Positions 1-64,000 of a stretch of 64,000 nt of DNA are shown piece after piece (the stretch's first letter is position 1; each line of letters opens with the position of its first letter). The translations under genes were made by a program, and so were the position numbers. The stretch comes from Gammaproteobacteria bacterium (GTDB lineage: Bacteria; Pseudomonadota; Gammaproteobacteria; Ga0077536). The notes beneath the pieces were generated by a model. The model was not told the origin of the DNA and did no database searches. It worked only from the letters and a program-made list of their open reading frames with translations. Location: contig JBFWUN010000008.1 of the NCBI GenBank assembly GCA_050247235.1, forward strand, positions 11,219-75,218. Direction: 5' to 3'.

Positions 1-717
1 CAGACCTGCGGCTTCGACCAGGCGTCCCGCGTAATCACCGGGGGGATTGCGGAACACGGAGCCGCAGCTCGCTGCCCCGGTGGGTTGCGACGACGCACGC
101 TCCGCCAGGAATTCGCGACCGCGGACGAGGGGGTCGTAATCGGCGGCTGGCGCGAACGCGAGCTGACAGCCGAAGAACCATTCGCCGGCGGGACCGACCA
201 CGGTGCGGTAACCCACGTCGTACATGTCCGCCGTGCGGCGTCGCGTACGGCCCGCGCGGTCGACCGTCTCGACCTCGTGCACCCACTGCCAGATCTCGCT
301 GCCGAAGGCTCCCGCGTTCATCGCGAGCGCACCACCAATGGTGCCCGGGATACCGACCAGGAACTCGGCACCCGCGTAGCCTTCGGCCGCGGCGTAACGC
401 GCGACCTTCGGACACGGCACCCCTGCCTCGACCGAAATCCGGCCATCGACGTGGGCGATCCCGCCGAGCGCCCGTCCTGTGAGTATGATGACACCCTGGA
501 ACCCAGCATCACGAACGAGCACGTTGCTGCCGAGACCGATCCACGCAACCGGGACGTCGGGAGGTATCGCGGGAAGGAACGTGAGCAGATCGGCGCGGTC
601 CTCGGGCTCGAACAGCACATCCGCCGCCCCCCCCGCACGCCACGTGCAGTGACGCGCCATCGACTCGGCATGCCGCATCACCCCACGACACGCCAGACGG
701 TCCGTCCAGTGCGCCAT
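1..717 (-). CDS. murB: UDP-N-acetylenolpyruvoylglucosamine reductase MurB, first 239 codons (3' end runs off the window)
   Basis: Absent from the ORF track because it is open at the window edge. My minus-strand translation from ATG 717 reads MAHWTDRLACRGVMRHAESMARHCTWRAGGAADVLFEPED..WIGLGSNVLVRDAGFQGVII..GIPGTIGGALAMNAGAFGSE..SCGSVFRNPPGDYAGRLVEAAGL, which is MurB-like. GGAG lies 9 nt upstream. The gene follows murC directly. Confidence 0.85.
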   Translation of the reverse strand, partial: MAHWTDRLACRGVMRHAESMARHCTWRAGGAADVLFEPEDRADLLTFLPAIPPDVPVAWIGLGSNVLVRDAGFQGVIILTGRALGGIAHVDGRISVEAGVPCPKVARYAAAEGYAGAEFLVGIPGTIGGALAMNAGAFGSEIWQWVHEVETVDRAGRTRRRTADMYDVGYRTVVGPAGEWFFGCQLAFAPAADYDPLVRGREFLAERASSQPTGAASCGSVFRNPPGDYAGRLVEAAGL

Positions 718-751
718 CAGCGTGTTCTCCGCGTTTCGGTCGACGGCAACG

Positions 752-2173
752 TCACCCACACGCGCGCCCCTCCACGTAATCGAGCGTTTCCGCGACGCGC
801 CCGATACTCCCGGCACCAAGCAGCATCACGAGATCCCCGTCGCGCACCAGTCCCGACAGCACGTTTGCCACATCGGCAGGCCCTGCGACGAGGATCGGAT
901 CCAGGATCCCCCGCGCGCGCACTGCCCGGCACAGATCGCGAGCGTCGGCACCCGGCAGTGGCCGCTCGCCCGCCGGGTACACTTCCAGGATCAGAAGAAT
1001 ATCCGCCTGGGCGAGCACCGTGACGAAGTCATCAAACAGGTCACGCGTGCGCGTGTAGCGATGCGGCTGGAATGCCACCACCAACCTCCGGTCCGGCCAC
1101 CCTTCACGCGCAGTTCGCAGCATGACCGCGAGTTCCCGCGGATGGTGACCGTAGTCATCGATCACGAGCACCTCTGCATTCGCGATCCGCGCAACGCCCT
1201 TGAGTTGGCAGCGTCGCTTTACGCCCTCAAACTTCGCCAGCGCCCGCAGTACGGCCTCGTCGGCAATTCCGAGTTCGCCCGCAACGGCGATCGCGGCCAG
1301 CGCGTTGAGCGCGTTGTGCCGACCAGGCATGTTGACCGTCACGTCCAGTGCCGCTCCCCGGTTGCCACGCTCCACGCGCAAGCGAGTGCGATGTCCGTCC
1401 ACCCGCACATCGCAACCGCGGATATCTGCGTCGGGTGCCGTGCCATAGGTCAGAACACGCGTGTGCAGATCGCCGACCAGCGACATCGCTGCCGCATCGT
1501 CGGAACACACGACTGCTACGCCGTAGAACGGGAGTCTTCGAAAGAACTCCCGAAAGCTCCCGCGCAGCTTCTCGAAGTCCTGGTCGTAGGTCTGCATGTG
1601 ATCCGCGTCAATGTTCGTCAGTACCGCAACGAGCGGATTCAGGAGCAGAAACGAAGCATCGCTCTCGTCAGCCTCCGCGACGAGATAATGACCTTCACCG
1701 AGCCGCGCGTGAGAGCCTGCGCTATGCAGCAATCCGCCGATTACGAATGTCGGATCGAGCCCTCCCTCGCCAAGCACACTCGCGACAAGGCTCGTGGTCG
1801 TAGTCTTGCCATGCGTTCCCGCCACCGCGATGCCGCGGCGAAACCGCATCAATTCCGCCAGCATCTCTGCGCGGGGGACCACCGGCACACGGTTCGCGCG
1901 CGCGGCCACGAGTTCCGGATTGTCATTCGCGACTGCGCTGGAATAGACCACGACATCGGAATCCACCACGTTCACCGCGCGATGCCCGATCACGACGCGC
2001 ACTCCCATCTCGGACAATTGATCGGTCATCTGGTTACGTGCGAGATCCGATCCGGAGATTTCGTAGCCCAGATTGTGGAAGACCTGGGCGATTCCGCTCA
2101 TTCCCGCGCCGCCGATCCCGACGAAGTGAATCCGCTTCACGTTGTGCATCGGCAACTGGTCGGGCCTAATCAT
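752..2173 (-). CDS. murC: UDP-N-acetylmuramate--L-alanine ligase
   Basis: 473-aa ORF. N-terminal IHFVGIGGAGMSGIAQV dinucleotide loop and the Mur ligase P-loop AVAGTHGKTTTTS. Sits in the dcw cluster. Confidence 0.95.
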   Translation of the reverse strand: MIRPDQLPMHNVKRIHFVGIGGAGMSGIAQVFHNLGYEISGSDLARNQMTDQLSEMGVRVVIGHRAVNVVDSDVVVYSSAVANDNPELVAARANRVPVVPRAEMLAELMRFRRGIAVAGTHGKTTTTSLVASVLGEGGLDPTFVIGGLLHSAGSHARLGEGHYLVAEADESDASFLLLNPLVAVLTNIDADHMQTYDQDFEKLRGSFREFFRRLPFYGVAVVCSDDAAAMSLVGDLHTRVLTYGTAPDADIRGCDVRVDGHRTRLRVERGNRGAALDVTVNMPGRHNALNALAAIAVAGELGIADEAVLRALAKFEGVKRRCQLKGVARIANAEVLVIDDYGHHPRELAVMLRTAREGWPDRRLVVAFQPHRYTRTRDLFDDFVTVLAQADILLILEVYPAGERPLPGADARDLCRAVRARGILDPILVAGPADVANVLSGLVRDGDLVMLLGAGSIGRVAETLDYVEGRACG

Positions 2174-3245
2174 GCAGGAGCTCCAGGCAGTGGCGAGCCA
2201 CGTCCTCCGTGGCGGTCAGGTATGCCGCCGCGCGAGCGTGTGCCGCCATCTCGGCCATCCTGACCGGTTCATCCGCGATCGACCGTAATGCGTCTGCAAC
2301 CGTCTCGGCGGAAAGCTCCGCGTCCGCAACCATTACGGCCGCGCCGCGGTCCACGAGATAGCGCGCATTCGCCGTCTGGTGGTCGTCTACCGCGTGCGGA
2401 AAAGGGACCAGTATCGAAGGCAGGCCGGCGGCGGACACTTCGGCGATTGTCAGCGCGCCCGCCCGGCAGATCACGATGTCCGCCCACGCGTAAGCCTCTG
2501 CCATGTCCGTGATGAATGGTTCGACGACACCTTGCACTCCCTCGCTGCGGTAGGCATCCATGGTTGAAGTTACCTCGCGCTCGCCCGCCTGGTGACGGAC
2601 TTCCACCTGTTGAAAGGCGGCGAAACGCGCGACGCCGACAGGTACCACGCGATTGAGCGAGCGTGCGCCCAGGCTTCCGCCGAGGACGAGAATGCGCAGC
2701 GGATGCGGCGGACGTGTTCTGTGTGTGGGAGGCGCGATTCCGCCGATGTCGGCCCGCAAGGGATTTCCAGTCACCTGCACGTTTGAGGCGCCGCCGAATG
2801 TGCCGGGGTAGGCCGCCAGAACGCGGGTTGCAAAATGGCGCAGTACGCGATTCGTGAATCCGGGGACGGCATTCTGCTCGTGTATCACGAGCGGTCGACG
2901 GCACAGCCATGCGGCCAGCCCACCCGGCCCGCTCGCGAATCCTCCCATCCCGAGTACAACGCCCGGGCGAATCTTCAGGATTGCAATCATCGCAGCGAGC
3001 GTCGCACGCGCGACGGCGAAAGGCGCAAACACAAGGCGCAGGAGACCTTTTCCCCTGATGCCCGCAATCGCGATCCTGACGAGTTCGATTCCGTGCGCGG
3101 GGACGAGCGTGCATTCCATGCCCCGCGTGGAACCGAGCCACACGGGCGTAACCTGGCGCTGCCGCAGCCATTCGGCGACTGCCAGCGCCGGGAAGATGTG
3201 ACCGCCGGTCCCCCCCGCCACGATGAGTACGCGCTTCAATTTCAC
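2166..3245 (-). CDS. murG: Undecaprenyldiphospho-muramoylpentapeptide beta-N-acetylglucosaminyltransferase
   Basis: Lies in the frame of ORF 2166..3329. GTG at 3245 gives VKLKRVLIVAGGTGGHIFPALAVA (GGTGGH motif) and forms a GTGA overlap with the ftsW stop. The 28 residues upstream of it in the track model look non-coding. Confidence 0.9.
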   Translation of the reverse strand: MKLKRVLIVAGGTGGHIFPALAVAEWLRQRQVTPVWLGSTRGMECTLVPAHGIELVRIAIAGIRGKGLLRLVFAPFAVARATLAAMIAILKIRPGVVLGMGGFASGPGGLAAWLCRRPLVIHEQNAVPGFTNRVLRHFATRVLAAYPGTFGGASNVQVTGNPLRADIGGIAPPTHRTRPPHPLRILVLGGSLGARSLNRVVPVGVARFAAFQQVEVRHQAGEREVTSTMDAYRSEGVQGVVEPFITDMAEAYAWADIVICRAGALTIAEVSAAGLPSILVPFPHAVDDHQTANARYLVDRGAAVMVADAELSAETVADALRSIADEPVRMAEMAAHARAAAYLTATEDVARHCLELLHD

Positions 3246-4426
3246 GGTGCGCCTCCGGCCGTCGGCGCGGAACGGCTCGATGCGTTGGCTTCGAGTGACA
3301 CGCGAAGCACAAGGGCGACAGCCCCGCACAACATTACCATGCTGTTACTGCCATAACTGATCATCGGGAGAGTCAGCCCCTTCGTCGGCAGGATCCCGAG
3401 ATTGACGCCGATGTTCACGAATGCTTCGATCGAGATGAGCAGACCGATGCCGTACGCAACATATGCAGCAAACGGTTGCTTGTTGTCTTCTGCCTGACCC
3501 CCAATGTAGAGAATGCGCGTCAGCATCAGGAAGAACAGCAGGATCACACAACACGCGCCCGCAAGCCCAAGTTCCTCACCGATTACTGCAAAGATGAAAT
3601 CGGTGTGAACCTCCGGCAGGTAGAACAGCTTCTGTACGCTGTTCCCGAGCCCTACGCCGAACCATTCTCCCCGTCCGAAGGCTATCAGTGCCTGCGTGAG
3701 CTGAAAGCCGGTGTTGTAGGGGTCTGACCACGGATCCCGGAACGCCATCAGACGCTGCATGCGGTAGGGCGCAAGCACCGCGATGGCTGCGAGCGCCGAG
3801 ACCGCAACTCCCCCCCATGCAGCGAAGCGCCAAAGCGGGACTCCCCCCAGAAACAGCATCCCAAGCACGGTCGCCAGAATTACGACGGCAGCACCGAAGT
3901 CAGGTTCCAGGAGCAGCAGGAAGGCGACGATGGTGACTACGAAGATTGGCTTGATGAAACCCATCAGCTGCGAACGGACCTGTCGTTCGTGCCGCACGAG
4001 AAAGCCGGCGACGTAGATGATGACAGCGAGCTTGACCGGCTCGGAGGCCTGCAATGTCAGTGGCCCCAGCTTGACCCAGCGCATGCTCCCATTGACCTCG
4101 CGGCCAACGCCTGGGATCAGTACCGCCACCAGCAGTCCGATCCCAACCAGCAGGACCGTCACGCTGTGACGCTGGAACGCCTCGGTCGGAATCCGCAGCA
4201 CCATCGCACCCACGACGCAGCCCAGTGACAACGCGGCGAGCTGTCGCCACAAGAAGTGATACTGATTTCCACCATCACGCGCGGCAATCGCAATCGACGC
4301 GGATGCGACCATCACGAGCCCCAGGAACACGACCGCCGCCACGATCACGATAAGCCATGGATCGTAGCGATACGCATCCACGAACCTCCTGCGCGAAATC
4401 GAACTGAGCGGGACGGCCTGGCTCAT
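3242..4426 (-). CDS. ftsW: SEDS-family cell division peptidoglycan polymerase FtsW
   Basis: Lies in the frame of ORF 3242..4507. ATG 4426 forms an ATGA overlap with the murD stop. Polytopic membrane protein with the FYLPEVHTDFIFAVIGEELG motif. Sits between murD and murG. Confidence 0.9.
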   Translation of the reverse strand: MSQAVPLSSISRRRFVDAYRYDPWLIVIVAAVVFLGLVMVASASIAIAARDGGNQYHFLWRQLAALSLGCVVGAMVLRIPTEAFQRHSVTVLLVGIGLLVAVLIPGVGREVNGSMRWVKLGPLTLQASEPVKLAVIIYVAGFLVRHERQVRSQLMGFIKPIFVVTIVAFLLLLEPDFGAAVVILATVLGMLFLGGVPLWRFAAWGGVAVSALAAIAVLAPYRMQRLMAFRDPWSDPYNTGFQLTQALIAFGRGEWFGVGLGNSVQKLFYLPEVHTDFIFAVIGEELGLAGACCVILLFFLMLTRILYIGGQAEDNKQPFAAYVAYGIGLLISIEAFVNIGVNLGILPTKGLTLPMISYGSNSMVMLCGAVALVLRVSLEANASSRSAPTAGGAP

Positions 4427-5802
4427 ACCCGGTTCACCTCGCGAACGGCTGCCTCGAAAGCGCGTCCGCGGTCCTCGTAATTCAGGAACATGTCGAAACT
4501 CGCGCACGCGGGCGACAGCAGCACGGCGTCACCGGCGCGCGCCATCGATCGCGCAAGCATGACTGCGTCTCGCATGTCATTCGCACGTCGCACCGCGACG
4601 AGATCCGATAGCGCGGCTTCGATGCGCGGGGCATCCTCCCCGATCAGCACGATCGAACGCAATCGTCCTGCTACTGCTGGACGCAAATCGCGGAAATCGG
4701 CACCCTTGCCCTGGCCCCCTGCAATCAGGACGCCGGTTCGTGCGGAGAAGATCCCGGCGATCGCGGCGGCAGAGGCTCCTACGTTGGTGCCCTTGGAGTC
4801 GTTGAACCACGTTATTCCGTCTCGCTCCAGCACGAGTCGGCACCGGTGCTCCAGTCCATCGAAAGCGCGCAACGCCGCACACTGGCCTTGGCGGGAAATC
4901 CCGATGCAATCCGCAAGTGCCATGGCCGCGAGCGCGTTGAACTCGTTATGTAAGCCCCGAATACGCAGTTCCTCACAGCGCAGCACCGGCGTTCGCCCGT
5001 GTACCAGCCACCGTTCACCCTGGTGGGTCGCTACCGAGTAGGTATCCTCCCCGCCCTGGTTCAGCGATACCCAGCGAACGGGTGCATCGTGCGGCGCGAA
5101 CGCCGCCACCCGCGCGTCATCGGCGTTCAGCACGACCTGCCCGGCGCGGCGCAGGACGCGTGCCTTCGCCGCCGCATAGGCTTCCAGGCTTCCGTGTCGA
5201 TCCAGGTGATCGGGGGAGATGTTCAGTATGCAGGCGGCATTTGGCGCGAGCGTGTCGGTCAGTTCCAGCTGAAAACTCGACAGCTCCAGCACCAGCCAGT
5301 CGGGTCGGGGTGGCGCCAGTATGTCCAGTGCCGGCATGCCGAGATTGGCGCCCGCACGAGCGAGGAGACCGTCCGCGGCAATCATGTCAGTCACCAGCGT
5401 GGTCACAGTGCTCTTGCCGTTGGACCCCGTGATTGCGAGATACGGAACGTCGGCCACTTGTGCGAATATCTCGATGTCGCCTACCACCGGTATTCCACGT
5501 GAACGGGCGGACGACACCCACGGATGATCAAGCGGGATTCCCGGACTCAATGCCATGACTTCCGCGCTCTCGAGGACCTCTCGCGAGATCGCCCCACCCA
5601 TCCAGCGCACACCTGATCCGAGCGCCTCGAACTCAGCCGCGAGCATTGGACGCTCGTGCGCGTCAACCGCGACCACCTGGTGTCCTCGGGCCCCGAGATA
5701 GCGGGCACAGGAAAGACCCGTTCGTCCCATCCCGCACACAACCCAGCGTCTCGGAGCATCGATAAGCGTCGCCACTGGCGATCGAAGAGAAAGCATCGTC
5801 AT
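4423..5802 (-). CDS. murD: UDP-N-acetylmuramoylalanine--D-glutamate ligase
   Basis: 459-aa ORF. VVCGMGRTGLSCARYL Rossmann-like N-terminus and the ITGSNGKSTVTT P-loop. dcw context. Confidence 0.93.
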   Translation of the reverse strand: MTMLSLRSPVATLIDAPRRWVVCGMGRTGLSCARYLGARGHQVVAVDAHERPMLAAEFEALGSGVRWMGGAISREVLESAEVMALSPGIPLDHPWVSSARSRGIPVVGDIEIFAQVADVPYLAITGSNGKSTVTTLVTDMIAADGLLARAGANLGMPALDILAPPRPDWLVLELSSFQLELTDTLAPNAACILNISPDHLDRHGSLEAYAAAKARVLRRAGQVVLNADDARVAAFAPHDAPVRWVSLNQGGEDTYSVATHQGERWLVHGRTPVLRCEELRIRGLHNEFNALAAMALADCIGISRQGQCAALRAFDGLEHRCRLVLERDGITWFNDSKGTNVGASAAAIAGIFSARTGVLIAGGQGKGADFRDLRPAVAGRLRSIVLIGEDAPRIEAALSDLVAVRRANDMRDAVMLARSMARAGDAVLLSPACASFDMFLNYEDRGRAFEAAVREVNRV

Positions 5803-5809
5803 GCGACTT

Positions 5810-6892
5810 TCACCGGATCTTCAACGTGGTCAATCCAACCAGGACCAGGATGACCGAGATGATCCAGAAGCGAACGATCACGCGCGGTTCCGGCCAGCCC
5901 TTCAATTCGAAGTGGTGATGAATCGGCGCCATGCGAAATATGCGACGCCCCGTCAACTTGAAGGAAGCCACCTGCAGGATGACCGACACGGTCTCGAGGA
6001 CGAATACGCCACCCATCACGAAGAGTACGAGTTCCTGTCTCACCATGACGGATACAATCCCCAACGCCGCGCCAAGCGCGAGCGCTCCTATGTCTCCCAT
6101 GAAAACCTGTGCGGGATAAGTGTTGAACCAGAGAAAACCCAGCCCCGCGCCGACAATCGCGCCACAAAACACGCAAAGTTCTCCAACTCCCGCGATATAG
6201 GGGAACGCCAGGTATTCAGAGAACTTCACGTTGCCGGTGACGTACGCAAAAACCACCAGCGCGGACGCAATCAGCACGGTCGGCATGATTGCCAGACCGT
6301 CCAGACCATCGGTGAGATTGACAGCATTACTTGACCCGACCACAACAAAGTAGGTCGTCAGCACGTACAGCCAGCCGAGGTCTATCATGTACTGCTTGAC
6401 GAATGGCACCACCAGCTGGGTCTCAGCCGGCGACTTCGCCGAGACCATGAGCAGGATCGCAGCTACCAGCGCCGCGAATGACTGCCACGAATACTTGGCA
6501 CGTGCTGATAATCCTTTGCTGTTCTTGCGCGAAATTTTCAAGAAGTCGTCGTACCAACCGACAATTCCGAACGCGAGCATCGTGAGGAGCGCGATCCATA
6601 CAAACCGGTTGCCAAGATCGCCCCAGAGCAGCGTAGTCAGGCTGATCACCAGGATGATCAGCGCCCCTCCCATCGTGGGTGTGCCCGCCTTGGACAGATG
6701 GGATTGCGGCCCATCGTCCCTTACGCGTTGCCCGATCTGATATCGGCCCAGCTGCCGGATCAGATACGGTCCGAACAGCAGTGAAAGAAACAAAGCAGTG
6801 AGTACGCTCAATATCGTGCGCAGCGTCAGGTACCGCACGACGCCGAACCCGGGATCGAGTCTCTGAAGAATGTCAGCGAGCCAGATCAGCAT
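5810..6892 (-). CDS. mraY: Phospho-N-acetylmuramoyl-pentapeptide transferase
   Basis: 360-aa polytopic [12 protein letters not shown] start, [13 protein letters not shown] and PIHHHFEL motifs. Confidence 0.95.
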
Positions 6893-8247
6893 TCGTGCTC
6901 TCCCTCCATGAGAGCGGTCACCACTTTGTCGAACTGCATGAATCGGGAAGCCTTCACGAGTAACGCGACGCCAGGTACGAGGTCTCGGCGGAGCACGTTG
7001 ATCAATGCCTCACGAGTCGGAAAATGCGCTCCGCCTCCGCCGAATGCGTCGGCAGCATGTGTTGCCAGATCGCCGACCGCGTAGATTCGTTCCACACCGG
7101 CATGCTTAGCAAGCTTCGCTGCCGCAAGGTGCTGCGCGATTTCGTCCGGGCCCAGTTCTCCCATGTCGCCAAGCACTAGCCAACGTCGGCCCGCGCAACG
7201 TGCCAACACGTCCAGTGCAGCGGCCAATGATGCGGGGTTGGCGTTGTAGGTATCATCTATTACGGTTACGCCAGCGGCTATCGGCTTGATGTTTAGCCGG
7301 CCTTCAACCGGCTTGACAGCCGCGAGTCCTGTGCGCAGTTCGTCGAGCGTCGCTCCTGCCGCGGCCGTCGCGGCGGCGGCGGCGAGCGCGTTGTACACGT
7401 TGTGACGACCATCGAGCGCTGACTCGACCGTCGTATGCCCAAAGGGGGTCACGAGGTCGAACAGGGTCCCCTGCCCAGGCGGCCGCTGCAAAATGCTTAC
7501 CGCGCTGAAGTCGGCGGGCTGCTCGATTCCGAATGTAGATATCCGCCCGGCATCGGTCCGCTCACGCCAGTAGTCACTGAAACGATCGTCAGAATTGATG
7601 ATCGCGATGCCGCCTGGTCCAAGTCCTCGGTAGATCTCGCCCTTCGCTAGCGCGACGTTCTCGATCGACCCGAATCCTTGCAAATGCGCGGGGCCACACA
7701 TGGTGACGAGCCCGACTGTCGGTCGCGCGATTTCGACGAGTTCGGCGATATCGCGCATTCCGTTCGCGCCCATTTCGATAACCGCAGCGGTATGTCGCTT
7801 CGACAGCCCGAACAATGTCAGCGGCACCCCGACGTGATTGTTCAGATTTCCTCGCGTCGCCAGCACCTCGCCGCGACGTCCGAGAATTGCTCCTGCAATT
7901 TCCTTGGTGGTGGTCTTGCCATTGCTGCCAGTGACTCCAATTACCGGGATCGCATGGCGTACGCGCCAGGCACGCGCGAGAACTCCGAGCGCCACGCGGG
8001 TATCGGCGACCCGCACCACGGGGACCGCTGCAACCACATCACGTGCGACAATCGCTCCACACGCGCCTCGCGCGGCGGCTTCTGCAAGCGAATCGTGACC
8101 GTCGAACCGCTCACCCTTCAAGGCAAAAAACAGCTGACCTCGCTCCAAGGTCCGCGAATCGGTACTTACGCCGCAAAAGGTCACATCCTCGCCCTTCAGC
8201 AGACCGTCAACTTCCCGAGCCGCTTCCCGCAGCGACATTACGATCAT
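6886..8247 (-). CDS. murF: UDP-N-acetylmuramoyl-tripeptide--D-alanyl-D-alanine ligase
   Basis: Lies in the frame of ORF 6886..8301. ATG 8247 forms an ATGA overlap with the murE stop. [13 protein letters not shown]-loop. Confidence 0.92.
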
Positions 8248-9746
8248 TCGTGCCGCTCCAACCAGGCCAGCACAGTCCTCTGGTCGTTCTGCGGCGTGCA
8301 CACGCCGTGCACCTCCTGAACCGTCTCATGGCCCTTGCCCGCAACGAGCACTATGTCGTCCGGGGAAGCGGAGTCGAGTGCAGTGCAGATGGCCTCGTCG
8401 CGGTCATGAATCACGATGAAGCGGCTTGTATCAGTGTCACCGATGACTTCCCGGGCGATTTCCGCGGGACGTTCGCTTCTCGGATTGTCCGACGTCACGA
8501 TGACCGTGTCTGCATAGCAGGCGGCAATCCGGCCCATCAGCGGTCGCTTGGATCGATCCCGATCGCCACCGCATCCGAATACGCAGGTCAAACGTCCACG
8601 CTTGAGTTTACACAGCAACGACAGGACCCGCTCCAGGCTGTCCGGCGAATGCGCGTAATCGACGAACACGAGCGGATGCCGGTCTCCCCCAAATCGCTCC
8701 AATCTGCCAGTTACGGGCGTGACTTCGGACACCGCACGTATTGCGTCGTCGCCCGATACACCCATCGTCAACATCACTCCCAGCGCCGCGAGCAGATTCT
8801 GTACGTTGATATCACCGATGAGGCGAGTCCGGACTTCATGCGTTTCACCATCAATCCGGACGCTGAACTCCGTTCCGTCGAGTGCGTAGCTCACGTCGAC
8901 AAGGTGCAGGGTGCGTTCACCCGCAATCCGAAGTAGAGAGTCTCCAAGCGAGAACGATATCAGGGAAACGTCCGGGGGAAGCGCCGCTTCCACCGCCTTT
9001 GCCCATGGGTCGTCCGCATTGAGTACCGCGCACGCCAAGCCGGGATGCAGGAACAAACGCTTCTTGGCCTCGAAGTAATCGCGCGTGTTTGCGTGGTAGT
9101 CGAGATGGTCATGCCCCAAGCCGGTGAACACCGCTGTGCGCACGCGCGTGCCGGTCAGGCGGCTTTGCGCGAGCGCATGAGACGAGGCTTCCAATGCGAC
9201 GGTTCGCATTCCGCGTGAAAGCATGCCCGCCATCAGGCGCTGCAGATCGAGCGCATCTGGGGTGGTCATACCTGTGCTTTCAAGTCCGTCCAGCGCACCC
9301 GCTCCGAGGGTGCCGATGTAGCCGCAATGCCGGCCCACCGAGTTCAACATCTGAGCGCAGAGGTGGGAAACCGTGGTCTTTCCGTTCGTACCGGTTACCG
9401 CCACGACATCCAACGATTCACTCGGATTGCCATAGACCCACGCAGCGGCGTGACCGAACCGCTCGCGCAAAGAGGACACGCGGACAACCGGTACATCGAT
9501 TTCCGTCAGCGCCGCATTCTCGTCCGCAATGACCGCTACAGCACCGCGCGTGATTGCATCTCGCACGTAGGACGTACCATCGGTCTTCATGCCCGGAAGC
9601 GCGCAGAACACGTCCCCCGCCAGCACGCATCGACTGTCCACGGCCAATCCGCGAACGGCCAATTCGATAGCAGGGGCGCGCGCGCCAAGTGCCGCAGCCA
9701 GTGCCGATAGCGTGGTGCTGCATGCAGGACGAAATGCCGCGTTCAC
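8244..9746 (-). CDS. murE: UDP-N-acetylmuramoyl-L-alanyl-D-glutamate--2,6-diaminopimelate ligase
   Basis: 500-aa ORF. VTGTNGKTTVSH P-loop and the TSDNPRSE motif. 4-nt overlap with the ftsI stop. Confidence 0.93.
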   Translation of the reverse strand: MNAAFRPACSTTLSALAAALGARAPAIELAVRGLAVDSRCVLAGDVFCALPGMKTDGTSYVRDAITRGAVAVIADENAALTEIDVPVVRVSSLRERFGHAAAWVYGNPSESLDVVAVTGTNGKTTVSHLCAQMLNSVGRHCGYIGTLGAGALDGLESTGMTTPDALDLQRLMAGMLSRGMRTVALEASSHALAQSRLTGTRVRTAVFTGLGHDHLDYHANTRDYFEAKKRLFLHPGLACAVLNADDPWAKAVEAALPPDVSLISFSLGDSLLRIAGERTLHLVDVSYALDGTEFSVRIDGETHEVRTRLIGDINVQNLLAALGVMLTMGVSGDDAIRAVSEVTPVTGRLERFGGDRHPLVFVDYAHSPDSLERVLSLLCKLKRGRLTCVFGCGGDRDRSKRPLMGRIAACYADTVIVTSDNPRSERPAEIAREVIGDTDTSRFIVIHDRDEAICTALDSASPDDIVLVAGKGHETVQEVHGVCTPQNDQRTVLAWLERHE

Positions 9747-11479
9747 CGCACCTGCTCCTTGCCAGGACTCAGGTCGGGATCTGCAGCGAGCCGTACACTG
9801 TCTTGCGTCGGCTCGCTGATTGCGTCGGCTGGCAGATTGAGGATCCGTGCTGCGTCTTGCATGACGTTCGAAAAGACGGGTGCCGCAACGAGCCCACCGT
9901 AATGCTCCTTGCCACGCGGACCGTCAATCACGACGACGCCGACCAGTCGCGGTGCGCTTACGGGAATGAAGCCGGCAAACAAAGAGCGATACTGATCTTC
10001 CGCGTAACCCGATTCCGTGTTCTTGTGTACTGTCCCCGTCTTGCCTCCAACCCGGTAGCCGAAAACCTGGGCGGATTTCCCGGTACCGAACTGTACGACA
10101 CGTTCGAGCATCAGGCCCACCGCCTCGGCAGTCGGTTGCGACATCACGCGCAGACCTTTGGGCCTTTTGTCCTGGCGCAGGACGCTGACGGGATGTAGAA
10201 CGCCGCCGTTGGCGATGGCGGCATATGCGCGTGCCAGCTGCAGCGCGTTGACCGACAGTCCGTATCCGAATGCGAGCGTCGCATGCTCGATCTCGCGCCA
10301 GTGATGGTAGTCCACAAGCCGCCCGCTCGGTTCTCCGGGCAGTTCCACTTCGGTGAGATGCCCGAAACCCACGCCATTGAACATGTTCCACAGGATCTGT
10401 GGGTCCATGGACAGCGCGATCTTCGTCGATCCGACATTGCTCGACTTCTCGATCACACCCGCCACATCGAGCTTTCCATAATTGTGAATATCTCGTACCA
10501 CGTGCCGTCCGACCCTGAATGTCCCAGGACCGGTCTCCACCGGGGTAGTGGAGGTGTAAAGCCCTGATTCGAGCGCGGCCGCGACAGTGAAAGGCTTGAT
10601 TGTCGAACCAGGTTCGAAAAGATCCGTGACGGCCCGATTGCGAAAGTACTCGCCCTTCAGTGCGCCCCGGTTGTTGGGATTGAATGACGGTTGATTTGCG
10701 AGCGCGAGGAGTTCCCCCGTTCGAGCGTCCAGGATCACCATCACGCCAGCCAGGGCGCGATGTCGTTCAATTGCCTTCTTGAGTTCCCGGTTGGCGACGT
10801 ATTGCAGGCGGCGATCGATGCTCAACGCGATATCCTGGCCCTGCTGCGCAGGGCGAATCCGCTCCACGTGTTCAATGACCCGGCCAAGTCGATCCTTAAT
10901 CACGCGGTTCTGCCCGGGCGTTCCGCGCAGTGTCGAATCGAACGCCAGTTCGATGCCTTCCTGGCCACGATCGTCTACGTTCGTAAATCCGATCAGGTGG
11001 GCGGCAATCTCGACCCCCGGGTAGAACCTGCGATACTCGCTTATCAGCCCGACGCCGGGAATGTCTGCCCGACGAATTGCCAGAGCAATATCCGGACCCA
11101 CCTGGCGTTTCAGGTATAAAAACTCCCGCTTTCGTCGAGGCATGAGAAGTGTCCCGATCTGATCCCTGGACATGTCCAGCAGACGGGCCAGTTCGTCCCA
11201 GCGCTTGCGCTGGAAAATAAGTTCCGATGGATTCGCCCACACCGAACTGACCGGTGTACTGATCGCAAGAGGTTCATTGTGGCGATCCGTGATCATGCCT
11301 CGGTGGGCTTCCGTCTCGATCACCCGAAGATAACGTGCATCGCCGTGGTCCTGCAGAAACTCCCGATCGGTGAGCTGCAGATCCACGGCCCTGCCGGCCA
11401 GCACGAGAGCGATCAGCGCGAACGCACCACAGACGAGAATTCGGCGCGACCGCGGACTCGTCAATCCAGCGAATCTCAC
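9743..11479 (-). CDS. ftsI: Peptidoglycan D,D-transpeptidase FtsI (PBP3)
   Basis: 578-aa ORF with a GTG start overlapping the ftsL stop (GTGA). N-terminal TM anchor. Transpeptidase motifs GSTIKP (SxxK), SSN and KTGT. Confidence 0.93.
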   Translation of the reverse strand: MRFAGLTSPRSRRILVCGAFALIALVLAGRAVDLQLTDREFLQDHGDARYLRVIETEAHRGMITDRHNEPLAISTPVSSVWANPSELIFQRKRWDELARLLDMSRDQIGTLLMPRRKREFLYLKRQVGPDIALAIRRADIPGVGLISEYRRFYPGVEIAAHLIGFTNVDDRGQEGIELAFDSTLRGTPGQNRVIKDRLGRVIEHVERIRPAQQGQDIALSIDRRLQYVANRELKKAIERHRALAGVMVILDARTGELLALANQPSFNPNNRGALKGEYFRNRAVTDLFEPGSTIKPFTVAAALESGLYTSTTPVETGPGTFRVGRHVVRDIHNYGKLDVAGVIEKSSNVGSTKIALSMDPQILWNMFNGVGFGHLTEVELPGEPSGRLVDYHHWREIEHATLAFGYGLSVNALQLARAYAAIANGGVLHPVSVLRQDKRPKGLRVMSQPTAEAVGLMLERVVQFGTGKSAQVFGYRVGGKTGTVHKNTESGYAEDQYRSLFAGFIPVSAPRLVGVVVIDGPRGKEHYGGLVAAPVFSNVMQDAARILNLPADAISEPTQDSVRLAADPDLSPGKEQVR

Positions 11480-11742
11480 GATCGAATCCTTCTTAATTCG
11501 GTGACATCCGGGATCGTCATATTAAGCTTCGAACGAGCGAGTTCCTCGATCCGGCCATGCGTATTCCAGGTACCCTGCTCAAGGAGCAATTGCCCCCATT
11601 CGCGTTCCAACTCGTCACGCTGTATCTGCAATTCCTGAAGACGCACCACCAGTAGTCGACTTTGATATCGGGTAGAGACAACTTCGAGTGCGCTCAGGAA
11701 CGCCGCGATCGATAGCGATCCGATAATCGCAAACATCCTCAC
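11476..11742 (-). CDS. ftsL: Cell division protein FtsL
   Basis: 88-aa bitopic protein: a hydrophobic N-terminus followed by a leucine-rich coiled coil (LQELQIQRDELEREWGQLLLE). Conserved position between rsmH and ftsI. Confidence 0.85.
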   Translation of the reverse strand: MRMFAIIGSLSIAAFLSALEVVSTRYQSRLLVVRLQELQIQRDELEREWGQLLLEQGTWNTHGRIEELARSKLNMTIPDVTELRRIRS

Positions 11743-12659
11743 CCGACTCGCTCCAGCACTCTTAGCCGCGCGCTACGTGCGCGCGGATTCTGTGCAATCT
11801 CGTCTTCGGTGGGGACGAGTGGACGGCGGAAAACCACGCGAAAGCGCTTCGCATCGCCGGGCGCTTCGTCGGCGGAGTTCCGCGCCAGATCGCGGAAGTA
11901 CCGCTTGACGATCCGATCTTCGAGCGAATGAAATGAAATTACGACGAGGCGACCTGCGATCGCGAGCATATCCGCGAGCGTTGCCAGCCCTCGGCGCAAC
12001 TCGCCAAGTTCATCGTTGATAAACAGGCGCAAGGCCTGGAAAGTCCGCGTGGAAGGGTCGATACGGCGTTCGGTGCGGACAATCTGTCGAACCAACCCCG
12101 CAAGTTGGTGGGTCGTGGTGAACGGGTGTGTCCGTCTCGTCTCGCAGATACGCGCGGCAATCTGTCGTGACTTGCGTTCCTCGCCGAGTTCCCACAAGCA
12201 GTCCCGGATCACATTCTCAGGTGCTGCATTCAACCAATCGGCGACGCTCTGCCCACGGGTTGGATCCATGCGCATGTCCAGCGGACCATCCGCACGGAAA
12301 CTGAATCCGCGGGCCGGATCGTCAAGTTGCGGTGAGGACACGCCGAGGTCGAGCAGTACACCGCATAGATTGCCCGCGACACCACGCTCTGCGAGCAGAG
12401 TCGACGCCGCGGAAAACGGAGCGTGAATGATTTCCAGTCTGGGATCAGCTGCAAGATCGGGACGGGATTTGACCGCTTCCGGGTCCCGGTCGAAGGCGAA
12501 CACGCGCGCGTGCGAATCGAGTCGAGCAAGCATCACTTCCGTGTGGCCGCCGCGCCCGAATGTCGCATCCACGAAATAGCCGGATGTCCGCTGCAACAGC
12601 GCATCCATCACCTCGGTCAACATGACCGGCAGGTGCGCGCGCAGGGTAACCCCGTTCAC
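11739..12659 (-). CDS. rsmH: 16S rRNA (cytosine1402-N4)-methyltransferase
   Basis: Lies in the frame of ORF 11739..12758. GTG 12659 forms a GTGA overlap with the mraZ stop and gives VNGVTLRAHLPVMLTEVMDAL..DATFGRGGHT, the typical RsmH N-terminus and SAM motif. The start is +/- one candidate. Confidence 0.88.
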   Translation of the reverse strand: MNGVTLRAHLPVMLTEVMDALLQRTSGYFVDATFGRGGHTEVMLARLDSHARVFAFDRDPEAVKSRPDLAADPRLEIIHAPFSAASTLLAERGVAGNLCGVLLDLGVSSPQLDDPARGFSFRADGPLDMRMDPTRGQSVADWLNAAPENVIRDCLWELGEERKSRQIAARICETRRTHPFTTTHQLAGLVRQIVRTERRIDPSTRTFQALRLFINDELGELRRGLATLADMLAIAGRLVVISFHSLEDRIVKRYFRDLARNSADEAPGDAKRFRVVFRRPLVPTEDEIAQNPRARSARLRVLERVG

Positions 12660-13114
12660 AGTGAGAGCGCCTGGAGAACCTGGGAGCTGAGTGCCGTCCC
12701 TTGATCGATTTCGTCGAGCCATGCGTCGCGATGCTGCGCCCAGCTTTGGGCGTCCCACAGCTCAAGTTTGTTCCCTTGTCCGAGCAGTGCGGCGCGGTTC
12801 TGCAGACCCGCGAACTCGCGTAGCTCGCCGGAGATGAGCACACGCCCTTGGGCATCGCATTCGCAGTCCGTGGCGTAGCCTCGAATCACCTGCTTCGCGC
12901 GCCTGCTCGCGAGATCCCCGTCGGGAAGCGCGAGCAGCTTGGCGTCCACCAGGTCCCATTCCGCCAACGGGTAGAACCACAGACACCGGTCCCACGGATT
13001 CACGGTCAGCACGATGGTTTCACAGCCTCCGTGTCGAAGCTGTTCCCGGAAACGGGTCGGCATCGCGAGCCGGCCCTTGGGATCCACGCTGACTGTGAAA
13101 AATCCGCGAAACAC
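12656..13114 (-). CDS. mraZ: Transcriptional regulator MraZ
   Basis: Lies in the frame of ORF 12656..13201. GTG 13114 gives (M)FRGFFTVSVDPKGRLAMPTRFRE, 152 aa like E. coli MraZ, with the duplicated DxxGR motif (DPKGR, DAQGR). The residues upstream in the track model overlap the operator repeats. Confidence 0.9.
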   Translation of the reverse strand: MFRGFFTVSVDPKGRLAMPTRFREQLRHGGCETIVLTVNPWDRCLWFYPLAEWDLVDAKLLALPDGDLASRRAKQVIRGYATDCECDAQGRVLISGELREFAGLQNRAALLGQGNKLELWDAQSWAQHRDAWLDEIDQGTALSSQVLQALSL

Positions 13115-13185
13115 GAATAGTGCGACCTTGGTCCGTTGATCCGGGGTGATGTGGGCGTGTCGGCGGTAGGACGGAAGAGCGGGGT

Positions 13186-13210
13186 CCCCACTTTTCCCCA
13201 CAAATCTCCA
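13186..13210 (-). promoter_or_regulatory. Three direct TGGNG pentamers with 5-nt spacers (MraZ-operator-like)
   Basis: The minus strand reads TGGAG-atttg-TGGGG-aaaag-TGGGG, i.e. a 10-bp period, immediately downstream of the predicted Pmra -10. This matches the TGGGN x3 arrangement described for the E. coli MraZ operator. Confidence 0.65.
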
Positions 13211-13218
13211 CCATGGGC

Positions 13219-13248
13219 ACTATACGAATCGGCTTCGAAAACTGTCAA
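13219..13248 (-). promoter_or_regulatory. Sigma70-type promoter of the dcw cluster (Pmra)
   Basis: The minus strand reads TTGACA (13248-13243), an 18-nt spacer, then TATAGT (13224-13219). An A/T-rich tract (aaaagcaagtttttt) precedes it. Confidence 0.7.
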
Positions 13249-13430
13249 CAGAAATTGCACCTGAAGATCCAAAAAACTTGCTTTTCTAACAGTCACTTAG
13301 CGGTCCCCAGGGATCAAGGCGCACCCTTTCCGAGTGCTTTGTACGCACTTTCAATCGGATAACCTGACTATCTAAGAATTCACATTAGGAAGAAGTTGCC
13401 GGACGCGCGGATGGGGAATCCACGGACAGG

Positions 13431-13813
13431 AAGTGAGCGGGCCTGTAAGCCGGGTTCTGTGCTGCTTGCGCAGCGGTGATCATTCATCTGCGACGCGCGT
13501 CACCGCACGCCTGTAGCGACCTACCCGGAAGTTGACGCGAGCAGCGCCTGCTGCAGCGCAGCGCACTTCCCTATTTGGTCTTGCTCCGGATGGGGTTTGC
13601 CGTGCCGCCGAAGTTGATCGACGCGGTGCGCTCTTACCGCACCTTTTCACCCTTACCCTGAAAGCGGACTTTCGGGGCGGTATATTTTCTGTGGCACTTT
13701 CCGTGGACTCGCGTCCCCCAGGCGTTACCTGGCATCCCGCTCTGTGGAGCCCGGACTTTCCTCCGGGACGCCGGCCAAAACCGTCGTTCCGGCGATCACC
13801 CGGCCCGCTCGTT
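13431..13813 (-). ncRNA. rnpB: RNase P RNA, bacterial type A (ends +/- 5 nt)
   Basis: The minus strand contains GGAGGAAAGTCCGGGCTCCACAGAGCGGGATGCCAGGTAACGCCTGGGGG, AGGGTAAGGGTGAAAAGGTGCGGTAAGAGCGCACCGCG and ACAGAACCCGGCTTACAGGCCCGCTC. The P1 stem pairs GAGCGGGCC (5') with GGCCCGCTC (3'). Close to E. coli M1 RNA in all universally conserved blocks. Confidence 0.95.
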
Positions 13814-13822
13814 ACTCAGTTT

Positions 13823-13851
13823 GACGATTGCCCGTCGGTCGCGCAATCGTC
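13823..13851 (-). other. 9-bp perfect hairpin (GACGATTGC-N11-GCAATCGTC) spanning the rsmI stop, 10 nt upstream of rnpB
   Basis: The inverted repeat is read directly. A weak TTGCGC-N17-CAAACT promoter-like pair overlaps it. Confidence 0.4.
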
Positions 13852-14740
13852 AGTCCTCCTGCGGCGACATCTCCAGTGCCAGCGCGTAGAGCGCGTTGCG
13901 CGAGCCGCCGAATACGTCCGCAGCGATCTCCACAGCGTCGCGTCGCGACAGGTGGCGCAACAGGCGTGCGAGCAGTCTCTGAGGCAGATCGTCGGCAAGG
14001 GATGCCGAAACGGCACCCTCGATGACGACCACGATTTCCCCTCGGCTCGCATTCCTGTCTCCTTCAATGATGCGTATTACGTCGGTGAGGGTACCGCGAT
14101 AGACGGTTTCATGAAGCTTCGTCAGCTCGCGCACCACCGCCACGCGGCGTTCTCCGCCGAGCACATCCCGCATGTCTGAGAGCGCAGCGCGGATGCGATG
14201 CGGTGCCTCGAAGAACACCATTGTCCGCGTTTCGGTGCCGAGTTTTTCGAGGCGTGCGCTACGGGCGCCGTGCCGTACCGGCAGAAACCCCTCGAACGCG
14301 AACCGCTCGCACGGAAGTCCCGACAAGGTAAGCGCGCCCAGAATTGCACTCGCTCCGGGTATGTAACGCACGGGCACGTTGTACGCGTGGCATGCTTGCA
14401 CGAGTGGATAACCGGGATCGGAGATCAACGGTGTTCCCGCGTCGCTGATTAATGCCGCCGCCAGGCAATTCTCAGACAAACGGATCGCCAGCTGATCTGC
14501 GCGCTGTGCTTCGTTGTGCTGGTGAAATGCCTCGAGCGACGTATTCAGACCGTAACGATCGAAGAGCTTCCTGCTGTTCCTCGTGTCTTCGGCCAGCACG
14601 AAGTCCACCTGGCGCAAAACGGAAAGCGCGCGGAACGTGACATCTTCCAGATTCCCGATGGGGGTACCCACGAGGTACAAGCACGGGCGCTCGATTGTTA
14701 CACTGGCCGCAGGATTTTCAGGTGATTGAGGCATGGACAT
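13850..14740 (-). CDS. rsmI: 16S rRNA (cytidine1402-2'-O)-methyltransferase
   Basis: Lies in the frame of ORF 13850..14878. ATG 14740 (or 14734) gives MSMPQSPENPAASVTIERPCLYLVGTPIGNLEDVTFRAL, plus the SDAGTPLISDPGY motif. Divergent from lpoA, as in E. coli. Confidence 0.88.
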   Translation of the reverse strand: MSMPQSPENPAASVTIERPCLYLVGTPIGNLEDVTFRALSVLRQVDFVLAEDTRNSRKLFDRYGLNTSLEAFHQHNEAQRADQLAIRLSENCLAAALISDAGTPLISDPGYPLVQACHAYNVPVRYIPGASAILGALTLSGLPCERFAFEGFLPVRHGARSARLEKLGTETRTMVFFEAPHRIRAALSDMRDVLGGERRVAVVRELTKLHETVYRGTLTDVIRIIEGDRNASRGEIVVVIEGAVSASLADDLPQRLLARLLRHLSRRDAVEIAADVFGGSRNALYALALEMSPQED

Positions 14741-16595
14741 TCTGCTTTCGCGCCGCTGGCTGGGTGTTCTCGTGTGCGCACTCACGATAATGGCGTCGGG
14801 CTGTGTGCAACGACAGTCGGCATTGCCGGTCTCCCGGGAACGTGTGGAGTCGCCCCAGGAGCGCGCGGACACCCTCATGCGGGCATCCCGCTTCGCGGAG
14901 GCCGCGGCAATCCTGGCGCAACTCGGGCAGAACGTCGAGATCGCCGATCGGACGGACTACCGCGCGCGCGCCGCGCTTCTGTATGCGGATCTCGGCGACA
15001 TGCAACGGGCGCTGGCGCTGTTCCCGACGCCGCAGGATACGCCGCCTGCAGCGCCCCCGAGACAGGCATTGGTCGAGGGGCTTCGGCTGGTGCACGAGGG
15101 CGCAGCCGAACGGGCATCGTTCGTGCTGAATGGACTCGATTCAACGGTTCTCGACGCCTACGAACGCGGTCTGTTCCTTCGCCAATTGGGTAGACTGCAG
15201 CTCACGGAGCGCAACCCGGCAGCCCTGATGAACCTGCTGAACGCCGAACTCTTCCCCTTGCCACCGAATCGGCGCACGGAACTGACCCATCTGATCTGGG
15301 ATGCGCTACGAGCCAACGCGGATCCTGGATTCGACACCAAGGCCGACGTGCGCAACCCGAACCTGCCCGGCTGGGTCGTGCTGCTCAATGACTTTCGCCG
15401 ACTGGGACAAGACCCTGCGGCACTCGCCATACGTCTCGCCGAGTGGCGCACTGAATATCCCCAGCACCCCGCAAATGAACTCCTGGTCGATGCAATACTC
15501 GAGCTTGCAGAGGAGCAGAGCGCCCCGATCACGCGCATCGCGCTGCTGCTTCCTTTCGATGGAGAACTGTCTGCCTATGCTCGAGCAGTACGTAACGGTT
15601 TCGTGTCGATGCGGCTCATGGCGGGCGACCACGGGGTGTCGGTCCGGATGTATCCGGCCGCTGGCGCGACGGCGACCGCTGCATATCAGCGTGCGATACA
15701 GGATGGTGCGCAACTTGTCGTCGGGCCGCTCGACAAGCCCGGGATCGAGTCACTTGCGAAGCTCCCTGCAAGACCAGTTGCGATTCTCGGTCTGAACAAC
15801 GTTGACGTGCCGCCGGGTGCCCTCGGCAACACGGGCCTTGGTATCACGCAATATGGACTCGCGCCGGAAGACGAAGGGTCGGACCTTGCAAACCGGGCGT
15901 GGCGCGACGGGCGTCGCCGTATGGCGGTCATCATTCCCAATACCGATCTCGGCACTCGGATTCGAACCGCCTTCGCACAGCGCTGGACCGAACTCGGCGG
16001 CGCGCTCGTCGAGGAATCTCGTTACAGCGGATCCGTGGACTCGTACAAGCGTTCTATCCGGGAAACATTCAGCCTCGCCCAGAGTGAAGCGCGCGCGATG
16101 CGTCTGCGTCGTTTGCTCAATCGTCCGCTGGTATTCGTGTCGAAGCCCCGTCCCGATCTCGACGCTATCATGCTGGTTGCAGACCCAGTGTCGGGGCGAC
16201 AGATCATCCCTCAGTTCCGCTTCCTCGGAGTGGATCGCACACCGATTTACGCAACATCCCATATATTCGCCGGAAACAGCAACGCGAAAGCCGATCAGGA
16301 TCTCGATGGCGTGGCGTTCGGAACCATGCCATGGCATCTCGGCCTGCGTGACGCGAGTCTTCGAGACCTGTCGCGACGCCATTGGCCACGCGCAGGCGCC
16401 ACCGAGCAAAGCCTGTTCGCGTTCGGTGTCGATGCCTACCGTGTCGCGCACTCATTGCGCGAACTTGCCAGTGTGCCGGGGCATTCAATCCAGGGCGCCA
16501 CCGGCGATCTCCGACGGGATGAAGCCGGTCGGATCCGTCGGTCACTGGCCTGGGCCGCCTTCAGGGGCGGCGTCGCACGACCGTTGTCCCCCTGA
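14733..16595 (+). CDS. lpoA: Penicillin-binding protein activator LpoA (lipoprotein)
   Basis: 620-aa ORF. Signal peptide MDILLSRRWLGVLVCALTIMASGC with a lipobox-like ASGC. TPR-like N-terminal half and a periplasmic-binding-protein-like C-terminal half. Conserved rsmI/lpoA-yraN-diaA-dolP synteny. Confidence 0.8.
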   Translation: MDILLSRRWLGVLVCALTIMASGCVQRQSALPVSRERVESPQERADTLMRASRFAEAAAILAQLGQNVEIADRTDYRARAALLYADLGDMQRALALFPTPQDTPPAAPPRQALVEGLRLVHEGAAERASFVLNGLDSTVLDAYERGLFLRQLGRLQLTERNPAALMNLLNAELFPLPPNRRTELTHLIWDALRANADPGFDTKADVRNPNLPGWVVLLNDFRRLGQDPAALAIRLAEWRTEYPQHPANELLVDAILELAEEQSAPITRIALLLPFDGELSAYARAVRNGFVSMRLMAGDHGVSVRMYPAAGATATAAYQRAIQDGAQLVVGPLDKPGIESLAKLPARPVAILGLNNVDVPPGALGNTGLGITQYGLAPEDEGSDLANRAWRDGRRRMAVIIPNTDLGTRIRTAFAQRWTELGGALVEESRYSGSVDSYKRSIRETFSLAQSEARAMRLRRLLNRPLVFVSKPRPDLDAIMLVADPVSGRQIIPQFRFLGVDRTPIYATSHIFAGNSNAKADQDLDGVAFGTMPWHLGLRDASLRDLSRRHWPRAGATEQSLFAFGVDAYRVAHSLRELASVPGHSIQGATGDLRRDEAGRIRRSLAWAAFRGGVARPLSP

Positions 16596-16607
16596 ATCGC
16601 GTGAAAC

Positions 16608-18180
<1,573 letters not shown>

Positions 18181-18199
18181 CACCCCTCGGGCCACATAC

Positions 18200-18604
18200 T
18201 CACTTCACTACGGTGAGTCGCGGCGGCGTGCGGGCTTTCGGCCCTGAGGGTGGTGGTGAATCGGGAGAATCCTCCGAATCCGTAACCGCCGGTGATGTCT
18301 CCTCGTCGAATGCCAGCCCTCGACCGTTCTCCTTTGCATACAAGGCACGCACCGCGTCGACAGGCACGGTGATGTCCTGCGCCACGCCGCCAAAGCGGGC
18401 GCTGAACATCACGAAGTCATTCCCCATCTGCAGATCCCTGACGGCACCGGGCGCGATATTCAGCACGATCATCCCGTCACGTGCGTATTGCATCGGTACC
18501 GCGCAGCGCTTGTCGGACACGTCAATGAGCAGATGAGGCGTGCATCCGTTGTCCGCTATCCAATCGTATAGTGCTCGGATGAAATATGGCTTGGTGGGTG
18601 TCAT
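18200..18604 (-). CDS. sspB: ClpXP adaptor stringent starvation protein B
   Basis: 134 aa. MTPTKPYFIRALYDWIADNGCTPHLLIDV N-terminus with an acidic, Pro-rich tail. Lies downstream of sspA. Confidence 0.9.
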   Translation of the reverse strand: MTPTKPYFIRALYDWIADNGCTPHLLIDVSDKRCAVPMQYARDGMIVLNIAPGAVRDLQMGNDFVMFSARFGGVAQDITVPVDAVRALYAKENGRGLAFDEETSPAVTDSEDSPDSPPPSGPKARTPPRLTVVK

Positions 18605-18639
18605 GAGTCGGAATCGCTCGGAATAGTCCGTGCCCCCCG

Positions 18640-19269
18640 TTACGAGTGAACCATCGTTCGTTCAGCCGGCGACAGGCTGGCACGGAATCCGGGCCGGGCG
18701 AACAGGGCTTCCGCGTATTTCAGAAGCGGTCGCGCAGGCGCCGAGAGTCGGATTCCATATTGTCCCAATCGCCACAGCAATGGGGCGAGGCAGCAGTCTG
18801 CGAGCGAGAATTCATCCGACAGAAAATACGAATAGCGCGCAAACGCCGGCGAGATGGCGAGGAGATTGTCTCGAAGCGCATGGCGCGCGTTGCTGGTCGA
18901 TTCCTGCGGGTCACCATCCAGTTCGCTCGCGTGACCGTACAGGTCTCGCATGATCCGGTGCCTGATCTGCCGGTTGTTCGCCCGGGATACCGGGTCAACA
19001 GGCATCAAAGGGGGATGCGGGTATCGTTCATCGAGGTATTCCAGCATGACTTGCGGGTCATAGACGACGAGGTCACGGTCTATCAAGGTCAGTAGCGTAT
19101 GGTACGGATTGAGGTCGTTGAGGTCCTCGGGTTTTGTTTCATCCGTGATGAAGTGGACCTCGACATTGATGTCCTTTTCCGCCAGAACAATCCTGACGAT
19201 GTGTCCGACGGGGTCCTTGGCCTCGGCATATAACGTCATGATCGAACGTCGATTCATGACGACGCTCAT
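18640..19269 (-). CDS. sspA: Stringent starvation protein A (GST-like)
   Basis: 209 aa. MTLY..HIVRIVLAEK..DLNPY..MLEYLDERYPHPPLMP aligns closely with E. coli SspA. Confidence 0.92.
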   Translation of the reverse strand: MSVVMNRRSIMTLYAEAKDPVGHIVRIVLAEKDINVEVHFITDETKPEDLNDLNPYHTLLTLIDRDLVVYDPQVMLEYLDERYPHPPLMPVDPVSRANNRQIRHRIMRDLYGHASELDGDPQESTSNARHALRDNLLAISPAFARYSYFLSDEFSLADCCLAPLLWRLGQYGIRLSAPARPLLKYAEALFARPGFRASLSPAERTMVHS

Positions 19270-19270
19270 A

Positions 19271-20017
19271 TCAATGAACGTCTTTCCAGTACTCGCGTTT
19301 CATCAGGTAGACGGCGACCAGCAGCACCGAGAGGAATAGCAGAACGGCGACGCCCAGCCGGTAGCGCACAAGCTTGGCGGGTTCCCCCAGGTAGACCATG
19401 AAGGCCACCAGGTCGCGCACCTGCTTCTTGAACTCAACTTCTCCAAGCTTGCCTGGCGTATCCGTTTCGAGCCGCTCGATCGACTGGACGTTGTTGCCTG
19501 CTGCGTCCGATGTCGTGTGATAGACGGCACGCTGCTGGCCCTGGAGTTCCCACAGTACATGCGGCATCGACGCACCTGGGAGATAGAGGTTGTTCACCCC
19601 GGTAGGACGGGTTGGATCGAGATAGAAGCCCTGCAGAAAACTGTACAGCCAATCAGCACCCCGGGCGCGCGCGATGACCGACAGGTCGGGCGGCTGAATC
19701 CCGAACCACTTCTCCGCATCCGCTGCCTTCAGCGCTACCGTCATGGTTTCGCCAATCTTGTCGGTCGTGAACATCACGCCGGCCTTCATCTTGTCCTCGG
19801 GGATCCCAAGGTCGGTCGCGATGCGGTTGTATCGCATAAAGGACGCCGAGTGGCAGCTCACACAGTAATTGATGAACAGCTTTGCGCCATTCTGCAGGCT
19901 GGCACGGTTGCCCAGATCGACGTTCGCACGTTGAAGTTTGGGTTCGCCCTCGGTACTCGCAAGCGCGAGAGTTGTCGCGAATCCGAGCGCAAGGGCAAAA
20001 ATTAAACGGCGCATCAC
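19271..20017 (-). CDS. petC: Cytochrome c1 subunit of the ubiquinol-cytochrome c reductase
   Basis: 248 aa. Signal peptide, a single CVSCH heme-c motif and a C-terminal TM anchor. Follows cytochrome b. Confidence 0.9.
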   Translation of the reverse strand: MMRRLIFALALGFATTLALASTEGEPKLQRANVDLGNRASLQNGAKLFINYCVSCHSASFMRYNRIATDLGIPEDKMKAGVMFTTDKIGETMTVALKAADAEKWFGIQPPDLSVIARARGADWLYSFLQGFYLDPTRPTGVNNLYLPGASMPHVLWELQGQQRAVYHTTSDAAGNNVQSIERLETDTPGKLGEVEFKKQVRDLVAFMVYLGEPAKLVRYRLGVAVLLFLSVLLVAVYLMKREYWKDVH

Positions 20018-21267
20018 ATTGTCACCCTATCAGGAACGGGACGTGTCTTGTCGAGCTTCGTGTAGATCGGCATCAACAGGAAGAACAGGAAGTAGATCAC
20101 CGTGCAGATTTGAGCGACGAGTGTACGCGCCGGTGTCGGCGGCAGTACGCCCAGATAGCCGAGAATCAGGAACGCTACGACGAAAACGCCAAGCGCCGTC
20201 TTGTAGAGCCCGCCTCGGTATCGAATCGATTTCACCGGACTGCGATCGAGCCAGGGCAACAGGAAAAGGATCATGACGCCCAGCCCCATGAACACCACGC
20301 CCCAGAGTTTCGCGTCCAACCACAGAAAATTCACCGTATTGGCGCGAAGAATCGAGTAGAACGGCGTGAAATACCACACCGGCGCGATGTGTTGCGGTGT
20401 CTTCATCGGGTCAGCGGGAAGGAAGTTGTTCGCTTCCAGGAAGTAACCGCCCATTTCAGGGGCGAAGAACACGACGATCGAGAACAGCATCAGGAACACG
20501 ACCACCCCGACCGAATCCTTGACGGTGTAGTAAGGATGGAATGGTATGCCGTCGATCGGGTTGCCCTCGGCATTCTTGTTCTTCTTGATTTCCACGCCAT
20601 CCGGGTTGTTCGAGCCCACTTCGTGAAGTGCGATGATGTGAAGCACGACGAGCCCTGCAATCGCAAATGGCAACGCGACCACGTGCAACGAGAAGAACCT
20701 GTTGAGCGTGATGTCTGAAACCACGTAGTCACCACGGATCAACGTGGAGAGCGCCTCGCCGACGACCGGAATCGCCCCGAACAACGAGATGATGACCTGC
20801 GCACCCCAGAATGACATCTGTCCCCAGGGCAGCAGGTATCCCATGAACGCCTCTGCCATCAGACTCAGGTAGATGAGCATGCCGAGTATCCACAACAGCT
20901 CTCGAGGCTTCTTGTAGGATCCATAGAGCATGGCGCGGAACATATGCAGATAGACCACCACGAAGAACGCCGAGGCCCCGGTGGAGTGCATGTAGCGAAT
21001 CAGCCAGCCCCAGTCGACATCGCGCATGATGTATTCGACCGACGCGAACGCCTGCGTCGCATCCGGCTTGTAGTTCATGACGAGCCAGATACCCGTGACG
21101 ATCTGGATCACGAACACCACGAGCGAAAGTACGCCGAAGTAATACCAGAAGTTGAAGTTCTTCGGCGCGTAGTAACGCGCCATGTGATCGTTCCACAGCT
21201 GCATGAGCGGGAACCGGTCATCGATCCAGTCCCGGAGACCGGTGAGTTGGCGGACGATCGCGTTCAT
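20014..21267 (-). CDS. petB: Cytochrome b subunit of the bc1 complex
   Basis: Lies in the frame of ORF 20014..21534. ATG 21267 overlaps the petA stop and gives MNAIVRQLTGLRDWIDDRFPLMQLW... Polytopic, with the conserved His pairs and PEWYF-like APVWYFTPFY. Confidence 0.92.
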   Translation of the reverse strand: MNAIVRQLTGLRDWIDDRFPLMQLWNDHMARYYAPKNFNFWYYFGVLSLVVFVIQIVTGIWLVMNYKPDATQAFASVEYIMRDVDWGWLIRYMHSTGASAFFVVVYLHMFRAMLYGSYKKPRELLWILGMLIYLSLMAEAFMGYLLPWGQMSFWGAQVIISLFGAIPVVGEALSTLIRGDYVVSDITLNRFFSLHVVALPFAIAGLVVLHIIALHEVGSNNPDGVEIKKNKNAEGNPIDGIPFHPYYTVKDSVGVVVFLMLFSIVVFFAPEMGGYFLEANNFLPADPMKTPQHIAPVWYFTPFYSILRANTVNFLWLDAKLWGVVFMGLGVMILFLLPWLDRSPVKSIRYRGGLYKTALGVFVVAFLILGYLGVLPPTPARTLVAQICTVIYFLFFLLMPIYTKLDKTRPVPDRVTM

Positions 21268-21863
21268 GCCGGGTTCTCCTTGTCGACGCCGATCACGATC
21301 CTTGTATCGGTGATGAACTCGTACGGCGGCACCTCCAGGTTGGTCGGCGCCGGGACGCCCATGTAGACGCGTCCCGCGAGATCGAATTTGGAACCATGAC
21401 AGGGGCAGAAGAATCCGCCGTTCCACGGAGTACCCATGCCGGCGGCAGTGAGCTCGGGCACGAAAGAAGGAGAACAACCGAGATGGGTGCACACACCCAC
21501 GAGCACGAGGTACTCGGGGTTCTCGGAGCGCCACTCGTTCTTGGCATATCCAGGCTGGAGGGAGCCGTCAGATTGCGGATCGCGCAAAACGCCGGACTCG
21601 AACTTCTTCAGGCCGTCGATCATTTCGGGAGTACGACGCACGATCCACACTGGCTTGCCACGCCATTTCTGAATCAGGCGCTGACCGGGCTCGAGCTTGC
21701 TGATATCCACTTCCACGGGTGCGCCGATGGCCTTTGCGCGGGCGCTGGGCTGAAAGGAAGCGATGAACGGCACGGCCGCGAAGCCGGCGCCGATTCCCCC
21801 GATGACGGTCGCGGTGCCCGTGAGGAACCGGCGTCTGCGGGTATCGACGGAATTGTCTGTCAT
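21264..21863 (-). CDS. petA: Rieske iron-sulfur subunit of the bc1 complex
   Basis: Lies in the frame of ORF 21264..21938. ATG 21863 gives MTDNSVDTRRRRFLTG (Tat motif). Rieske boxes CTHLGC and CPCHGS. Confidence 0.92.
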   Translation of the reverse strand: MTDNSVDTRRRRFLTGTATVIGGIGAGFAAVPFIASFQPSARAKAIGAPVEVDISKLEPGQRLIQKWRGKPVWIVRRTPEMIDGLKKFESGVLRDPQSDGSLQPGYAKNEWRSENPEYLVLVGVCTHLGCSPSFVPELTAAGMGTPWNGGFFCPCHGSKFDLAGRVYMGVPAPTNLEVPPYEFITDTRIVIGVDKENPA

Positions 21864-22119
21864 ATCGTCAGGGTCTCCCACGTTTCCGCGATGTTCACGT
21901 TCGCGCGGGGCTCGTTCGCCCATGCCCGCGCGCGTCACCCAACCGTGCCGGGCTCCGCCGCGCGCCCAGGAAAAGGCGGCTGAACGGCTTCGTACAAGCG
22001 GTAATCTGCGTGACGAATGCGACTAGCGCATCGGGCGCGAGTATAGCATCAAAAAACGGGGGCCGAACTCGGTTGAAAGGACGTGCCCGGCGCCGCGGGA
22101 GCGGACCGACACGCGATGC

Positions 22120-23421
22120 TCAAGGTGCCTCGGTACGCATCTCGGCGGAGCGCGCATGCGCCGTGAGTCCTTCGCCCCGGGCAAGCCTGGAGGCCAGCGG
22201 GGCGAGCGCGAGCGCACCGTTCCGGGAACAGGCAATAAGCGAGCTGCGTTTCTGAAAATCGTAGACGCCAAGGGGCGAGGAGAAACGTGCGGTACCGGCC
22301 GTCGGCAGTACGTGGTTGGGGCCGGCGCAGTAGTCACCGATGGCTTCAGGCGTCAGCCGTCCCATGAATATCGCGCCGGCGTGGCGAATGTGCGGCAGCA
22401 GCGCTTCCGGATCGGCTACGGAGAGTTCGAGGTGCTCGGGCGCGATACGGTTGATGAGTCGGACCGCCTCTTGCAGGTCCCTCACGGTGATGAGCGCACC
22501 GCGCGCGGCCAGCGACTTGCCGATGATCGGATGGCGGGACATGGCAGGAAGCAGCCGCTGGATGCTGGCTGCCACGGCATCCGCGAAGCCGGCGTCCGGC
22601 GTGAGCAGGATGGCCTGCGCCTCCTCGTCGTGCTCGGCTTGGGAGAACAGGTCCATTGCGATCCAGTCGGGGTCTGTCCGGCCATCGCACACGATCAGGA
22701 TTTCAGACGGGCCGGCGATCATGTCGATACCGACCCGACCGAATACGAGCGCCTTGGCCTGGGCCACGTAGCTGTTGCCAGGCCCGACGATCTTGTCGAC
22801 AGCAGGAACCGTGCCGGTACCATAGGCCAGGGCCGCAACCGCCTGGGCTCCTCCGATCGAGTACAGTCTGTCAACGCCCGCGATGGCAGCGGCCGCCAGT
22901 ACGAGCGGATTCAGTTCGCCGTCCGGTGCCGGCACCACCATGATGACCTCGCCGACCCCCGCTACCTTGGCCGGCAGCACGTTCATCAGCACGGACGATG
23001 GATATGCCGCCTTGCCACCGGGTACGTACACCCCAACGCGATCGAGGGGGGTGATCTGCTGTCCAAGGACGGTGCCGTCCGGTTCCGTGTAGCGCCAGGA
23101 GTCCTGTCGCTGGCGAACGTGGTAGCCGCGAATCCGGTCGGCGGCCCCGGCAAGCGCCGCGGCGACCGCGGGATCGATTCGGCTTGGATAGTCGTCAAAT
23201 TCCGTCACTTCCAGTTCCGCCGCAGATGCAACCTGCCGGCGATCGAAGCGATTGGTGTACTCGATGACAGCGGTGTCGCCACGCGTGCGCACGTCGGCCA
23301 CGATCTCCCGCACGATCTCGCGAACTCCGCCCGCAACGTCGGCATCCCACGCCAGCAGCGCGTCGAGTGCGGCCTCGAATCCGGGCTGACGCGTGTCGAG
23401 GCGATTCACGAGACCGGTCAC
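22120..23421 (-). CDS. hisD: Histidinol dehydrogenase
   Basis: 433-aa ORF with full-length HisD similarity ([19 protein letters not shown]). Its start overlaps the hisG stop. Confidence 0.93.
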
Positions 23422-24071
23422 ACGGCCTCCGCGCGCGCTGCCTCGCGAGGATCCAACTTCTCCAGGAGACTTACCGTCGCGAGATGCTTGGTCTTCAGGG
23501 CGGCCTTGTTGACGATTACTCGCGCGCTGACCGTACAGATCTGCTCGACTTCGACGAGGCCGTTCGCCCGGAGCGTGTTGCCGGTGTCGACGAGGTCCAC
23601 GATGCAGTCCGCGAGACCGACGAGCGGCGCGAGTTCCATCGAACCGTACAGCTTGATGATCTCAGTCTGCACGCCCTTTGCTGCGAAATGGCGGCGGGTG
23701 ATCACCGCGTACTTGGTGGCAACCCGCAGCCGGGAGCGGTTCGTGACGGCGGGGTCCAGGCTCGCCACCGCGAGCCGGCAGGGTGCGATCCGGAGGTCGA
23801 CAGGTTCGTAGAAACCTTCACCCTCGTACTCGAGCAGGGTGTCTTTCCCGACGATACCGAGATCGGCCCCTCCGTACTCCACGTACGTCGGGACGTCCGA
23901 GGCGCGCACGATGACCAGCCGAACGCCAGGCACCGACGTCGGGATGATCAGCCGGCGGGTACGTTCGAGGTCCTCGGCGGGTTCAATGCCGCGCGCCGCA
24001 AGCAGCGGCAAGGCTTCTTTCAGGATCCGTCCCTTGGCGACCGCGAGCGTCAGTTGCCGGGTGTCGTTCAC
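23418..24071 (-). CDS. hisG: ATP phosphoribosyltransferase, short form
   Basis: Lies in the frame of ORF 23418..24536. Only the last ~217 codons look like HisG ([33 protein letters not shown]). There is no in-frame ATG, so GTG 24071 is chosen; TTG 24086 is an alternative. Confidence 0.85.
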
Positions 24072-24082
24072 GCGTATCGCGC

Positions 24083-25608
<1,526 letters not shown>

Positions 25609-25627
25609 TACGCGCCGGCCCCCCCGA

Positions 25628-26239
25628 TCACTGCCCGATTTCCTGGTTTTTCGTCGCCAGGTTGGCGATGAGCTGGTCGATACCACCTTCCTTCAGGATG
25701 GATGTGAACGAAGATCGGTAGGTCTTGACCAGGCTCACGCCGTCAACCGACACGTCGAAAACCTTCCAGTCCCCCGTCTTGTTGTGCAATCGATAGACGA
25801 CCGGAAGCACCGCGCCGCTCGCCTGCGTGATGTCCTGTTTCACAACCGCCGTCTTGGCGTTGGTCGGCTGCGGGCCCGGATCGGGATACTGGATCGTCTG
25901 GTCGGAGTACTCGAGCAACGCCGCGGCGTAGGTTCGGACCAGCAGCTTGCGGAACTGCTCGACGAACGCGGCGCGCTTGGTTTCGTCTGCGGCTTTCCAC
26001 TGCTCGCCCAGTACGAACTGCGACATCACACCGAAATCGAAATGCGGAAAGATCATTTCCGAGACAAGGTTGTACATCTTGGTCGGATCGGACCGCAGGG
26101 TGTCCTTCTCGTCCTTGACGCGCGACACGACTTCCGAAGTCGTGCTCCGCACCGTCTCCAATGGTGCCTCCTGCGCCCACGCGCCGCACGTGATGATTGC
26201 CAGAACGAACGCTGCGGCCGTCGAAACAAATCGCTTCAT
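25628..26239 (-). CDS. mlaC: Periplasmic phospholipid-binding protein MlaC (Ttg2D family)
   Basis: 203 aa. Signal peptide MKRFVSTAAAFVLAIITCGAWA and the MlaC-like core (MIFPHFDFGVMSQFVLGEQW). Confidence 0.85.
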   Translation of the reverse strand: MKRFVSTAAAFVLAIITCGAWAQEAPLETVRSTTSEVVSRVKDEKDTLRSDPTKMYNLVSEMIFPHFDFGVMSQFVLGEQWKAADETKRAAFVEQFRKLLVRTYAAALLEYSDQTIQYPDPGPQPTNAKTAVVKQDITQASGAVLPVVYRLHNKTGDWKVFDVSVDGVSLVKTYRSSFTSILKEGGIDQLIANLATKNQEIGQ

Positions 26240-26351
26240 TGCAAGTCCTCTGCCAGCAAGTTTGGGTGTCTGAGTCAGGATGTTCGGTGGGCCCGAAGCG
26301 GGCGCAGCCGGTTCGCCGAGGCGGATCCGGGCGCTAATCTAGCACAACCGT

Positions 26352-26369
26352 CCCGCCCCGGGGGGCGGG
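26352..26369 (-). terminator. GC-rich hairpin (7-bp stem CCCGCCC/GGGCGGG) downstream of gloA
   Basis: Read directly. No clear U-tract, so its function as a terminator is uncertain. Confidence 0.3.
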
Positions 26370-26389
26370 TCCCGTCGCGGTTCCGACCC

Positions 26390-26785
26390 TCAACCCGGGT
26401 GCGGTTCGTCCTGCAGCAGCTCGACCTTGTAGCCGTCCGGATCCTCGACGAACGCAATGACGGTCCTCCCGCCTTTCATCGGACCGGCTTCGCGCACGAT
26501 CTTGCCCCCACGCCCGCGAATCGCCTCGCAGGTGGCATACACGTCTTCGACCCCGATGGCCACGTGGCCATAGGCGCTCCCCATGTCGTAGTTGTCGGTG
26601 TCCCAGTTGTGAGTCAGTTCGAGCACGGTGGAATCACGCTCGTCACCATATCCGACGAAGGCCAAGGTGAAACGTCCTTCCGGGTAGTCCTTGCGTCGGA
26701 TCAGCTTCATCCCGAGCACTTCGCAGTAAAAGTTCAGCGCGCGGTCGAGATTCGTGACCCGCAGCATTGTGTGCATCATCCGCAT
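26390..26785 (-). CDS. gloA: Lactoylglutathione lyase (glyoxalase I)
   Basis: 131 aa. MRMMHTMLRVTNLDRALNFYCEVLGMKL..AFVEDPDGYKVELL is nearly colinear with E. coli GloA. Confidence 0.93.
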   Translation of the reverse strand: MRMMHTMLRVTNLDRALNFYCEVLGMKLIRRKDYPEGRFTLAFVGYGDERDSTVLELTHNWDTDNYDMGSAYGHVAIGVEDVYATCEAIRGRGGKIVREAGPMKGGRTVIAFVEDPDGYKVELLQDEPHPG

Positions 26786-26819
26786 CGATGGTTCTCCTTT
26801 CGGGTTGTCACTGGAAATA

Positions 26820-28010
26820 TCAGGACGCCACCTTGATCACGAGTGCGGCGGCCACCCGCCGCGCCTTTTCGCGCGCGAGCTCGATCGAGTCCGCGCGCGC
26901 GAGTGCCACCGCGAGGCGTCGTTTGCCGGCGACCTCCGGCTTGCCGAAGATCCTGACCGCGGTGCGTGGTTCCACCAGCGCCGCGGCCAGCCCTTCGTAC
27001 GTGATGGATCGGCCCTGCCCGCTCGCGAGCACCGCGACCGACGCCGACGGACCGAGTGAATCGATTGCCGGGACCGGCAGGCCGAGCACGGCACGCACGT
27101 GCAGCGCGAACTCCGACTGCTCCTGCGAGATCAGGGTCACCATGCCGGTATCGTGTGGTCGCGGCGACACCTCGCTGAACAGCACGTCATCACCCTTCAC
27201 GAAGAGCTCGACACCGAAAATCCCGAATCCCCCGAGCCCATCGGTCACGGCACGTGCGATTCCCTGCGCGCGTGCGAGGGCGCGCGCGCTCATCGCCTGC
27301 GGCTGCCAGGACTCGCGGTAATCTCCGTCGATCTGAAGGTGCCCGATTGGTGCGCAGAACGTCGTCCCCCCCGCGTGGCGGACGGTCAGCAGGGTGATCT
27401 CGTAATCAAATTCCACGAACCCCTCGACGATCACACGAGTCGACCCCGCACGGCCGCCGGTGATCGCCGCATGCCAGGCCGTCGGAGTGTCCGACTCCGC
27501 GCGGACGAGGCTCTGTCCCTTGCCGGAGGAGCTCATCGCGGGCTTGACCACGCAGGGCGTTCCGAGCGCATTCACTGCAGCCAGGCATTCCGCTTCGCTG
27601 TCCGCGAACCGGTATGGCGATGTCGGCACGCGGAGATCTTCGGCCGCGAGGCGGCGGATGCCTTCGCGGTCCATCGTCAGCAGTGCCGCGCGCGCGCTGG
27701 GCGCCACCGGAAACTCGGCTTCCAGGGCGAGCAGGCGGCTGGTTGCGATGGCTTCAACCTCGGGCAGGATCACGTGTGGCTGTTCGCGCCGAATGACAGT
27801 CTCCAGCGCGTCTCCATCGAGCATGTCCACCACGTGGGCGCGCTGCGCCACCTGCATCGCCGGGGCGTGTGCGTAGCGATCGACGGCGATGACCTCGAGT
27901 CCGAGACGCTGTGCCTCGAGGGCGACTTCCTTGCCCAGTTCGCCGGCGCCGAGCAGCATCAGGCGCGTTGCATTGGAATGTCCCGGAGTACCGATCACGA
28001 GCGGTTTCAT
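26820..28010 (-). CDS. purT: Formate-dependent phosphoribosylglycinamide formyltransferase
   Basis: 396 aa, ATP-grasp fold. [31 protein letters not shown]-terminus typical of PurT. Confidence 0.9.
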
Positions 28011-28022
28011 GGCGACCTTCTA

Positions 28023-29126
28023 TCACGCGTCACATTCGAATCCCAGCGCCTGCAGCCGGGCGCGTGCAGGGTCGTCCCGCGGCATGCCGCGTACCACGTG
28101 AGCAGCGAACTCCCGCCGCACGCCAAAACGGGCACGCAGCCGGTCAAAGTGCGGCCCGGAGTCCCCCTCGGGCATCGCCTGCATCGCGGCGGTGAAGGAA
28201 TCCGGATCACAGCACGCGCGCACTATCTCCTCCCAACGAGGGCGCGCGCGCCAGTCGAGCGCCACGCTAGCCGGCGGCGGCGGCGCCGGCGGCGCCGCCA
28301 ATCCCAGCCACGCGGTGAGCGCATGCGCGAGCATTCCCGTCGCGCGCAGCCGCGCATCGACCGTGTGCCCGGCAACGTGCGGGCTCGCCACCAGCGCCAC
28401 GGCGCGCAGCGCCGGAAGAATGCGCGGTTCGCCCTCCCAGCAGTCGACTGCGAGCTGCCGACTGCCCGCGTGCGCGAGCCATGCTGCTTCGTCCAGCACG
28501 CCGCCACGCGCCGCGTTGACGAGCAGCGCGCGTGGTGCAAGTGCCGCGATCTCGGGCGCCCCTACCAGGTGACGGGTCGGGTGCGGGCCCTCGTCGACGA
28601 GCGGCACATGCAGGGTCACGATATCGGACGCGAGCACCTGGTCGCGAGGAACGCCCGCAAATCCACTGTCACGCAGTGCGCGCGGCGGATCGTGTGCCAC
28701 CCAACGCACGCCGAGCGCGGTCAGCAGGTGCGCGACCGCCGTCCCCACGTGGCCCGCGCCCACGATGCCGACACGCAGATCCGCCAGCGCACGGCCGATG
28801 TCCCGCGCGTACCGCAGGCTGCATGCCAGCACGTATTCAGCGACGGCGACTGCGTTGCAACCCGGTGCGGCCGCAAACCGGATGCCGCGCGCCTGCAACG
28901 ACGGAACGTCCACGTGGTCGACGCCGGCGGTCGCCGTCCCCACGAACCGGACCGGTGTGCCTTCGAGCAGTTCCGGCCCGACCCGCGTGACCGAGCGGAC
29001 CAGCAGGACGTCGGCGTCGCGGAGCATCGCGCGCGACAATGCGCGCCCCGGCACCGTGGTGATTTCCCCGAGCCCGGCGCACCACGCTTCCAAGCCCGGA
29101 ATGTTCTCGTCAGCGACGATTCTCAT
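28023..29126 (-). CDS. pdxB: Erythronate-4-phosphate dehydrogenase
   Basis: 367 aa. MRIVADENIP start and a D-2-hydroxyacid dehydrogenase NAD motif (VGIVGAGHVGTAV). Confidence 0.88.
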   Translation of the reverse strand: MRIVADENIPGLEAWCAGLGEITTVPGRALSRAMLRDADVLLVRSVTRVGPELLEGTPVRFVGTATAGVDHVDVPSLQARGIRFAAAPGCNAVAVAEYVLACSLRYARDIGRALADLRVGIVGAGHVGTAVAHLLTALGVRWVAHDPPRALRDSGFAGVPRDQVLASDIVTLHVPLVDEGPHPTRHLVGAPEIAALAPRALLVNAARGGVLDEAAWLAHAGSRQLAVDCWEGEPRILPALRAVALVASPHVAGHTVDARLRATGMLAHALTAWLGLAAPPAPPPPASVALDWRARPRWEEIVRACCDPDSFTAAMQAMPEGDSGPHFDRLRARFGVRREFAAHVVRGMPRDDPARARLQALGFECDA

Positions 29127-29225
29127 GTGCGCGGCTTCATGTCCGGATTCTCCACGCGACCAGCGGGACCAGCATGTCGGCGCACCGCCGTCGCGTTCCT
29201 CCGGGCCGCGGCAGCCATCCTCCGG

Positions 29226-30161
29226 TCAGGGCCGGTGGTCGACCTCGGCGCCTTCTTTCTGGACCGGCAGCAGTTCCTGCCGCGTCGCGCCGAGCGCGAG
29301 GACCGCCGAACTCGCCACGTAAATCGTGGAGTACGTACCGACGAGAATGCCGATCGTCAACGCGAGCGCGAAGCCGTGGATCATGTCCCCGCCCAGGAAG
29401 AACAGCGACAGCACGGTCAGCAAAGTGACCAGGCTGGTGTTGATCGTGCGCGAGAGCGTCTGGTTGAGCGAGAGGTTCATCACCTCGATAGGCGTGGCCT
29501 TGCGCATCGAACGAAAATTCTCACGGATACGATCAAACACGACGATCGTATCGTTCAGCGAGTACCCCATCACCGTCAGCACCGCCGCGAGCGCAGTGAG
29601 ATCGAAATCCAGCCGCGTGAGCGAAAAGAACCCGAGGATCACCAGCACGTCGTGCGCGGTCGCGACGATCGCGCCGACCGAGAACTTGAACGTGAATCTC
29701 AGCATCACGTACAGGAGAATGCCGCCCAAGGCGATAATCGCGGCAATGATCGCGTCGTCCGCGAGTTCGTCGCCTACCTGTGGGCCGACCATCTCGACGC
29801 GCCGGATTTCAGCCTCCGGGAGCAGCTTCTTGAGCTTGGCGCCCACGTCCGCGTTCGCGGCTTCCGCCCCCGTCACTTGGGCCACCGGCGGCAGCCGCAG
29901 CATCACCTGCTGGTCGGAGCCGAACCGCTGTACCACGCCTCCGCCGAACTCGGATTGCGCGAGCGACTGCCGGATCGTTTCGAGATCCGGCGCCGAGGCA
30001 TATTCGAGTTCAACCACCGTGCCGCCCGTGAACTCGATACTCAGGTTGAGTCCCTGGACGAACAGCGAAACGATCGTCGCCAGGTTGATCGCCGTCGACA
30101 GCACCAGCCCGATCATGCGCCAGCGCATGAAATCAATGTTGGTGCGCGGTTTCATCGTCAT
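29226..30161 (-). CDS. secF: Protein translocase subunit SecF
   Basis: 311-aa polytopic protein with SecF similarity. Follows secD. Confidence 0.92.
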   Translation of the reverse strand: MTMKPRTNIDFMRWRMIGLVLSTAINLATIVSLFVQGLNLSIEFTGGTVVELEYASAPDLETIRQSLAQSEFGGGVVQRFGSDQQVMLRLPPVAQVTGAEAANADVGAKLKKLLPEAEIRRVEMVGPQVGDELADDAIIAAIIALGGILLYVMLRFTFKFSVGAIVATAHDVLVILGFFSLTRLDFDLTALAAVLTVMGYSLNDTIVVFDRIRENFRSMRKATPIEVMNLSLNQTLSRTINTSLVTLLTVLSLFFLGGDMIHGFALALTIGILVGTYSTIYVASSAVLALGATRQELLPVQKEGAEVDHRP

Positions 30162-30198
30162 GAATAGGTTCCTGGATTGTGGGTACCGGCGTGTCCGC

Positions 30199-32022
30199 TC
30201 AAACCCACAGGCTCTGCAGCCGACGGCGCCCGTAGACCAGGTTCACCAGCGCGCGCGATCCGACGATCGCGGTGAACATCGACGTCCCGATACCGAGGGT
30301 CAGGGTCACTGCGAACCCCTTCACGGGTCCGGTGCCGAACGAGAACAGCACCACCGCTGCGATCAGGGTTGTGATGTTCGAGTCGAGAATGGTGCCGAAA
30401 GCGCGTTCGTAACCGGCGTAGATCGCTGCCTGTGGCGACTTGCCGAGCCGGAGTTCCTCGCGGATGCGCTCGTTGATCAGGACGTTGGCATCCACTGCCA
30501 TGCCCACGGTGAGCAGGATGCCGGCGATGCCGGGCAGGGTCAGCGTCGCCTGGATCATCGACATCAGCGCAACGAGCAGCACGACGTTGGCGGTCAGCGC
30601 GACGTTTGCGATCAGTCCAAACACCTTGTAGTACAGCGCCATGAAGATCACCACGAGCACGAAGCCCACCACGCAGGAGCGCAGGCCGGCATCGATGTTG
30701 TCCTGGCCGAGGCTCGGACCCACGGTGCGTTCCTCGATGATCTCCATCGGCGCCGCCAGCGCGCCCGCGCGCAGCAGCAGCGCCAGCGTCCGCGCTTCGT
30801 CCTGGCTGTCCAGGCCCGTGATCTGGAAGCGCTTGGAGAGCTCGTCGCGGATGGTGGCGACATTGATCACCTCTTCGACCGGCTTGCCCTGCTGCTGCTC
30901 GATGAACACCACCGCCATCGGTTTGCCGATCTCCTCGCGGGTTGCACGGCTGAAGCGCCGAGCGCCCTTGCCGTCAAGCGTGATGAACACCGCCGGCGTG
31001 CCGGACTGCTGCTCCACGCCGGACGACGCGTCGATAATCGAATCGCCGGTCAGCATGACGCGCTTCTCGAGCAGGATCGGGCCGCCCGTGCGCTGCTGGT
31101 AGAGCTTGGAACCCATCGGCACGCGTCCATCGACGGCCGCCTGGACATCACCGTTCAGGTCCACCATGCGAAACTCGAGGGTGGCGGTGGCGCCCAGCAG
31201 TTTCTTCGCCTCGGCGGTATCCTCCACACCAGGCAACTGCACCACGATGCGCGAATCCCCCTGCTGCTGAATCACTGGCTCCGCGACACCGAATTCGTTG
31301 ATTCGATTGCGCAGTGTCGTCAGGTTCTGCCTGATCGCGGTCTTGCGGGTTTCGGACACGAACTCCGGTTTGGGCTGCAGGAGCACCGCGTGGTCGTCCG
31401 GCGTCCCCGCGTCGGTGGGCACGAGATCCGCGAAATCGCGCGCAAACAGCTCACCCGCACGCGCCTTCGCCTCTTCGTTCAGCAGCTTCACCAGCACCCC
31501 GCCCTGGGGGCCCCGGGATACCGTGCGAAACCGGATCTTGTCCTCGCGCAGCGCGGTACGCAGCTCGGAGATGAACCGCTCCTCCAGTTGTCTCTGCACC
31601 GCGGCGGTGTCGACCTGCATCAGGAAGTGCACCCCCCCACGCAGGTCCAGACCCATGTACATGGGTTTTGCGCCCAGGCTGCGCAACCACGCGGGGGTCG
31701 CGGGCGCGAGGTTGAAAGCAACCAGGTAGTCACGGGTGCCGAGCGTCTCGTTCACCACCGGCAACGCGGCGGCGCGCGCCCGGTCGTCGGTGAAACGCAG
31801 GAGGATCCGGTTGCTGCTGCGTTCGGTCGCCTGCAGCGCGATGCCGGCACCCGCCAGCGCGTCGCTGATGCGCTTCGCCAGCGCCTCGTCGATCGGCGCC
31901 GAGCGTCGCGGAGAGATCTGCAGCGCCGGATCCTGGCCATACAGGTTGGGCAATGCGTACAGCGTACCGACCACGATCACGGCCAGCACGAGCAGGTAGC
32001 GCCACAGAGGGTATTGATTCAT
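30199..32022 (-). CDS. secD: Protein translocase subunit SecD
   Basis: 607 aa. MNQYPLWRYLLVLAVIVVGTLYALPNLYG start, a large periplasmic domain and a C-terminal 5-TM bundle. Confidence 0.93.
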   Translation of the reverse strand: MNQYPLWRYLLVLAVIVVGTLYALPNLYGQDPALQISPRRSAPIDEALAKRISDALAGAGIALQATERSSNRILLRFTDDRARAAALPVVNETLGTRDYLVAFNLAPATPAWLRSLGAKPMYMGLDLRGGVHFLMQVDTAAVQRQLEERFISELRTALREDKIRFRTVSRGPQGGVLVKLLNEEAKARAGELFARDFADLVPTDAGTPDDHAVLLQPKPEFVSETRKTAIRQNLTTLRNRINEFGVAEPVIQQQGDSRIVVQLPGVEDTAEAKKLLGATATLEFRMVDLNGDVQAAVDGRVPMGSKLYQQRTGGPILLEKRVMLTGDSIIDASSGVEQQSGTPAVFITLDGKGARRFSRATREEIGKPMAVVFIEQQQGKPVEEVINVATIRDELSKRFQITGLDSQDEARTLALLLRAGALAAPMEIIEERTVGPSLGQDNIDAGLRSCVVGFVLVVIFMALYYKVFGLIANVALTANVVLLVALMSMIQATLTLPGIAGILLTVGMAVDANVLINERIREELRLGKSPQAAIYAGYERAFGTILDSNITTLIAAVVLFSFGTGPVKGFAVTLTLGIGTSMFTAIVGSRALVNLVYGRRRLQSLWV

Positions 32023-32058
32023 CGCGCAGGACTTCCGAATCCGCCGGCCCGGGGCCGG

Positions 32059-32388
32059 CTAGATTTCCTTGAGAGTGCCTTTCGGGAGGATGGACGTCAC
32101 CGCCGGGCGCTGAACCCGGATTTCCACGCCCTTCGCGACCTCGACCTTGACGTAGTTGTCATTGACGTCCGTGATCCGCCCGAGCAGGCCGCCGCTGGTC
32201 ACGATCTCGTCCCCCTTCTGCAGGCCCTGCACGAGCTTCTGGTGCTCGCGCTGGCGTTTCATCTGCGGACGGATCAGGAAGAAATAAAAGGCGACGAAAA
32301 GGATCATCAGCGGCACGAAGCCCATGAGTCCCCCCTGCTGGGGCGCCCCTGCGGCCTGTGCCATGGCATCGTTGATCAGGAAGTTCAT
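32059..32388 (-). CDS. yajC: Preprotein translocase subunit YajC
   Basis: 109 aa. FYFFLIRPQMKRQREHQKL..GDEIVTSGGLLGRI motif. Lies in the tgt-yajC-secDF order. Confidence 0.92.
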   Translation of the reverse strand: MNFLINDAMAQAAGAPQQGGLMGFVPLMILFVAFYFFLIRPQMKRQREHQKLVQGLQKGDEIVTSGGLLGRITDVNDNYVKVEVAKGVEIRVQRPAVTSILPKGTLKEI

Positions 32389-32440
32389 ACCCCCCCCTGG
32401 GCTAAGCGGCGCGTATTATTGCACAGGCCGGCGCGCCCGC

Positions 32441-33628
<1,188 letters not shown>

Positions 33629-34678
33629 TCAGCGCGCGGTCCGCGCCTCCGGCGCGATCGTCAGCCACATTGCGTCACCGTAGCTGAAGAACCGGTACCC
33701 GGACGCGACCGCGTGGCGATAGGCGGCCATCACGGCCGCGTGTCCCGCGAACGCCGCCACCAGCATCAGGAGCGTGGACTCCGGCAGGTGGAAGTTCGTC
33801 AGCAGGCAGTCGACCACCCGGAACTGGAAGCCCGGCCGGATGAACAGGCGCGTATCCCCGGTAAAGGGCGAGAGCACCCCTGCCTGCGCGGCGGTCTCGA
33901 GTGCGCGGACCGCCGTGGTACCCACCGCGATCACGCGCCCTCCCCGCGCGCGCGTCGCAGTGACGGCGTCGACCGTCCCGGCGCTCACGTCCAGCCATTC
34001 CGCATGCATCACGTGCGCCTCGAGCCGATCGGCGCGCACCGGCTGGAACGTACCGGCCCCCACGTGCAGCGTCACCTGGGTGCACCGCACGCCGCGCGCC
34101 GCCAGTGCCGCGAGCAACGCGGAGTCGAAATGGAGCCCGGCGGTCGGCGCCGCCACCGCGCCTGGCCGTCGCGCGAACACCGTCTGGTAGCGTTCGCGGT
34201 CGCCCGCATCGTCAGCGCGCGTGATGTAGGGTGGCAGCGGCATGTGGCCGTGAGACTCGAACAGCGGGGCCAGCGGGTCACCGCGCGCGGATTCCAGCAC
34301 GTAGAGACCTTCGGGGGTCTTCTCCACCACGTCCAGAACGGCGTCTCCTTCGACTTCCAGCCGCGCGCCCGGTCTCGGCGCCTTGCTCGCCCGGACGTGC
34401 GCAAGCGCCCGCCCCGGTGCGAGCAGGCGTTCGAGCAGGATCTCCACGCGTCCACCGCTCGTCTTGCGTCCGTGGAGCCGCGCCGGGATGACGCGCGTGT
34501 CATTCAGCACGAGCAGGTCCCCAGGCCGGATGAGCTCGACGAGATCCCGGATCGCACGGTCCGCCCGCGCGCCGGTGGCGCCGTCGAGCGTCAGCAGGCG
34601 CGCCGCCGAGCGTTCGGCGAGTGGCTGCTGGGCAATCCGCTCCGGAGGCAGGTCATAGTGGAAATCACCCCGCTGCAT
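33629..34678 (-). CDS. queA: S-adenosylmethionine:tRNA ribosyltransferase-isomerase
   Basis: 349 aa. [15 protein letters not shown] start and the [11 protein letters not shown]-terminus. Confidence 0.95.
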
Positions 34679-34716
34679 GCCCGGACTGTAGCGGATCCCG
34701 TCGCGCCCGTGAGGTG

Positions 34717-34746
34717 TCGATTCGGTCCCGCACCATCCCCTATACT
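34717..34746 (+). promoter_or_regulatory. Possible tRNA-Leu promoter (-10 TATACT at 34741-34746)
   Basis: A good -10 lies 16 nt upstream of the mature tRNA 5' end, followed by a GC-rich discriminator. The -35 is weak (TCGATT). Confidence 0.3.
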
Positions 34747-34762
34747 GGCGCCCCCTTCCCGG

Positions 34763-34849
34763 GCCGGGATGGCGGAATTGGTAGACGCGCTGGACTCAAA
34801 ATCCAGTATGGGAAACCATGTGTGGGTTCGAGTCCCACCCCCGGCACCA
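34763..34849 (+). tRNA. tRNA-Leu (anticodon CAA), with encoded CCA
   Basis: GCCGGGATGGCGGAATTGGTAGACGCGCTGGACTCAAAATCCAG..long variable arm..GTGGGTTCGAGTCCCACCCCCGGCACCA. Anticodon loop CT-CAA-AA. Colinear with E. coli tRNA-Leu(CAA). Confidence 0.93.
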
Positions 34850-35052
34850 CCGCCTCGCGCGGCCCCCGTACACCCGGATTTCGTGCTGGTGCGGACCGGC
34901 GCCAGGCGGCACCCGCTGCCCGCCGCCCGGACCGTGAGGCAAATCCGCCACGGAGCGGCGCGGCCGGGCGGCCTTCGCCGTGACTGGTGTGCGGTCGCGG
35001 CGGATGACGCCCGCGGAGCGACGCTGCCGTCGGGTCGTGCGACTCCCTGGGA

Positions 35053-35094
35053 CTGATCACGGTCAGCGGCGCGACGCTCCCGTGTTGCTATCCT
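35053..35094 (+). promoter_or_regulatory. FNR-like box CTGATcacgGTCAG plus extended -10 (TGcTATCCT) at class II spacing
   Basis: The box centre is 35059.5. The -10 hexamer starts at 35089, which is 29.5 bp from the centre. No -35 element. Confidence 0.5.
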
Positions 35095-35131
35095 GTGCCG
35101 GCATGTGCGCGCGACGCAGGAGAAGGCCGCG

Positions 35132-35356
35132 ATGACCCGAACGGATTCCGCCTCCTCACGTTCCGCTGTCCGGGCCTGCGAGCAGACCGAGTCCAGGGGC
35201 AATCGCGCGGCGGCGGGACGGCGCCATGCGCCGGGCGAGACCGCACGGGGGGCGAATACCATCCACCTGTTCGAAGCACCCTGCGCGCTGGCGCGGGGAT
35301 CGTCACCGGCGTATGCCCGGTTGGGGCCGGACCTGGACGGGGTGTGCCGCGCGTGA
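35132..35356 (+). CDS. Hypothetical 74-aa ORF (leader ORF?) coupled to the prs-like gene
   Basis: AGGAG lies 9 nt upstream of ATG 35132. The stop TGA overlaps the GTG of the next gene (GTGA). GC3 is about 78 percent by hand count. The product is Arg/Ala-rich, so it may be spurious. Confidence 0.25.
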   Translation: MTRTDSASSRSAVRACEQTESRGNRAAAGRRHAPGETARGANTIHLFEAPCALARGSSPAYARLGPDLDGVCRA

Positions 35357-36333
35357 AGTACGGTCCCCTCTCATTGTTTGCGCCCGGCGCGGCCGCGGCA
35401 CTCGGAGAGGCCGTCGCGGCTTCGCTGGGTATTCCGCTCGCCTCGCTCGAAGCGCGCGGGTTCGAAGATGGAGAACACAAGCTGCGCCCGCTCACGAGCG
35501 TGCGCGGGCGCGACGTCTTCCTGCTGGAGGCGCTGTACGGTGACGCACAGGAATCTCCGAACGATCGCCTGGTCAAGGCGCTGTTCTTCGCCGCGACATT
35601 GCGTGACCACGGCGCCGCGCGCGTCACGCTCATCGCGCCATACCTGTGTTATGCACGCAAGGATCGCCGCACCAAGCCGCGCGACCCCGTCGCCAGCCGC
35701 TACGTCGCACAACTCGTCGAGAGCGTCGGCATCGATCGGATCGTGACCCTCGACGTGCACAATCCGGCCGCCTACCAGAATGCGTTCCGGATCCCCGCCG
35801 AACATCTCGAGGCGGCGCCGCTGTTCGCCACCGAGATCCTGCGCCGCTGCGGAGACGCCCCGCTGTGCGTGGTGTCGCCGGATGCGGGCGGCATGAAGCG
35901 CGCGGAGACTCTGGCCGAGCACCTGGAACGGCGGGGCGGACGCCCGGTCGAGCGGGCGGTGATGCAGAAGAAGCGGAGCGCCGGCGTGGTCAGCGGCGAA
36001 GGGTTTGCAGGCGACGTTGCCGGACACACCGCGATCGTGGTGGACGACCTGGTCAGCACCGGTACGACGCTTGCACGTGCCGCCACGGCTTGCCGGGCGC
36101 GCGGGGCGCAGCGGATCCTGGCCGTTGTGACGCACGGCCTGTTCTCGCACGACGCCAATGCCGTGCTGAAGGACATGCCGATCGAAGCGCTGCTGGTGAC
36201 CGATACCGTCCCACCCTTCCGTCTCGATCCGTCCCTGCATGAGAGGTTGCACGTGCTGTCCGTCGCGCCGCTGCTCGGCCGCGCGATCCGGCGCCTGCAC
36301 GAAGACGGATCACTGGCGGACCTGGACGCCTGA
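35353..36333 (+). CDS. Ribose-phosphate pyrophosphokinase family protein (divergent Prs-like)
   Basis: Lies in the frame of ORF 35095..36333. GTG 35353 gives a 326-aa product. Contains YLCYARKDRR, TLDVHNPAAYQNAF and the PRPP loop IVVDDLVSTGTTL. The sequence upstream of the GTG does not look coding. Confidence 0.75.
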   Translation: MKYGPLSLFAPGAAAALGEAVAASLGIPLASLEARGFEDGEHKLRPLTSVRGRDVFLLEALYGDAQESPNDRLVKALFFAATLRDHGAARVTLIAPYLCYARKDRRTKPRDPVASRYVAQLVESVGIDRIVTLDVHNPAAYQNAFRIPAEHLEAAPLFATEILRRCGDAPLCVVSPDAGGMKRAETLAEHLERRGGRPVERAVMQKKRSAGVVSGEGFAGDVAGHTAIVVDDLVSTGTTLARAATACRARGAQRILAVVTHGLFSHDANAVLKDMPIEALLVTDTVPPFRLDPSLHERLHVLSVAPLLGRAIRRLHEDGSLADLDA

Positions 36334-37368
36334 AGACCCGGGTCGAGCACGCGCCGCGTATGCGGCGGCGAGCTCGAGGTACCGGGCGGCCCGTGCCAGC
36401 CATCGCGCGTGTTGTGCGACCGGGCAATCGAGCAGGTGCCACGCAGACAGTTTCGCGCGCAGCACCGCCCGGGTCGCGGTGTAGAACGCGGTGAGTGCGG
36501 GCGGAATGACCTCCGCGCAGGCGTCGGCATACGCCTGCAGCACCGCCGGCCCCACCCACGCGACCCCGGCGACCTCGCACTCCAGGCCGAGATAGGCGAA
36601 CTCGTCCACCGGATCGACAACCCGCAGCGCGGAATCGAACTCCAGGCAATCGATCACGACCGGTGGCGTGCCGAGATACAGGTGCTCGGGACGCAGATCG
36701 CCGTGCCCCTCGACGATGCGCCCGTCGCGCGCACGCGCTGCGAGCAGTGGCGCAGTGCGCGCGCAGGCCGCGGGCAGTGCCACGCCGAGCGTGCGCAGGA
36801 TTCCGCCCGCCAGCCGATAGCGCGGATGCGCCAGTTCGGCGAGGTTGTCGGCGAAGTCACGTTCGAAACGCCGCACGTAGGCGTGCGGATCACACGGCAC
36901 ACGCGGCGCCGCGCGGTAAAACGCACACAGCAGCGCGGTCACCGGCGCCAGGTCCGCGCGCGTCAGCCGGTGCTCGCGGATCAGCGCATCGAGCATCTGG
37001 CGCGTGTCGAGCCGGCGCATCTTCACCAGCCATTCGACGATCTCGCCGTCACCGTCGATCGCGAGGTGTCCCGCGTTATCGCGCGTCAGCGCAGTGACAC
37101 CGAGGTAGACGTCGGGTGCGAGTCGTCGATTGAGCGCGATCTCGGCGTGGCAGTGCCGCTGGCGGGCGTCCAGGGTGGCGAAGTCCACTGCCGCCCGCGT
37201 AATCGGCTTCTTGAGTTTGTAGACAAACCCGTCGGTCAGAAACACCCACGACATGTGCGTTTCGATCACATCGACCGCCTGCACAGGGTGCGGGTAGTGC
37301 GCGGGGTCCCGCAGGAACGCGACCTTCTCGTGCAGGGTGGGCGGCGGGGACGGCCTCAGGTCGTTCAT
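36310..37368 (-). CDS. Aminoglycoside-phosphotransferase-like (protein-kinase-fold) family protein
   Basis: 352 aa. [19 protein letters not shown].., catalytic-loop-like [10 protein letters not shown] and IDCLEFD. Its 3' end overlaps the convergent prs-like gene by 24 bp. Confidence 0.6.
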
Positions 37369-37450
37369 GCGGATCGGGCTCTCGCGACGCGGACCTTCGC
37401 GTCATTCTCGTCGTTCGCGCGCGGCGCGACCAGCACGCGAACCGGGGCAC

Positions 37451-37492
37451 TTGATCGCCGTCAGCACTGCTCCGGGCCGCCAGGCCGATAAT
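37451..37492 (+). promoter_or_regulatory. FNR-like box TTGATcgccGTCAG plus -10 GATAAT at class II spacing
   Basis: The box centre is 37457.5. GATAAT starts at 37487, which is 29.5 bp from the centre. AGGAGG at 37509-37514 follows, then GTG 37520. Confidence 0.55.
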
Positions 37493-37519
37493 GCGACGGA
37501 CGTGAACAGGAGGACCGCC

Positions 37520-39315
<1,796 letters not shown>

Positions 39316-39319
<4 letters not shown>

Positions 39320-40302
39320 CCACCAAGCCCCGCCTGGACCACGCCCACCTGCTGCACCTGCTCGGCACGATGCTCCGCATCCGCGCGTTCGAGTCGAAAT
39401 GCGCCGAACTCTACCAGCGCCAGAAGATCCGCGGCTTCCTGCATCTCTACGACGGCGAGGAAGCGATCTCCACGGGCGTGATGGTCGCGTTGCGCCCGGA
39501 GGATTCGGTGGTCGCCACCTACCGCGAGCATGGCCAGGCAATCGCGCGCGGCATCCCGCTGACGGCGCTGATGGCCGAGATGTACGGCAAGGTGGAAGGC
39601 TGCTGCCGCGGGCGGGGCGGCTCGATGCACCTGTTCGATCGGAGTCGCCGCTTCTTCGGTGGCAACGCGATTGTCGGCGGCGGACTGCCGCTGGCGGTCG
39701 GAATTGCGCTTGCCGATCACCTGCGCGGGACGGCGGCAGCCACGGCCTGTTTCTTCGGAGAAGGCGCGGTGGACGAGGGTGAGTTCCACGAGAGCCTCAA
39801 TCTCGCGGCGCTGTGGAAACTGCCGGTACTGTTCGTGTGCGAGAACAACCTGTACTCGATGGGTACACCCGTCGCGATCGCGGAGTCAGTCACCGATATC
39901 GCCGCCAAGGCCGCCGGTTACGGCATGCCCGGGGTGGCCGTGGACGGGATGGACGTCGTCGCGGTCGAAGTCGCGGCCGCGCGCGCCTTGGAGGCGATCC
40001 GCGCCGGCGGCGGCCCGCAGCTGCTGGAATGCCGCACGTATCGCTTCCGTGCCCACTCGATGTTCGACGCCCAGCTGTATCGCTCGAAGCAGGAAGTCGA
40101 GGACTGGAAGGCGCGCGACCCGATCGCGCGCTTCGAGACGTGGCTCACCGACAGCGGGCTGGTGTTCGCGGACGAGGTGCAGCGGCTCGCGGCCGCCGCG
40201 GACGCCGAGGTGGATGCGGCGGTCGCATTCGCCGAGGCCGGCACGTGGGAGCCGGTGGAAGACCTCACGCGCTTCGTCACCTTGGAGGCGGTGCCGACAT
40301 GA
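39316..40302 (+). CDS. Thiamine-diphosphate-dependent 2-oxoacid (pyruvate/acetoin-type) dehydrogenase E1 alpha subunit
   Basis: Lies in the frame of ORF 38878..40302. ATG 39316 forms an ATGA overlap with the acs-like stop. YREHG, and the TPP motif [31 protein letters not shown]. Confidence 0.88.
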
Positions 40303-41285
40303 GCGCGGAGACCATCACCTACCGGGAAGCCTGCAAACGCGCGATCCGCGACGCCCTCACGCACGACCCGCGCGTGTTCCTGATGGGCGAAGACGTCGGA
40401 CGCTACGGCGGCTGCTACGCCGTGACCAAGGGATTGCTGGAGGAGTTCGGCGACTCGCGCATCCGGGATACGCCGCTGTCCGAAAGCGCGTTCGTCGGCG
40501 CCGGTATCGGCGCTGCGATCGCCGGCCTGCGCCCGATCGTGGAGATCATGACCGTCAATTTCAGCCTGCTCGCGCTCGATCAGATCGTGAACAACGCGGC
40601 GACGATTCCGCACATGTCCGGCGGCCAGTTCGCGGTGCCACTCGTGATCCGCATGGCAACGGGCGCGGGGCGTCAGCTCGCCGCGCAGCACTCGCATTCC
40701 CTCGAGGGCTGGTATGCCCATGTGCCGGGCCTGATCGTGCTCGCCCCGGGGACGGTCGAAGATGCACGCCACATGCTCGCACCGGCGCTGGCGGATCCCA
40801 ATCCTGTGCTGATCTTCGAACACGTGATGCTCTACAACAGCGAGGATGCGCTCGATCCCGCGGTGACCGGGGTCGACATCCGTTCCGCGAAGATCCGGCG
40901 CGCCGGACGCGATGTCACGCTCGTGACGTATGGCGGCAGCCTGCCCAAGACGCTGGCGGCCGCCGACAGCCTCGCGGCGGAGGGCATCGAGGCCGAAGTC
41001 GTCGACCTGCGGGTGCTGCGCCCGCTCGACATGGATACTGTCGCCGCGTCGGTCGCGCGCACACACCGCTGCGTGATCGTCGACGAGGGCTGGCGCAGCG
41101 GGTCACTCGCGGCCGAGATCGGTATGCGCCTCGTCGAGAACGTGTTCTTCGAACTGGACGCGCCGCTCGCCCGCGTCTGCAGTGCGGAGGTCCCGATCCC
41201 GTACGCCGCGCACCTTGAGCAGGCGGCGCTGCCGCAGCCCGGGGCGATCGCGGACGCTGCGCGTGCGCTGGTGAAACCCGCGTGA
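40299..41285 (+). CDS. 2-oxoacid dehydrogenase E1 beta subunit
   Basis: Lies in the frame of ORF 39813..41285. ATG 40299 forms an ATGA overlap. [38 protein letters not shown] is typical of E1 beta. Confidence 0.88.
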
Positions 41286-42478
41286 CCGATTTCCTGATGC
41301 CGTCGCTCGGCGCCGACATGGTGTCCGGCATCCTGGTCGAATGGCACGTCGAGCCGGGCGCCAGGCTGCAGCGCGGCGACATCATCGGTGTGGTGGAGAC
41401 GGAGAAGGGCGCGATCGACATCGAGGTGTTCGAGGATTGCGTCGTCACCGAGCTCGTCGTCGCGCCGGGCACGGAGGTGAAGGTCGACGGCGTGCTCGCC
41501 CGCTTGCAGGTGGCCGGTGACGTCCTGTCGCCTGTGGCGGCATCCGCTGCACCACCCCTGCCGCGTGCGCCGCGCGGGCCACCCGCGGCCCCGATCCCAC
41601 CCGTCGAAGGCGCGAAGCCGGCAGTGCGCGCGCCGTTACCGGCCACCGGGACTCTGGCGAGCCCGGCGGCGCGCCGACGCGCGGTCGCGCTGGGCGTCGA
41701 TCTCGCCGGCGTGCAGGGCACCGGCGTGGGCGGCGCCGTGTGCCTGGCCGACGTCGAGCGCATCGCGGCCGCGGCGCCCGCGGCCGCCGCACGCAAACCC
41801 CGCGGCGGCTTCGATCCGACCGCGATGCGCCGTGCGATCGGCCACGCGATGGCCCGTGCGAAGCGCGAGATCCCGCATTACTACCTCACCCACGCGATCC
41901 CGCTCGGCGCCGCACTCGCGTGGCTGGCCGGGTTCAACCGGTCTCGCGCGGTGACGGAACGCCTGCTGCCGGCCGCGCTGCTGCTGAAAGCAACGGGCCT
42001 CGCGGTCGCCCGGCATCCCGAACTCAATGGATTCTTCGAGCACGACGCTTTCCGCCCCGCGCGCGGGGTGCATCTCGGATGGGCCATCGCGCTGCGCGGC
42101 GGCGGGCTCATTGCACCCGCGATCCACGACGTCGATCGCCGGCCGCTGCCCGAGCTGATGGCCGCACTGCGCGACCTCGTGCAACGCGCGCGCGGTGGCG
42201 GCCTGCGCAGCTCGGAGCTGATGGACCCCGGCCTCACGGTCACCAGCCTCGGCGAGCGCAGCGCGGACACCGTCATTCCCGTGATCTACCCGCCGCAGGT
42301 CGCCGTCATCGGTTTCGGCAGCGTCGTGGACCGCCCGTGGGTCGTGGCGGGTGCGGTGACCGCACAGCCGGTGGTCAATGCGAGCCTCGCCGCCGACCAC
42401 CGTGTCAGCGATGGCCACCGCGGCGCGCAACTGCTGGCGGACATCGCGGACCGACTGCAACACCCGGAATCGCTATGA
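41282..42478 (+). CDS. Dihydrolipoamide acyltransferase E2 (lipoyl domain, subunit-binding domain and catalytic domain)
   Basis: 398 aa. The GTG start overlaps the E1 beta stop (GTGA). Lipoyl-lysine context [13 protein letters not shown], a Pro/Ala linker, the PSBD-like [23 protein letters not shown] and catalytic DHRVSDG. Confidence 0.88.
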
Positions 42479-42711
42479 AAGACCCTGACATCCGCGCGCT
42501 CGTTGCCGACGTGCTCGGCGGCATCGCGCCCGAAGCCGATCTCGCCTCCGTCCGCGACGACGAAGACCTGCGGATGGCGTTCGATCTCGACTCGATGGAC
42601 TTCCTGAATCTCGTGGTCGGATTGCACGAACGCACGGGGGTCGACGTGCCGGAGGCGGACTACCCCAGACTGTTCACGCTCGGAGGAATCGTCGCGTACT
42701 TCGCGAACTGA
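42475..42711 (+). CDS. Stand-alone acyl/peptidyl carrier protein (phosphopantetheine-binding)
   Basis: 78-aa product inside the frame of ORF 41740..42711. ATG 42475 forms an ATGA overlap with the E2 stop. FDLDSMDFLNLVVGLHERTG matches the carrier-protein DS(L/M) helix-II motif. Confidence 0.7.
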   Translation: MKDPDIRALVADVLGGIAPEADLASVRDDEDLRMAFDLDSMDFLNLVVGLHERTGVDVPEADYPRLFTLGGIVAYFAN

Positions 42712-42754
42712 CGGTCCGGGCGACGCGGCAAATTCATCCTCGCGGCGCGCCGCC

Positions 42755-44380
<1,626 letters not shown>

Positions 44381-44396
44381 CGGAGCCTCCCGGCGA

Positions 44397-44482
44397 AATC
44401 GGGGACAGACCCCGATTCCGGTGAATCCGTGATCGCGACTGATTGCGGAAATCGGCGAAATCGGGGTCTGTCCCCGGTTTCG
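44397..44482. repeat. Pair of inverted REP-like hairpin units (REPIN-like doublet) in the groEL-like leader
   Basis: Unit 1 is AATCGGGG-ACAGA-CCCCGATT (44397-44417). Unit 2 is CGAAATCGGGG-TCTGT-CCCCGGTTTCG (44456-44482). The two units are mutual reverse complements over 18 nt. The direct repeat CGGCGAAATCGGGG occurs twice. Confidence 0.6.
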
Positions 44483-44491
44483 GGTGGACGC

Positions 44492-44533
44492 ACGATAGCG
44501 GGAACGGGTCCGCAGCGCGTTGATCGGCCTCAA
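44492..44533 (-). promoter_or_regulatory. FNR-like box TTGATcggcCTCAA plus -10 TATCGT at class II spacing (drives the groEL-like gene)
   Basis: The box is 44520-44533, centre 44526.5. The minus-strand TATCGT starts at 44497, which is 29.5 bp from the centre. This is the best palindrome of the five (9/10 to TTGAT-N4-ATCAA). Confidence 0.55.
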
Positions 44534-44549
44534 CGGCGCGCAGCGCGGA

Positions 44550-45938
44550 TTACACTGCGATCGACTGCCCGTAGGCCGCCTCGACGGCACGTACCCCGCA
44601 GGCCCGGTCGAGCGCCGCGGCCAGCCCCGCCATCGCGACGGGCTCGCCGTGCACGAGCACGACCGGGGGACGACCCTCGATGTGCGCGTACCATTCGAGC
44701 AGCCCGCGCTGATCCGCGTGAGCCGACTTGCCGCCCACCGTGTGGACGGTCGCGTTGACGGCGATCGTCTCGCCCCACAGGCGGATGTGTCGCGCCCCTT
44801 CCACGAGTGCGCGTCCGAGCGTGCCCGCGGCCTGGAAACCCACGATCATCACGTGCGCCTGGCGGCGCCACGCGTTGTGCTTGAGATGATGCTTGATGCG
44901 CCCGCCAGTGCACATGCCGCTGCCGGCAATGATGATGGCCCCGCCGGTAAGCCGATTGAGCGCCATCGATTCCTCGCTCGTCCGGGTGAAGTGCACGTTC
45001 GGCAGGTGGAACGGCCGCTCCAGGGTGTCCAGCCATTCACGCGTGCGCGCATCGTGCAGGCGCGCGTGCCGCGCATACACCGCGGTCGCGTCGATCGCTA
45101 GCGGGCTGTCGAGGAAGATGCGCCAGCGTTCGAGCCCCCAGTCTTCATAGTGCTGGCCGAACACGTAGAGCAGTTCCTGTGCCCGTCCGACCGCAAACGA
45201 CGGGATGAGAATGTTGCCGCCCGCCGCGCGCGCACTGGCGACGATCTCGCCCATCTCCCGCCAGGTTGCATCCCACGCGCGGTGCACCCGGTCGCCGTAA
45301 GTGCTTTCCATCACGACGAGGTCCGCATGGCGGACGAGCTCGGGATCACGCAGGATGGGTGCGCCGCGATGACCGAGGTCGCCCGTGAAGACGATCCGCC
45401 GGCTCGTGCCGGCGGCGTTCACGCGCAGTTCCACGATCGCCGAACCGAGGATGTGCCCGGCGTCGCGCAGGGTGACGTGAATGCCGTCCAGGATCTCGGT
45501 TTCGACGCCGTACTCGATTGCGCGCAAGAGCGGCTTTAGCCGCTGCACGTCCGCGCGCGTGTACAGCGGCGCCACCGGGGACAGGCCTTTCCGTTCGCGC
45601 TTGCGGTTCTCCCACTCGGCATCCTTTTCGTTCAGGTAGGCCGCATCCTCGAGCAGGATCCCGCAGAGGTCCGCCGTCGCAGGATGCGCATGCACGGGCC
45701 CCCGGTAGCCCTGCATCGCCAGCAGCGGCAACCGGCCGGAATGATCCAGGTGCGCATGGGTCAGCACCACGGCGTCGACATCTTCCGGCCGGAACGGAAA
45801 CGGATCGCGGTTGTGCCGTTCGTGACGGGGCGTGCCCTGCACCAGTCCGCAATCCACCAGGATTCTCCGACGGCCGGTTTCGACCAGGAAACAGGCGCCG
45901 GTGACTTCGCGCGTGGCGCCGAAAAACCGGATATTCAA
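44550..45938 (-). CDS. MBL-fold beta-CASP family hydrolase (RNase J/CPSF-like RNA-processing nuclease)
   Basis: 462 aa. The start is TTG, with GGAG 7 nt upstream. (M)[35 protein letters not shown] (HxHxDH), and beta-CASP motifs further on. Confidence 0.85.
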
Positions 45939-46020
45939 ACTAAGGCTCCCCGGCAGTGCGACGGCGGGATCCTAACAGCGCGGACCAGAGATGCGAGGCG
46001 CCAGTCGCCTTTGCCGTGCG

Positions 46021-46317
46021 TCATCCGCGGACTCCGAGCACGGGGCTGACGTTGCCCGCCACGGCCCGCCCGCGCAGTGCGATCCGGCTGCGGATGGTCG
46101 CTGCGCGCGACGTGCCCGTCATGTCGTCGTGCAGCGCGGGGAACGCGACGCCGCAGAACTGCGTGGCGCGTGCCCCGCCCGGCCATGCCGCTTCCGCCTG
46201 CGCGTCGTCCTGCGCGCCGAGCGCCGCGAGCGCCAGCAGGACGATCGACGCGCGCGAAGTCCGTGAAGGACGCGCCTGCCGGGTGACCGGTCGCGTACTC
46301 GGTACTCCGTTCTGCAT
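46021..46317 (-). CDS. Hypothetical small protein with possible signal peptide (98 aa)
   Basis: ATG 46317 with GGAG 6 nt upstream. High GC3 in frame. Hydrophobic segment SIVLLALAALGAQDDAQA. An FNR-type promoter is predicted upstream. No homology recognised. Confidence 0.4.
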   Translation of the reverse strand: MQNGVPSTRPVTRQARPSRTSRASIVLLALAALGAQDDAQAEAAWPGGARATQFCGVAFPALHDDMTGTSRAATIRSRIALRGRAVAGNVSPVLGVRG

Positions 46318-46346
46318 CGCTGGCTCCGCGGGTGACTGCAGGTACG

Positions 46347-46387
46347 TTTCTACGCCGCCGCGCGCGCCGCCGTTTGACCGCGATCAG
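46347..46387 (-). promoter_or_regulatory. FNR-like box TTGACcgcgATCAG in the divergent region between the small ORF/MBL operon and the sensor kinase
   Basis: The box is 46374-46387, centre 46380.5. The minus-strand TAGAAA starts at 46352, 1 bp off ideal class II spacing. No convincing plus-strand -10 at matching spacing. Confidence 0.4.
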
Positions 46388-46483
46388 AAATCGGATCGCA
46401 GCGGGCTCGATTGATCAGGGTCCGTCCGTCCCGATACAGTGCGTGCATGCACGGGGTGTCACAGGATGGCGCGGGAGGTGTAC

Positions 46484-48091
46484 ATGTCGGCCAGTGAACA
46501 CCTTGGCAGGACGGGCGGACCCGAGCGCCACGACAGCCCCGTCGATCTCGGCACCGCCGCGGAAACCGCTGCGCTCGCGCGGCTCGCGACTGCGACCGAA
46601 CGCCTGTGGACCGCGGACTCGCTCGAACAGGGGCTCGGCGAGATGCTCGACGCGGTGCTGTGGCTGCTCGGGGCGGACATGGGCTACGGCCAGCTCGCCG
46701 ACACCCGCAGCGCCCAGCTGGAAGTGATGACCAGCCGCGGCTTCACGCCACCGACCGCGCGGATGCTCCAGGGGTGCACCGGTCCGCTCGCGGCTGTCTG
46801 CACGCCGGGACAATGGCCGCGGGAGCGCGTGGTGTGCGAGGAGATCGACTCCGACCCCGCGTTCGAGCACTGCCGCGCGTTCGCCGCCGAGGCGGGTTTC
46901 CGGAGCGCGCAATGCACCCCGCTCCTGGGGAGTGATGGCAAGCTGCTGGGCGCGCTGGCGACGTTCTGGTCATCGCCGCACCGGATGACGGATGCGGATC
47001 GTCGCCGCCTCGATCTCTACGCGCGCCAGGCCGCCGCGTATATCGAGCGCTGGCACCTGGAGCGTGAACTGCGCGTCCGCGAGGAGCTCCTGCGCGCGGT
47101 CCTCGACACGGCGGCCGATGCCATCGTATCGATCGACAGCAACGGCGTGATCACGCACGTGAACCGCGCCACCGAGCGCATGTTCGGATACACCGCGACG
47201 GACCTGCTGGGCCGCAACGTGAGCATGCTGATGCCGTCGCCGTACCGCGAAGAGCACGACCGCCACCTGTCGCGCTACCGCGCGACCCGGCAGTCCCGCA
47301 TCCTGGATCGCAGCCGCGAGCTGCCGGGCTGTCGGCAGGACGGCAGCGTGTTCCCCGCGATGATCACGATCGCCGAAGTCGATCACCTCGGGATGTTCAC
47401 CGCGACGATCCGCGATCTCTCGGAACGGCGCGAACTGCAGCAACGCCTGCTCGACATCGCGGACGAGGAGCAACGCCGACTCGGCCAGGAACTGCACGAC
47501 AGCGTGCAGCAGGAACTGACCGGCCTGTCGCTCTTCGCGGCCTCGCTCCACGAGCTGCTGAAGGCATCACCGGATGCCGATCACGCGCGCCTGGAGCGGG
47601 TGCGCCAGATGACCGCGCGCCTCGAAGACGGCCTGACGGAGGTGCACCGGCAGGTGCAGGAACTCGCGCGCGGGATCATGCCGGTACAGATCGATGCGGC
47701 GGGACTGGAAGCCGCGTTGCAGGAACTCGCCGCACGGACCACCCGCGACGCCGGCGTGCCGTGCGCCTTCCACAGCGCCGGCGACGTGGCGCTCGAGAGC
47801 AACACCGAGGCGACGCACCTCTTCCGGATCGCCCAGGAAGCCGTCAACAACGCGCTGCGCCACGCGCGCGCAAACCGGATCGACGTGGTGTTGACGGGCC
47901 GCCGAGACATCACGCTCGAAATCCGCGACGACGGTCGCGGTTTCGCGCCCGGTGCCGGCGATGCGTCGAACCGCGGTATCGGGTTGCGGACGATGGAATA
48001 CCGCGCGGGCCTGCTGGGCGGTGTGCTGCGGATCGAACCGGGTCCGAAATCCGGGGTGACCGTGCGCTGCGTGGTCCCCCGGCGCGGCTGA
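46484..48091 (+). CDS. Soluble sensor histidine kinase: GAF, FixL-like (heme-type) PAS, HisKA_3, HATPase
   Basis: Lies in the frame of ORF 46439..48091. ATG 46484 sits behind GGAGG. No TM segment. The PAS segment GRNVSMLMPSPYREEHDRHLSRYRATRQSRILDRSRELPGCRQDGSVFPAMITIAEV..FTATIRDLSERRE parallels the rhizobial FixL heme pocket. H-box LGQELHDSVQQELTGL. N and G boxes are present. Confidence 0.85.
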   Translation: MSASEHLGRTGGPERHDSPVDLGTAAETAALARLATATERLWTADSLEQGLGEMLDAVLWLLGADMGYGQLADTRSAQLEVMTSRGFTPPTARMLQGCTGPLAAVCTPGQWPRERVVCEEIDSDPAFEHCRAFAAEAGFRSAQCTPLLGSDGKLLGALATFWSSPHRMTDADRRRLDLYARQAAAYIERWHLERELRVREELLRAVLDTAADAIVSIDSNGVITHVNRATERMFGYTATDLLGRNVSMLMPSPYREEHDRHLSRYRATRQSRILDRSRELPGCRQDGSVFPAMITIAEVDHLGMFTATIRDLSERRELQQRLLDIADEEQRRLGQELHDSVQQELTGLSLFAASLHELLKASPDADHARLERVRQMTARLEDGLTEVHRQVQELARGIMPVQIDAAGLEAALQELAARTTRDAGVPCAFHSAGDVALESNTEATHLFRIAQEAVNNALRHARANRIDVVLTGRRDITLEIRDDGRGFAPGAGDASNRGIGLRTMEYRAGLLGGVLRIEPGPKSGVTVRCVVPRRG

Positions 48092-48095
48092 GGGC

Positions 48096-48818
48096 TCAGT
48101 CGCCGCCGGCGGAATCCCCGTTCCGGCGCGCCTCGATCTGCAGGGTCCATTGCACGGCGTACTGGACGAGCTCGGTGCCGTTGCGCAGACCGAGCTTCTG
48201 ACGGATCTTCTCGCGGTGGGATTCGATCGTATGCGGGCTCAGGTGCAGCGCCGCGGCGATTTCGCGGGTGCTCCTTCCCGCACCGATCATCGACATCACT
48301 TCCAGTTCGCGATCACTGAGTGCATCCACGCCCTGGCGGTGCGAGCGCGACCCGATTGCCTGCTGCGCGAGTCGTTGCGACATCGCCGGGCTCAGGTACA
48401 GGTCGCCGCGCAGCACGGTGCGGATGGCTTCGAGGATTGCGCCGGACACCTCGCGCTTGTTCACGTACCCCTGCGCGCCGGCGCGCAGCGCGCGCTCGGC
48501 GTACATCGTCTCGTCGAACGCGCTGACGATCAGGATCTTCAGATCGGGCCGGCTGCCGCGGATGCGCTTGATCAGGTCGAGCCCGTGCCCGTCGTGCAAC
48601 GCGAGATCGAGCACCACCAGCGTGGGTGCGGTCGCCGCGATGACGGTGCGCGCCTCCTCCACCCCCGCGGCCTGGCCGCAGATCTCGAAGCCCGGCGCCG
48701 TCGAGATGCGCGCCGCCAGTCCCTCGCGGACCAGCGGATGGTCGTCGACGATGACGATCCGGACGGGACTTCCGTCGCGCGCGCCGCCGCCCGCGCCCTT
48801 GCTGCGCGGAGGGCTCAT
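48096..48818 (-). CDS. NarL/FixJ-family response regulator (REC plus LuxR-type HTH)
   Basis: Lies in the frame of ORF 48096..49091. ATG 48818 gives a 240-aa product. IVIVDDHPLVREGL, phospho-acceptor context LVVLDLALHDG, and the HTH LSDRELEVMSMIGAGRSTREIAAALHLSPHTIESHREKIRQKLG. Confidence 0.88.
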   Translation of the reverse strand: MSPPRSKGAGGGARDGSPVRIVIVDDHPLVREGLAARISTAPGFEICGQAAGVEEARTVIAATAPTLVVLDLALHDGHGLDLIKRIRGSRPDLKILIVSAFDETMYAERALRAGAQGYVNKREVSGAILEAIRTVLRGDLYLSPAMSQRLAQQAIGSRSHRQGVDALSDRELEVMSMIGAGRSTREIAAALHLSPHTIESHREKIRQKLGLRNGTELVQYAVQWTLQIEARRNGDSAGGD

Positions 48819-48855
48819 CGCGGCGCCTGCGGCGCGCCCCGGGCCGGGGGGCAGA

Positions 48856-48876
48856 GGATGGTGGAATCCACCATCC
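48856..48876. promoter_or_regulatory. Perfect 10-1-10 palindrome GGATGGTGGA-A-TCCACCATCC (candidate operator)
   Basis: Read directly in the divergent response regulator / fnr intergenic region. A degenerate third copy, GGTTGGTGGTTCC, follows at 48880-48892. Confidence 0.5.
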
Positions 48877-48984
48877 CCGGTTGGTGGTTCCCCGGCTGGA
48901 GCGCGGCCCGCGGACTGCCGAGGATGGGCACACAGGGACGCGTCGGCCGACCGTTCCGGGACAGCACGCCGAGAAGGAATCGTG

Positions 48985-49716
48985 ATGAATACGTCAACAC
49001 AGACTCGCCTCACCCAGTGCGACCACTGCCATCTCAAACCCCAGTGCCTGGCCGATCGCACACTGGAGAGCGACGCCGCGAAGGAGCTCAACCGGCTCGT
49101 GATCGGCGGGCGCGCATTGCCGCGCGGGGCGTTCCTGTACAGGGAAGGGGAACCGCGGGAGTTCTACTACTTCCTGCGCACCGGCGCCGCCAAGTCGTTC
49201 GCGGTGGACGCGAGCGGCGAAGAACATGTCTACGCGTTTCACTTCCCCACCGAGATGATCGGCGCCGCCTCGCTCGAGCAGGCACGGCACACCGAGTCCG
49301 TGGTGCTGCTGGAGCGGAGCTTCACGTGTGCGATCCCGGCCGAGCCGCTCGAGCGGCTGTGCCGTGCGAACGAGCCGCTGATGCACAGCTTCTTCTCGAA
49401 AGTCTCCGCGTCCTTCGCGCAGGAGCGCCGGGCGCGCCTGCGCGTGGCGCGTGAACAGGTCACCGCGCGGCTCGCCGACTTCGTGCTGGACATCGCCGAC
49501 CGCATGGCGACCCTGGGCCGCCGGGACGATGTGCTGACGTTGCCGATGTCCCGCTACGACATCGCGAATTTCATCGGTGTCGCCGTCGAGACCGTGAGCC
49601 GCGCGTTCCGCGAACTGCAGAATGCCGGGCTGCTGGAAGTCTCGGGCCGACAGATCACGATCCGCTCCCCGCGTGATCTCGCGCAGTACTCCGGGAAACG
49701 TGCGCGAACCGCCTAG
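48985..49716 (+). CDS. fnr: FNR/Anr-type oxygen-responsive CRP-family transcription regulator
   Basis: Lies in the frame of ORF 48268..49716. ATG 48985 gives a 243-aa product. N-terminal CDHCHLKPQC (C-x2-C-x5-C) plus a central SFTCAIP cysteine, as in the E. coli FNR 4Fe-4S ligands. Recognition helix VETVSRAF keeps E--SR. Confidence 0.85.
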   Translation: MNTSTQTRLTQCDHCHLKPQCLADRTLESDAAKELNRLVIGGRALPRGAFLYREGEPREFYYFLRTGAAKSFAVDASGEEHVYAFHFPTEMIGAASLEQARHTESVVLLERSFTCAIPAEPLERLCRANEPLMHSFFSKVSASFAQERRARLRVAREQVTARLADFVLDIADRMATLGRRDDVLTLPMSRYDIANFIGVAVETVSRAFRELQNAGLLEVSGRQITIRSPRDLAQYSGKRARTA

Positions 49717-49735
49717 CCGACGCTGGCGCGTCGGC
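49716..49735. terminator. 8-bp stem hairpin GCCGACGC-tggc-GCGTCGGC between convergent genes
   Basis: Read directly. It lies between the fnr stop (49714-49716) and the stop of the 333-aa ORF (49737-49739). No U-tract. Confidence 0.35.
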
Positions 49736-49736
49736 G

Positions 49737-50738
49737 TCACCGATCGCGCTCCCGCCGGGGCAGCAGCGGAACCACGTTGACGGCCGGCGGCGTGGCCGCC
49801 AGTCCGGCGATCAGGCCGACGACCTCGCCGAACCGGCGGCGCTGAGCGATGTCGAGCCGATAACCCCGCGGGGTTGCCGTCAGCGCGTCCGTGGCGGACA
49901 GCGCCTCGAACGCCGCCAGGCAGGTGCGCGCGAACGGCGGCGGCACGCCGGCACGTCGACGCAGCACGTCCGTCGCCGGGATCCGGCGCCCCGCCGCGAG
50001 CTTGGCGAGCAGATCGGCGACAAACCGCTGGGCCGTCGTCAGCATGCGGGTCAGGTGGGTGCCCAGGCCTCCGCGCACCAGGTTCGCGCGCCAGGCCTCG
50101 GCGTCCACGTGGTTGAGGAAGCAGTCACCTCCGAACCGGCTTTCCGCACCGGGTCCCACCCCGACGACGTCAGCCTCGAACCAGTCCGACAGCACGCGGC
50201 TGAACTGCGCGATGGCGAGATCGTCCTCCGACAGCGCGCGCAGCGAACTCCGCTGCGTGCGCGGCGTGGCCGCTGCGACCCGCCGCTTGTCGAGCGCCAG
50301 GGTGCCCGCGACGGCGGCATACGGCACGGAGCCGTCGGACTGCGCGCCGAGGGAGCGTTCGCTTTCCGGGGTCGGCGCGCTCGCCGGTCGCCAGGACACG
50401 ATGAAGCGCGGCGCCGCCCCCGTGTGGGCCACCACGCTGCCCTGCACGGCGTTGAGCGCGGCGTCACAGGCGACCGACAGCGACCGGCCGGACGCGGGCG
50501 GCACGTAGACGAGTCCGACGATCCGCCGATCCATCGCAACGAACGCGAGCTTGCGTTCACACTCCTGCCGCAGCAGGCCGACATCCTCCGCCGCGTCGAG
50601 ATGGCAGAGATCGAGTTCGATGATCACCGGCGAAGGGACCAGCGATTCGTTGCCGGCCTCCGCCGCGGCCCGGAAATCCAGGTTCGGGATTGGAAACCCC
50701 CGCACTTCGGGTCCGAGTACCCGCTCGATGAAGCTCAC
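49737..50738 (-). CDS. Hypothetical protein (333 aa, no recognisable domain)
   Basis: Long ORF with a GTG start and GAGG 9 nt upstream. Coding-like composition. An FNR-type promoter is predicted upstream. I recognise no family. Confidence 0.6.
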   Translation of the reverse strand: MSFIERVLGPEVRGFPIPNLDFRAAAEAGNESLVPSPVIIELDLCHLDAAEDVGLLRQECERKLAFVAMDRRIVGLVYVPPASGRSLSVACDAALNAVQGSVVAHTGAAPRFIVSWRPASAPTPESERSLGAQSDGSVPYAAVAGTLALDKRRVAAATPRTQRSSLRALSEDDLAIAQFSRVLSDWFEADVVGVGPGAESRFGGDCFLNHVDAEAWRANLVRGGLGTHLTRMLTTAQRFVADLLAKLAAGRRIPATDVLRRRAGVPPPFARTCLAAFEALSATDALTATPRGYRLDIAQRRRFGEVVGLIAGLAATPPAVNVVPLLPRRERDR

Positions 50739-50805
50739 TGCTCGATGCCTCGCTTCCGCTGGAGGGCGGCATCCCCGCCGCCCTGCACCACGCTGGTGTC
50801 GCGAA

Positions 50806-50847
50806 ATCCTAGGCGAACGGGTACGGGCGCAAGCTGATGCCGATCAT
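50806..50847 (-). promoter_or_regulatory. FNR-like box CTGATgccgATCAT plus -10 TAGGAT at class II spacing
   Basis: The box is 50834-50847, centre 50840.5. The minus-strand TAGGAT starts at 50811, which is 29.5 bp from the centre. Confidence 0.5.
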
Positions 50848-50937
50848 TTTCGCGGCGAGCCCGCATCACGTACTCCGCCAGTGCACGGGTTCCGCTCCCG
50901 GATTAGAATCACGGCTCGTTCCAGCGGAGACCCCCCC

Positions 50938-51414
50938 ATGAGCGTCACCTCCCTTCCCGCCACCGCGCCGACCGGCTACGGCACCGGCCCCATCGCCTGG
51001 CAGCACATCACGGGTTCGCCCCGGTTCGATTACCCGATCGACTACTGGGTGGCGGTGCTCGGCGTGCACAAGGACGGTCGACGCATCGATTTCCTCAGCA
51101 AGTGGGCACCGGACGCGTACTGCCACTATCACCGGCATCTCGGGCCGACCACCGTGCTGGTGCTGGAAGGCGAGCATCACGTGGTGGAAACCACGCCGAC
51201 CGAGACAGTGCACAAGATCCGCAAGCCGGGGCATTTCGCGCGCAACGCCGGCGGCGAGACGCACATGGAGTACGGCGGTGCAGAGGGCTGCGTGGCCCTG
51301 TTCAGCTGCGAGGCGGTGGAGGGCGGACGCCTGTTCGACGTGCTCGACCCCACCGGCCGGGTGCTCGTGACGGCGACGATCGACGACTTCCTGAGCGGCC
51401 GCATCAAGGGCTGA
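50938..51414 (+). CDS. Cupin-fold protein (158 aa)
   Basis: Lies in the frame of ORF 50551..51414. ATG 50938. HYHRHLGPTTVLVLEGEHHV..GETHMEYGG resembles the two cupin motifs. Confidence 0.6.
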   Translation: MSVTSLPATAPTGYGTGPIAWQHITGSPRFDYPIDYWVAVLGVHKDGRRIDFLSKWAPDAYCHYHRHLGPTTVLVLEGEHHVVETTPTETVHKIRKPGHFARNAGGETHMEYGGAEGCVALFSCEAVEGGRLFDVLDPTGRVLVTATIDDFLSGRIKG

Positions 51415-51518
51415 ACACGCCTGCTCCCGCCGGGCGATGACCTCACCGTCCCCCGGCCTCGCGCTGCGGCGTCCCGTGCCGGCGCCGCGCAATTCCTGAA
51501 CCCGATCCGAGTCAACGC

Positions 51519-52682
51519 ATGAGCATCAAGGGCAAGGCGTACATCGCCGGCATCTGCGAACACCCCACCCGCAAGGCCGAAGGCATCCCGCTCGCACAAA
51601 TCCACGCCGATGTCGCGCGCGGCGCCCTGGCGGACGCGGGCCTGGGCCTTGGCGACGTGGACGCGTATTTCTGCGCGGGCGACGCGCCCGGACTCGGGGG
51701 CTTGTCCATGGCCGAGTACCTGGGCCTGAACGTCCGCCACACCGACACCACGGAAACCGGCGGCTCCTCCTACATCGTGCACGTGAACCACGCGGCCCAG
51801 GCCATCGCGCTCGGCAAGTGCCGTGTCGCGCTGATCACGCTGGCCGGCAAGCCGCGCACGGGCGGCGCCCCGCCCGGTCGCCCGCCGATGGCCGCGGCGC
51901 CGCCGGACGCGGCATTCGAGGCGCCGTTCAAACCCACGGTGCTGAACGTCTACGCGATGTGCGCACGCCGGCACATGCATGAATACGGCACCACTTCTGA
52001 ACAGCTCGCGTGGATCAAGGTGGCTGCCTCCCGGCACGCCCAGCACAACCCGCACGCGATGCTGCGTGACGTGGTGACCGTGGAAGATGTGCTGAACTCC
52101 CCGGTGGTCGCGGACCCGCTGCACCGCCTGGACTGCTGCGTGGTCTCGGACGGCGGCGGCGCAATCGTGGTTGTCGCGCCCGAGATCGCGGCGCAGCTGA
52201 AGCGTCCGAGGGTGCGGGTGCTCGGCGCGGGCGAGGCGATCAAGCACAACGCCGGCGGCGTGGTCGACCTCACGTACTCCGCCGGACGCTGGTCCGGCGC
52301 GCGCGCGTTCGAAGAGGCCGGGGTCACGCCGTCCGACATCCGGTACGTGTCGCTCTACGACAGCTTCACCATCACGGTGCTGATGCAGCTGGAGGACCTT
52401 GGATTCTGCGCGAAAGGCGCCGGGGGACGCTTCGTCGCCGATGGCAATCTCATCTCCGGCGTCGGGAAACTGCCGTTCAACACCGACGGCGGCGGCCTGT
52501 GCAGCAACCACCCCGGCAATCGAGGCGGCATGACCAAGGTGCTGGAGGCCGTCCGCCAGCTGCGCGGCGAGGCGCATCCGGCCGTGCAGGTGAAGGATTG
52601 CGCGCTCGCCCTCGCCCATGGCACGGGCGGATTCCTCGGCACCCGCCACGGCAGCGCGACCGTCATCCTGGAGAGGGTCTGA
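51519..52682 (+). CDS. Thiolase-like (SCP-x / lipid-transfer type) protein
   Basis: 387 aa. MSIKGKAYIAGICEHPTRKAEG.., with C-terminal NTDGGGLCSNHPG and ALAHGTGG thiolase-like motifs. Paired with the DUF35 protein. Confidence 0.8.
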   Translation: MSIKGKAYIAGICEHPTRKAEGIPLAQIHADVARGALADAGLGLGDVDAYFCAGDAPGLGGLSMAEYLGLNVRHTDTTETGGSSYIVHVNHAAQAIALGKCRVALITLAGKPRTGGAPPGRPPMAAAPPDAAFEAPFKPTVLNVYAMCARRHMHEYGTTSEQLAWIKVAASRHAQHNPHAMLRDVVTVEDVLNSPVVADPLHRLDCCVVSDGGGAIVVVAPEIAAQLKRPRVRVLGAGEAIKHNAGGVVDLTYSAGRWSGARAFEEAGVTPSDIRYVSLYDSFTITVLMQLEDLGFCAKGAGGRFVADGNLISGVGKLPFNTDGGGLCSNHPGNRGGMTKVLEAVRQLRGEAHPAVQVKDCALALAHGTGGFLGTRHGSATVILERV

Positions 52683-52684
52683 CC

Positions 52685-53071
52685 ATGGCCGAGAAACCAC
52701 GCGAACCCGTTGCCGCGGATGCGGCGCTCGAACCCTACTGGGCGGCCGCGCGCGAGGGCCGCCTGCTGCTCAAGCGCTGCCGCGCGTGCGCAAAGGTGCA
52801 CTACTATCCCCGGCCGCTATGCCCGTTCTGCATGAGCGCGGACACCGAATGGCTGGAAGCCGCGGGTCACGGCACGATCTACGCGTGGAGCGTGGAACGG
52901 CGGGCGACCCCGCCCTACGCGATCGCCTTCGTCACCCTGCCCGAAGGCCCCACGCTGATGACGAACATCGTGGACTGCGATCTGGACGCGCTCGCGATCG
53001 GGCAGGCCGTGCGGCTTGCGTTCGAGACGCGGGACGAGCAACCCGTGCCGGTGTTCCGTCCGGCGTCCTGA
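52685..53071 (+). CDS. Zn-ribbon/OB-fold protein (DUF35 family), thiolase partner
   Basis: Lies in the frame of ORF 52499..53071. ATG 52685. CRACAKVHYYPRPLCPFC zinc ribbon followed by an OB-fold-like tail. Confidence 0.75.
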   Translation: MAEKPREPVAADAALEPYWAAAREGRLLLKRCRACAKVHYYPRPLCPFCMSADTEWLEAAGHGTIYAWSVERRATPPYAIAFVTLPEGPTLMTNIVDCDLDALAIGQAVRLAFETRDEQPVPVFRPAS

Positions 53072-53079
53072 CCGGGAAA

Positions 53080-53096
53080 CCCGGGAATGTCCCGGG
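53080..53096 (+). terminator. Hairpin CCCGGGA-atg-TCCCGGG just after the DUF35 stop
   Basis: 7-bp stem read directly. It overlaps an alternative CCGGG-aaa-CCCGG hairpin at 53072-53084. No U-tract. Confidence 0.25.
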
Positions 53097-53300
53097 AGCG
53101 CAGGACGGCGCCGCGCCGTTCTGCGCCAACCGCGGACACCACGGCCGGGCGGCGGCGTCGGATGCGCCTGCGGCGACCGTGCGCGCACAGGACGCGCGCG
53201 AGCGATTCATCGACGTGACCCCAGCGCGCCGCTGCAGGCGCATCCGGCGCCGTCGCCGGGGTCGGTACAACCGTTCCGTGCGATTCCCGGATCCGACAGT

Positions 53301-53912
53301 TCAGCCCGCCGCCGCGCCCCGCGCGCGTCGCCCCGCCTCGCGCGGTTCCCGGTACATCTCGAGGTAGCGCGGCGAAGGCCGCAACCCCACGGCCTGCGCG
53401 AGGCGATTGGCCCCCGCGTAGAACGCCGCCGTCGAACAGATCATGAAGATCGCTTCGTCATCGAACCCGGCATCGCGCAGCAGCTGGCGATCCGCGTCCG
53501 TGATCTGCTCCGCATCGCGATTGACCTTCACGACGAAGTCGAGCATCGCGCGATGCCGGGGCGAGAGATCCGCCATGCGGTAGTTCCGGGACAGGTATTC
53601 CGCGAACAGCGGGTCACCGGTCTCCGCGCGCATCAGCGCCCCGTGATGCGCCGTGCAGTACACGCACCCGTTGGTGGCCGCGGACACCAGCGCGATCATC
53701 TCGTGTTCCAGTGGCGTCAGGCCGGAGTCGCGACGCATCAGCTCCATGTATTGCGTCATGAAAGCGCGCAGGCGCGCGTTGTCCGTTGCGAAGAGTTGCA
53801 CGAAGTGCGGCATGAAACCGTACTTCTTCTCGATTCCCTTCACCAGCGCGGTCATCTCGGCATCGAGATTCCCGCGATCCTCGATATCCAGCGCACAGAT
53901 TCGTTCGTTCAT
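53301..53912 (-). CDS. AhpD-like / carboxymuconolactone decarboxylase family peroxidase-related protein
   Basis: Lies in the frame of ORF 53301..54068. ATG 53912 gives a 203-aa product. ALVSAATNGCVYCTAHH (CxxC-type AhpD motif). Confidence 0.75.
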   Translation of the reverse strand: MNERICALDIEDRGNLDAEMTALVKGIEKKYGFMPHFVQLFATDNARLRAFMTQYMELMRRDSGLTPLEHEMIALVSAATNGCVYCTAHHGALMRAETGDPLFAEYLSRNYRMADLSPRHRAMLDFVVKVNRDAEQITDADRQLLRDAGFDDEAIFMICSTAAFYAGANRLAQAVGLRPSPRYLEMYREPREAGRRARGAAAG

Positions 53913-54249
53913 GGGGAACTCCTCTCTCAGGGTTCTGCCGGACTGGTGGGATGGAACACGTGTCCACTGTACGCAGCGTTGTCCAGTTGTTCCAGCGCGC
54001 CCTGCACCGGCCCGTCGCGGGATCCCGTTATGCAACCCGCGTAACAGCTGACACGGCAGACCTCGCAAGTGGTTGGCTTGCCTGCATGGGGTACGGTGGT
54101 TACCATCCCAAGACCCATCTCATGCGCGCTCCATTGACGGACGGGGGCGCGGTTCGTTCTTCGCGACCCCGCAAGGATCCGGGCGTCGCACTTCTGCAGG
54201 TTCCGGACGTGGCCTCGCCGGCCACGCCACGACCGGCGGCGAGCTGCCC

Positions 54250-55353
54250 ATGCGTATCCTGGAACACGTCCTCGAATACTCGTTTGCCGGAGATTCGCTC
54301 CGGACCTGGCTGTTCGCGCTCCTCGTCGGCTGCCTGGTGTGGATCGGCGGGACCCTCGTGCGTCAGTCCGCACGCAAGGTCAGTGCGCGCGCGGACGCAC
54401 GCTCGCCGCGCTGGCAGCGGTTCGCAGCCCGCGTGGTCTCCGATCTCCGGGGCTGGCTGGTGGCTGCCCTGGCGGTTCACGCCGCAGCACAGATGCTGGT
54501 GGCCTCGGCGCCGCTCCAGGATTTCACGCGCGGCGCGCTGGGTGTTGCGCTGACCTTGCAGCTGCTCGTGGTCAGCCGGCACCTCATCGATTTCTGGCTT
54601 GAATGCCTGACCGAGCGGCGCACGCGCGCCGATGGCTCCAGCGATCCGGCGATCCAGTCGGCCGCCGGCATCATCCGCGCGATCGCGCTGCTGGTGGTCG
54701 CGGCCATGCTCGCGCTGCTCCTGCTCTCCAATTTCGGCATCGAGATTGCGCCGCTGATCGCGGGGCTCGGTATCGGCGGCATCGCGGTGGCACTCGCCGC
54801 TCAGTCCGTGCTGGGCGACCTGTTCGGCTCGGTGACGATCCTGTTCGATCGTCCGTTCCTCGTCGGCGATTTCATCATCGTCGGTGACAAGATGGGGACG
54901 GTTGAACACATCGGGATCAAGACGACACGCGTGCGCGCGCTGACCGGCGAGCAGATCGTGTTCTCGAACGCCGCCCTGCTCGCGCACGAGATCCGCAACT
55001 ATCGCCGGATGCACGAACGTCGCGTGGAACTCCCGATCCGGGTCGCCCAGGACACACCGGTCACGGCGTTGAGCACCTTGCCCTCGCTGCTGCGCGAGGC
55101 CGTGGAAGCGAGCCCGGGGACGCGCTTCGACCGCGCGCACTTCAAGGCATTCGGTGAGTACTCGCTGGACTTCGAGCTGGTGTTCTACGTGCTGTCGCCC
55201 GACTACAACGAGTACATGGATATCCAGCAGGCGATCAACCTGCACGTCGTGCGCGGTCTGCGCGCGCGCGGAGTCCGGCTCGCGCGGCCGCTTCGCGAGA
55301 TCACCTCCGACACCCCCGCAGTGGCGGGGGCCGTGCCGGCGGGCGGAGCCTGA
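54250..55353 (+). CDS. Mechanosensitive ion channel (MscS family)
   Basis: Lies in the frame of ORF 54073..55353. ATG 54250 gives a 367-aa product. Several TM helices, then GDLFGSVTILFDRPFLVGDFIIVGDKMGTVEHIGIKTTRVR, the MscS beta-domain signature. Confidence 0.85.
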   Translation: MRILEHVLEYSFAGDSLRTWLFALLVGCLVWIGGTLVRQSARKVSARADARSPRWQRFAARVVSDLRGWLVAALAVHAAAQMLVASAPLQDFTRGALGVALTLQLLVVSRHLIDFWLECLTERRTRADGSSDPAIQSAAGIIRAIALLVVAAMLALLLLSNFGIEIAPLIAGLGIGGIAVALAAQSVLGDLFGSVTILFDRPFLVGDFIIVGDKMGTVEHIGIKTTRVRALTGEQIVFSNAALLAHEIRNYRRMHERRVELPIRVAQDTPVTALSTLPSLLREAVEASPGTRFDRAHFKAFGEYSLDFELVFYVLSPDYNEYMDIQQAINLHVVRGLRARGVRLARPLREITSDTPAVAGAVPAGGA

Positions 55354-55357
55354 ACCG

Positions 55358-57601
55358 ATGCGAATCGCGCTCCGCTTCATCATCCCGCTGATGATCGTGC
55401 TCACCGCCGTGGCGTACGGCGTCCTGCCGGCGGTGGACCAGGTGACGCAGCGGTGGTTCATGCGCGACCTGGAGATCCGGTCGGAGCTGATCGCGCGGTC
55501 GATGCAGGACACGGTGCTCGCACTCGCCGACACGCACGATCGTGCGGGCCTGACGTCACTGTTCGGAAGCATCATCACCGATGAACGCCTGTACGCGGTG
55601 GGATACTGCGACCGTGCGTCGGGCACCGAGATCGCGACCTCCAACTACCCTGCAGTGCTGGCCTGCGCTTCGCTGGACGATCGGCCGGACTACGAGGACA
55701 GGAGCATCGACGGTCCGGAAGGCCCGCTGCATGTGCGGGTGCTCGATCTCCGCGACAGGACGCTCAACTCGCGCGGCCGGCTCGTACTCGTGCACGACAT
55801 GGCGTTTGTCGAGCGCCGCCGCGCGGATGCCCGACGCTACGTGCTGTACTTTCTCGGGGCGCTCGGCGGCCTCATCGTGCTCGTCACCGGGATCATTGCG
55901 CAATTGTCCTGGCATGGCTGGCTGCGGGGCGTGCGCTCCCTGATCCAGGCAGACCATCTCGCGCCGGCGCAACGCCCCGATGCTGCGCCGCCCGTGCTGC
56001 CGGAGCTCAAACCGCTGGCCGCCGACCTGCGCGCAATGCTCGACGAACTGCACGGCGATTACCGGCCCCGGGACGATGCCCAGATCACGTGGAATCCCGA
56101 TTCACTGCGCGAGATCCTGCGCGAAACCCTGCACGGGGAAGAAATCCTCGTCGTCTCCAACCGGGAACCCTACATCCACGTGCGGGACGGCGAGCGGATC
56201 GTCGTACAGCGCCCCGCGAGCGGCCTCGTGACGGCGCTGGAACCCATCATGCGCGCATGCTCCGGCACCTGGATCGCACACGGTGGCGGCTCGGCCGACC
56301 GTGACACCGTGGACGCGCACGACCGGGTGCTCGTGCCCCCGGAGCATCCTTCGTACCGCATCCGGCGCATCTGGCTGACGCCGGAAGAGGAAGCGGGCTA
56401 CTACTACGGTTTCGCCAACGAAGGCCTGTGGCCCCTGTGTCACATCGCGCACGTCCGGCCGATATTCCGCAGCGACGACTGGCGTCATTACGTGGAGGTG
56501 AACCGTCGCTTCGCCGACGCGGTCTGCCAGGAGTCGCGCGTGCCGAACCCCATCGTGCTGGTGCAGGACTACCACTTCGCGCTGCTGCCGCGGATGGTGC
56601 GTGATCGCCTGCCCGACGCGACCGTGATCACGTTCTGGCATATCCCGTGGCCGAATCCCGAGGCGTTCGCGATCTGCCCGTGGCAGGCCGAACTCATGGA
56701 AGGACTTCTCGGCAGCAGCATCCTCGGCTTCCACACGCGCTTCCACACGAACAACTTCCTCGATTCGGTGGATCGCGTGCTCGAGGCCCGCGCGGATCGT
56801 GAGCTCTCCACGATCAGCTTCCGCGGCGAGACCACTGCCATCAAGCGTTACCCGATTTCGATCGAATGGCCGCCGGAAGCGCTCGCCCAGGTCCCGCCCG
56901 TCGCGGACTGTCATACGGAGATCCGCGCCCGTCACGGCCTGCCGCCGGATCACAAGATCGGGGTGGGGGTCGATCGCATGGATTACACCAAGGGTATCCT
57001 GGAACGCCTGCTCGCGGTGGAACGTCTTCTCGAGCTGCAGCCGGAGTGGGTGGGCCGCTTCTCGTTCATCCAGATCGCGGCCCCGACCCGGGCGAACATC
57101 GAAGAGTACCAGTCCTTCGAACAGCGTCTCCGTGCCCTCGCGGACCGGATCAATGCACGCTTCCACGCGGCGCCGCACCCGCCGATCATCCTGCGCATCG
57201 CGCACCACGGACCGGACGAGGTGTACCGGTACTACCGCGCGACGGATGTCTGCGTGGTCACCAGCCTGCACGACGGCATGAACCTCGTCGCCAAGGAGTT
57301 CGCGGCCGCGCGCGACGACGAGCAGGGCGTGCTGATCCTGAGCCGGTTCACCGGCGCGTCGCGCGAACTTCCGGAGGCCCTCGTCGTGAACCCCTATGAC
57401 GTGGACCAGTGCGCGACGGCAATTCACGCCGCGCTCACGATGCCGGCCAACGATCAGCGACACCGGATGTCGCTGATGCGCAGTGTCATCAAGGAATTCA
57501 ACGTCTATCGCTGGGCAGGCAAGATGCTGCTGGACGCCGCCGGCATGCGTCAGCGCGGGCGTATCCGTGCGGTCTCACAGGTATCGGGCCTGGAGCTGTG
57601 A
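55358..57601 (+). CDS. otsA: Trehalose-6-phosphate synthase (GT20) with a ~260-aa N-terminal two-TM extracytoplasmic module
   Basis: Lies in the frame of ORF 55154..57601. ATG 55358 gives a 747-aa product. TM1 is [20 protein letters not shown] ~135-aa loop follows, then TM2 [23 protein letters not shown]. The OtsA core comes next ([46 protein letters not shown]). Confidence 0.88.
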
Positions 57602-58359
57602 TGGACGCGTCCCAGTCGCCCCAACCGCCGCTGCCCGCCCCCGGTGACCGGTGGGCGCTGTTCCTGGATTTCGACGGCACGCTCGTGCCGATCGCGGCAC
57701 GGCCATCCGCGGTGCGCTGGCGCCCGCTGCTCGGCGCGCAGCTCCGGCGGCTCGAACGCGCGCTGGACGGCGCGCTCGCCGTCGTCAGCGGCCGCTCTAT
57801 CGAGGACCTGGGACGAATCATCGCCCCCACGTCCGTGATGCTCGCCGGGCTGCATGGGCTCGAGCAGATCGATGCGCAGGGCAACCACGTGCGGAGCGCG
57901 CCCGCAGAACCGCTGCCCGCGAACATCGGCGATCGGCTCCGCGCGCTCACGGGGCCGCGCCCCGGCCTGGAGCTGGAAGAAAAAGGTCCGAGCGTCGCGG
58001 TGCATTACCGGCACGCACCCCACCTGGCCGGACAGGTCCGTTCGGAGCTCGACCGCATCGTGGGCGAACTCGGGCCACACTGGATGCTGCAGACCGGCAA
58101 GATGGTCGTCGAACTGCGACCCGCCGGACGCGACAAGGGCACCGTCATCGGCGAGTTCCTGGAGGGCGCTCCGTTCCACGGACGGACACCCGTGTACGTG
58201 GGTGACGACGACACGGACGAGGCGGCCTTCGCGGTGGTCAACGCGCGCGGGGGCATCTCGGTAAAGGTCGGGTCGGGCGCGACCTGCGCACGCTGGCGTC
58301 TGCGCTCCGTGTCGCAGGTCTGGTGGTGGCTGAAGGCAATCACGCAGCGGTTGGAGTAG
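57601..58359 (+). CDS. otsB: Trehalose-6-phosphate phosphatase (HAD family)
   Basis: Lies in the frame of ORF 57409..58359. ATG 57601 overlaps the otsA stop by 1 nt (TGATG). LFLDFDGTL HAD motif I and GDDDTDE motif IV. Confidence 0.88.
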   Translation: MDASQSPQPPLPAPGDRWALFLDFDGTLVPIAARPSAVRWRPLLGAQLRRLERALDGALAVVSGRSIEDLGRIIAPTSVMLAGLHGLEQIDAQGNHVRSAPAEPLPANIGDRLRALTGPRPGLELEEKGPSVAVHYRHAPHLAGQVRSELDRIVGELGPHWMLQTGKMVVELRPAGRDKGTVIGEFLEGAPFHGRTPVYVGDDDTDEAAFAVVNARGGISVKVGSGATCARWRLRSVSQVWWWLKAITQRLE

Positions 58360-58362
58360 AAC

Positions 58363-60156
58363 ATGTCATCACTGGATCTCGGCCTGATCGGCAACTGCAG
58401 CATCAGCGCACTCATCGATGCGCAGGGCACCTTGTGCTGGGCGTGCATGCCGCGCTTCGATGCGGACCCGGTGTTCTGCTCGCTGCTGCGCCCGGCCAGC
58501 GGCGACGACGATTTCGGCTACGCGGCGATCGAACTCGTGGATTGCGTGGACGTGACGCAGGCGTACCTGCGCAACACCGCCGTGATGGTGACCCGCCTGA
58601 CCGACGTGCGCGGGGGAAGCGTGGAGATCCACGACTTCGCACCGCGGTTCCGGCAGTTCGGCCGCATGTTTACGCCGGTCACGCTCGTGCGTCGACTGTT
58701 GCGCGTCGCCGGCAGCCCGCGCGTGATCGTGCGCGTGCGACCGGCCTTCGGGTACGGCGCCCAGCGCCCGGCGGTCACGTTCGGCAGCCACCACATCCGC
58801 TACCAGGGTGACGAACAGGCACTGCGCGTGACGACGGACCTGTCGATCACCGCGCTGCTCAACGAACTGGAATTCCTCGCCGGGGACGTCGCGACGATCG
58901 TCATCGGCCTCGACGAGACGGTCCAGGAATCCGTCTCCGCGCTCGGCGCACGCTTCGAGTCCGCGACGATCGACTACTGGCGAGAGTGGACCCGGTCGCT
59001 CTCGATTCCGTTCGAATGGCAGGACCCGGTAATCCGGGCGGCAATCACCTTGAAGCTGAACGCCTACGACGACACCGGCGCCATCATTGCCGCGGTCACC
59101 ACGTCCGTACCCGAGGCCGGGGACAGCGGTCGCACCTGGGACTACCGGTTCTGCTGGTTGCGCGATGCGTACTTCGTCGTCAATGCGCTGAACCGGCTCG
59201 GGACCACCGACACGCTGGAACGCTACCTGGGTTTCATCATGAACATCGCCGCTGCCGCACCCGAAGGTCGCCTGCAGCCGGTCTACGGGATCGACGGGCG
59301 ACGCTGCATCGAGGAGCGCATGGTGGAAAGCCTCCCCGGTTATCGCGCGATGGGGCCCGTGCGGGTGGGCAACCAGGCGCACGACCAGGTCCAGCACGAC
59401 GTCTACGGCTCCGCGATCCTCGCCGCCGCGCACGTGTTCTTCGACCAGCGCCTGAACTACACCGGGGACGTGCAGCTGTTCGCGGCGCTGGAGCCGCTCG
59501 GCCGGCAGGCCGTGCTCAATTTCGATCGCCCCGACGCGAGCCTGTGGGAACTGCGCGGCAACGTTCGCCGACATACCTTCTCGGCGGTGCTGTGCTGGGC
59601 GGCCTGCGACCGGCTCGCCAAGATCGCCCGCCAGCTCGGACTCACGGATCGGGCGTTCGAATGGGATTCGCACGCGCGGCACCTGCACGCGGAAATCACG
59701 CGACGCGCGTGGGACGCGGAGCAGAACTCGTTCGTCGTCGCGCTCGACGGCGAGTCGCGCGAACTCGATGCAAGCCTGCTGCTGCTTGCGGAGTTCGGCT
59801 TCGTGGACGGCAGGGATCCGCGTTTCGCGGGCACGGTCGCAGCCATCGAGCGGCACCTCAAACGCGGCAACTACATTTTCCGTTACGTGGAAGCGGATGA
59901 TTTCGGGGTGCCTTCGAACGCGTTCCTGGTGTGCACGTTCTGGTACGTGTACGCGCTGTGCGCGCAAGGGCGCGCGGACGAGGCGCGGGCGCTGTTCGAA
60001 CACCTGCTGGCGTGCCGGAATCGTCACGGACTGCTCGCCGAGCACATCGACCCCGAGACGGGCGAACAGTGGGGCAACTTCGTGCAGACCTACAGCATGG
60101 TCGGACTCGTGAACTGCGCGATACGCCTCAGTATCCGGTGGGACCAGGCGTTCTGA
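58363..60156 (+). CDS. Glycoside hydrolase family 15 protein (glucoamylase/trehalase-like)
   Basis: 597 aa. LGLIGNCSISALIDAQGTLCWACMPRFD N-terminus and WDYRFCWLRDA, typical of bacterial GH15. Lies 3 nt after otsB. Confidence 0.82.
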   Translation: MSSLDLGLIGNCSISALIDAQGTLCWACMPRFDADPVFCSLLRPASGDDDFGYAAIELVDCVDVTQAYLRNTAVMVTRLTDVRGGSVEIHDFAPRFRQFGRMFTPVTLVRRLLRVAGSPRVIVRVRPAFGYGAQRPAVTFGSHHIRYQGDEQALRVTTDLSITALLNELEFLAGDVATIVIGLDETVQESVSALGARFESATIDYWREWTRSLSIPFEWQDPVIRAAITLKLNAYDDTGAIIAAVTTSVPEAGDSGRTWDYRFCWLRDAYFVVNALNRLGTTDTLERYLGFIMNIAAAAPEGRLQPVYGIDGRRCIEERMVESLPGYRAMGPVRVGNQAHDQVQHDVYGSAILAAAHVFFDQRLNYTGDVQLFAALEPLGRQAVLNFDRPDASLWELRGNVRRHTFSAVLCWAACDRLAKIARQLGLTDRAFEWDSHARHLHAEITRRAWDAEQNSFVVALDGESRELDASLLLLAEFGFVDGRDPRFAGTVAAIERHLKRGNYIFRYVEADDFGVPSNAFLVCTFWYVYALCAQGRADEARALFEHLLACRNRHGLLAEHIDPETGEQWGNFVQTYSMVGLVNCAIRLSIRWDQAF

Positions 60157-60190
60157 CCTGCCGCGTACGGCACGCCGATCCGGACACGTC

Positions 60191-61069
60191 TCAGCCGAGC
60201 AGACGCGCGTAGCGATCCAGGACGCGCAAGACCGTCGAGTCGTCCGTCACCGGCAGTTTCAGGATCGTGCGCGCCACCCCGAGATCGCGTGCCCGTGCGA
60301 GCAGGTCGGCGTCGGGATTCTCCTCGGCCAGGAAAAACAGCGAGACCTCCAGGCGCGCCGGGTCCCGTCCGAGCGTGCGCATGCGCGCATGCACGTCGGC
60401 GATGCTGCGGGCCGTCTCGGCGAGATCGAATGTCAGCGGCAGCCAGCCGTCGCCGTGACGCGCGACCTGGGCGCGCGCGAACGGGGTGTCGAGCGTGCCG
60501 AGCACGACGGCAGGTCCCCCGGGCGTGAGCGGCTTGGGGTACTGCCAGGATTCCGCGAAGCGCACGTGCTCCCCGGCGAACGACGCGCGTTCCTGCGTCC
60601 ATAGCGTACGGAGCGCGCGCAGCCGTTCGCGCAGCTGCGGCCAGCGCTGCTCGAACGCAACGCCATGATGACGCATCTCCGGGACGTACCATCCGGCGCC
60701 GATGCCGAAGATGAAACGGCCCTCGGACAGGCGGTCGAGACAGGTCACCTGCTTCGCGAGATTGATCGGGTGGTGCTGGTTGATCAGGCACACGCAGGTG
60801 CCGAGCTTCAAGGTCCGCGTGACCGCCGCGGCCGCCGCGAGCGTGGTGAACGGATCGGCGATATGACGGTATTCCTCCGGCAGGAAGAATGTGCGCGTGC
60901 CGGCCAGCGGCATGCCCGTGACCGGGTCAGACTCGCCGGGCGGCGGCACCGGGATGTGCGTGTGCTCCGGCACCCACAGGGATTCGAGACCGCGTTCCTC
61001 GGCCGCGCGCGCGACGCGGTCGAGCCGCAGGGTGGTTTCCGTGTTGAACGAGAATACCCCGAGTTTCAT
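60191..61069 (-). CDS. Luciferase-like (LLM class) flavin/F420-dependent oxidoreductase
   Basis: Lies in the frame of ORF 60191..61084. ATG 61069 gives MKLGVFSFNTE..GLESLWVPEHTHIP..FIFGIGAGW. Confidence 0.75.
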   Translation of the reverse strand: MKLGVFSFNTETTLRLDRVARAAEERGLESLWVPEHTHIPVPPPGESDPVTGMPLAGTRTFFLPEEYRHIADPFTTLAAAAAVTRTLKLGTCVCLINQHHPINLAKQVTCLDRLSEGRFIFGIGAGWYVPEMRHHGVAFEQRWPQLRERLRALRTLWTQERASFAGEHVRFAESWQYPKPLTPGGPAVVLGTLDTPFARAQVARHGDGWLPLTFDLAETARSIADVHARMRTLGRDPARLEVSLFFLAEENPDADLLARARDLGVARTILKLPVTDDSTVLRVLDRYARLLG

Positions 61070-61213
61070 GCCGCCTCCTCCCACGGTATCCGCTGCAGTT
61101 GCACGTCGCCGGTGCGTCCACCCGGCGGCCCACTATAGTCCCGTCCGATGCGCATGCGCGACGCGGGGACGACGCGTCCATCGCGCGGAACCGCGGGCAC
61201 GGCCGGCCCGGCA

Positions 61214-61240
61214 TGTCACATCCGGCACGGCTGCGTCGTC
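61214..61240 (+). promoter_or_regulatory. ECF41-type sigma factor promoter TGTCACA-N16-CGTC
   Basis: TGTCACA at 61214-61220, an exact 16-nt spacer, then CGTC at 61237-61240. GGAGG and ATG 61260 follow. This is an exact match to the motif I recall for ECF41 sigma factors. The cognate sigma is the third gene downstream. Confidence 0.7.
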
Positions 61241-61259
61241 ATGGGGGCGGAGGTGTCTC

Positions 61260-61649
61260 ATGAACGCTGTACGGATTCTGCTCGCAGTCGGTCTCATCCT
61301 GAACGGTGCCTGGATGATCGCGGACCCCGCCCTGTGGTATGCGCACATCCCGGGGGTGCGGGACACCGGTCCCTTGAATGCCCACCTGGCACGGGACGTC
61401 GGCGTGGCGTACCTCGTGGCGGGGGGCGGACTCGCCGCGGCGGCCCTGATCGGGCCACGCTGGCGCCCGGCCGCGTGGACCGGGGTCGCGTTCCTGTTCG
61501 GACATGGCCTCGTCCACCTCGGCGAGGCGCTTGCGGACGTCGCGTCGCTTGGCCACCTGCTGCGCGATGCTCCCGCGGTGCTCGGAGTGCCGCTGGCCGC
61601 CGCGTGGAGCCTGCGGCAGTCCGTCCGCCGGGAGAATCACGCATGCTGA
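61260..61649 (+). CDS. Small integral membrane protein (129 aa, about 4 TM)
   Basis: Lies in the frame of ORF 60891..61649. ATG 61260 behind GGAGG. Hydrophobic segments ILLAVGLILNGAWMI, VAYLVAGGGLAAAALI and AAWTGVAFLFGHGLV. Confidence 0.65.
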   Translation: MNAVRILLAVGLILNGAWMIADPALWYAHIPGVRDTGPLNAHLARDVGVAYLVAGGGLAAAALIGPRWRPAAWTGVAFLFGHGLVHLGEALADVASLGHLLRDAPAVLGVPLAAAWSLRQSVRRENHAC

Positions 61650-62191
61650 AAGCGCTGCTGGCGCGGTCGATCCGCGCGTTCGAACGTCGTTACGATTACG
61701 ACATGGGTTACGGGCATGCACTGCTGAGCGCATCCCTGCCGGGCTTCCTGCGATTCCTGGCGGTGACATCGCTGTCGCCGCGCCCGGACGGCGTGCCGCC
61801 CGCGGCGTGGTACGCCGCGAAGATCGCCGCGACGATGCACGGCGACTGCGGCCCCTGCACGCAGCTCGTGATCCGGATGGCCGCGGACGCGGCGGTGCCG
61901 GGCGCCACCCTGCGTGCAGTGGTGGCGCACGACCTGTCGGCCCTCGATGCGGACACGGCACTCGGCCTGCGTTACGCGACGGCCGTGCTGACGCGCACCG
62001 CGGAGCTTCCCGCGCTGCAGGCAGACGTCCTGGCACGCTGGGGTGCACGCGGCCTCGCGTCGCTTGCGCTTGCCGTCACCGCCGCGAGCCTGTTCCCCAC
62101 GCTGAAGGTCGCGCTCGGGCATGGCCATGCGTGCAGCCTGGCGGGTGTGGATGCCGCGCTGGCCGCCGCCGACGCGGCGCGCGCGGGCTGA
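61643..62191 (+). CDS. AhpD/carboxymuconolactone-decarboxylase-like protein (CGPC motif)
   Basis: Lies in the frame of ORF 61148..62191. ATG 61643 overlaps the previous stop by 7 nt. ATMHGDCGPCTQL motif. Occupies the COE-gene position typical next to ECF41 sigma genes. Confidence 0.6.
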   Translation: MLKALLARSIRAFERRYDYDMGYGHALLSASLPGFLRFLAVTSLSPRPDGVPPAAWYAAKIAATMHGDCGPCTQLVIRMAADAAVPGATLRAVVAHDLSALDADTALGLRYATAVLTRTAELPALQADVLARWGARGLASLALAVTAASLFPTLKVALGHGHACSLAGVDAALAAADAARAG

Positions 62192-62202
62192 TCCTCCGCG
62201 CC

Positions 62203-63081
62203 ATGGACGATGTGTTCGAACAGGCGCGACCGTTCCTGCGCGGACTCGCGTACCGGATGCTCGGCAGGGTCACTGACGCGGACGACATCCTGCAGGACGC
62301 ATGGCTGCGCTGGCGTGACGTCGCGCACGCGGAGGTGCGGGAACCGCGCGCGTTCCTCGCCCAGGTCGTGACACGCCTGTGTCTCGATCACCTGGCCGCC
62401 GCGCGCGTCCGGCGCGAATGCTATGTCGGGCAGTGGCTCCCGGAGCCGCTGCCGGACGAACGCCCGGCGGCGGAGCCGTCGACGGCAGTCGCGCTGGCGG
62501 ACGATCTGACGTTCGCGCTGCTGCGCCTGCTGGAGACGCTGACCCCGCTGGAACGCGCGGCATTCCTGCTGCATGACGTGTTCGAGTTTGAATTTGCCGA
62601 CGTGGCAGCAGCACTCGGGCGCAGTGCCGCGAGCTGTCGCCAGCTCGCGAGTCGCGCGCGTCGCCACGTGCACGCGGCGCGTCCGCGCTTTGCGGTCACA
62701 CCGGAGGACGGTGCACGGTTGTGCCGCGCATTCGCCGCCGCGGTCGCGGCGCGGGACGCCGCGGCGCTGGCCGCGTTGTTCACCGACGATGTCGTGTTCC
62801 ATGCCGACGGCGGCGGGATTGCCGCCGCGGTGCCGGCACCGGTCGCCGGCGCCGCGCAGGTCGCGCGCGTCATCATCGGCTTCGCCAAGGGATATGTGCC
62901 GGGGACGTTCGAGATCGCTTTCGGCGCACTCAACGGGACCCCCGCCATGGGCGTGTACGCGGACGGCGGCACCTTGCGCCAGGTCATGCTGTTCGAAACC
63001 GCGCCGGACGGCCGCATCGCCGCCTGCTACGTGCAGCGCAACCCGCAGAAGCTGCGCCACCTCGCGGGGTGGCGCCCATAA
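62203..63081 (+). CDS. ECF sigma factor, group ECF41 (SigJ-like) with fused SnoaL-like C-terminal domain
   Basis: Lies in the frame of ORF 61504..63081. ATG 62203 gives a 292-aa product. Region 2 is LRGLAYRMLGRVTDADDILQDAWLRW. Region 4 is LERAAFLLHDVFEFEFADVAAALGRS. The C-terminal extension carries the DGGG (HADGGGI) and NPxKL (RNPQKL) signatures. Confidence 0.85.
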   Translation: MDDVFEQARPFLRGLAYRMLGRVTDADDILQDAWLRWRDVAHAEVREPRAFLAQVVTRLCLDHLAAARVRRECYVGQWLPEPLPDERPAAEPSTAVALADDLTFALLRLLETLTPLERAAFLLHDVFEFEFADVAAALGRSAASCRQLASRARRHVHAARPRFAVTPEDGARLCRAFAAAVAARDAAALAALFTDDVVFHADGGGIAAAVPAPVAGAAQVARVIIGFAKGYVPGTFEIAFGALNGTPAMGVYADGGTLRQVMLFETAPDGRIAACYVQRNPQKLRHLAGWRP

Positions 63082-63091
63082 ACCGGCGGAC

Positions 63092-63424
63092 TCAGCGCAC
63101 GTCCAGCAGCTCGACGTCGAATACGAGCGTCGCGTTCGGCGGGATCACCCCGCCGGCGCCGCGCGCGCCGTAACCGAGCTCCGGGGGAATCGTCAGCGTG
63201 CGCGAACCACCGACCCGCATGCCGGCAACGCCCTGGTCCCAGCCCTGGATCACCTGGCCGACGCCGAGCCGGAACGCGAACGGCTCGTCACGATCGCGTG
63301 AACTGTCGAATTTGCGGCCTTTGCGCTCCGGTGCGTCCGCGTCGAACAGCCACCCGGTGTAATGCACGATGACAGTCTTCCCGGCCTCGGCAACTGCGCC
63401 GCTGCCCACCACATGATCTACCAT
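63092..63424 (-). CDS. FKBP-type peptidyl-prolyl cis-trans isomerase
   Basis: 110 aa. [46 protein letters not shown] is the classic FKBP12-like core. Confidence 0.92.
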
Positions 63425-63497
63425 GGTCGCTCCTTGTCACTGGAGGCGCGATTGTGCCAGATCGCACCGCGTCCGACCCTGCCCTGTCGGCTTGCCG

Positions 63498-64000
63498 ATG
63501 ACCGACCTGCTGTCCGCACTCGCCACGGAGTCACGTCTCGCGCTCGCCGACGGCGCGGTGGTGCTGCGCGGTTACGCGAGCGCGATCGCGGATTCGCTCG
63601 TCGCCGAGGTCACGCGCCTCGCGCAGCGCGCGCCGTTCCGGCACATGTCGACACCCGGCGGCCAGCGCATGTCGGTGGCGATGACGAACTGCGGCGCGCT
63701 CGGCTGGGTGAGCGACCGGCGCGGTTACCGCTACGTGGCCGAAGACCCGGCCTCGGGCGCGCGGTGGCCGCCGCTGCCGGCAGTGTTCGCGATGCTCGCG
63801 CGGGATGCCGCGGCAGCGGGCGGCTTCGCCGGCTTCGCGCCCGATGCCTGCCTCGTGAACCGCTACGTGCCGGGCACGAAGCTGACCTTGCACCAGGATC
63901 GCGACGAACGCGACTTCGCGCAGCCGATCGTCTCGGTCTCGCTCGGCCTGCCGGCGGTATTCCTGTTCGGCGGTGCGCGGCGCCGGGATCCGACGGTGAA
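63498..64000 (+). CDS. alkB: Alpha-ketoglutarate-dependent dioxygenase AlkB, N-terminal 167 codons (runs off the window)
   Basis: Open at the window end, so absent from the ORF track. ATG 63498 gives MTDLLSALATESRLALADGAVVLRGYA..MSVAMTNCGALGWVSDRRGYRY..PDACLVNRYVPGTKLTLHQDRDE, including the HxD iron ligands. Confidence 0.85.
   Translation, partial: MTDLLSALATESRLALADGAVVLRGYASAIADSLVAEVTRLAQRAPFRHMSTPGGQRMSVAMTNCGALGWVSDRRGYRYVAEDPASGARWPPLPAVFAMLARDAAAAGGFAGFAPDACLVNRYVPGTKLTLHQDRDERDFAQPIVSVSLGLPAVFLFGGARRRDPTV

Follow-up and report, generated by a model that had tools for sequence, protein, structure and literature searches.

A probable low-oxygen or redox stress regulon with class II FNR-type promoters on a gammaproteobacterial chromosome

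Introduction

Between 35 and 51 kb of a window of 64 kb (the whole stretch of DNA that was analysed, and the part of this MAG from an uncultured gammaproteobacterium that the analysis covers), an fnr gene, a sensor kinase and a response regulator share a block with genes of acetyl-CoA and phosphoribosyl metabolism, a chaperonin and a predicted RNase. The locus raises the question of whether these genes form a single regulon and, if so, which protein reads its promoters and in answer to what signal. Judged from the DNA and its relatives in other genomes, the block is probably a chromosomal stress regulon responding to low oxygen (or to redox state or NO), in which FNR-type class II promoters form the lower of two tiers.

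Five putative promoters without a -35 element

The five FNR-type boxes listed in a first-pass annotation are all present exactly as written there, and each departs from TTGAT-N4-ATCAA by one to three bases. Box 1, CTGATCACGGTCAG (= CTGATcacgGTCAG; 35053–35066), is intergenic and lies upstream of a Prs-like gene; box 2, TTGATCGCCGTCAG (= TTGATcgccGTCAG; 37451–37464), occupies the divergent intergenic region between an APH-like gene and acsA; box 3, TTGATCGGCCTCAA (= TTGATcggcCTCAA; 44520–44533), the weakest of the five with its TTGAG half-site, precedes groEL; box 4, TTGACCGCGATCAG (= TTGACcgcgATCAG; 46374–46387), precedes a beta-CASP hydrolase gene; and box 5, CTGATGCCGATCAT (= CTGATgccgATCAT; 50834–50847), precedes a HemN-C-terminal-like gene. 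A second, weaker site is present near box 4, at 46411.

The -10 hexamers that had been reported at a fixed offset can likewise be read off the sequence. In four cases they start 29.5 bp from the box centre: the extended -10 TGcTATCCT of box 1 (35086–35094, plus strand, with TATCCT at 35089–35094), GATAAT of box 2 (37487–37492, plus strand), TATCGT of box 3 (44492–44497, minus strand, starting at 44497) and TAGGAT of box 5 (50806–50811, minus strand, starting at 50811); the weak TAGAAA of box 4 (minus strand, starting at 46352) is one base off, at 28.5 bp. No sigma-70 -35/-10 pair was found in 34.6–51.6 kb, in agreement with the earlier statement that -35 elements are lacking.

Promoters so built would have a box of the form YTGAY-N4-RTCAR whose centre precedes the transcription start by about 41.5 bp, a position like that in the class II FNR promoters of E. 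coli, and a dimeric CRP/FNR-family activator on the box would contact RNA polymerase as it does there. Such promoters would drive the Prs-like gene, acsA-pdhA-pdhB-E2-ACP, the orphan groEL, the beta-CASP hydrolase gene and the HemN-C-like gene. The APH-like gene may respond too, through box 2, for a possible -10, GAGAAT (37403–37408, minus strand), starts 49.5 bp from the centre of that box and would correspond to class I geometry (-61.5).

Genes presumably served by the boxes

The Prs-like ribose-phosphate diphosphokinase (326 aa; 35353–36333, plus strand) is recognized by Pfam and by NCBIfam TIGR01251, the latter at 256 bits (cut-off 113). Its start codon lies 293 bp downstream of box 1, giving a predicted leader of about 250 nt in which folding analysis found no special fold; a 74-aa ORF within this leader is unusual in its GC by codon position and is perhaps not a gene. 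Convergent with the Prs gene and overlapping it is the gene for the APH/kinase-like protein (352 aa, HGDLRPEH...IDCLEFD; 36310–37368, minus strand), which has no Pfam or PDB match of its own, is 41% identical to the product of an L094 gene with a weak PF01636 APH match (L handles here denote comparison loci or genomes), and is 44% identical to a hypothetical protein of Burkholderia plasmid p2. Prs homologues also adjoin APH-like genes in L094 and L177.

The five-gene operon (37520–42711, plus strand) starts with a PRK04319-type acetate-CoA ligase and continues with PDH-type E1 alpha, E1 beta and a single-lipoyl E2; its last product is a carrier protein of 78 aa whose serine motif is DSM, and an E3 gene is lacking. 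The suggestion that such a carrier-protein-terminated dehydrogenase operon had gone undescribed stands to the extent that a literature search found no published description. To judge from its occurrence in the same order on Methylocystis and Burkholderia plasmids (47–77% identity), it is nevertheless not peculiar to the source genome, being conserved on alpha- and betaproteobacterial plasmids and routinely annotated there.

The orphan GroEL paralogue (541 aa; 42755–44380, minus strand; NCBIfam NF009489, 851 bits) has no adjoining groES. The predicted 5' end of its leader holds a very stable long hairpin (44393–44483, minus strand; -63.8 kcal/mol, z = -6.4), the arms of which are found nowhere else in the window; Rfam matches to microRNA precursors were judged spurious. 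The beta-CASP/RMMBL metallo-hydrolase (462 aa; 44550–45938, minus strand) is assigned by Pfam as first proposed, with its start codon 442 bp from box 4, and its neighbourhood shows no conservation among 80 species genomes. The small ORF formerly paired with it (98 aa; 46021–46317, minus strand) is a gene call only and doubtful: its second codon positions have a GC content of 0.65 versus 0.37–0.54 in real genes, and it has neither a family match nor a special fold. It may be non-coding, and would then be part of a roughly 400-nt beta-CASP leader.

The 333-aa protein encoded convergently with fnr (49737–50738, minus strand), at first called unknown, is by profile alignment a degenerate HemN-C-terminal-like protein. 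Its C-terminal half resembles the C-terminal region of HemN, and it has no CxxxCxxC motif; hhalign against a HemN gives 83% probability (E 9e-6), the match to PDB 1olt has an E-value of 0.12, and its relatives have weak hemN/HutW matches. The family is rare, with 14 representatives among 1.84 billion.

Placement of the boxes

Counted over all 64 kb, the motif shows no enrichment: TTGAT-N4-ATCAA, allowing at most two mismatches, is matched 11 times versus 8.6 ± 3.0 expected, and TGAY-N4-RTCA, at 6 versus 3.2 expected, is within chance; the case thus rests on placement and conservation. The placement is highly non-random. Of 19 TGA-N6-TCA cores in the window, five fall in the 1,499 bp of cluster intergenic DNA (34850–50937) versus 0.08 expected, the highest count in 20,000 shuffles being two, and the cluster's coding DNA, 15.1 kb in all, has none. 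Of the remaining 14, at least 12 lie within genes (dcw genes, bolA, mlaC, otsAB); the two not assigned to called genes are at 17342 and 19256.

This contrast between intergenic and coding DNA was one of the checks that the first-pass annotation had proposed, and a weight-matrix scan was another. The matrix used was an independent one, made from seven boxes of L088 and L090 only, metagenomic loci in which the boxes adjoin the nearest relatives of this FNR; in the 64-kb window it ranked the boxes at 46374, 35053, 37451 and 50834 first to fourth, in that order, and the box at 44520 twelfth. The spacing is constrained too: nAnnnT occupies 2.1% of hexamer positions in the cluster intergenic regions, and yet four of the five boxes have one precisely 29.5 bp away (P about 1.5e-5). 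Taken over three genomes, 10 of 12 boxes do so, with a nominal P of about 1e-12, the count including the boxes that prompted the finding.

The local FNR as probable reader

The likeliest activator would be the FNR encoded within the cluster (243 aa; 48985–49716, plus strand), whose closest solved relative is the FNR of Aliivibrio fischeri (4e-28). As had been noted, it has all four cysteines expected in a [4Fe-4S] sensor that is labile to oxygen, C12-x2-C15-x5-C21 plus the central one in SFTCAIP, and its recognition helix reads ETVSR. Its clade is small and divergent, with no more than 40% identity to canonical Fnr/Anr, and is carried by only 3–4 distinct genomes. The sister genes in L088 and L090 have Usp, HSP20 and Host_attach genes as neighbours, and the boxes there likewise have a -10 starting 29.5 bp away; in L088, L090 and L096, too, a homologue of the 333-aa protein is encoded convergently with fnr.

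Target-level conservation comes mainly from Burkholderia, since the genomes with this FNR clade share few target genes with the window. The acsA operons of B. savannae and Burkholderia sp. JP2-270 carry TTGACGCATGTCAA (a TTGAC-N4-GTCAA box), followed by TAGAGT or TAAATT at the spacing seen in the window, and the closest homologues of the beta-CASP gene, in L086 and L087, have good FNR boxes upstream. Box conservation, a further proposed check, is accordingly found for acsA and beta-CASP; together with the placement, the independent matrix and the conserved -10, the Burkholderia acs box supports the original proposal of a coherent FNR-box regulon, which withstood each computational test applied to it.

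The boxes could also be genuine class II sites read by another CRP/FNR protein encoded elsewhere in the genome, such as a housekeeping Fnr/Anr or a Dnr/NnrR-type NO sensor, with the local FNR having other targets or only modulating. We regard this as unlikely, though to be taken seriously: TTGAT-type sites are common to CRP/FNR paralogues, the Burkholderia regulator over the same type of box is a different CRP/FNR protein from that of the window, the local clade is as divergent as stated, and 64 kb of the genome were covered. Against it, boxes cluster right around members of this clade in three independent genomes, the half-sites preferred there (CTGAC/CTGAT) fit the window boxes better than canonical TTGAT, and the local FNR keeps every DNA-reading residue (E--SR).

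The probable upper tier and the signal

The sensor kinase (46484–48091, plus strand) comprises GAF, FixL-type heme-PAS, HisKA_3 and HATPase_c domains by Pfam. The earlier description of it as a heme-PAS kinase agrees with matches of its PAS domain to FixL heme domains in the PDB (E 1e-27 to 1e-22) and with its equivalents of His200 (the proximal His), Arg206 and Arg220; its homologues bear the annotation 'LuxR family, sensor kinase FixL'. The REC-GerE response regulator (48096–48818, minus strand) has VraR (2e-29), DevR (3c3w, 1e-25) and NarL (1e-22) as nearest structures, with FixJ at 8e-11, in line with its former assignment to the NarL type.

The divergent intergenic region between this regulator gene and fnr holds a perfect 10-1-10 palindrome that had been missed, TGGTGGAATCCACCA (= GGATGGTGGA-A-TCCACCATCC; 48856–48876), which is a probable operator of the response regulator. 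It is unique in the window, and no plausible -10 could be placed relative to it. Its 15-mer recurs upstream of the orthologous kinase in the distant genome L094, and copies with at most two mismatches lie in three L094 intergenic regions; L179 has one 2-mismatch copy, L092 and L093 have approximate forms only, and the intergenic regions of the orthologous locus L178 lack it.

In the two-tier arrangement favoured here, the cytoplasmic kinase and its DevR/NarL-like partner would stand above FNR, so that the heme sensor would act through the regulator on fnr, and FNR on the five class II promoters, its Fe-S state deciding whether the targets are switched on. The cascade would be alike to FixLJ-FixK.

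The signal might instead be NO, CO or general redox/energy stress, and the cluster a nitrosative-stress or dormancy regulon, which we consider rather improbable. Heme domains of the FixL/DevS type bind NO and CO besides oxygen, and NO likewise reacts with the [4Fe-4S] cluster of FNR; the cargo is a generic persistence kit (chaperonin, RNase, PRPP and acetyl-CoA metabolism), with no terminal reductase or high-affinity oxidase among the cluster genes. The closest characterised analogues, lxa, Anr, FixLJ-FixK and DosR, however all have a shortage of oxygen as their main inducer (PMC3721108, PMC12071387).

That the DevR/NarL-like regulator activates the target operons directly, the FNR-like boxes being incidental, is very unlikely: the L094 palindromes do immediately precede genes of dormancy type (BON, APH/DLH, HSP20), but no target intergenic region in the window has a copy with at most two mismatches, DevR-type GGGACT-N-AGTCCC boxes are not above chance, and the FNR boxes are backed both statistically and comparatively. 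From the mismatches of the boxes and the unremarkable window-wide counts one might suspect that the eye had merely picked out random matches to boxes and hexamers in the AT-poorer intergenic DNA; this is hardly credible given the intergenic core count, the recovery by the independent matrix and a -10 offset kept in other genomes.

Relation to known low-oxygen regulons

With a low-oxygen survival regulon as the preferred reading, the cluster is closely similar to those of Burkholderia, Pseudomonas and rhizobia. In the lxa locus a TGA-N6-TCA motif occurs at 17 intergenic points, an Anr-like regulator and a two-component system are present, and BCAM0300, a 'metal-dependent RNase' and thus of the same annotation type as the beta-CASP hydrolase of the window, shows 30-fold induction when oxygen is low (PMC3721108); published work also puts forward a FixL-FixJ-FixK-to-Lxa model (PMC12071387). 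The likeness to lxa and DosR drawn at first pass is incomplete in that their hallmarks, universal stress protein and Hsp20 genes, are absent from the window and present beside the sister FNR genes. It holds in that lxa-like clusters on Burkholderia plasmids share the acs operon and the Prs/APH-like pair with the window, so that the resemblance has shared genes behind it: on plasmid p2 of Burkholderia sp. JP2-270 both are found amid many TTGAC-N4-GTCAA boxes.

Predicted FNR-dependent promoters

The block at 35–51 kb is best described as a low-oxygen stress regulon of the lxa/Anr/FixK type with five predicted class II FNR promoters, lxa being the low-oxygen-activated locus of Burkholderia cenocepacia. 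The first-pass annotation had proposed a coherent anoxia or persistence regulon, and this interpretation is supported by the placement of the boxes, a weight matrix of foreign origin, the offset of the -10 hexamers and the boxes at orthologous targets. By gene calls and Pfam/NCBIfam matches, the block begins after a tRNA-Leu(CAA) gene (34763–34849), which forms its left edge, with a Prs-like gene (35353–36333, +) and a gene for an APH/kinase-like 352-aa protein (36310–37368, -). These are followed by acsA of the PRK04319 type (37520–39319, +), genes for PDH-type E1 alpha, E1 beta and E2 and for a 78-aa carrier protein (ACP; ending at 42711), an orphan groEL (42755–44380, -), a beta-CASP/RMMBL hydrolase gene (44550–45938, -), a called 98-aa ORF (46021–46317, -), a GAF-PAS-HisKA_3 kinase gene (46484–48091, +), a REC-GerE regulator gene (48096–48818, -), fnr (48985–49716, +) and a gene for a 333-aa protein (49737–50738, -).

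Each of the five 14-mer boxes proposed earlier was recovered (35053, 37451, 44520, 46374 and 50834), as was their common geometry: the hexamers TATCCT (with TG upstream), GATAAT, TATCGT and TAGGAT are oriented with the downstream gene and each start 29.5 bp from the centre of their box, and the fifth box is 1 bp off, as had been claimed, having TAGAAA only, at 28.5 bp. In a class II promoter, the activator site is centred near -41.5, which puts 29.5 bp between its centre and the start of the -10 hexamer; such FNR/CRP-dependent promoters lack a functional -35 element and depend on the activator. A consensus scan of 34.6–51.6 kb returned no -35/-10 consensus pair. Because nAnnnT fills only 2.1% of hexamer positions in the cluster spacers, its presence at one offset for four of five boxes has P ~1.5e-5.

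Across the whole window, counts of degenerate forms of the palindrome are unenriched (11 vs 8.6 expected; 6 vs 3.2 expected). In the intergenic DNA of the cluster (1,499 bp), TGA-N6-TCA cores number five against 0.08 expected, with a maximum of two in 20,000 shuffles, and they occupy five of the six intergenic regions of at least 150 bp between 34850 and 50937. The 15.1 kb of cluster coding DNA holds no core; of the remaining 14 in the window, at least 12 are inside genes. Thus, the signal lies in the placement of the cores rather than in their number.

The boxes at 35053 and 46374 are distant from the start codons of the enzyme genes, and the gaps are filled by small ORFs: the 98-aa ORF, called in the MAG annotation, and a 74-aa ORF (35132–35356, +) with a good Shine-Dalgarno sequence and a stop that overlaps the Prs GTG. 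Both have non-coding-like statistics, with GC at codon position 2 of 0.65–0.71, unlike real genes here; each may belong to a long leader or encode a small protein that has escaped recognition. For the Prs and beta-CASP leaders, predicted folding is no more stable than that of shuffled sequences. The groEL leader carries a near-perfect 90-nt hairpin (44393–44483, -; -63.8 kcal/mol, z = -6.4), which starts at about the predicted mRNA 5' end, ends just before the Shine-Dalgarno sequence and has arms with no other copy in the window. It might stabilise the mRNA as a 5' stem-loop, control translation or terminate the upstream beta-CASP gene; an Rfam scan of 34–52 kb returned the tRNA-Leu and spurious microRNA-precursor matches on this hairpin, and nothing more.

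On the strand of the APH-like gene, GAGAAT at 37403–37408 (-) lies 49.5 bp from the centre of the box at 37451–37464, which corresponds to the -61.5 class I position; this single FNR site may therefore drive both divergent promoters, that of the APH-like gene and that of acsA. A second, weaker FNR-like site, TTGATCAGGGTCCG, occurs at 46411–46424, on the kinase side of the same spacer as the 46374 box and 37 bp from it, with no -10 at class II distance.

The local FNR, its sister loci and its neighbour

The cysteine pattern (C12-x2-C15-x5-C21 plus the cysteine of SFTCAIP) and the E--SR recognition helix (here ETVSR), both noticed at first pass, are present and, on alignment, invariant across the clade of the local FNR and canonical Fnr. 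Proteins of the FNR subfamily have four such ligands (C20, C23, C29 and C122 in E. coli), and their oxygen-labile [4Fe-4S] cluster controls dimerisation. The Pfam matches of the local protein (PF00027, PF13545 and PF00325) include the cNMP-binding-like and HTH_Crp_2 domains that mark the subfamily, and among solved structures Aliivibrio fischeri FNR is the closest (E 4e-28). Its clade is small, with members 48–51% identical to it, and is known from three or four genomes; a metagenome scan with the clade alignment returned three or four clade members, the others being canonical Fnr.

In two foreign loci that hold sister genes, L088 and L090, a homologue of the 333-aa protein gene again lies downstream of fnr and convergent with it, with Usp, HSP20 and a thiolase/DUF35 pair beyond. 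In these loci, Host_attach, Usp, HSP20 and a small ORF are preceded by boxes such as CTGACcgtgGTCAG and TTGATcccgATCAG, with GATACT, GACCAT, AATACT and GACACT at the identical 29.5-bp offset, which recurs in L176 and L177 (a Burkholderia plasmid locus). The weight-matrix test suggested at first pass was made with a matrix built from seven L088/L090 boxes alone, without any site of the window. Applied to the 64-kb window, this foreign matrix places the boxes at 46374, 35053, 37451 and 50834 at ranks 1–4; the box at 44520 is weak and ranks 12th.

Host_attach/baeRF (release-factor-like) genes adjoin the FNR clade in L088 (9368–9805) and L090 (9298–9735), in both with an FNR box at class II spacing, and one also stands beside orthologues of the kinase/regulator pair in the distant locus L094 (203–1351). 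This recurrence hints that ribosome rescue or hibernation is tied to these hypoxia regulons.

With E. coli FNR and Pseudomonas aeruginosa Anr, the system shares a palindromic site predicted to be centred at about -41.5, where it would stand in for a -35 element, the E--SR helix, the four Cys ligands and the linkage of fnr to a putative hemN-type gene. It differs in that the local FNR shares no more than 40% identity with canonical Fnr/Anr, its next relatives beyond the clade, in that the hemN-like neighbour appears to have lost the radical-SAM core, and in predicted targets that are stress/persistence genes and not genes of anaerobic respiration. A lead from the literature concerning PA3417 and Anr yielded nothing relevant.

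The family of that neighbour, the 333-aa protein, is very rare, with 14 representatives in 1.84 billion; like the 352-aa protein, the 333-aa protein matched nothing directly in Pfam, NCBIfam or PDB sequence searches; AlphaFold2 single-sequence models of the two were unusable (pLDDT 39 and 35, respectively). HemN/HemW proteins combine a CxxxCxxC radical-SAM motif and TIM-barrel core with a GxGxxAxS segment and the HemN C-terminal domain, and hemN beside fnr/anr is a classical arrangement, seen here as hemN-fnr-usp in the foreign locus L104. The 333-aa protein has a conserved DV(L/V)G(V/I)GPGAxSRF...F.N segment and C-terminal helices, and aligns with HemN residues 321–423 (hhalign probability 83%, E 9e-6); its sole solved match is PDB 1olt (E 0.12), and its relatives match hemN/HutW weakly. 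CxxxCxxC is absent from its sequence, which gave no Radical_SAM Pfam match. It looks like a degenerate descendant of the classical hemN neighbour.

A FixL-like kinase, its regulator and a candidate operator

The PAS domain of the kinase aligns with the heme domains of Bradyrhizobium and Sinorhizobium FixL (BjFixL and RmFixL; E 1e-27 to 1e-25), EEHDRHLSRYR and RSRELPG matching RSRHDSYISRYR and GIGRIVTG, and keeps the proximal His and the equivalents of both distal-pocket arginines, Arg206 and Arg220. It is accordingly classed as a FixL-type heme-PAS, with heme predicted. Beyond this domain, the block resembles the FixLJ-FixK (FnrN) systems of rhizobia, Caulobacter and the Burkholderia cepacia complex in its REC-GerE regulator, in a CRP/FNR-family activator for TTGAT-N4-ATCAA-type boxes and in a probable regulator operator before the fnr-like gene. 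It differs from them in that a GAF domain precedes the PAS and the transmitter is HisKA_3 (PF07730), the NarX/DevS type, and not HisKA (PF00512), the type of FixL. Against solved structures, the regulator is nearer to VraR (2e-29), DevR (3c3w, 1e-25) and NarL (1e-22) than to FixJ (8e-11). Further, the CRP-family protein has the Fe-S cysteines found in FnrN/FNR and absent from FixK, and the window has no fixNOQP or cbb3-oxidase targets. Because of the transmitter, the GAF domain and the affinities of the regulator, the pair is placed outside the FixLJ orthologous group, with a predicted working that is FixLJ-like.

The mycobacterial DosS/DosT-DosR system, also named at first pass, is another comparison. 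DosS/DosT are tandem-GAF kinases with heme in GAF-A, and DevR boxes of the form GGGACT-WW-AGTCCC lie at their targets. A heme-based kinase (predicted, in the window) with HisKA_3 and a DevR-like regulator are common to both, as are, among the types of cargo, an APH-like kinase, a phosphoribosyl-type enzyme and a chaperone. Orthologues of the pair elsewhere adjoin Prs/APH-like, DLH/PRTase (the combination of Rv0571c), BON, HSP20 and baeRF genes, of which HSP20, DLH/PRTase, BON and APH are a further likeness to the DosR regulon. However, the window kinase has one GAF and a heme-type PAS, with heme predicted in the PAS and not in the GAF, and the targets carry FNR boxes, not regulator boxes; DevR-type boxes in the window number three against 3.2 expected, with none at promoters. 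Since they are not above chance, the pair is not a DosST-DosR system.

The divergent spacer between the regulator gene and fnr has no FNR box. It holds a perfect palindrome, GGATGGTGGA-A-TCCACCATCC (48856–48876), present as a single copy in the window. At L094, a locus of 50% GC whose kinase and regulator are 41% and 46% identical to those of the window, an identical 15-mer, TGGTGGAATCCACCA, lies upstream of the kinase gene, and copies of the palindrome with at most two mismatches occur in the baeRF|BON, APH|DLH and HSP20|Dodecin spacers. A copy with two mismatches lies in a spacer of L179, and the intergenic regions of L178 have none; a perfect copy in L035 falls within an ORF and was set aside as a chance match. 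These occurrences allow the palindrome to be taken, with moderate confidence, as the putative operator of the regulator, one so far unreported and a candidate for the wide FixL-like/HisKA_3 two-component class; a literature search for it found nothing. As this putative operator sits in the regulator/fnr spacer, the heme-PAS two-component system probably acts upstream of fnr, and probably also of its own gene, while the cargo promoters would be read by FNR. The whole would then form a FixLJ-FixK-like cascade, the step from regulator to fnr being inferred.

Cargo modules and the likeness to lxa

The order acsA-pdhA-pdhB-E2-ACP is kept, at 47–77% identity, on plasmids of Methylocystis rosea, Burkholderia savannae and Burkholderia sp. 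JP2-270, and on both Burkholderia plasmids TTGACGCATGTCAA precedes acsA, the class II offset being occupied by TAGAGT or TAAATT. The first-pass annotation had regarded this carrier-protein-terminated operon as undescribed: a literature search for an acs-pdh-ACP operon under hypoxia found no paper describing it, but it is a conserved module and not peculiar to this genome. It lacks an E3 gene.

The Prs-type and APH-like genes stand tail-to-tail with a 24-bp overlap (35353–37368), and the pair recurs at L094 (3519–5530) and L177 (~24280–25984), so that it is kept in three lineages: the gammaproteobacterial MAG, a distant lineage of 50% GC and a Burkholderia plasmid, where a nicotinate phosphoribosyltransferase gene also precedes the APH-like gene. 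The 352-aa protein has the motif HGDLRPEH...IDCLEFD and is 41% identical to an L094 protein with a weak APH Pfam match. This conservation suggests that the two genes work together in the salvage of nucleotides or NAD during dormancy.

As an anchor for synteny, the beta-CASP gene was rejected: its neighbourhood is unconserved in 80 species genomes, and neither these nor the two closest metagenomic homologues (L086 and L087) share neighbours with the window, so it is not a marker of the cluster. Those two homologues have good FNR boxes upstream, TTGATACGTATCAA and TTGACGAAGCTCAA. They and the Burkholderia acsA operons are orthologous targets that keep boxes, a comparison of the kind suggested at first pass for orthologous blocks.

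The lxa locus comprises 50 genes, among them an Anr/FNR-like gene with a response regulator/kinase pair (BCAM0287-0289) and a metal-dependent RNase of the metallo-beta-lactamase fold (BCAM0300), and has a TGA-N6-TCA intergenic motif (Sass et al. 2013, PMC3721108). The block shares with it this motif, repeated from spacer to spacer of a single contiguous cluster, and an Anr/FNR-like CRP-family gene plus two-component pair inside the locus. Likened by type and description of the BCAM genes, it further shares a metallo-beta-lactamase-fold RNase and pentose/PRPP-type and acetate/acetyl-CoA metabolism. The lxa-like Burkholderia plasmid clusters go further, with true homologues of the acs operon and of the Prs/APH-like pair and with TTGAC-N4-GTCAA boxes. 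The JP2-270 region has about a dozen such boxes in its intergenic regions, homologues of the Prs and 352-aa protein genes in convergent orientation, and BON, nitroreductase, PRTase, CBS and phaZ genes; its motif is that of lxa and its gene set is of the lxa type (PMC3721108). Because this region combines these with the acs operon and the Prs/APH-like pair, the likeness to lxa noted at first pass is backed by both shared genes and shared promoter architecture.

The differences are that the block belongs to another class (a Gammaproteobacteria MAG) and spans ~16 kb and 14 genes against the 50 of lxa. PHA, class II ribonucleotide reductase and alcohol dehydrogenase genes are missing from the window, which has an orphan GroEL and the HemN-C-like (333-aa) gene instead, and its half-sites tend to CTGAY, not TTGAC. 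Multiple universal stress proteins and an alpha-crystallin belong to lxa cargo; such genes are absent among those called at 23.6–60.2 kb and present beside the sister FNR genes of L088 and L090. A locus of the lxa type is also characterised by being induced strongly and specifically when oxygen is low, and by impaired survival of strains that lack it.

Implications

A more elaborate reading would join two oxygen sensors in series, in an undescribed wiring, with a rewiring of the regulon and an acetyl-carrier pathway; taken as a whole, it seems rather unlikely. A FixL-type heme-PAS would have been grafted onto a DevS/NarX-type HisKA_3 transmitter, and its DevR-like partner would recognise the unreported operator TGGTGGAATCCACCA. 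At L094, this operator would act directly at dormancy genes (HSP20, BON, APH/DLH); in the window, it would have been reduced to a single copy before the Fe-S FNR, which would have taken over the same cargo (the Prs/APH-like pair and acs operon) through class II boxes. The acs operon, lacking E3, may be hypoxia-specific, with E2 passing acetyl to the dedicated carrier protein and not to CoA.

The simpler description as an lxa/Anr/FixK-type regulon adds an uncultured gammaproteobacterial lineage to those with a hypoxia-persistence regulon of the lxa/Anr/FixK/DosR type and leaves the understanding of FNR regulation unchanged. It points to cargo modules that travel together across classes with FNR-type promoters (acsA-pdhAB-E2-ACP, the Prs/APH-like pair and the beta-CASP hydrolase), and offers concrete candidates for the poorly understood metabolism of anoxic survival in obligate or facultative aerobes and a testable operator for widespread, uncharacterised FixL-like/HisKA_3 two-component systems. 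Further work could be repaid by the candidate operator of the regulator, which is undescribed, by the HemN-C-like protein and by the acs-pdh-ACP module with its conserved gene order.

Chromosomal surroundings

The window is core chromosome, with the dcw cell-wall cluster (mraW-ftsI-murEF-mraY-murD-ftsW-murG-murC) at 0.7–12.7 kb, petB at ~20–21.5 kb and hisG-murA-bolA-mlaC-purT-secDF-yajC-tgt-queA at 23.6–34.7 kb. Positions 1–22000 have a GC of 59–63% against 65–71% in the remainder, yet with the dcw cluster and petB they too are core chromosome and not an island. Neither the tRNA-Leu nor its 3' flank has a repeat of at least 13 nt elsewhere in the window, and an integrated island is therefore without evidence.

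Downstream of the cluster, no FNR box was found at any of the Cupin_7, thiolase/DUF35, CMD, MscS and otsAB genes. Directly after the cluster, the MscS channel, otsA, otsB and a GH15 glucoamylase/trehalase-like gene (54250–60156) form an osmoprotection and trehalose module, likewise without boxes. The pair of Thiolase_C_1 and zf-ChsH2/OB (DUF35) genes at 51519–53071, with weak FNR-box matches only (51496 and 51502), accompanies the FNR clade in every locus seen: L088 (14619–16202), L090 (14963–16533) and L096 (5441–6570).
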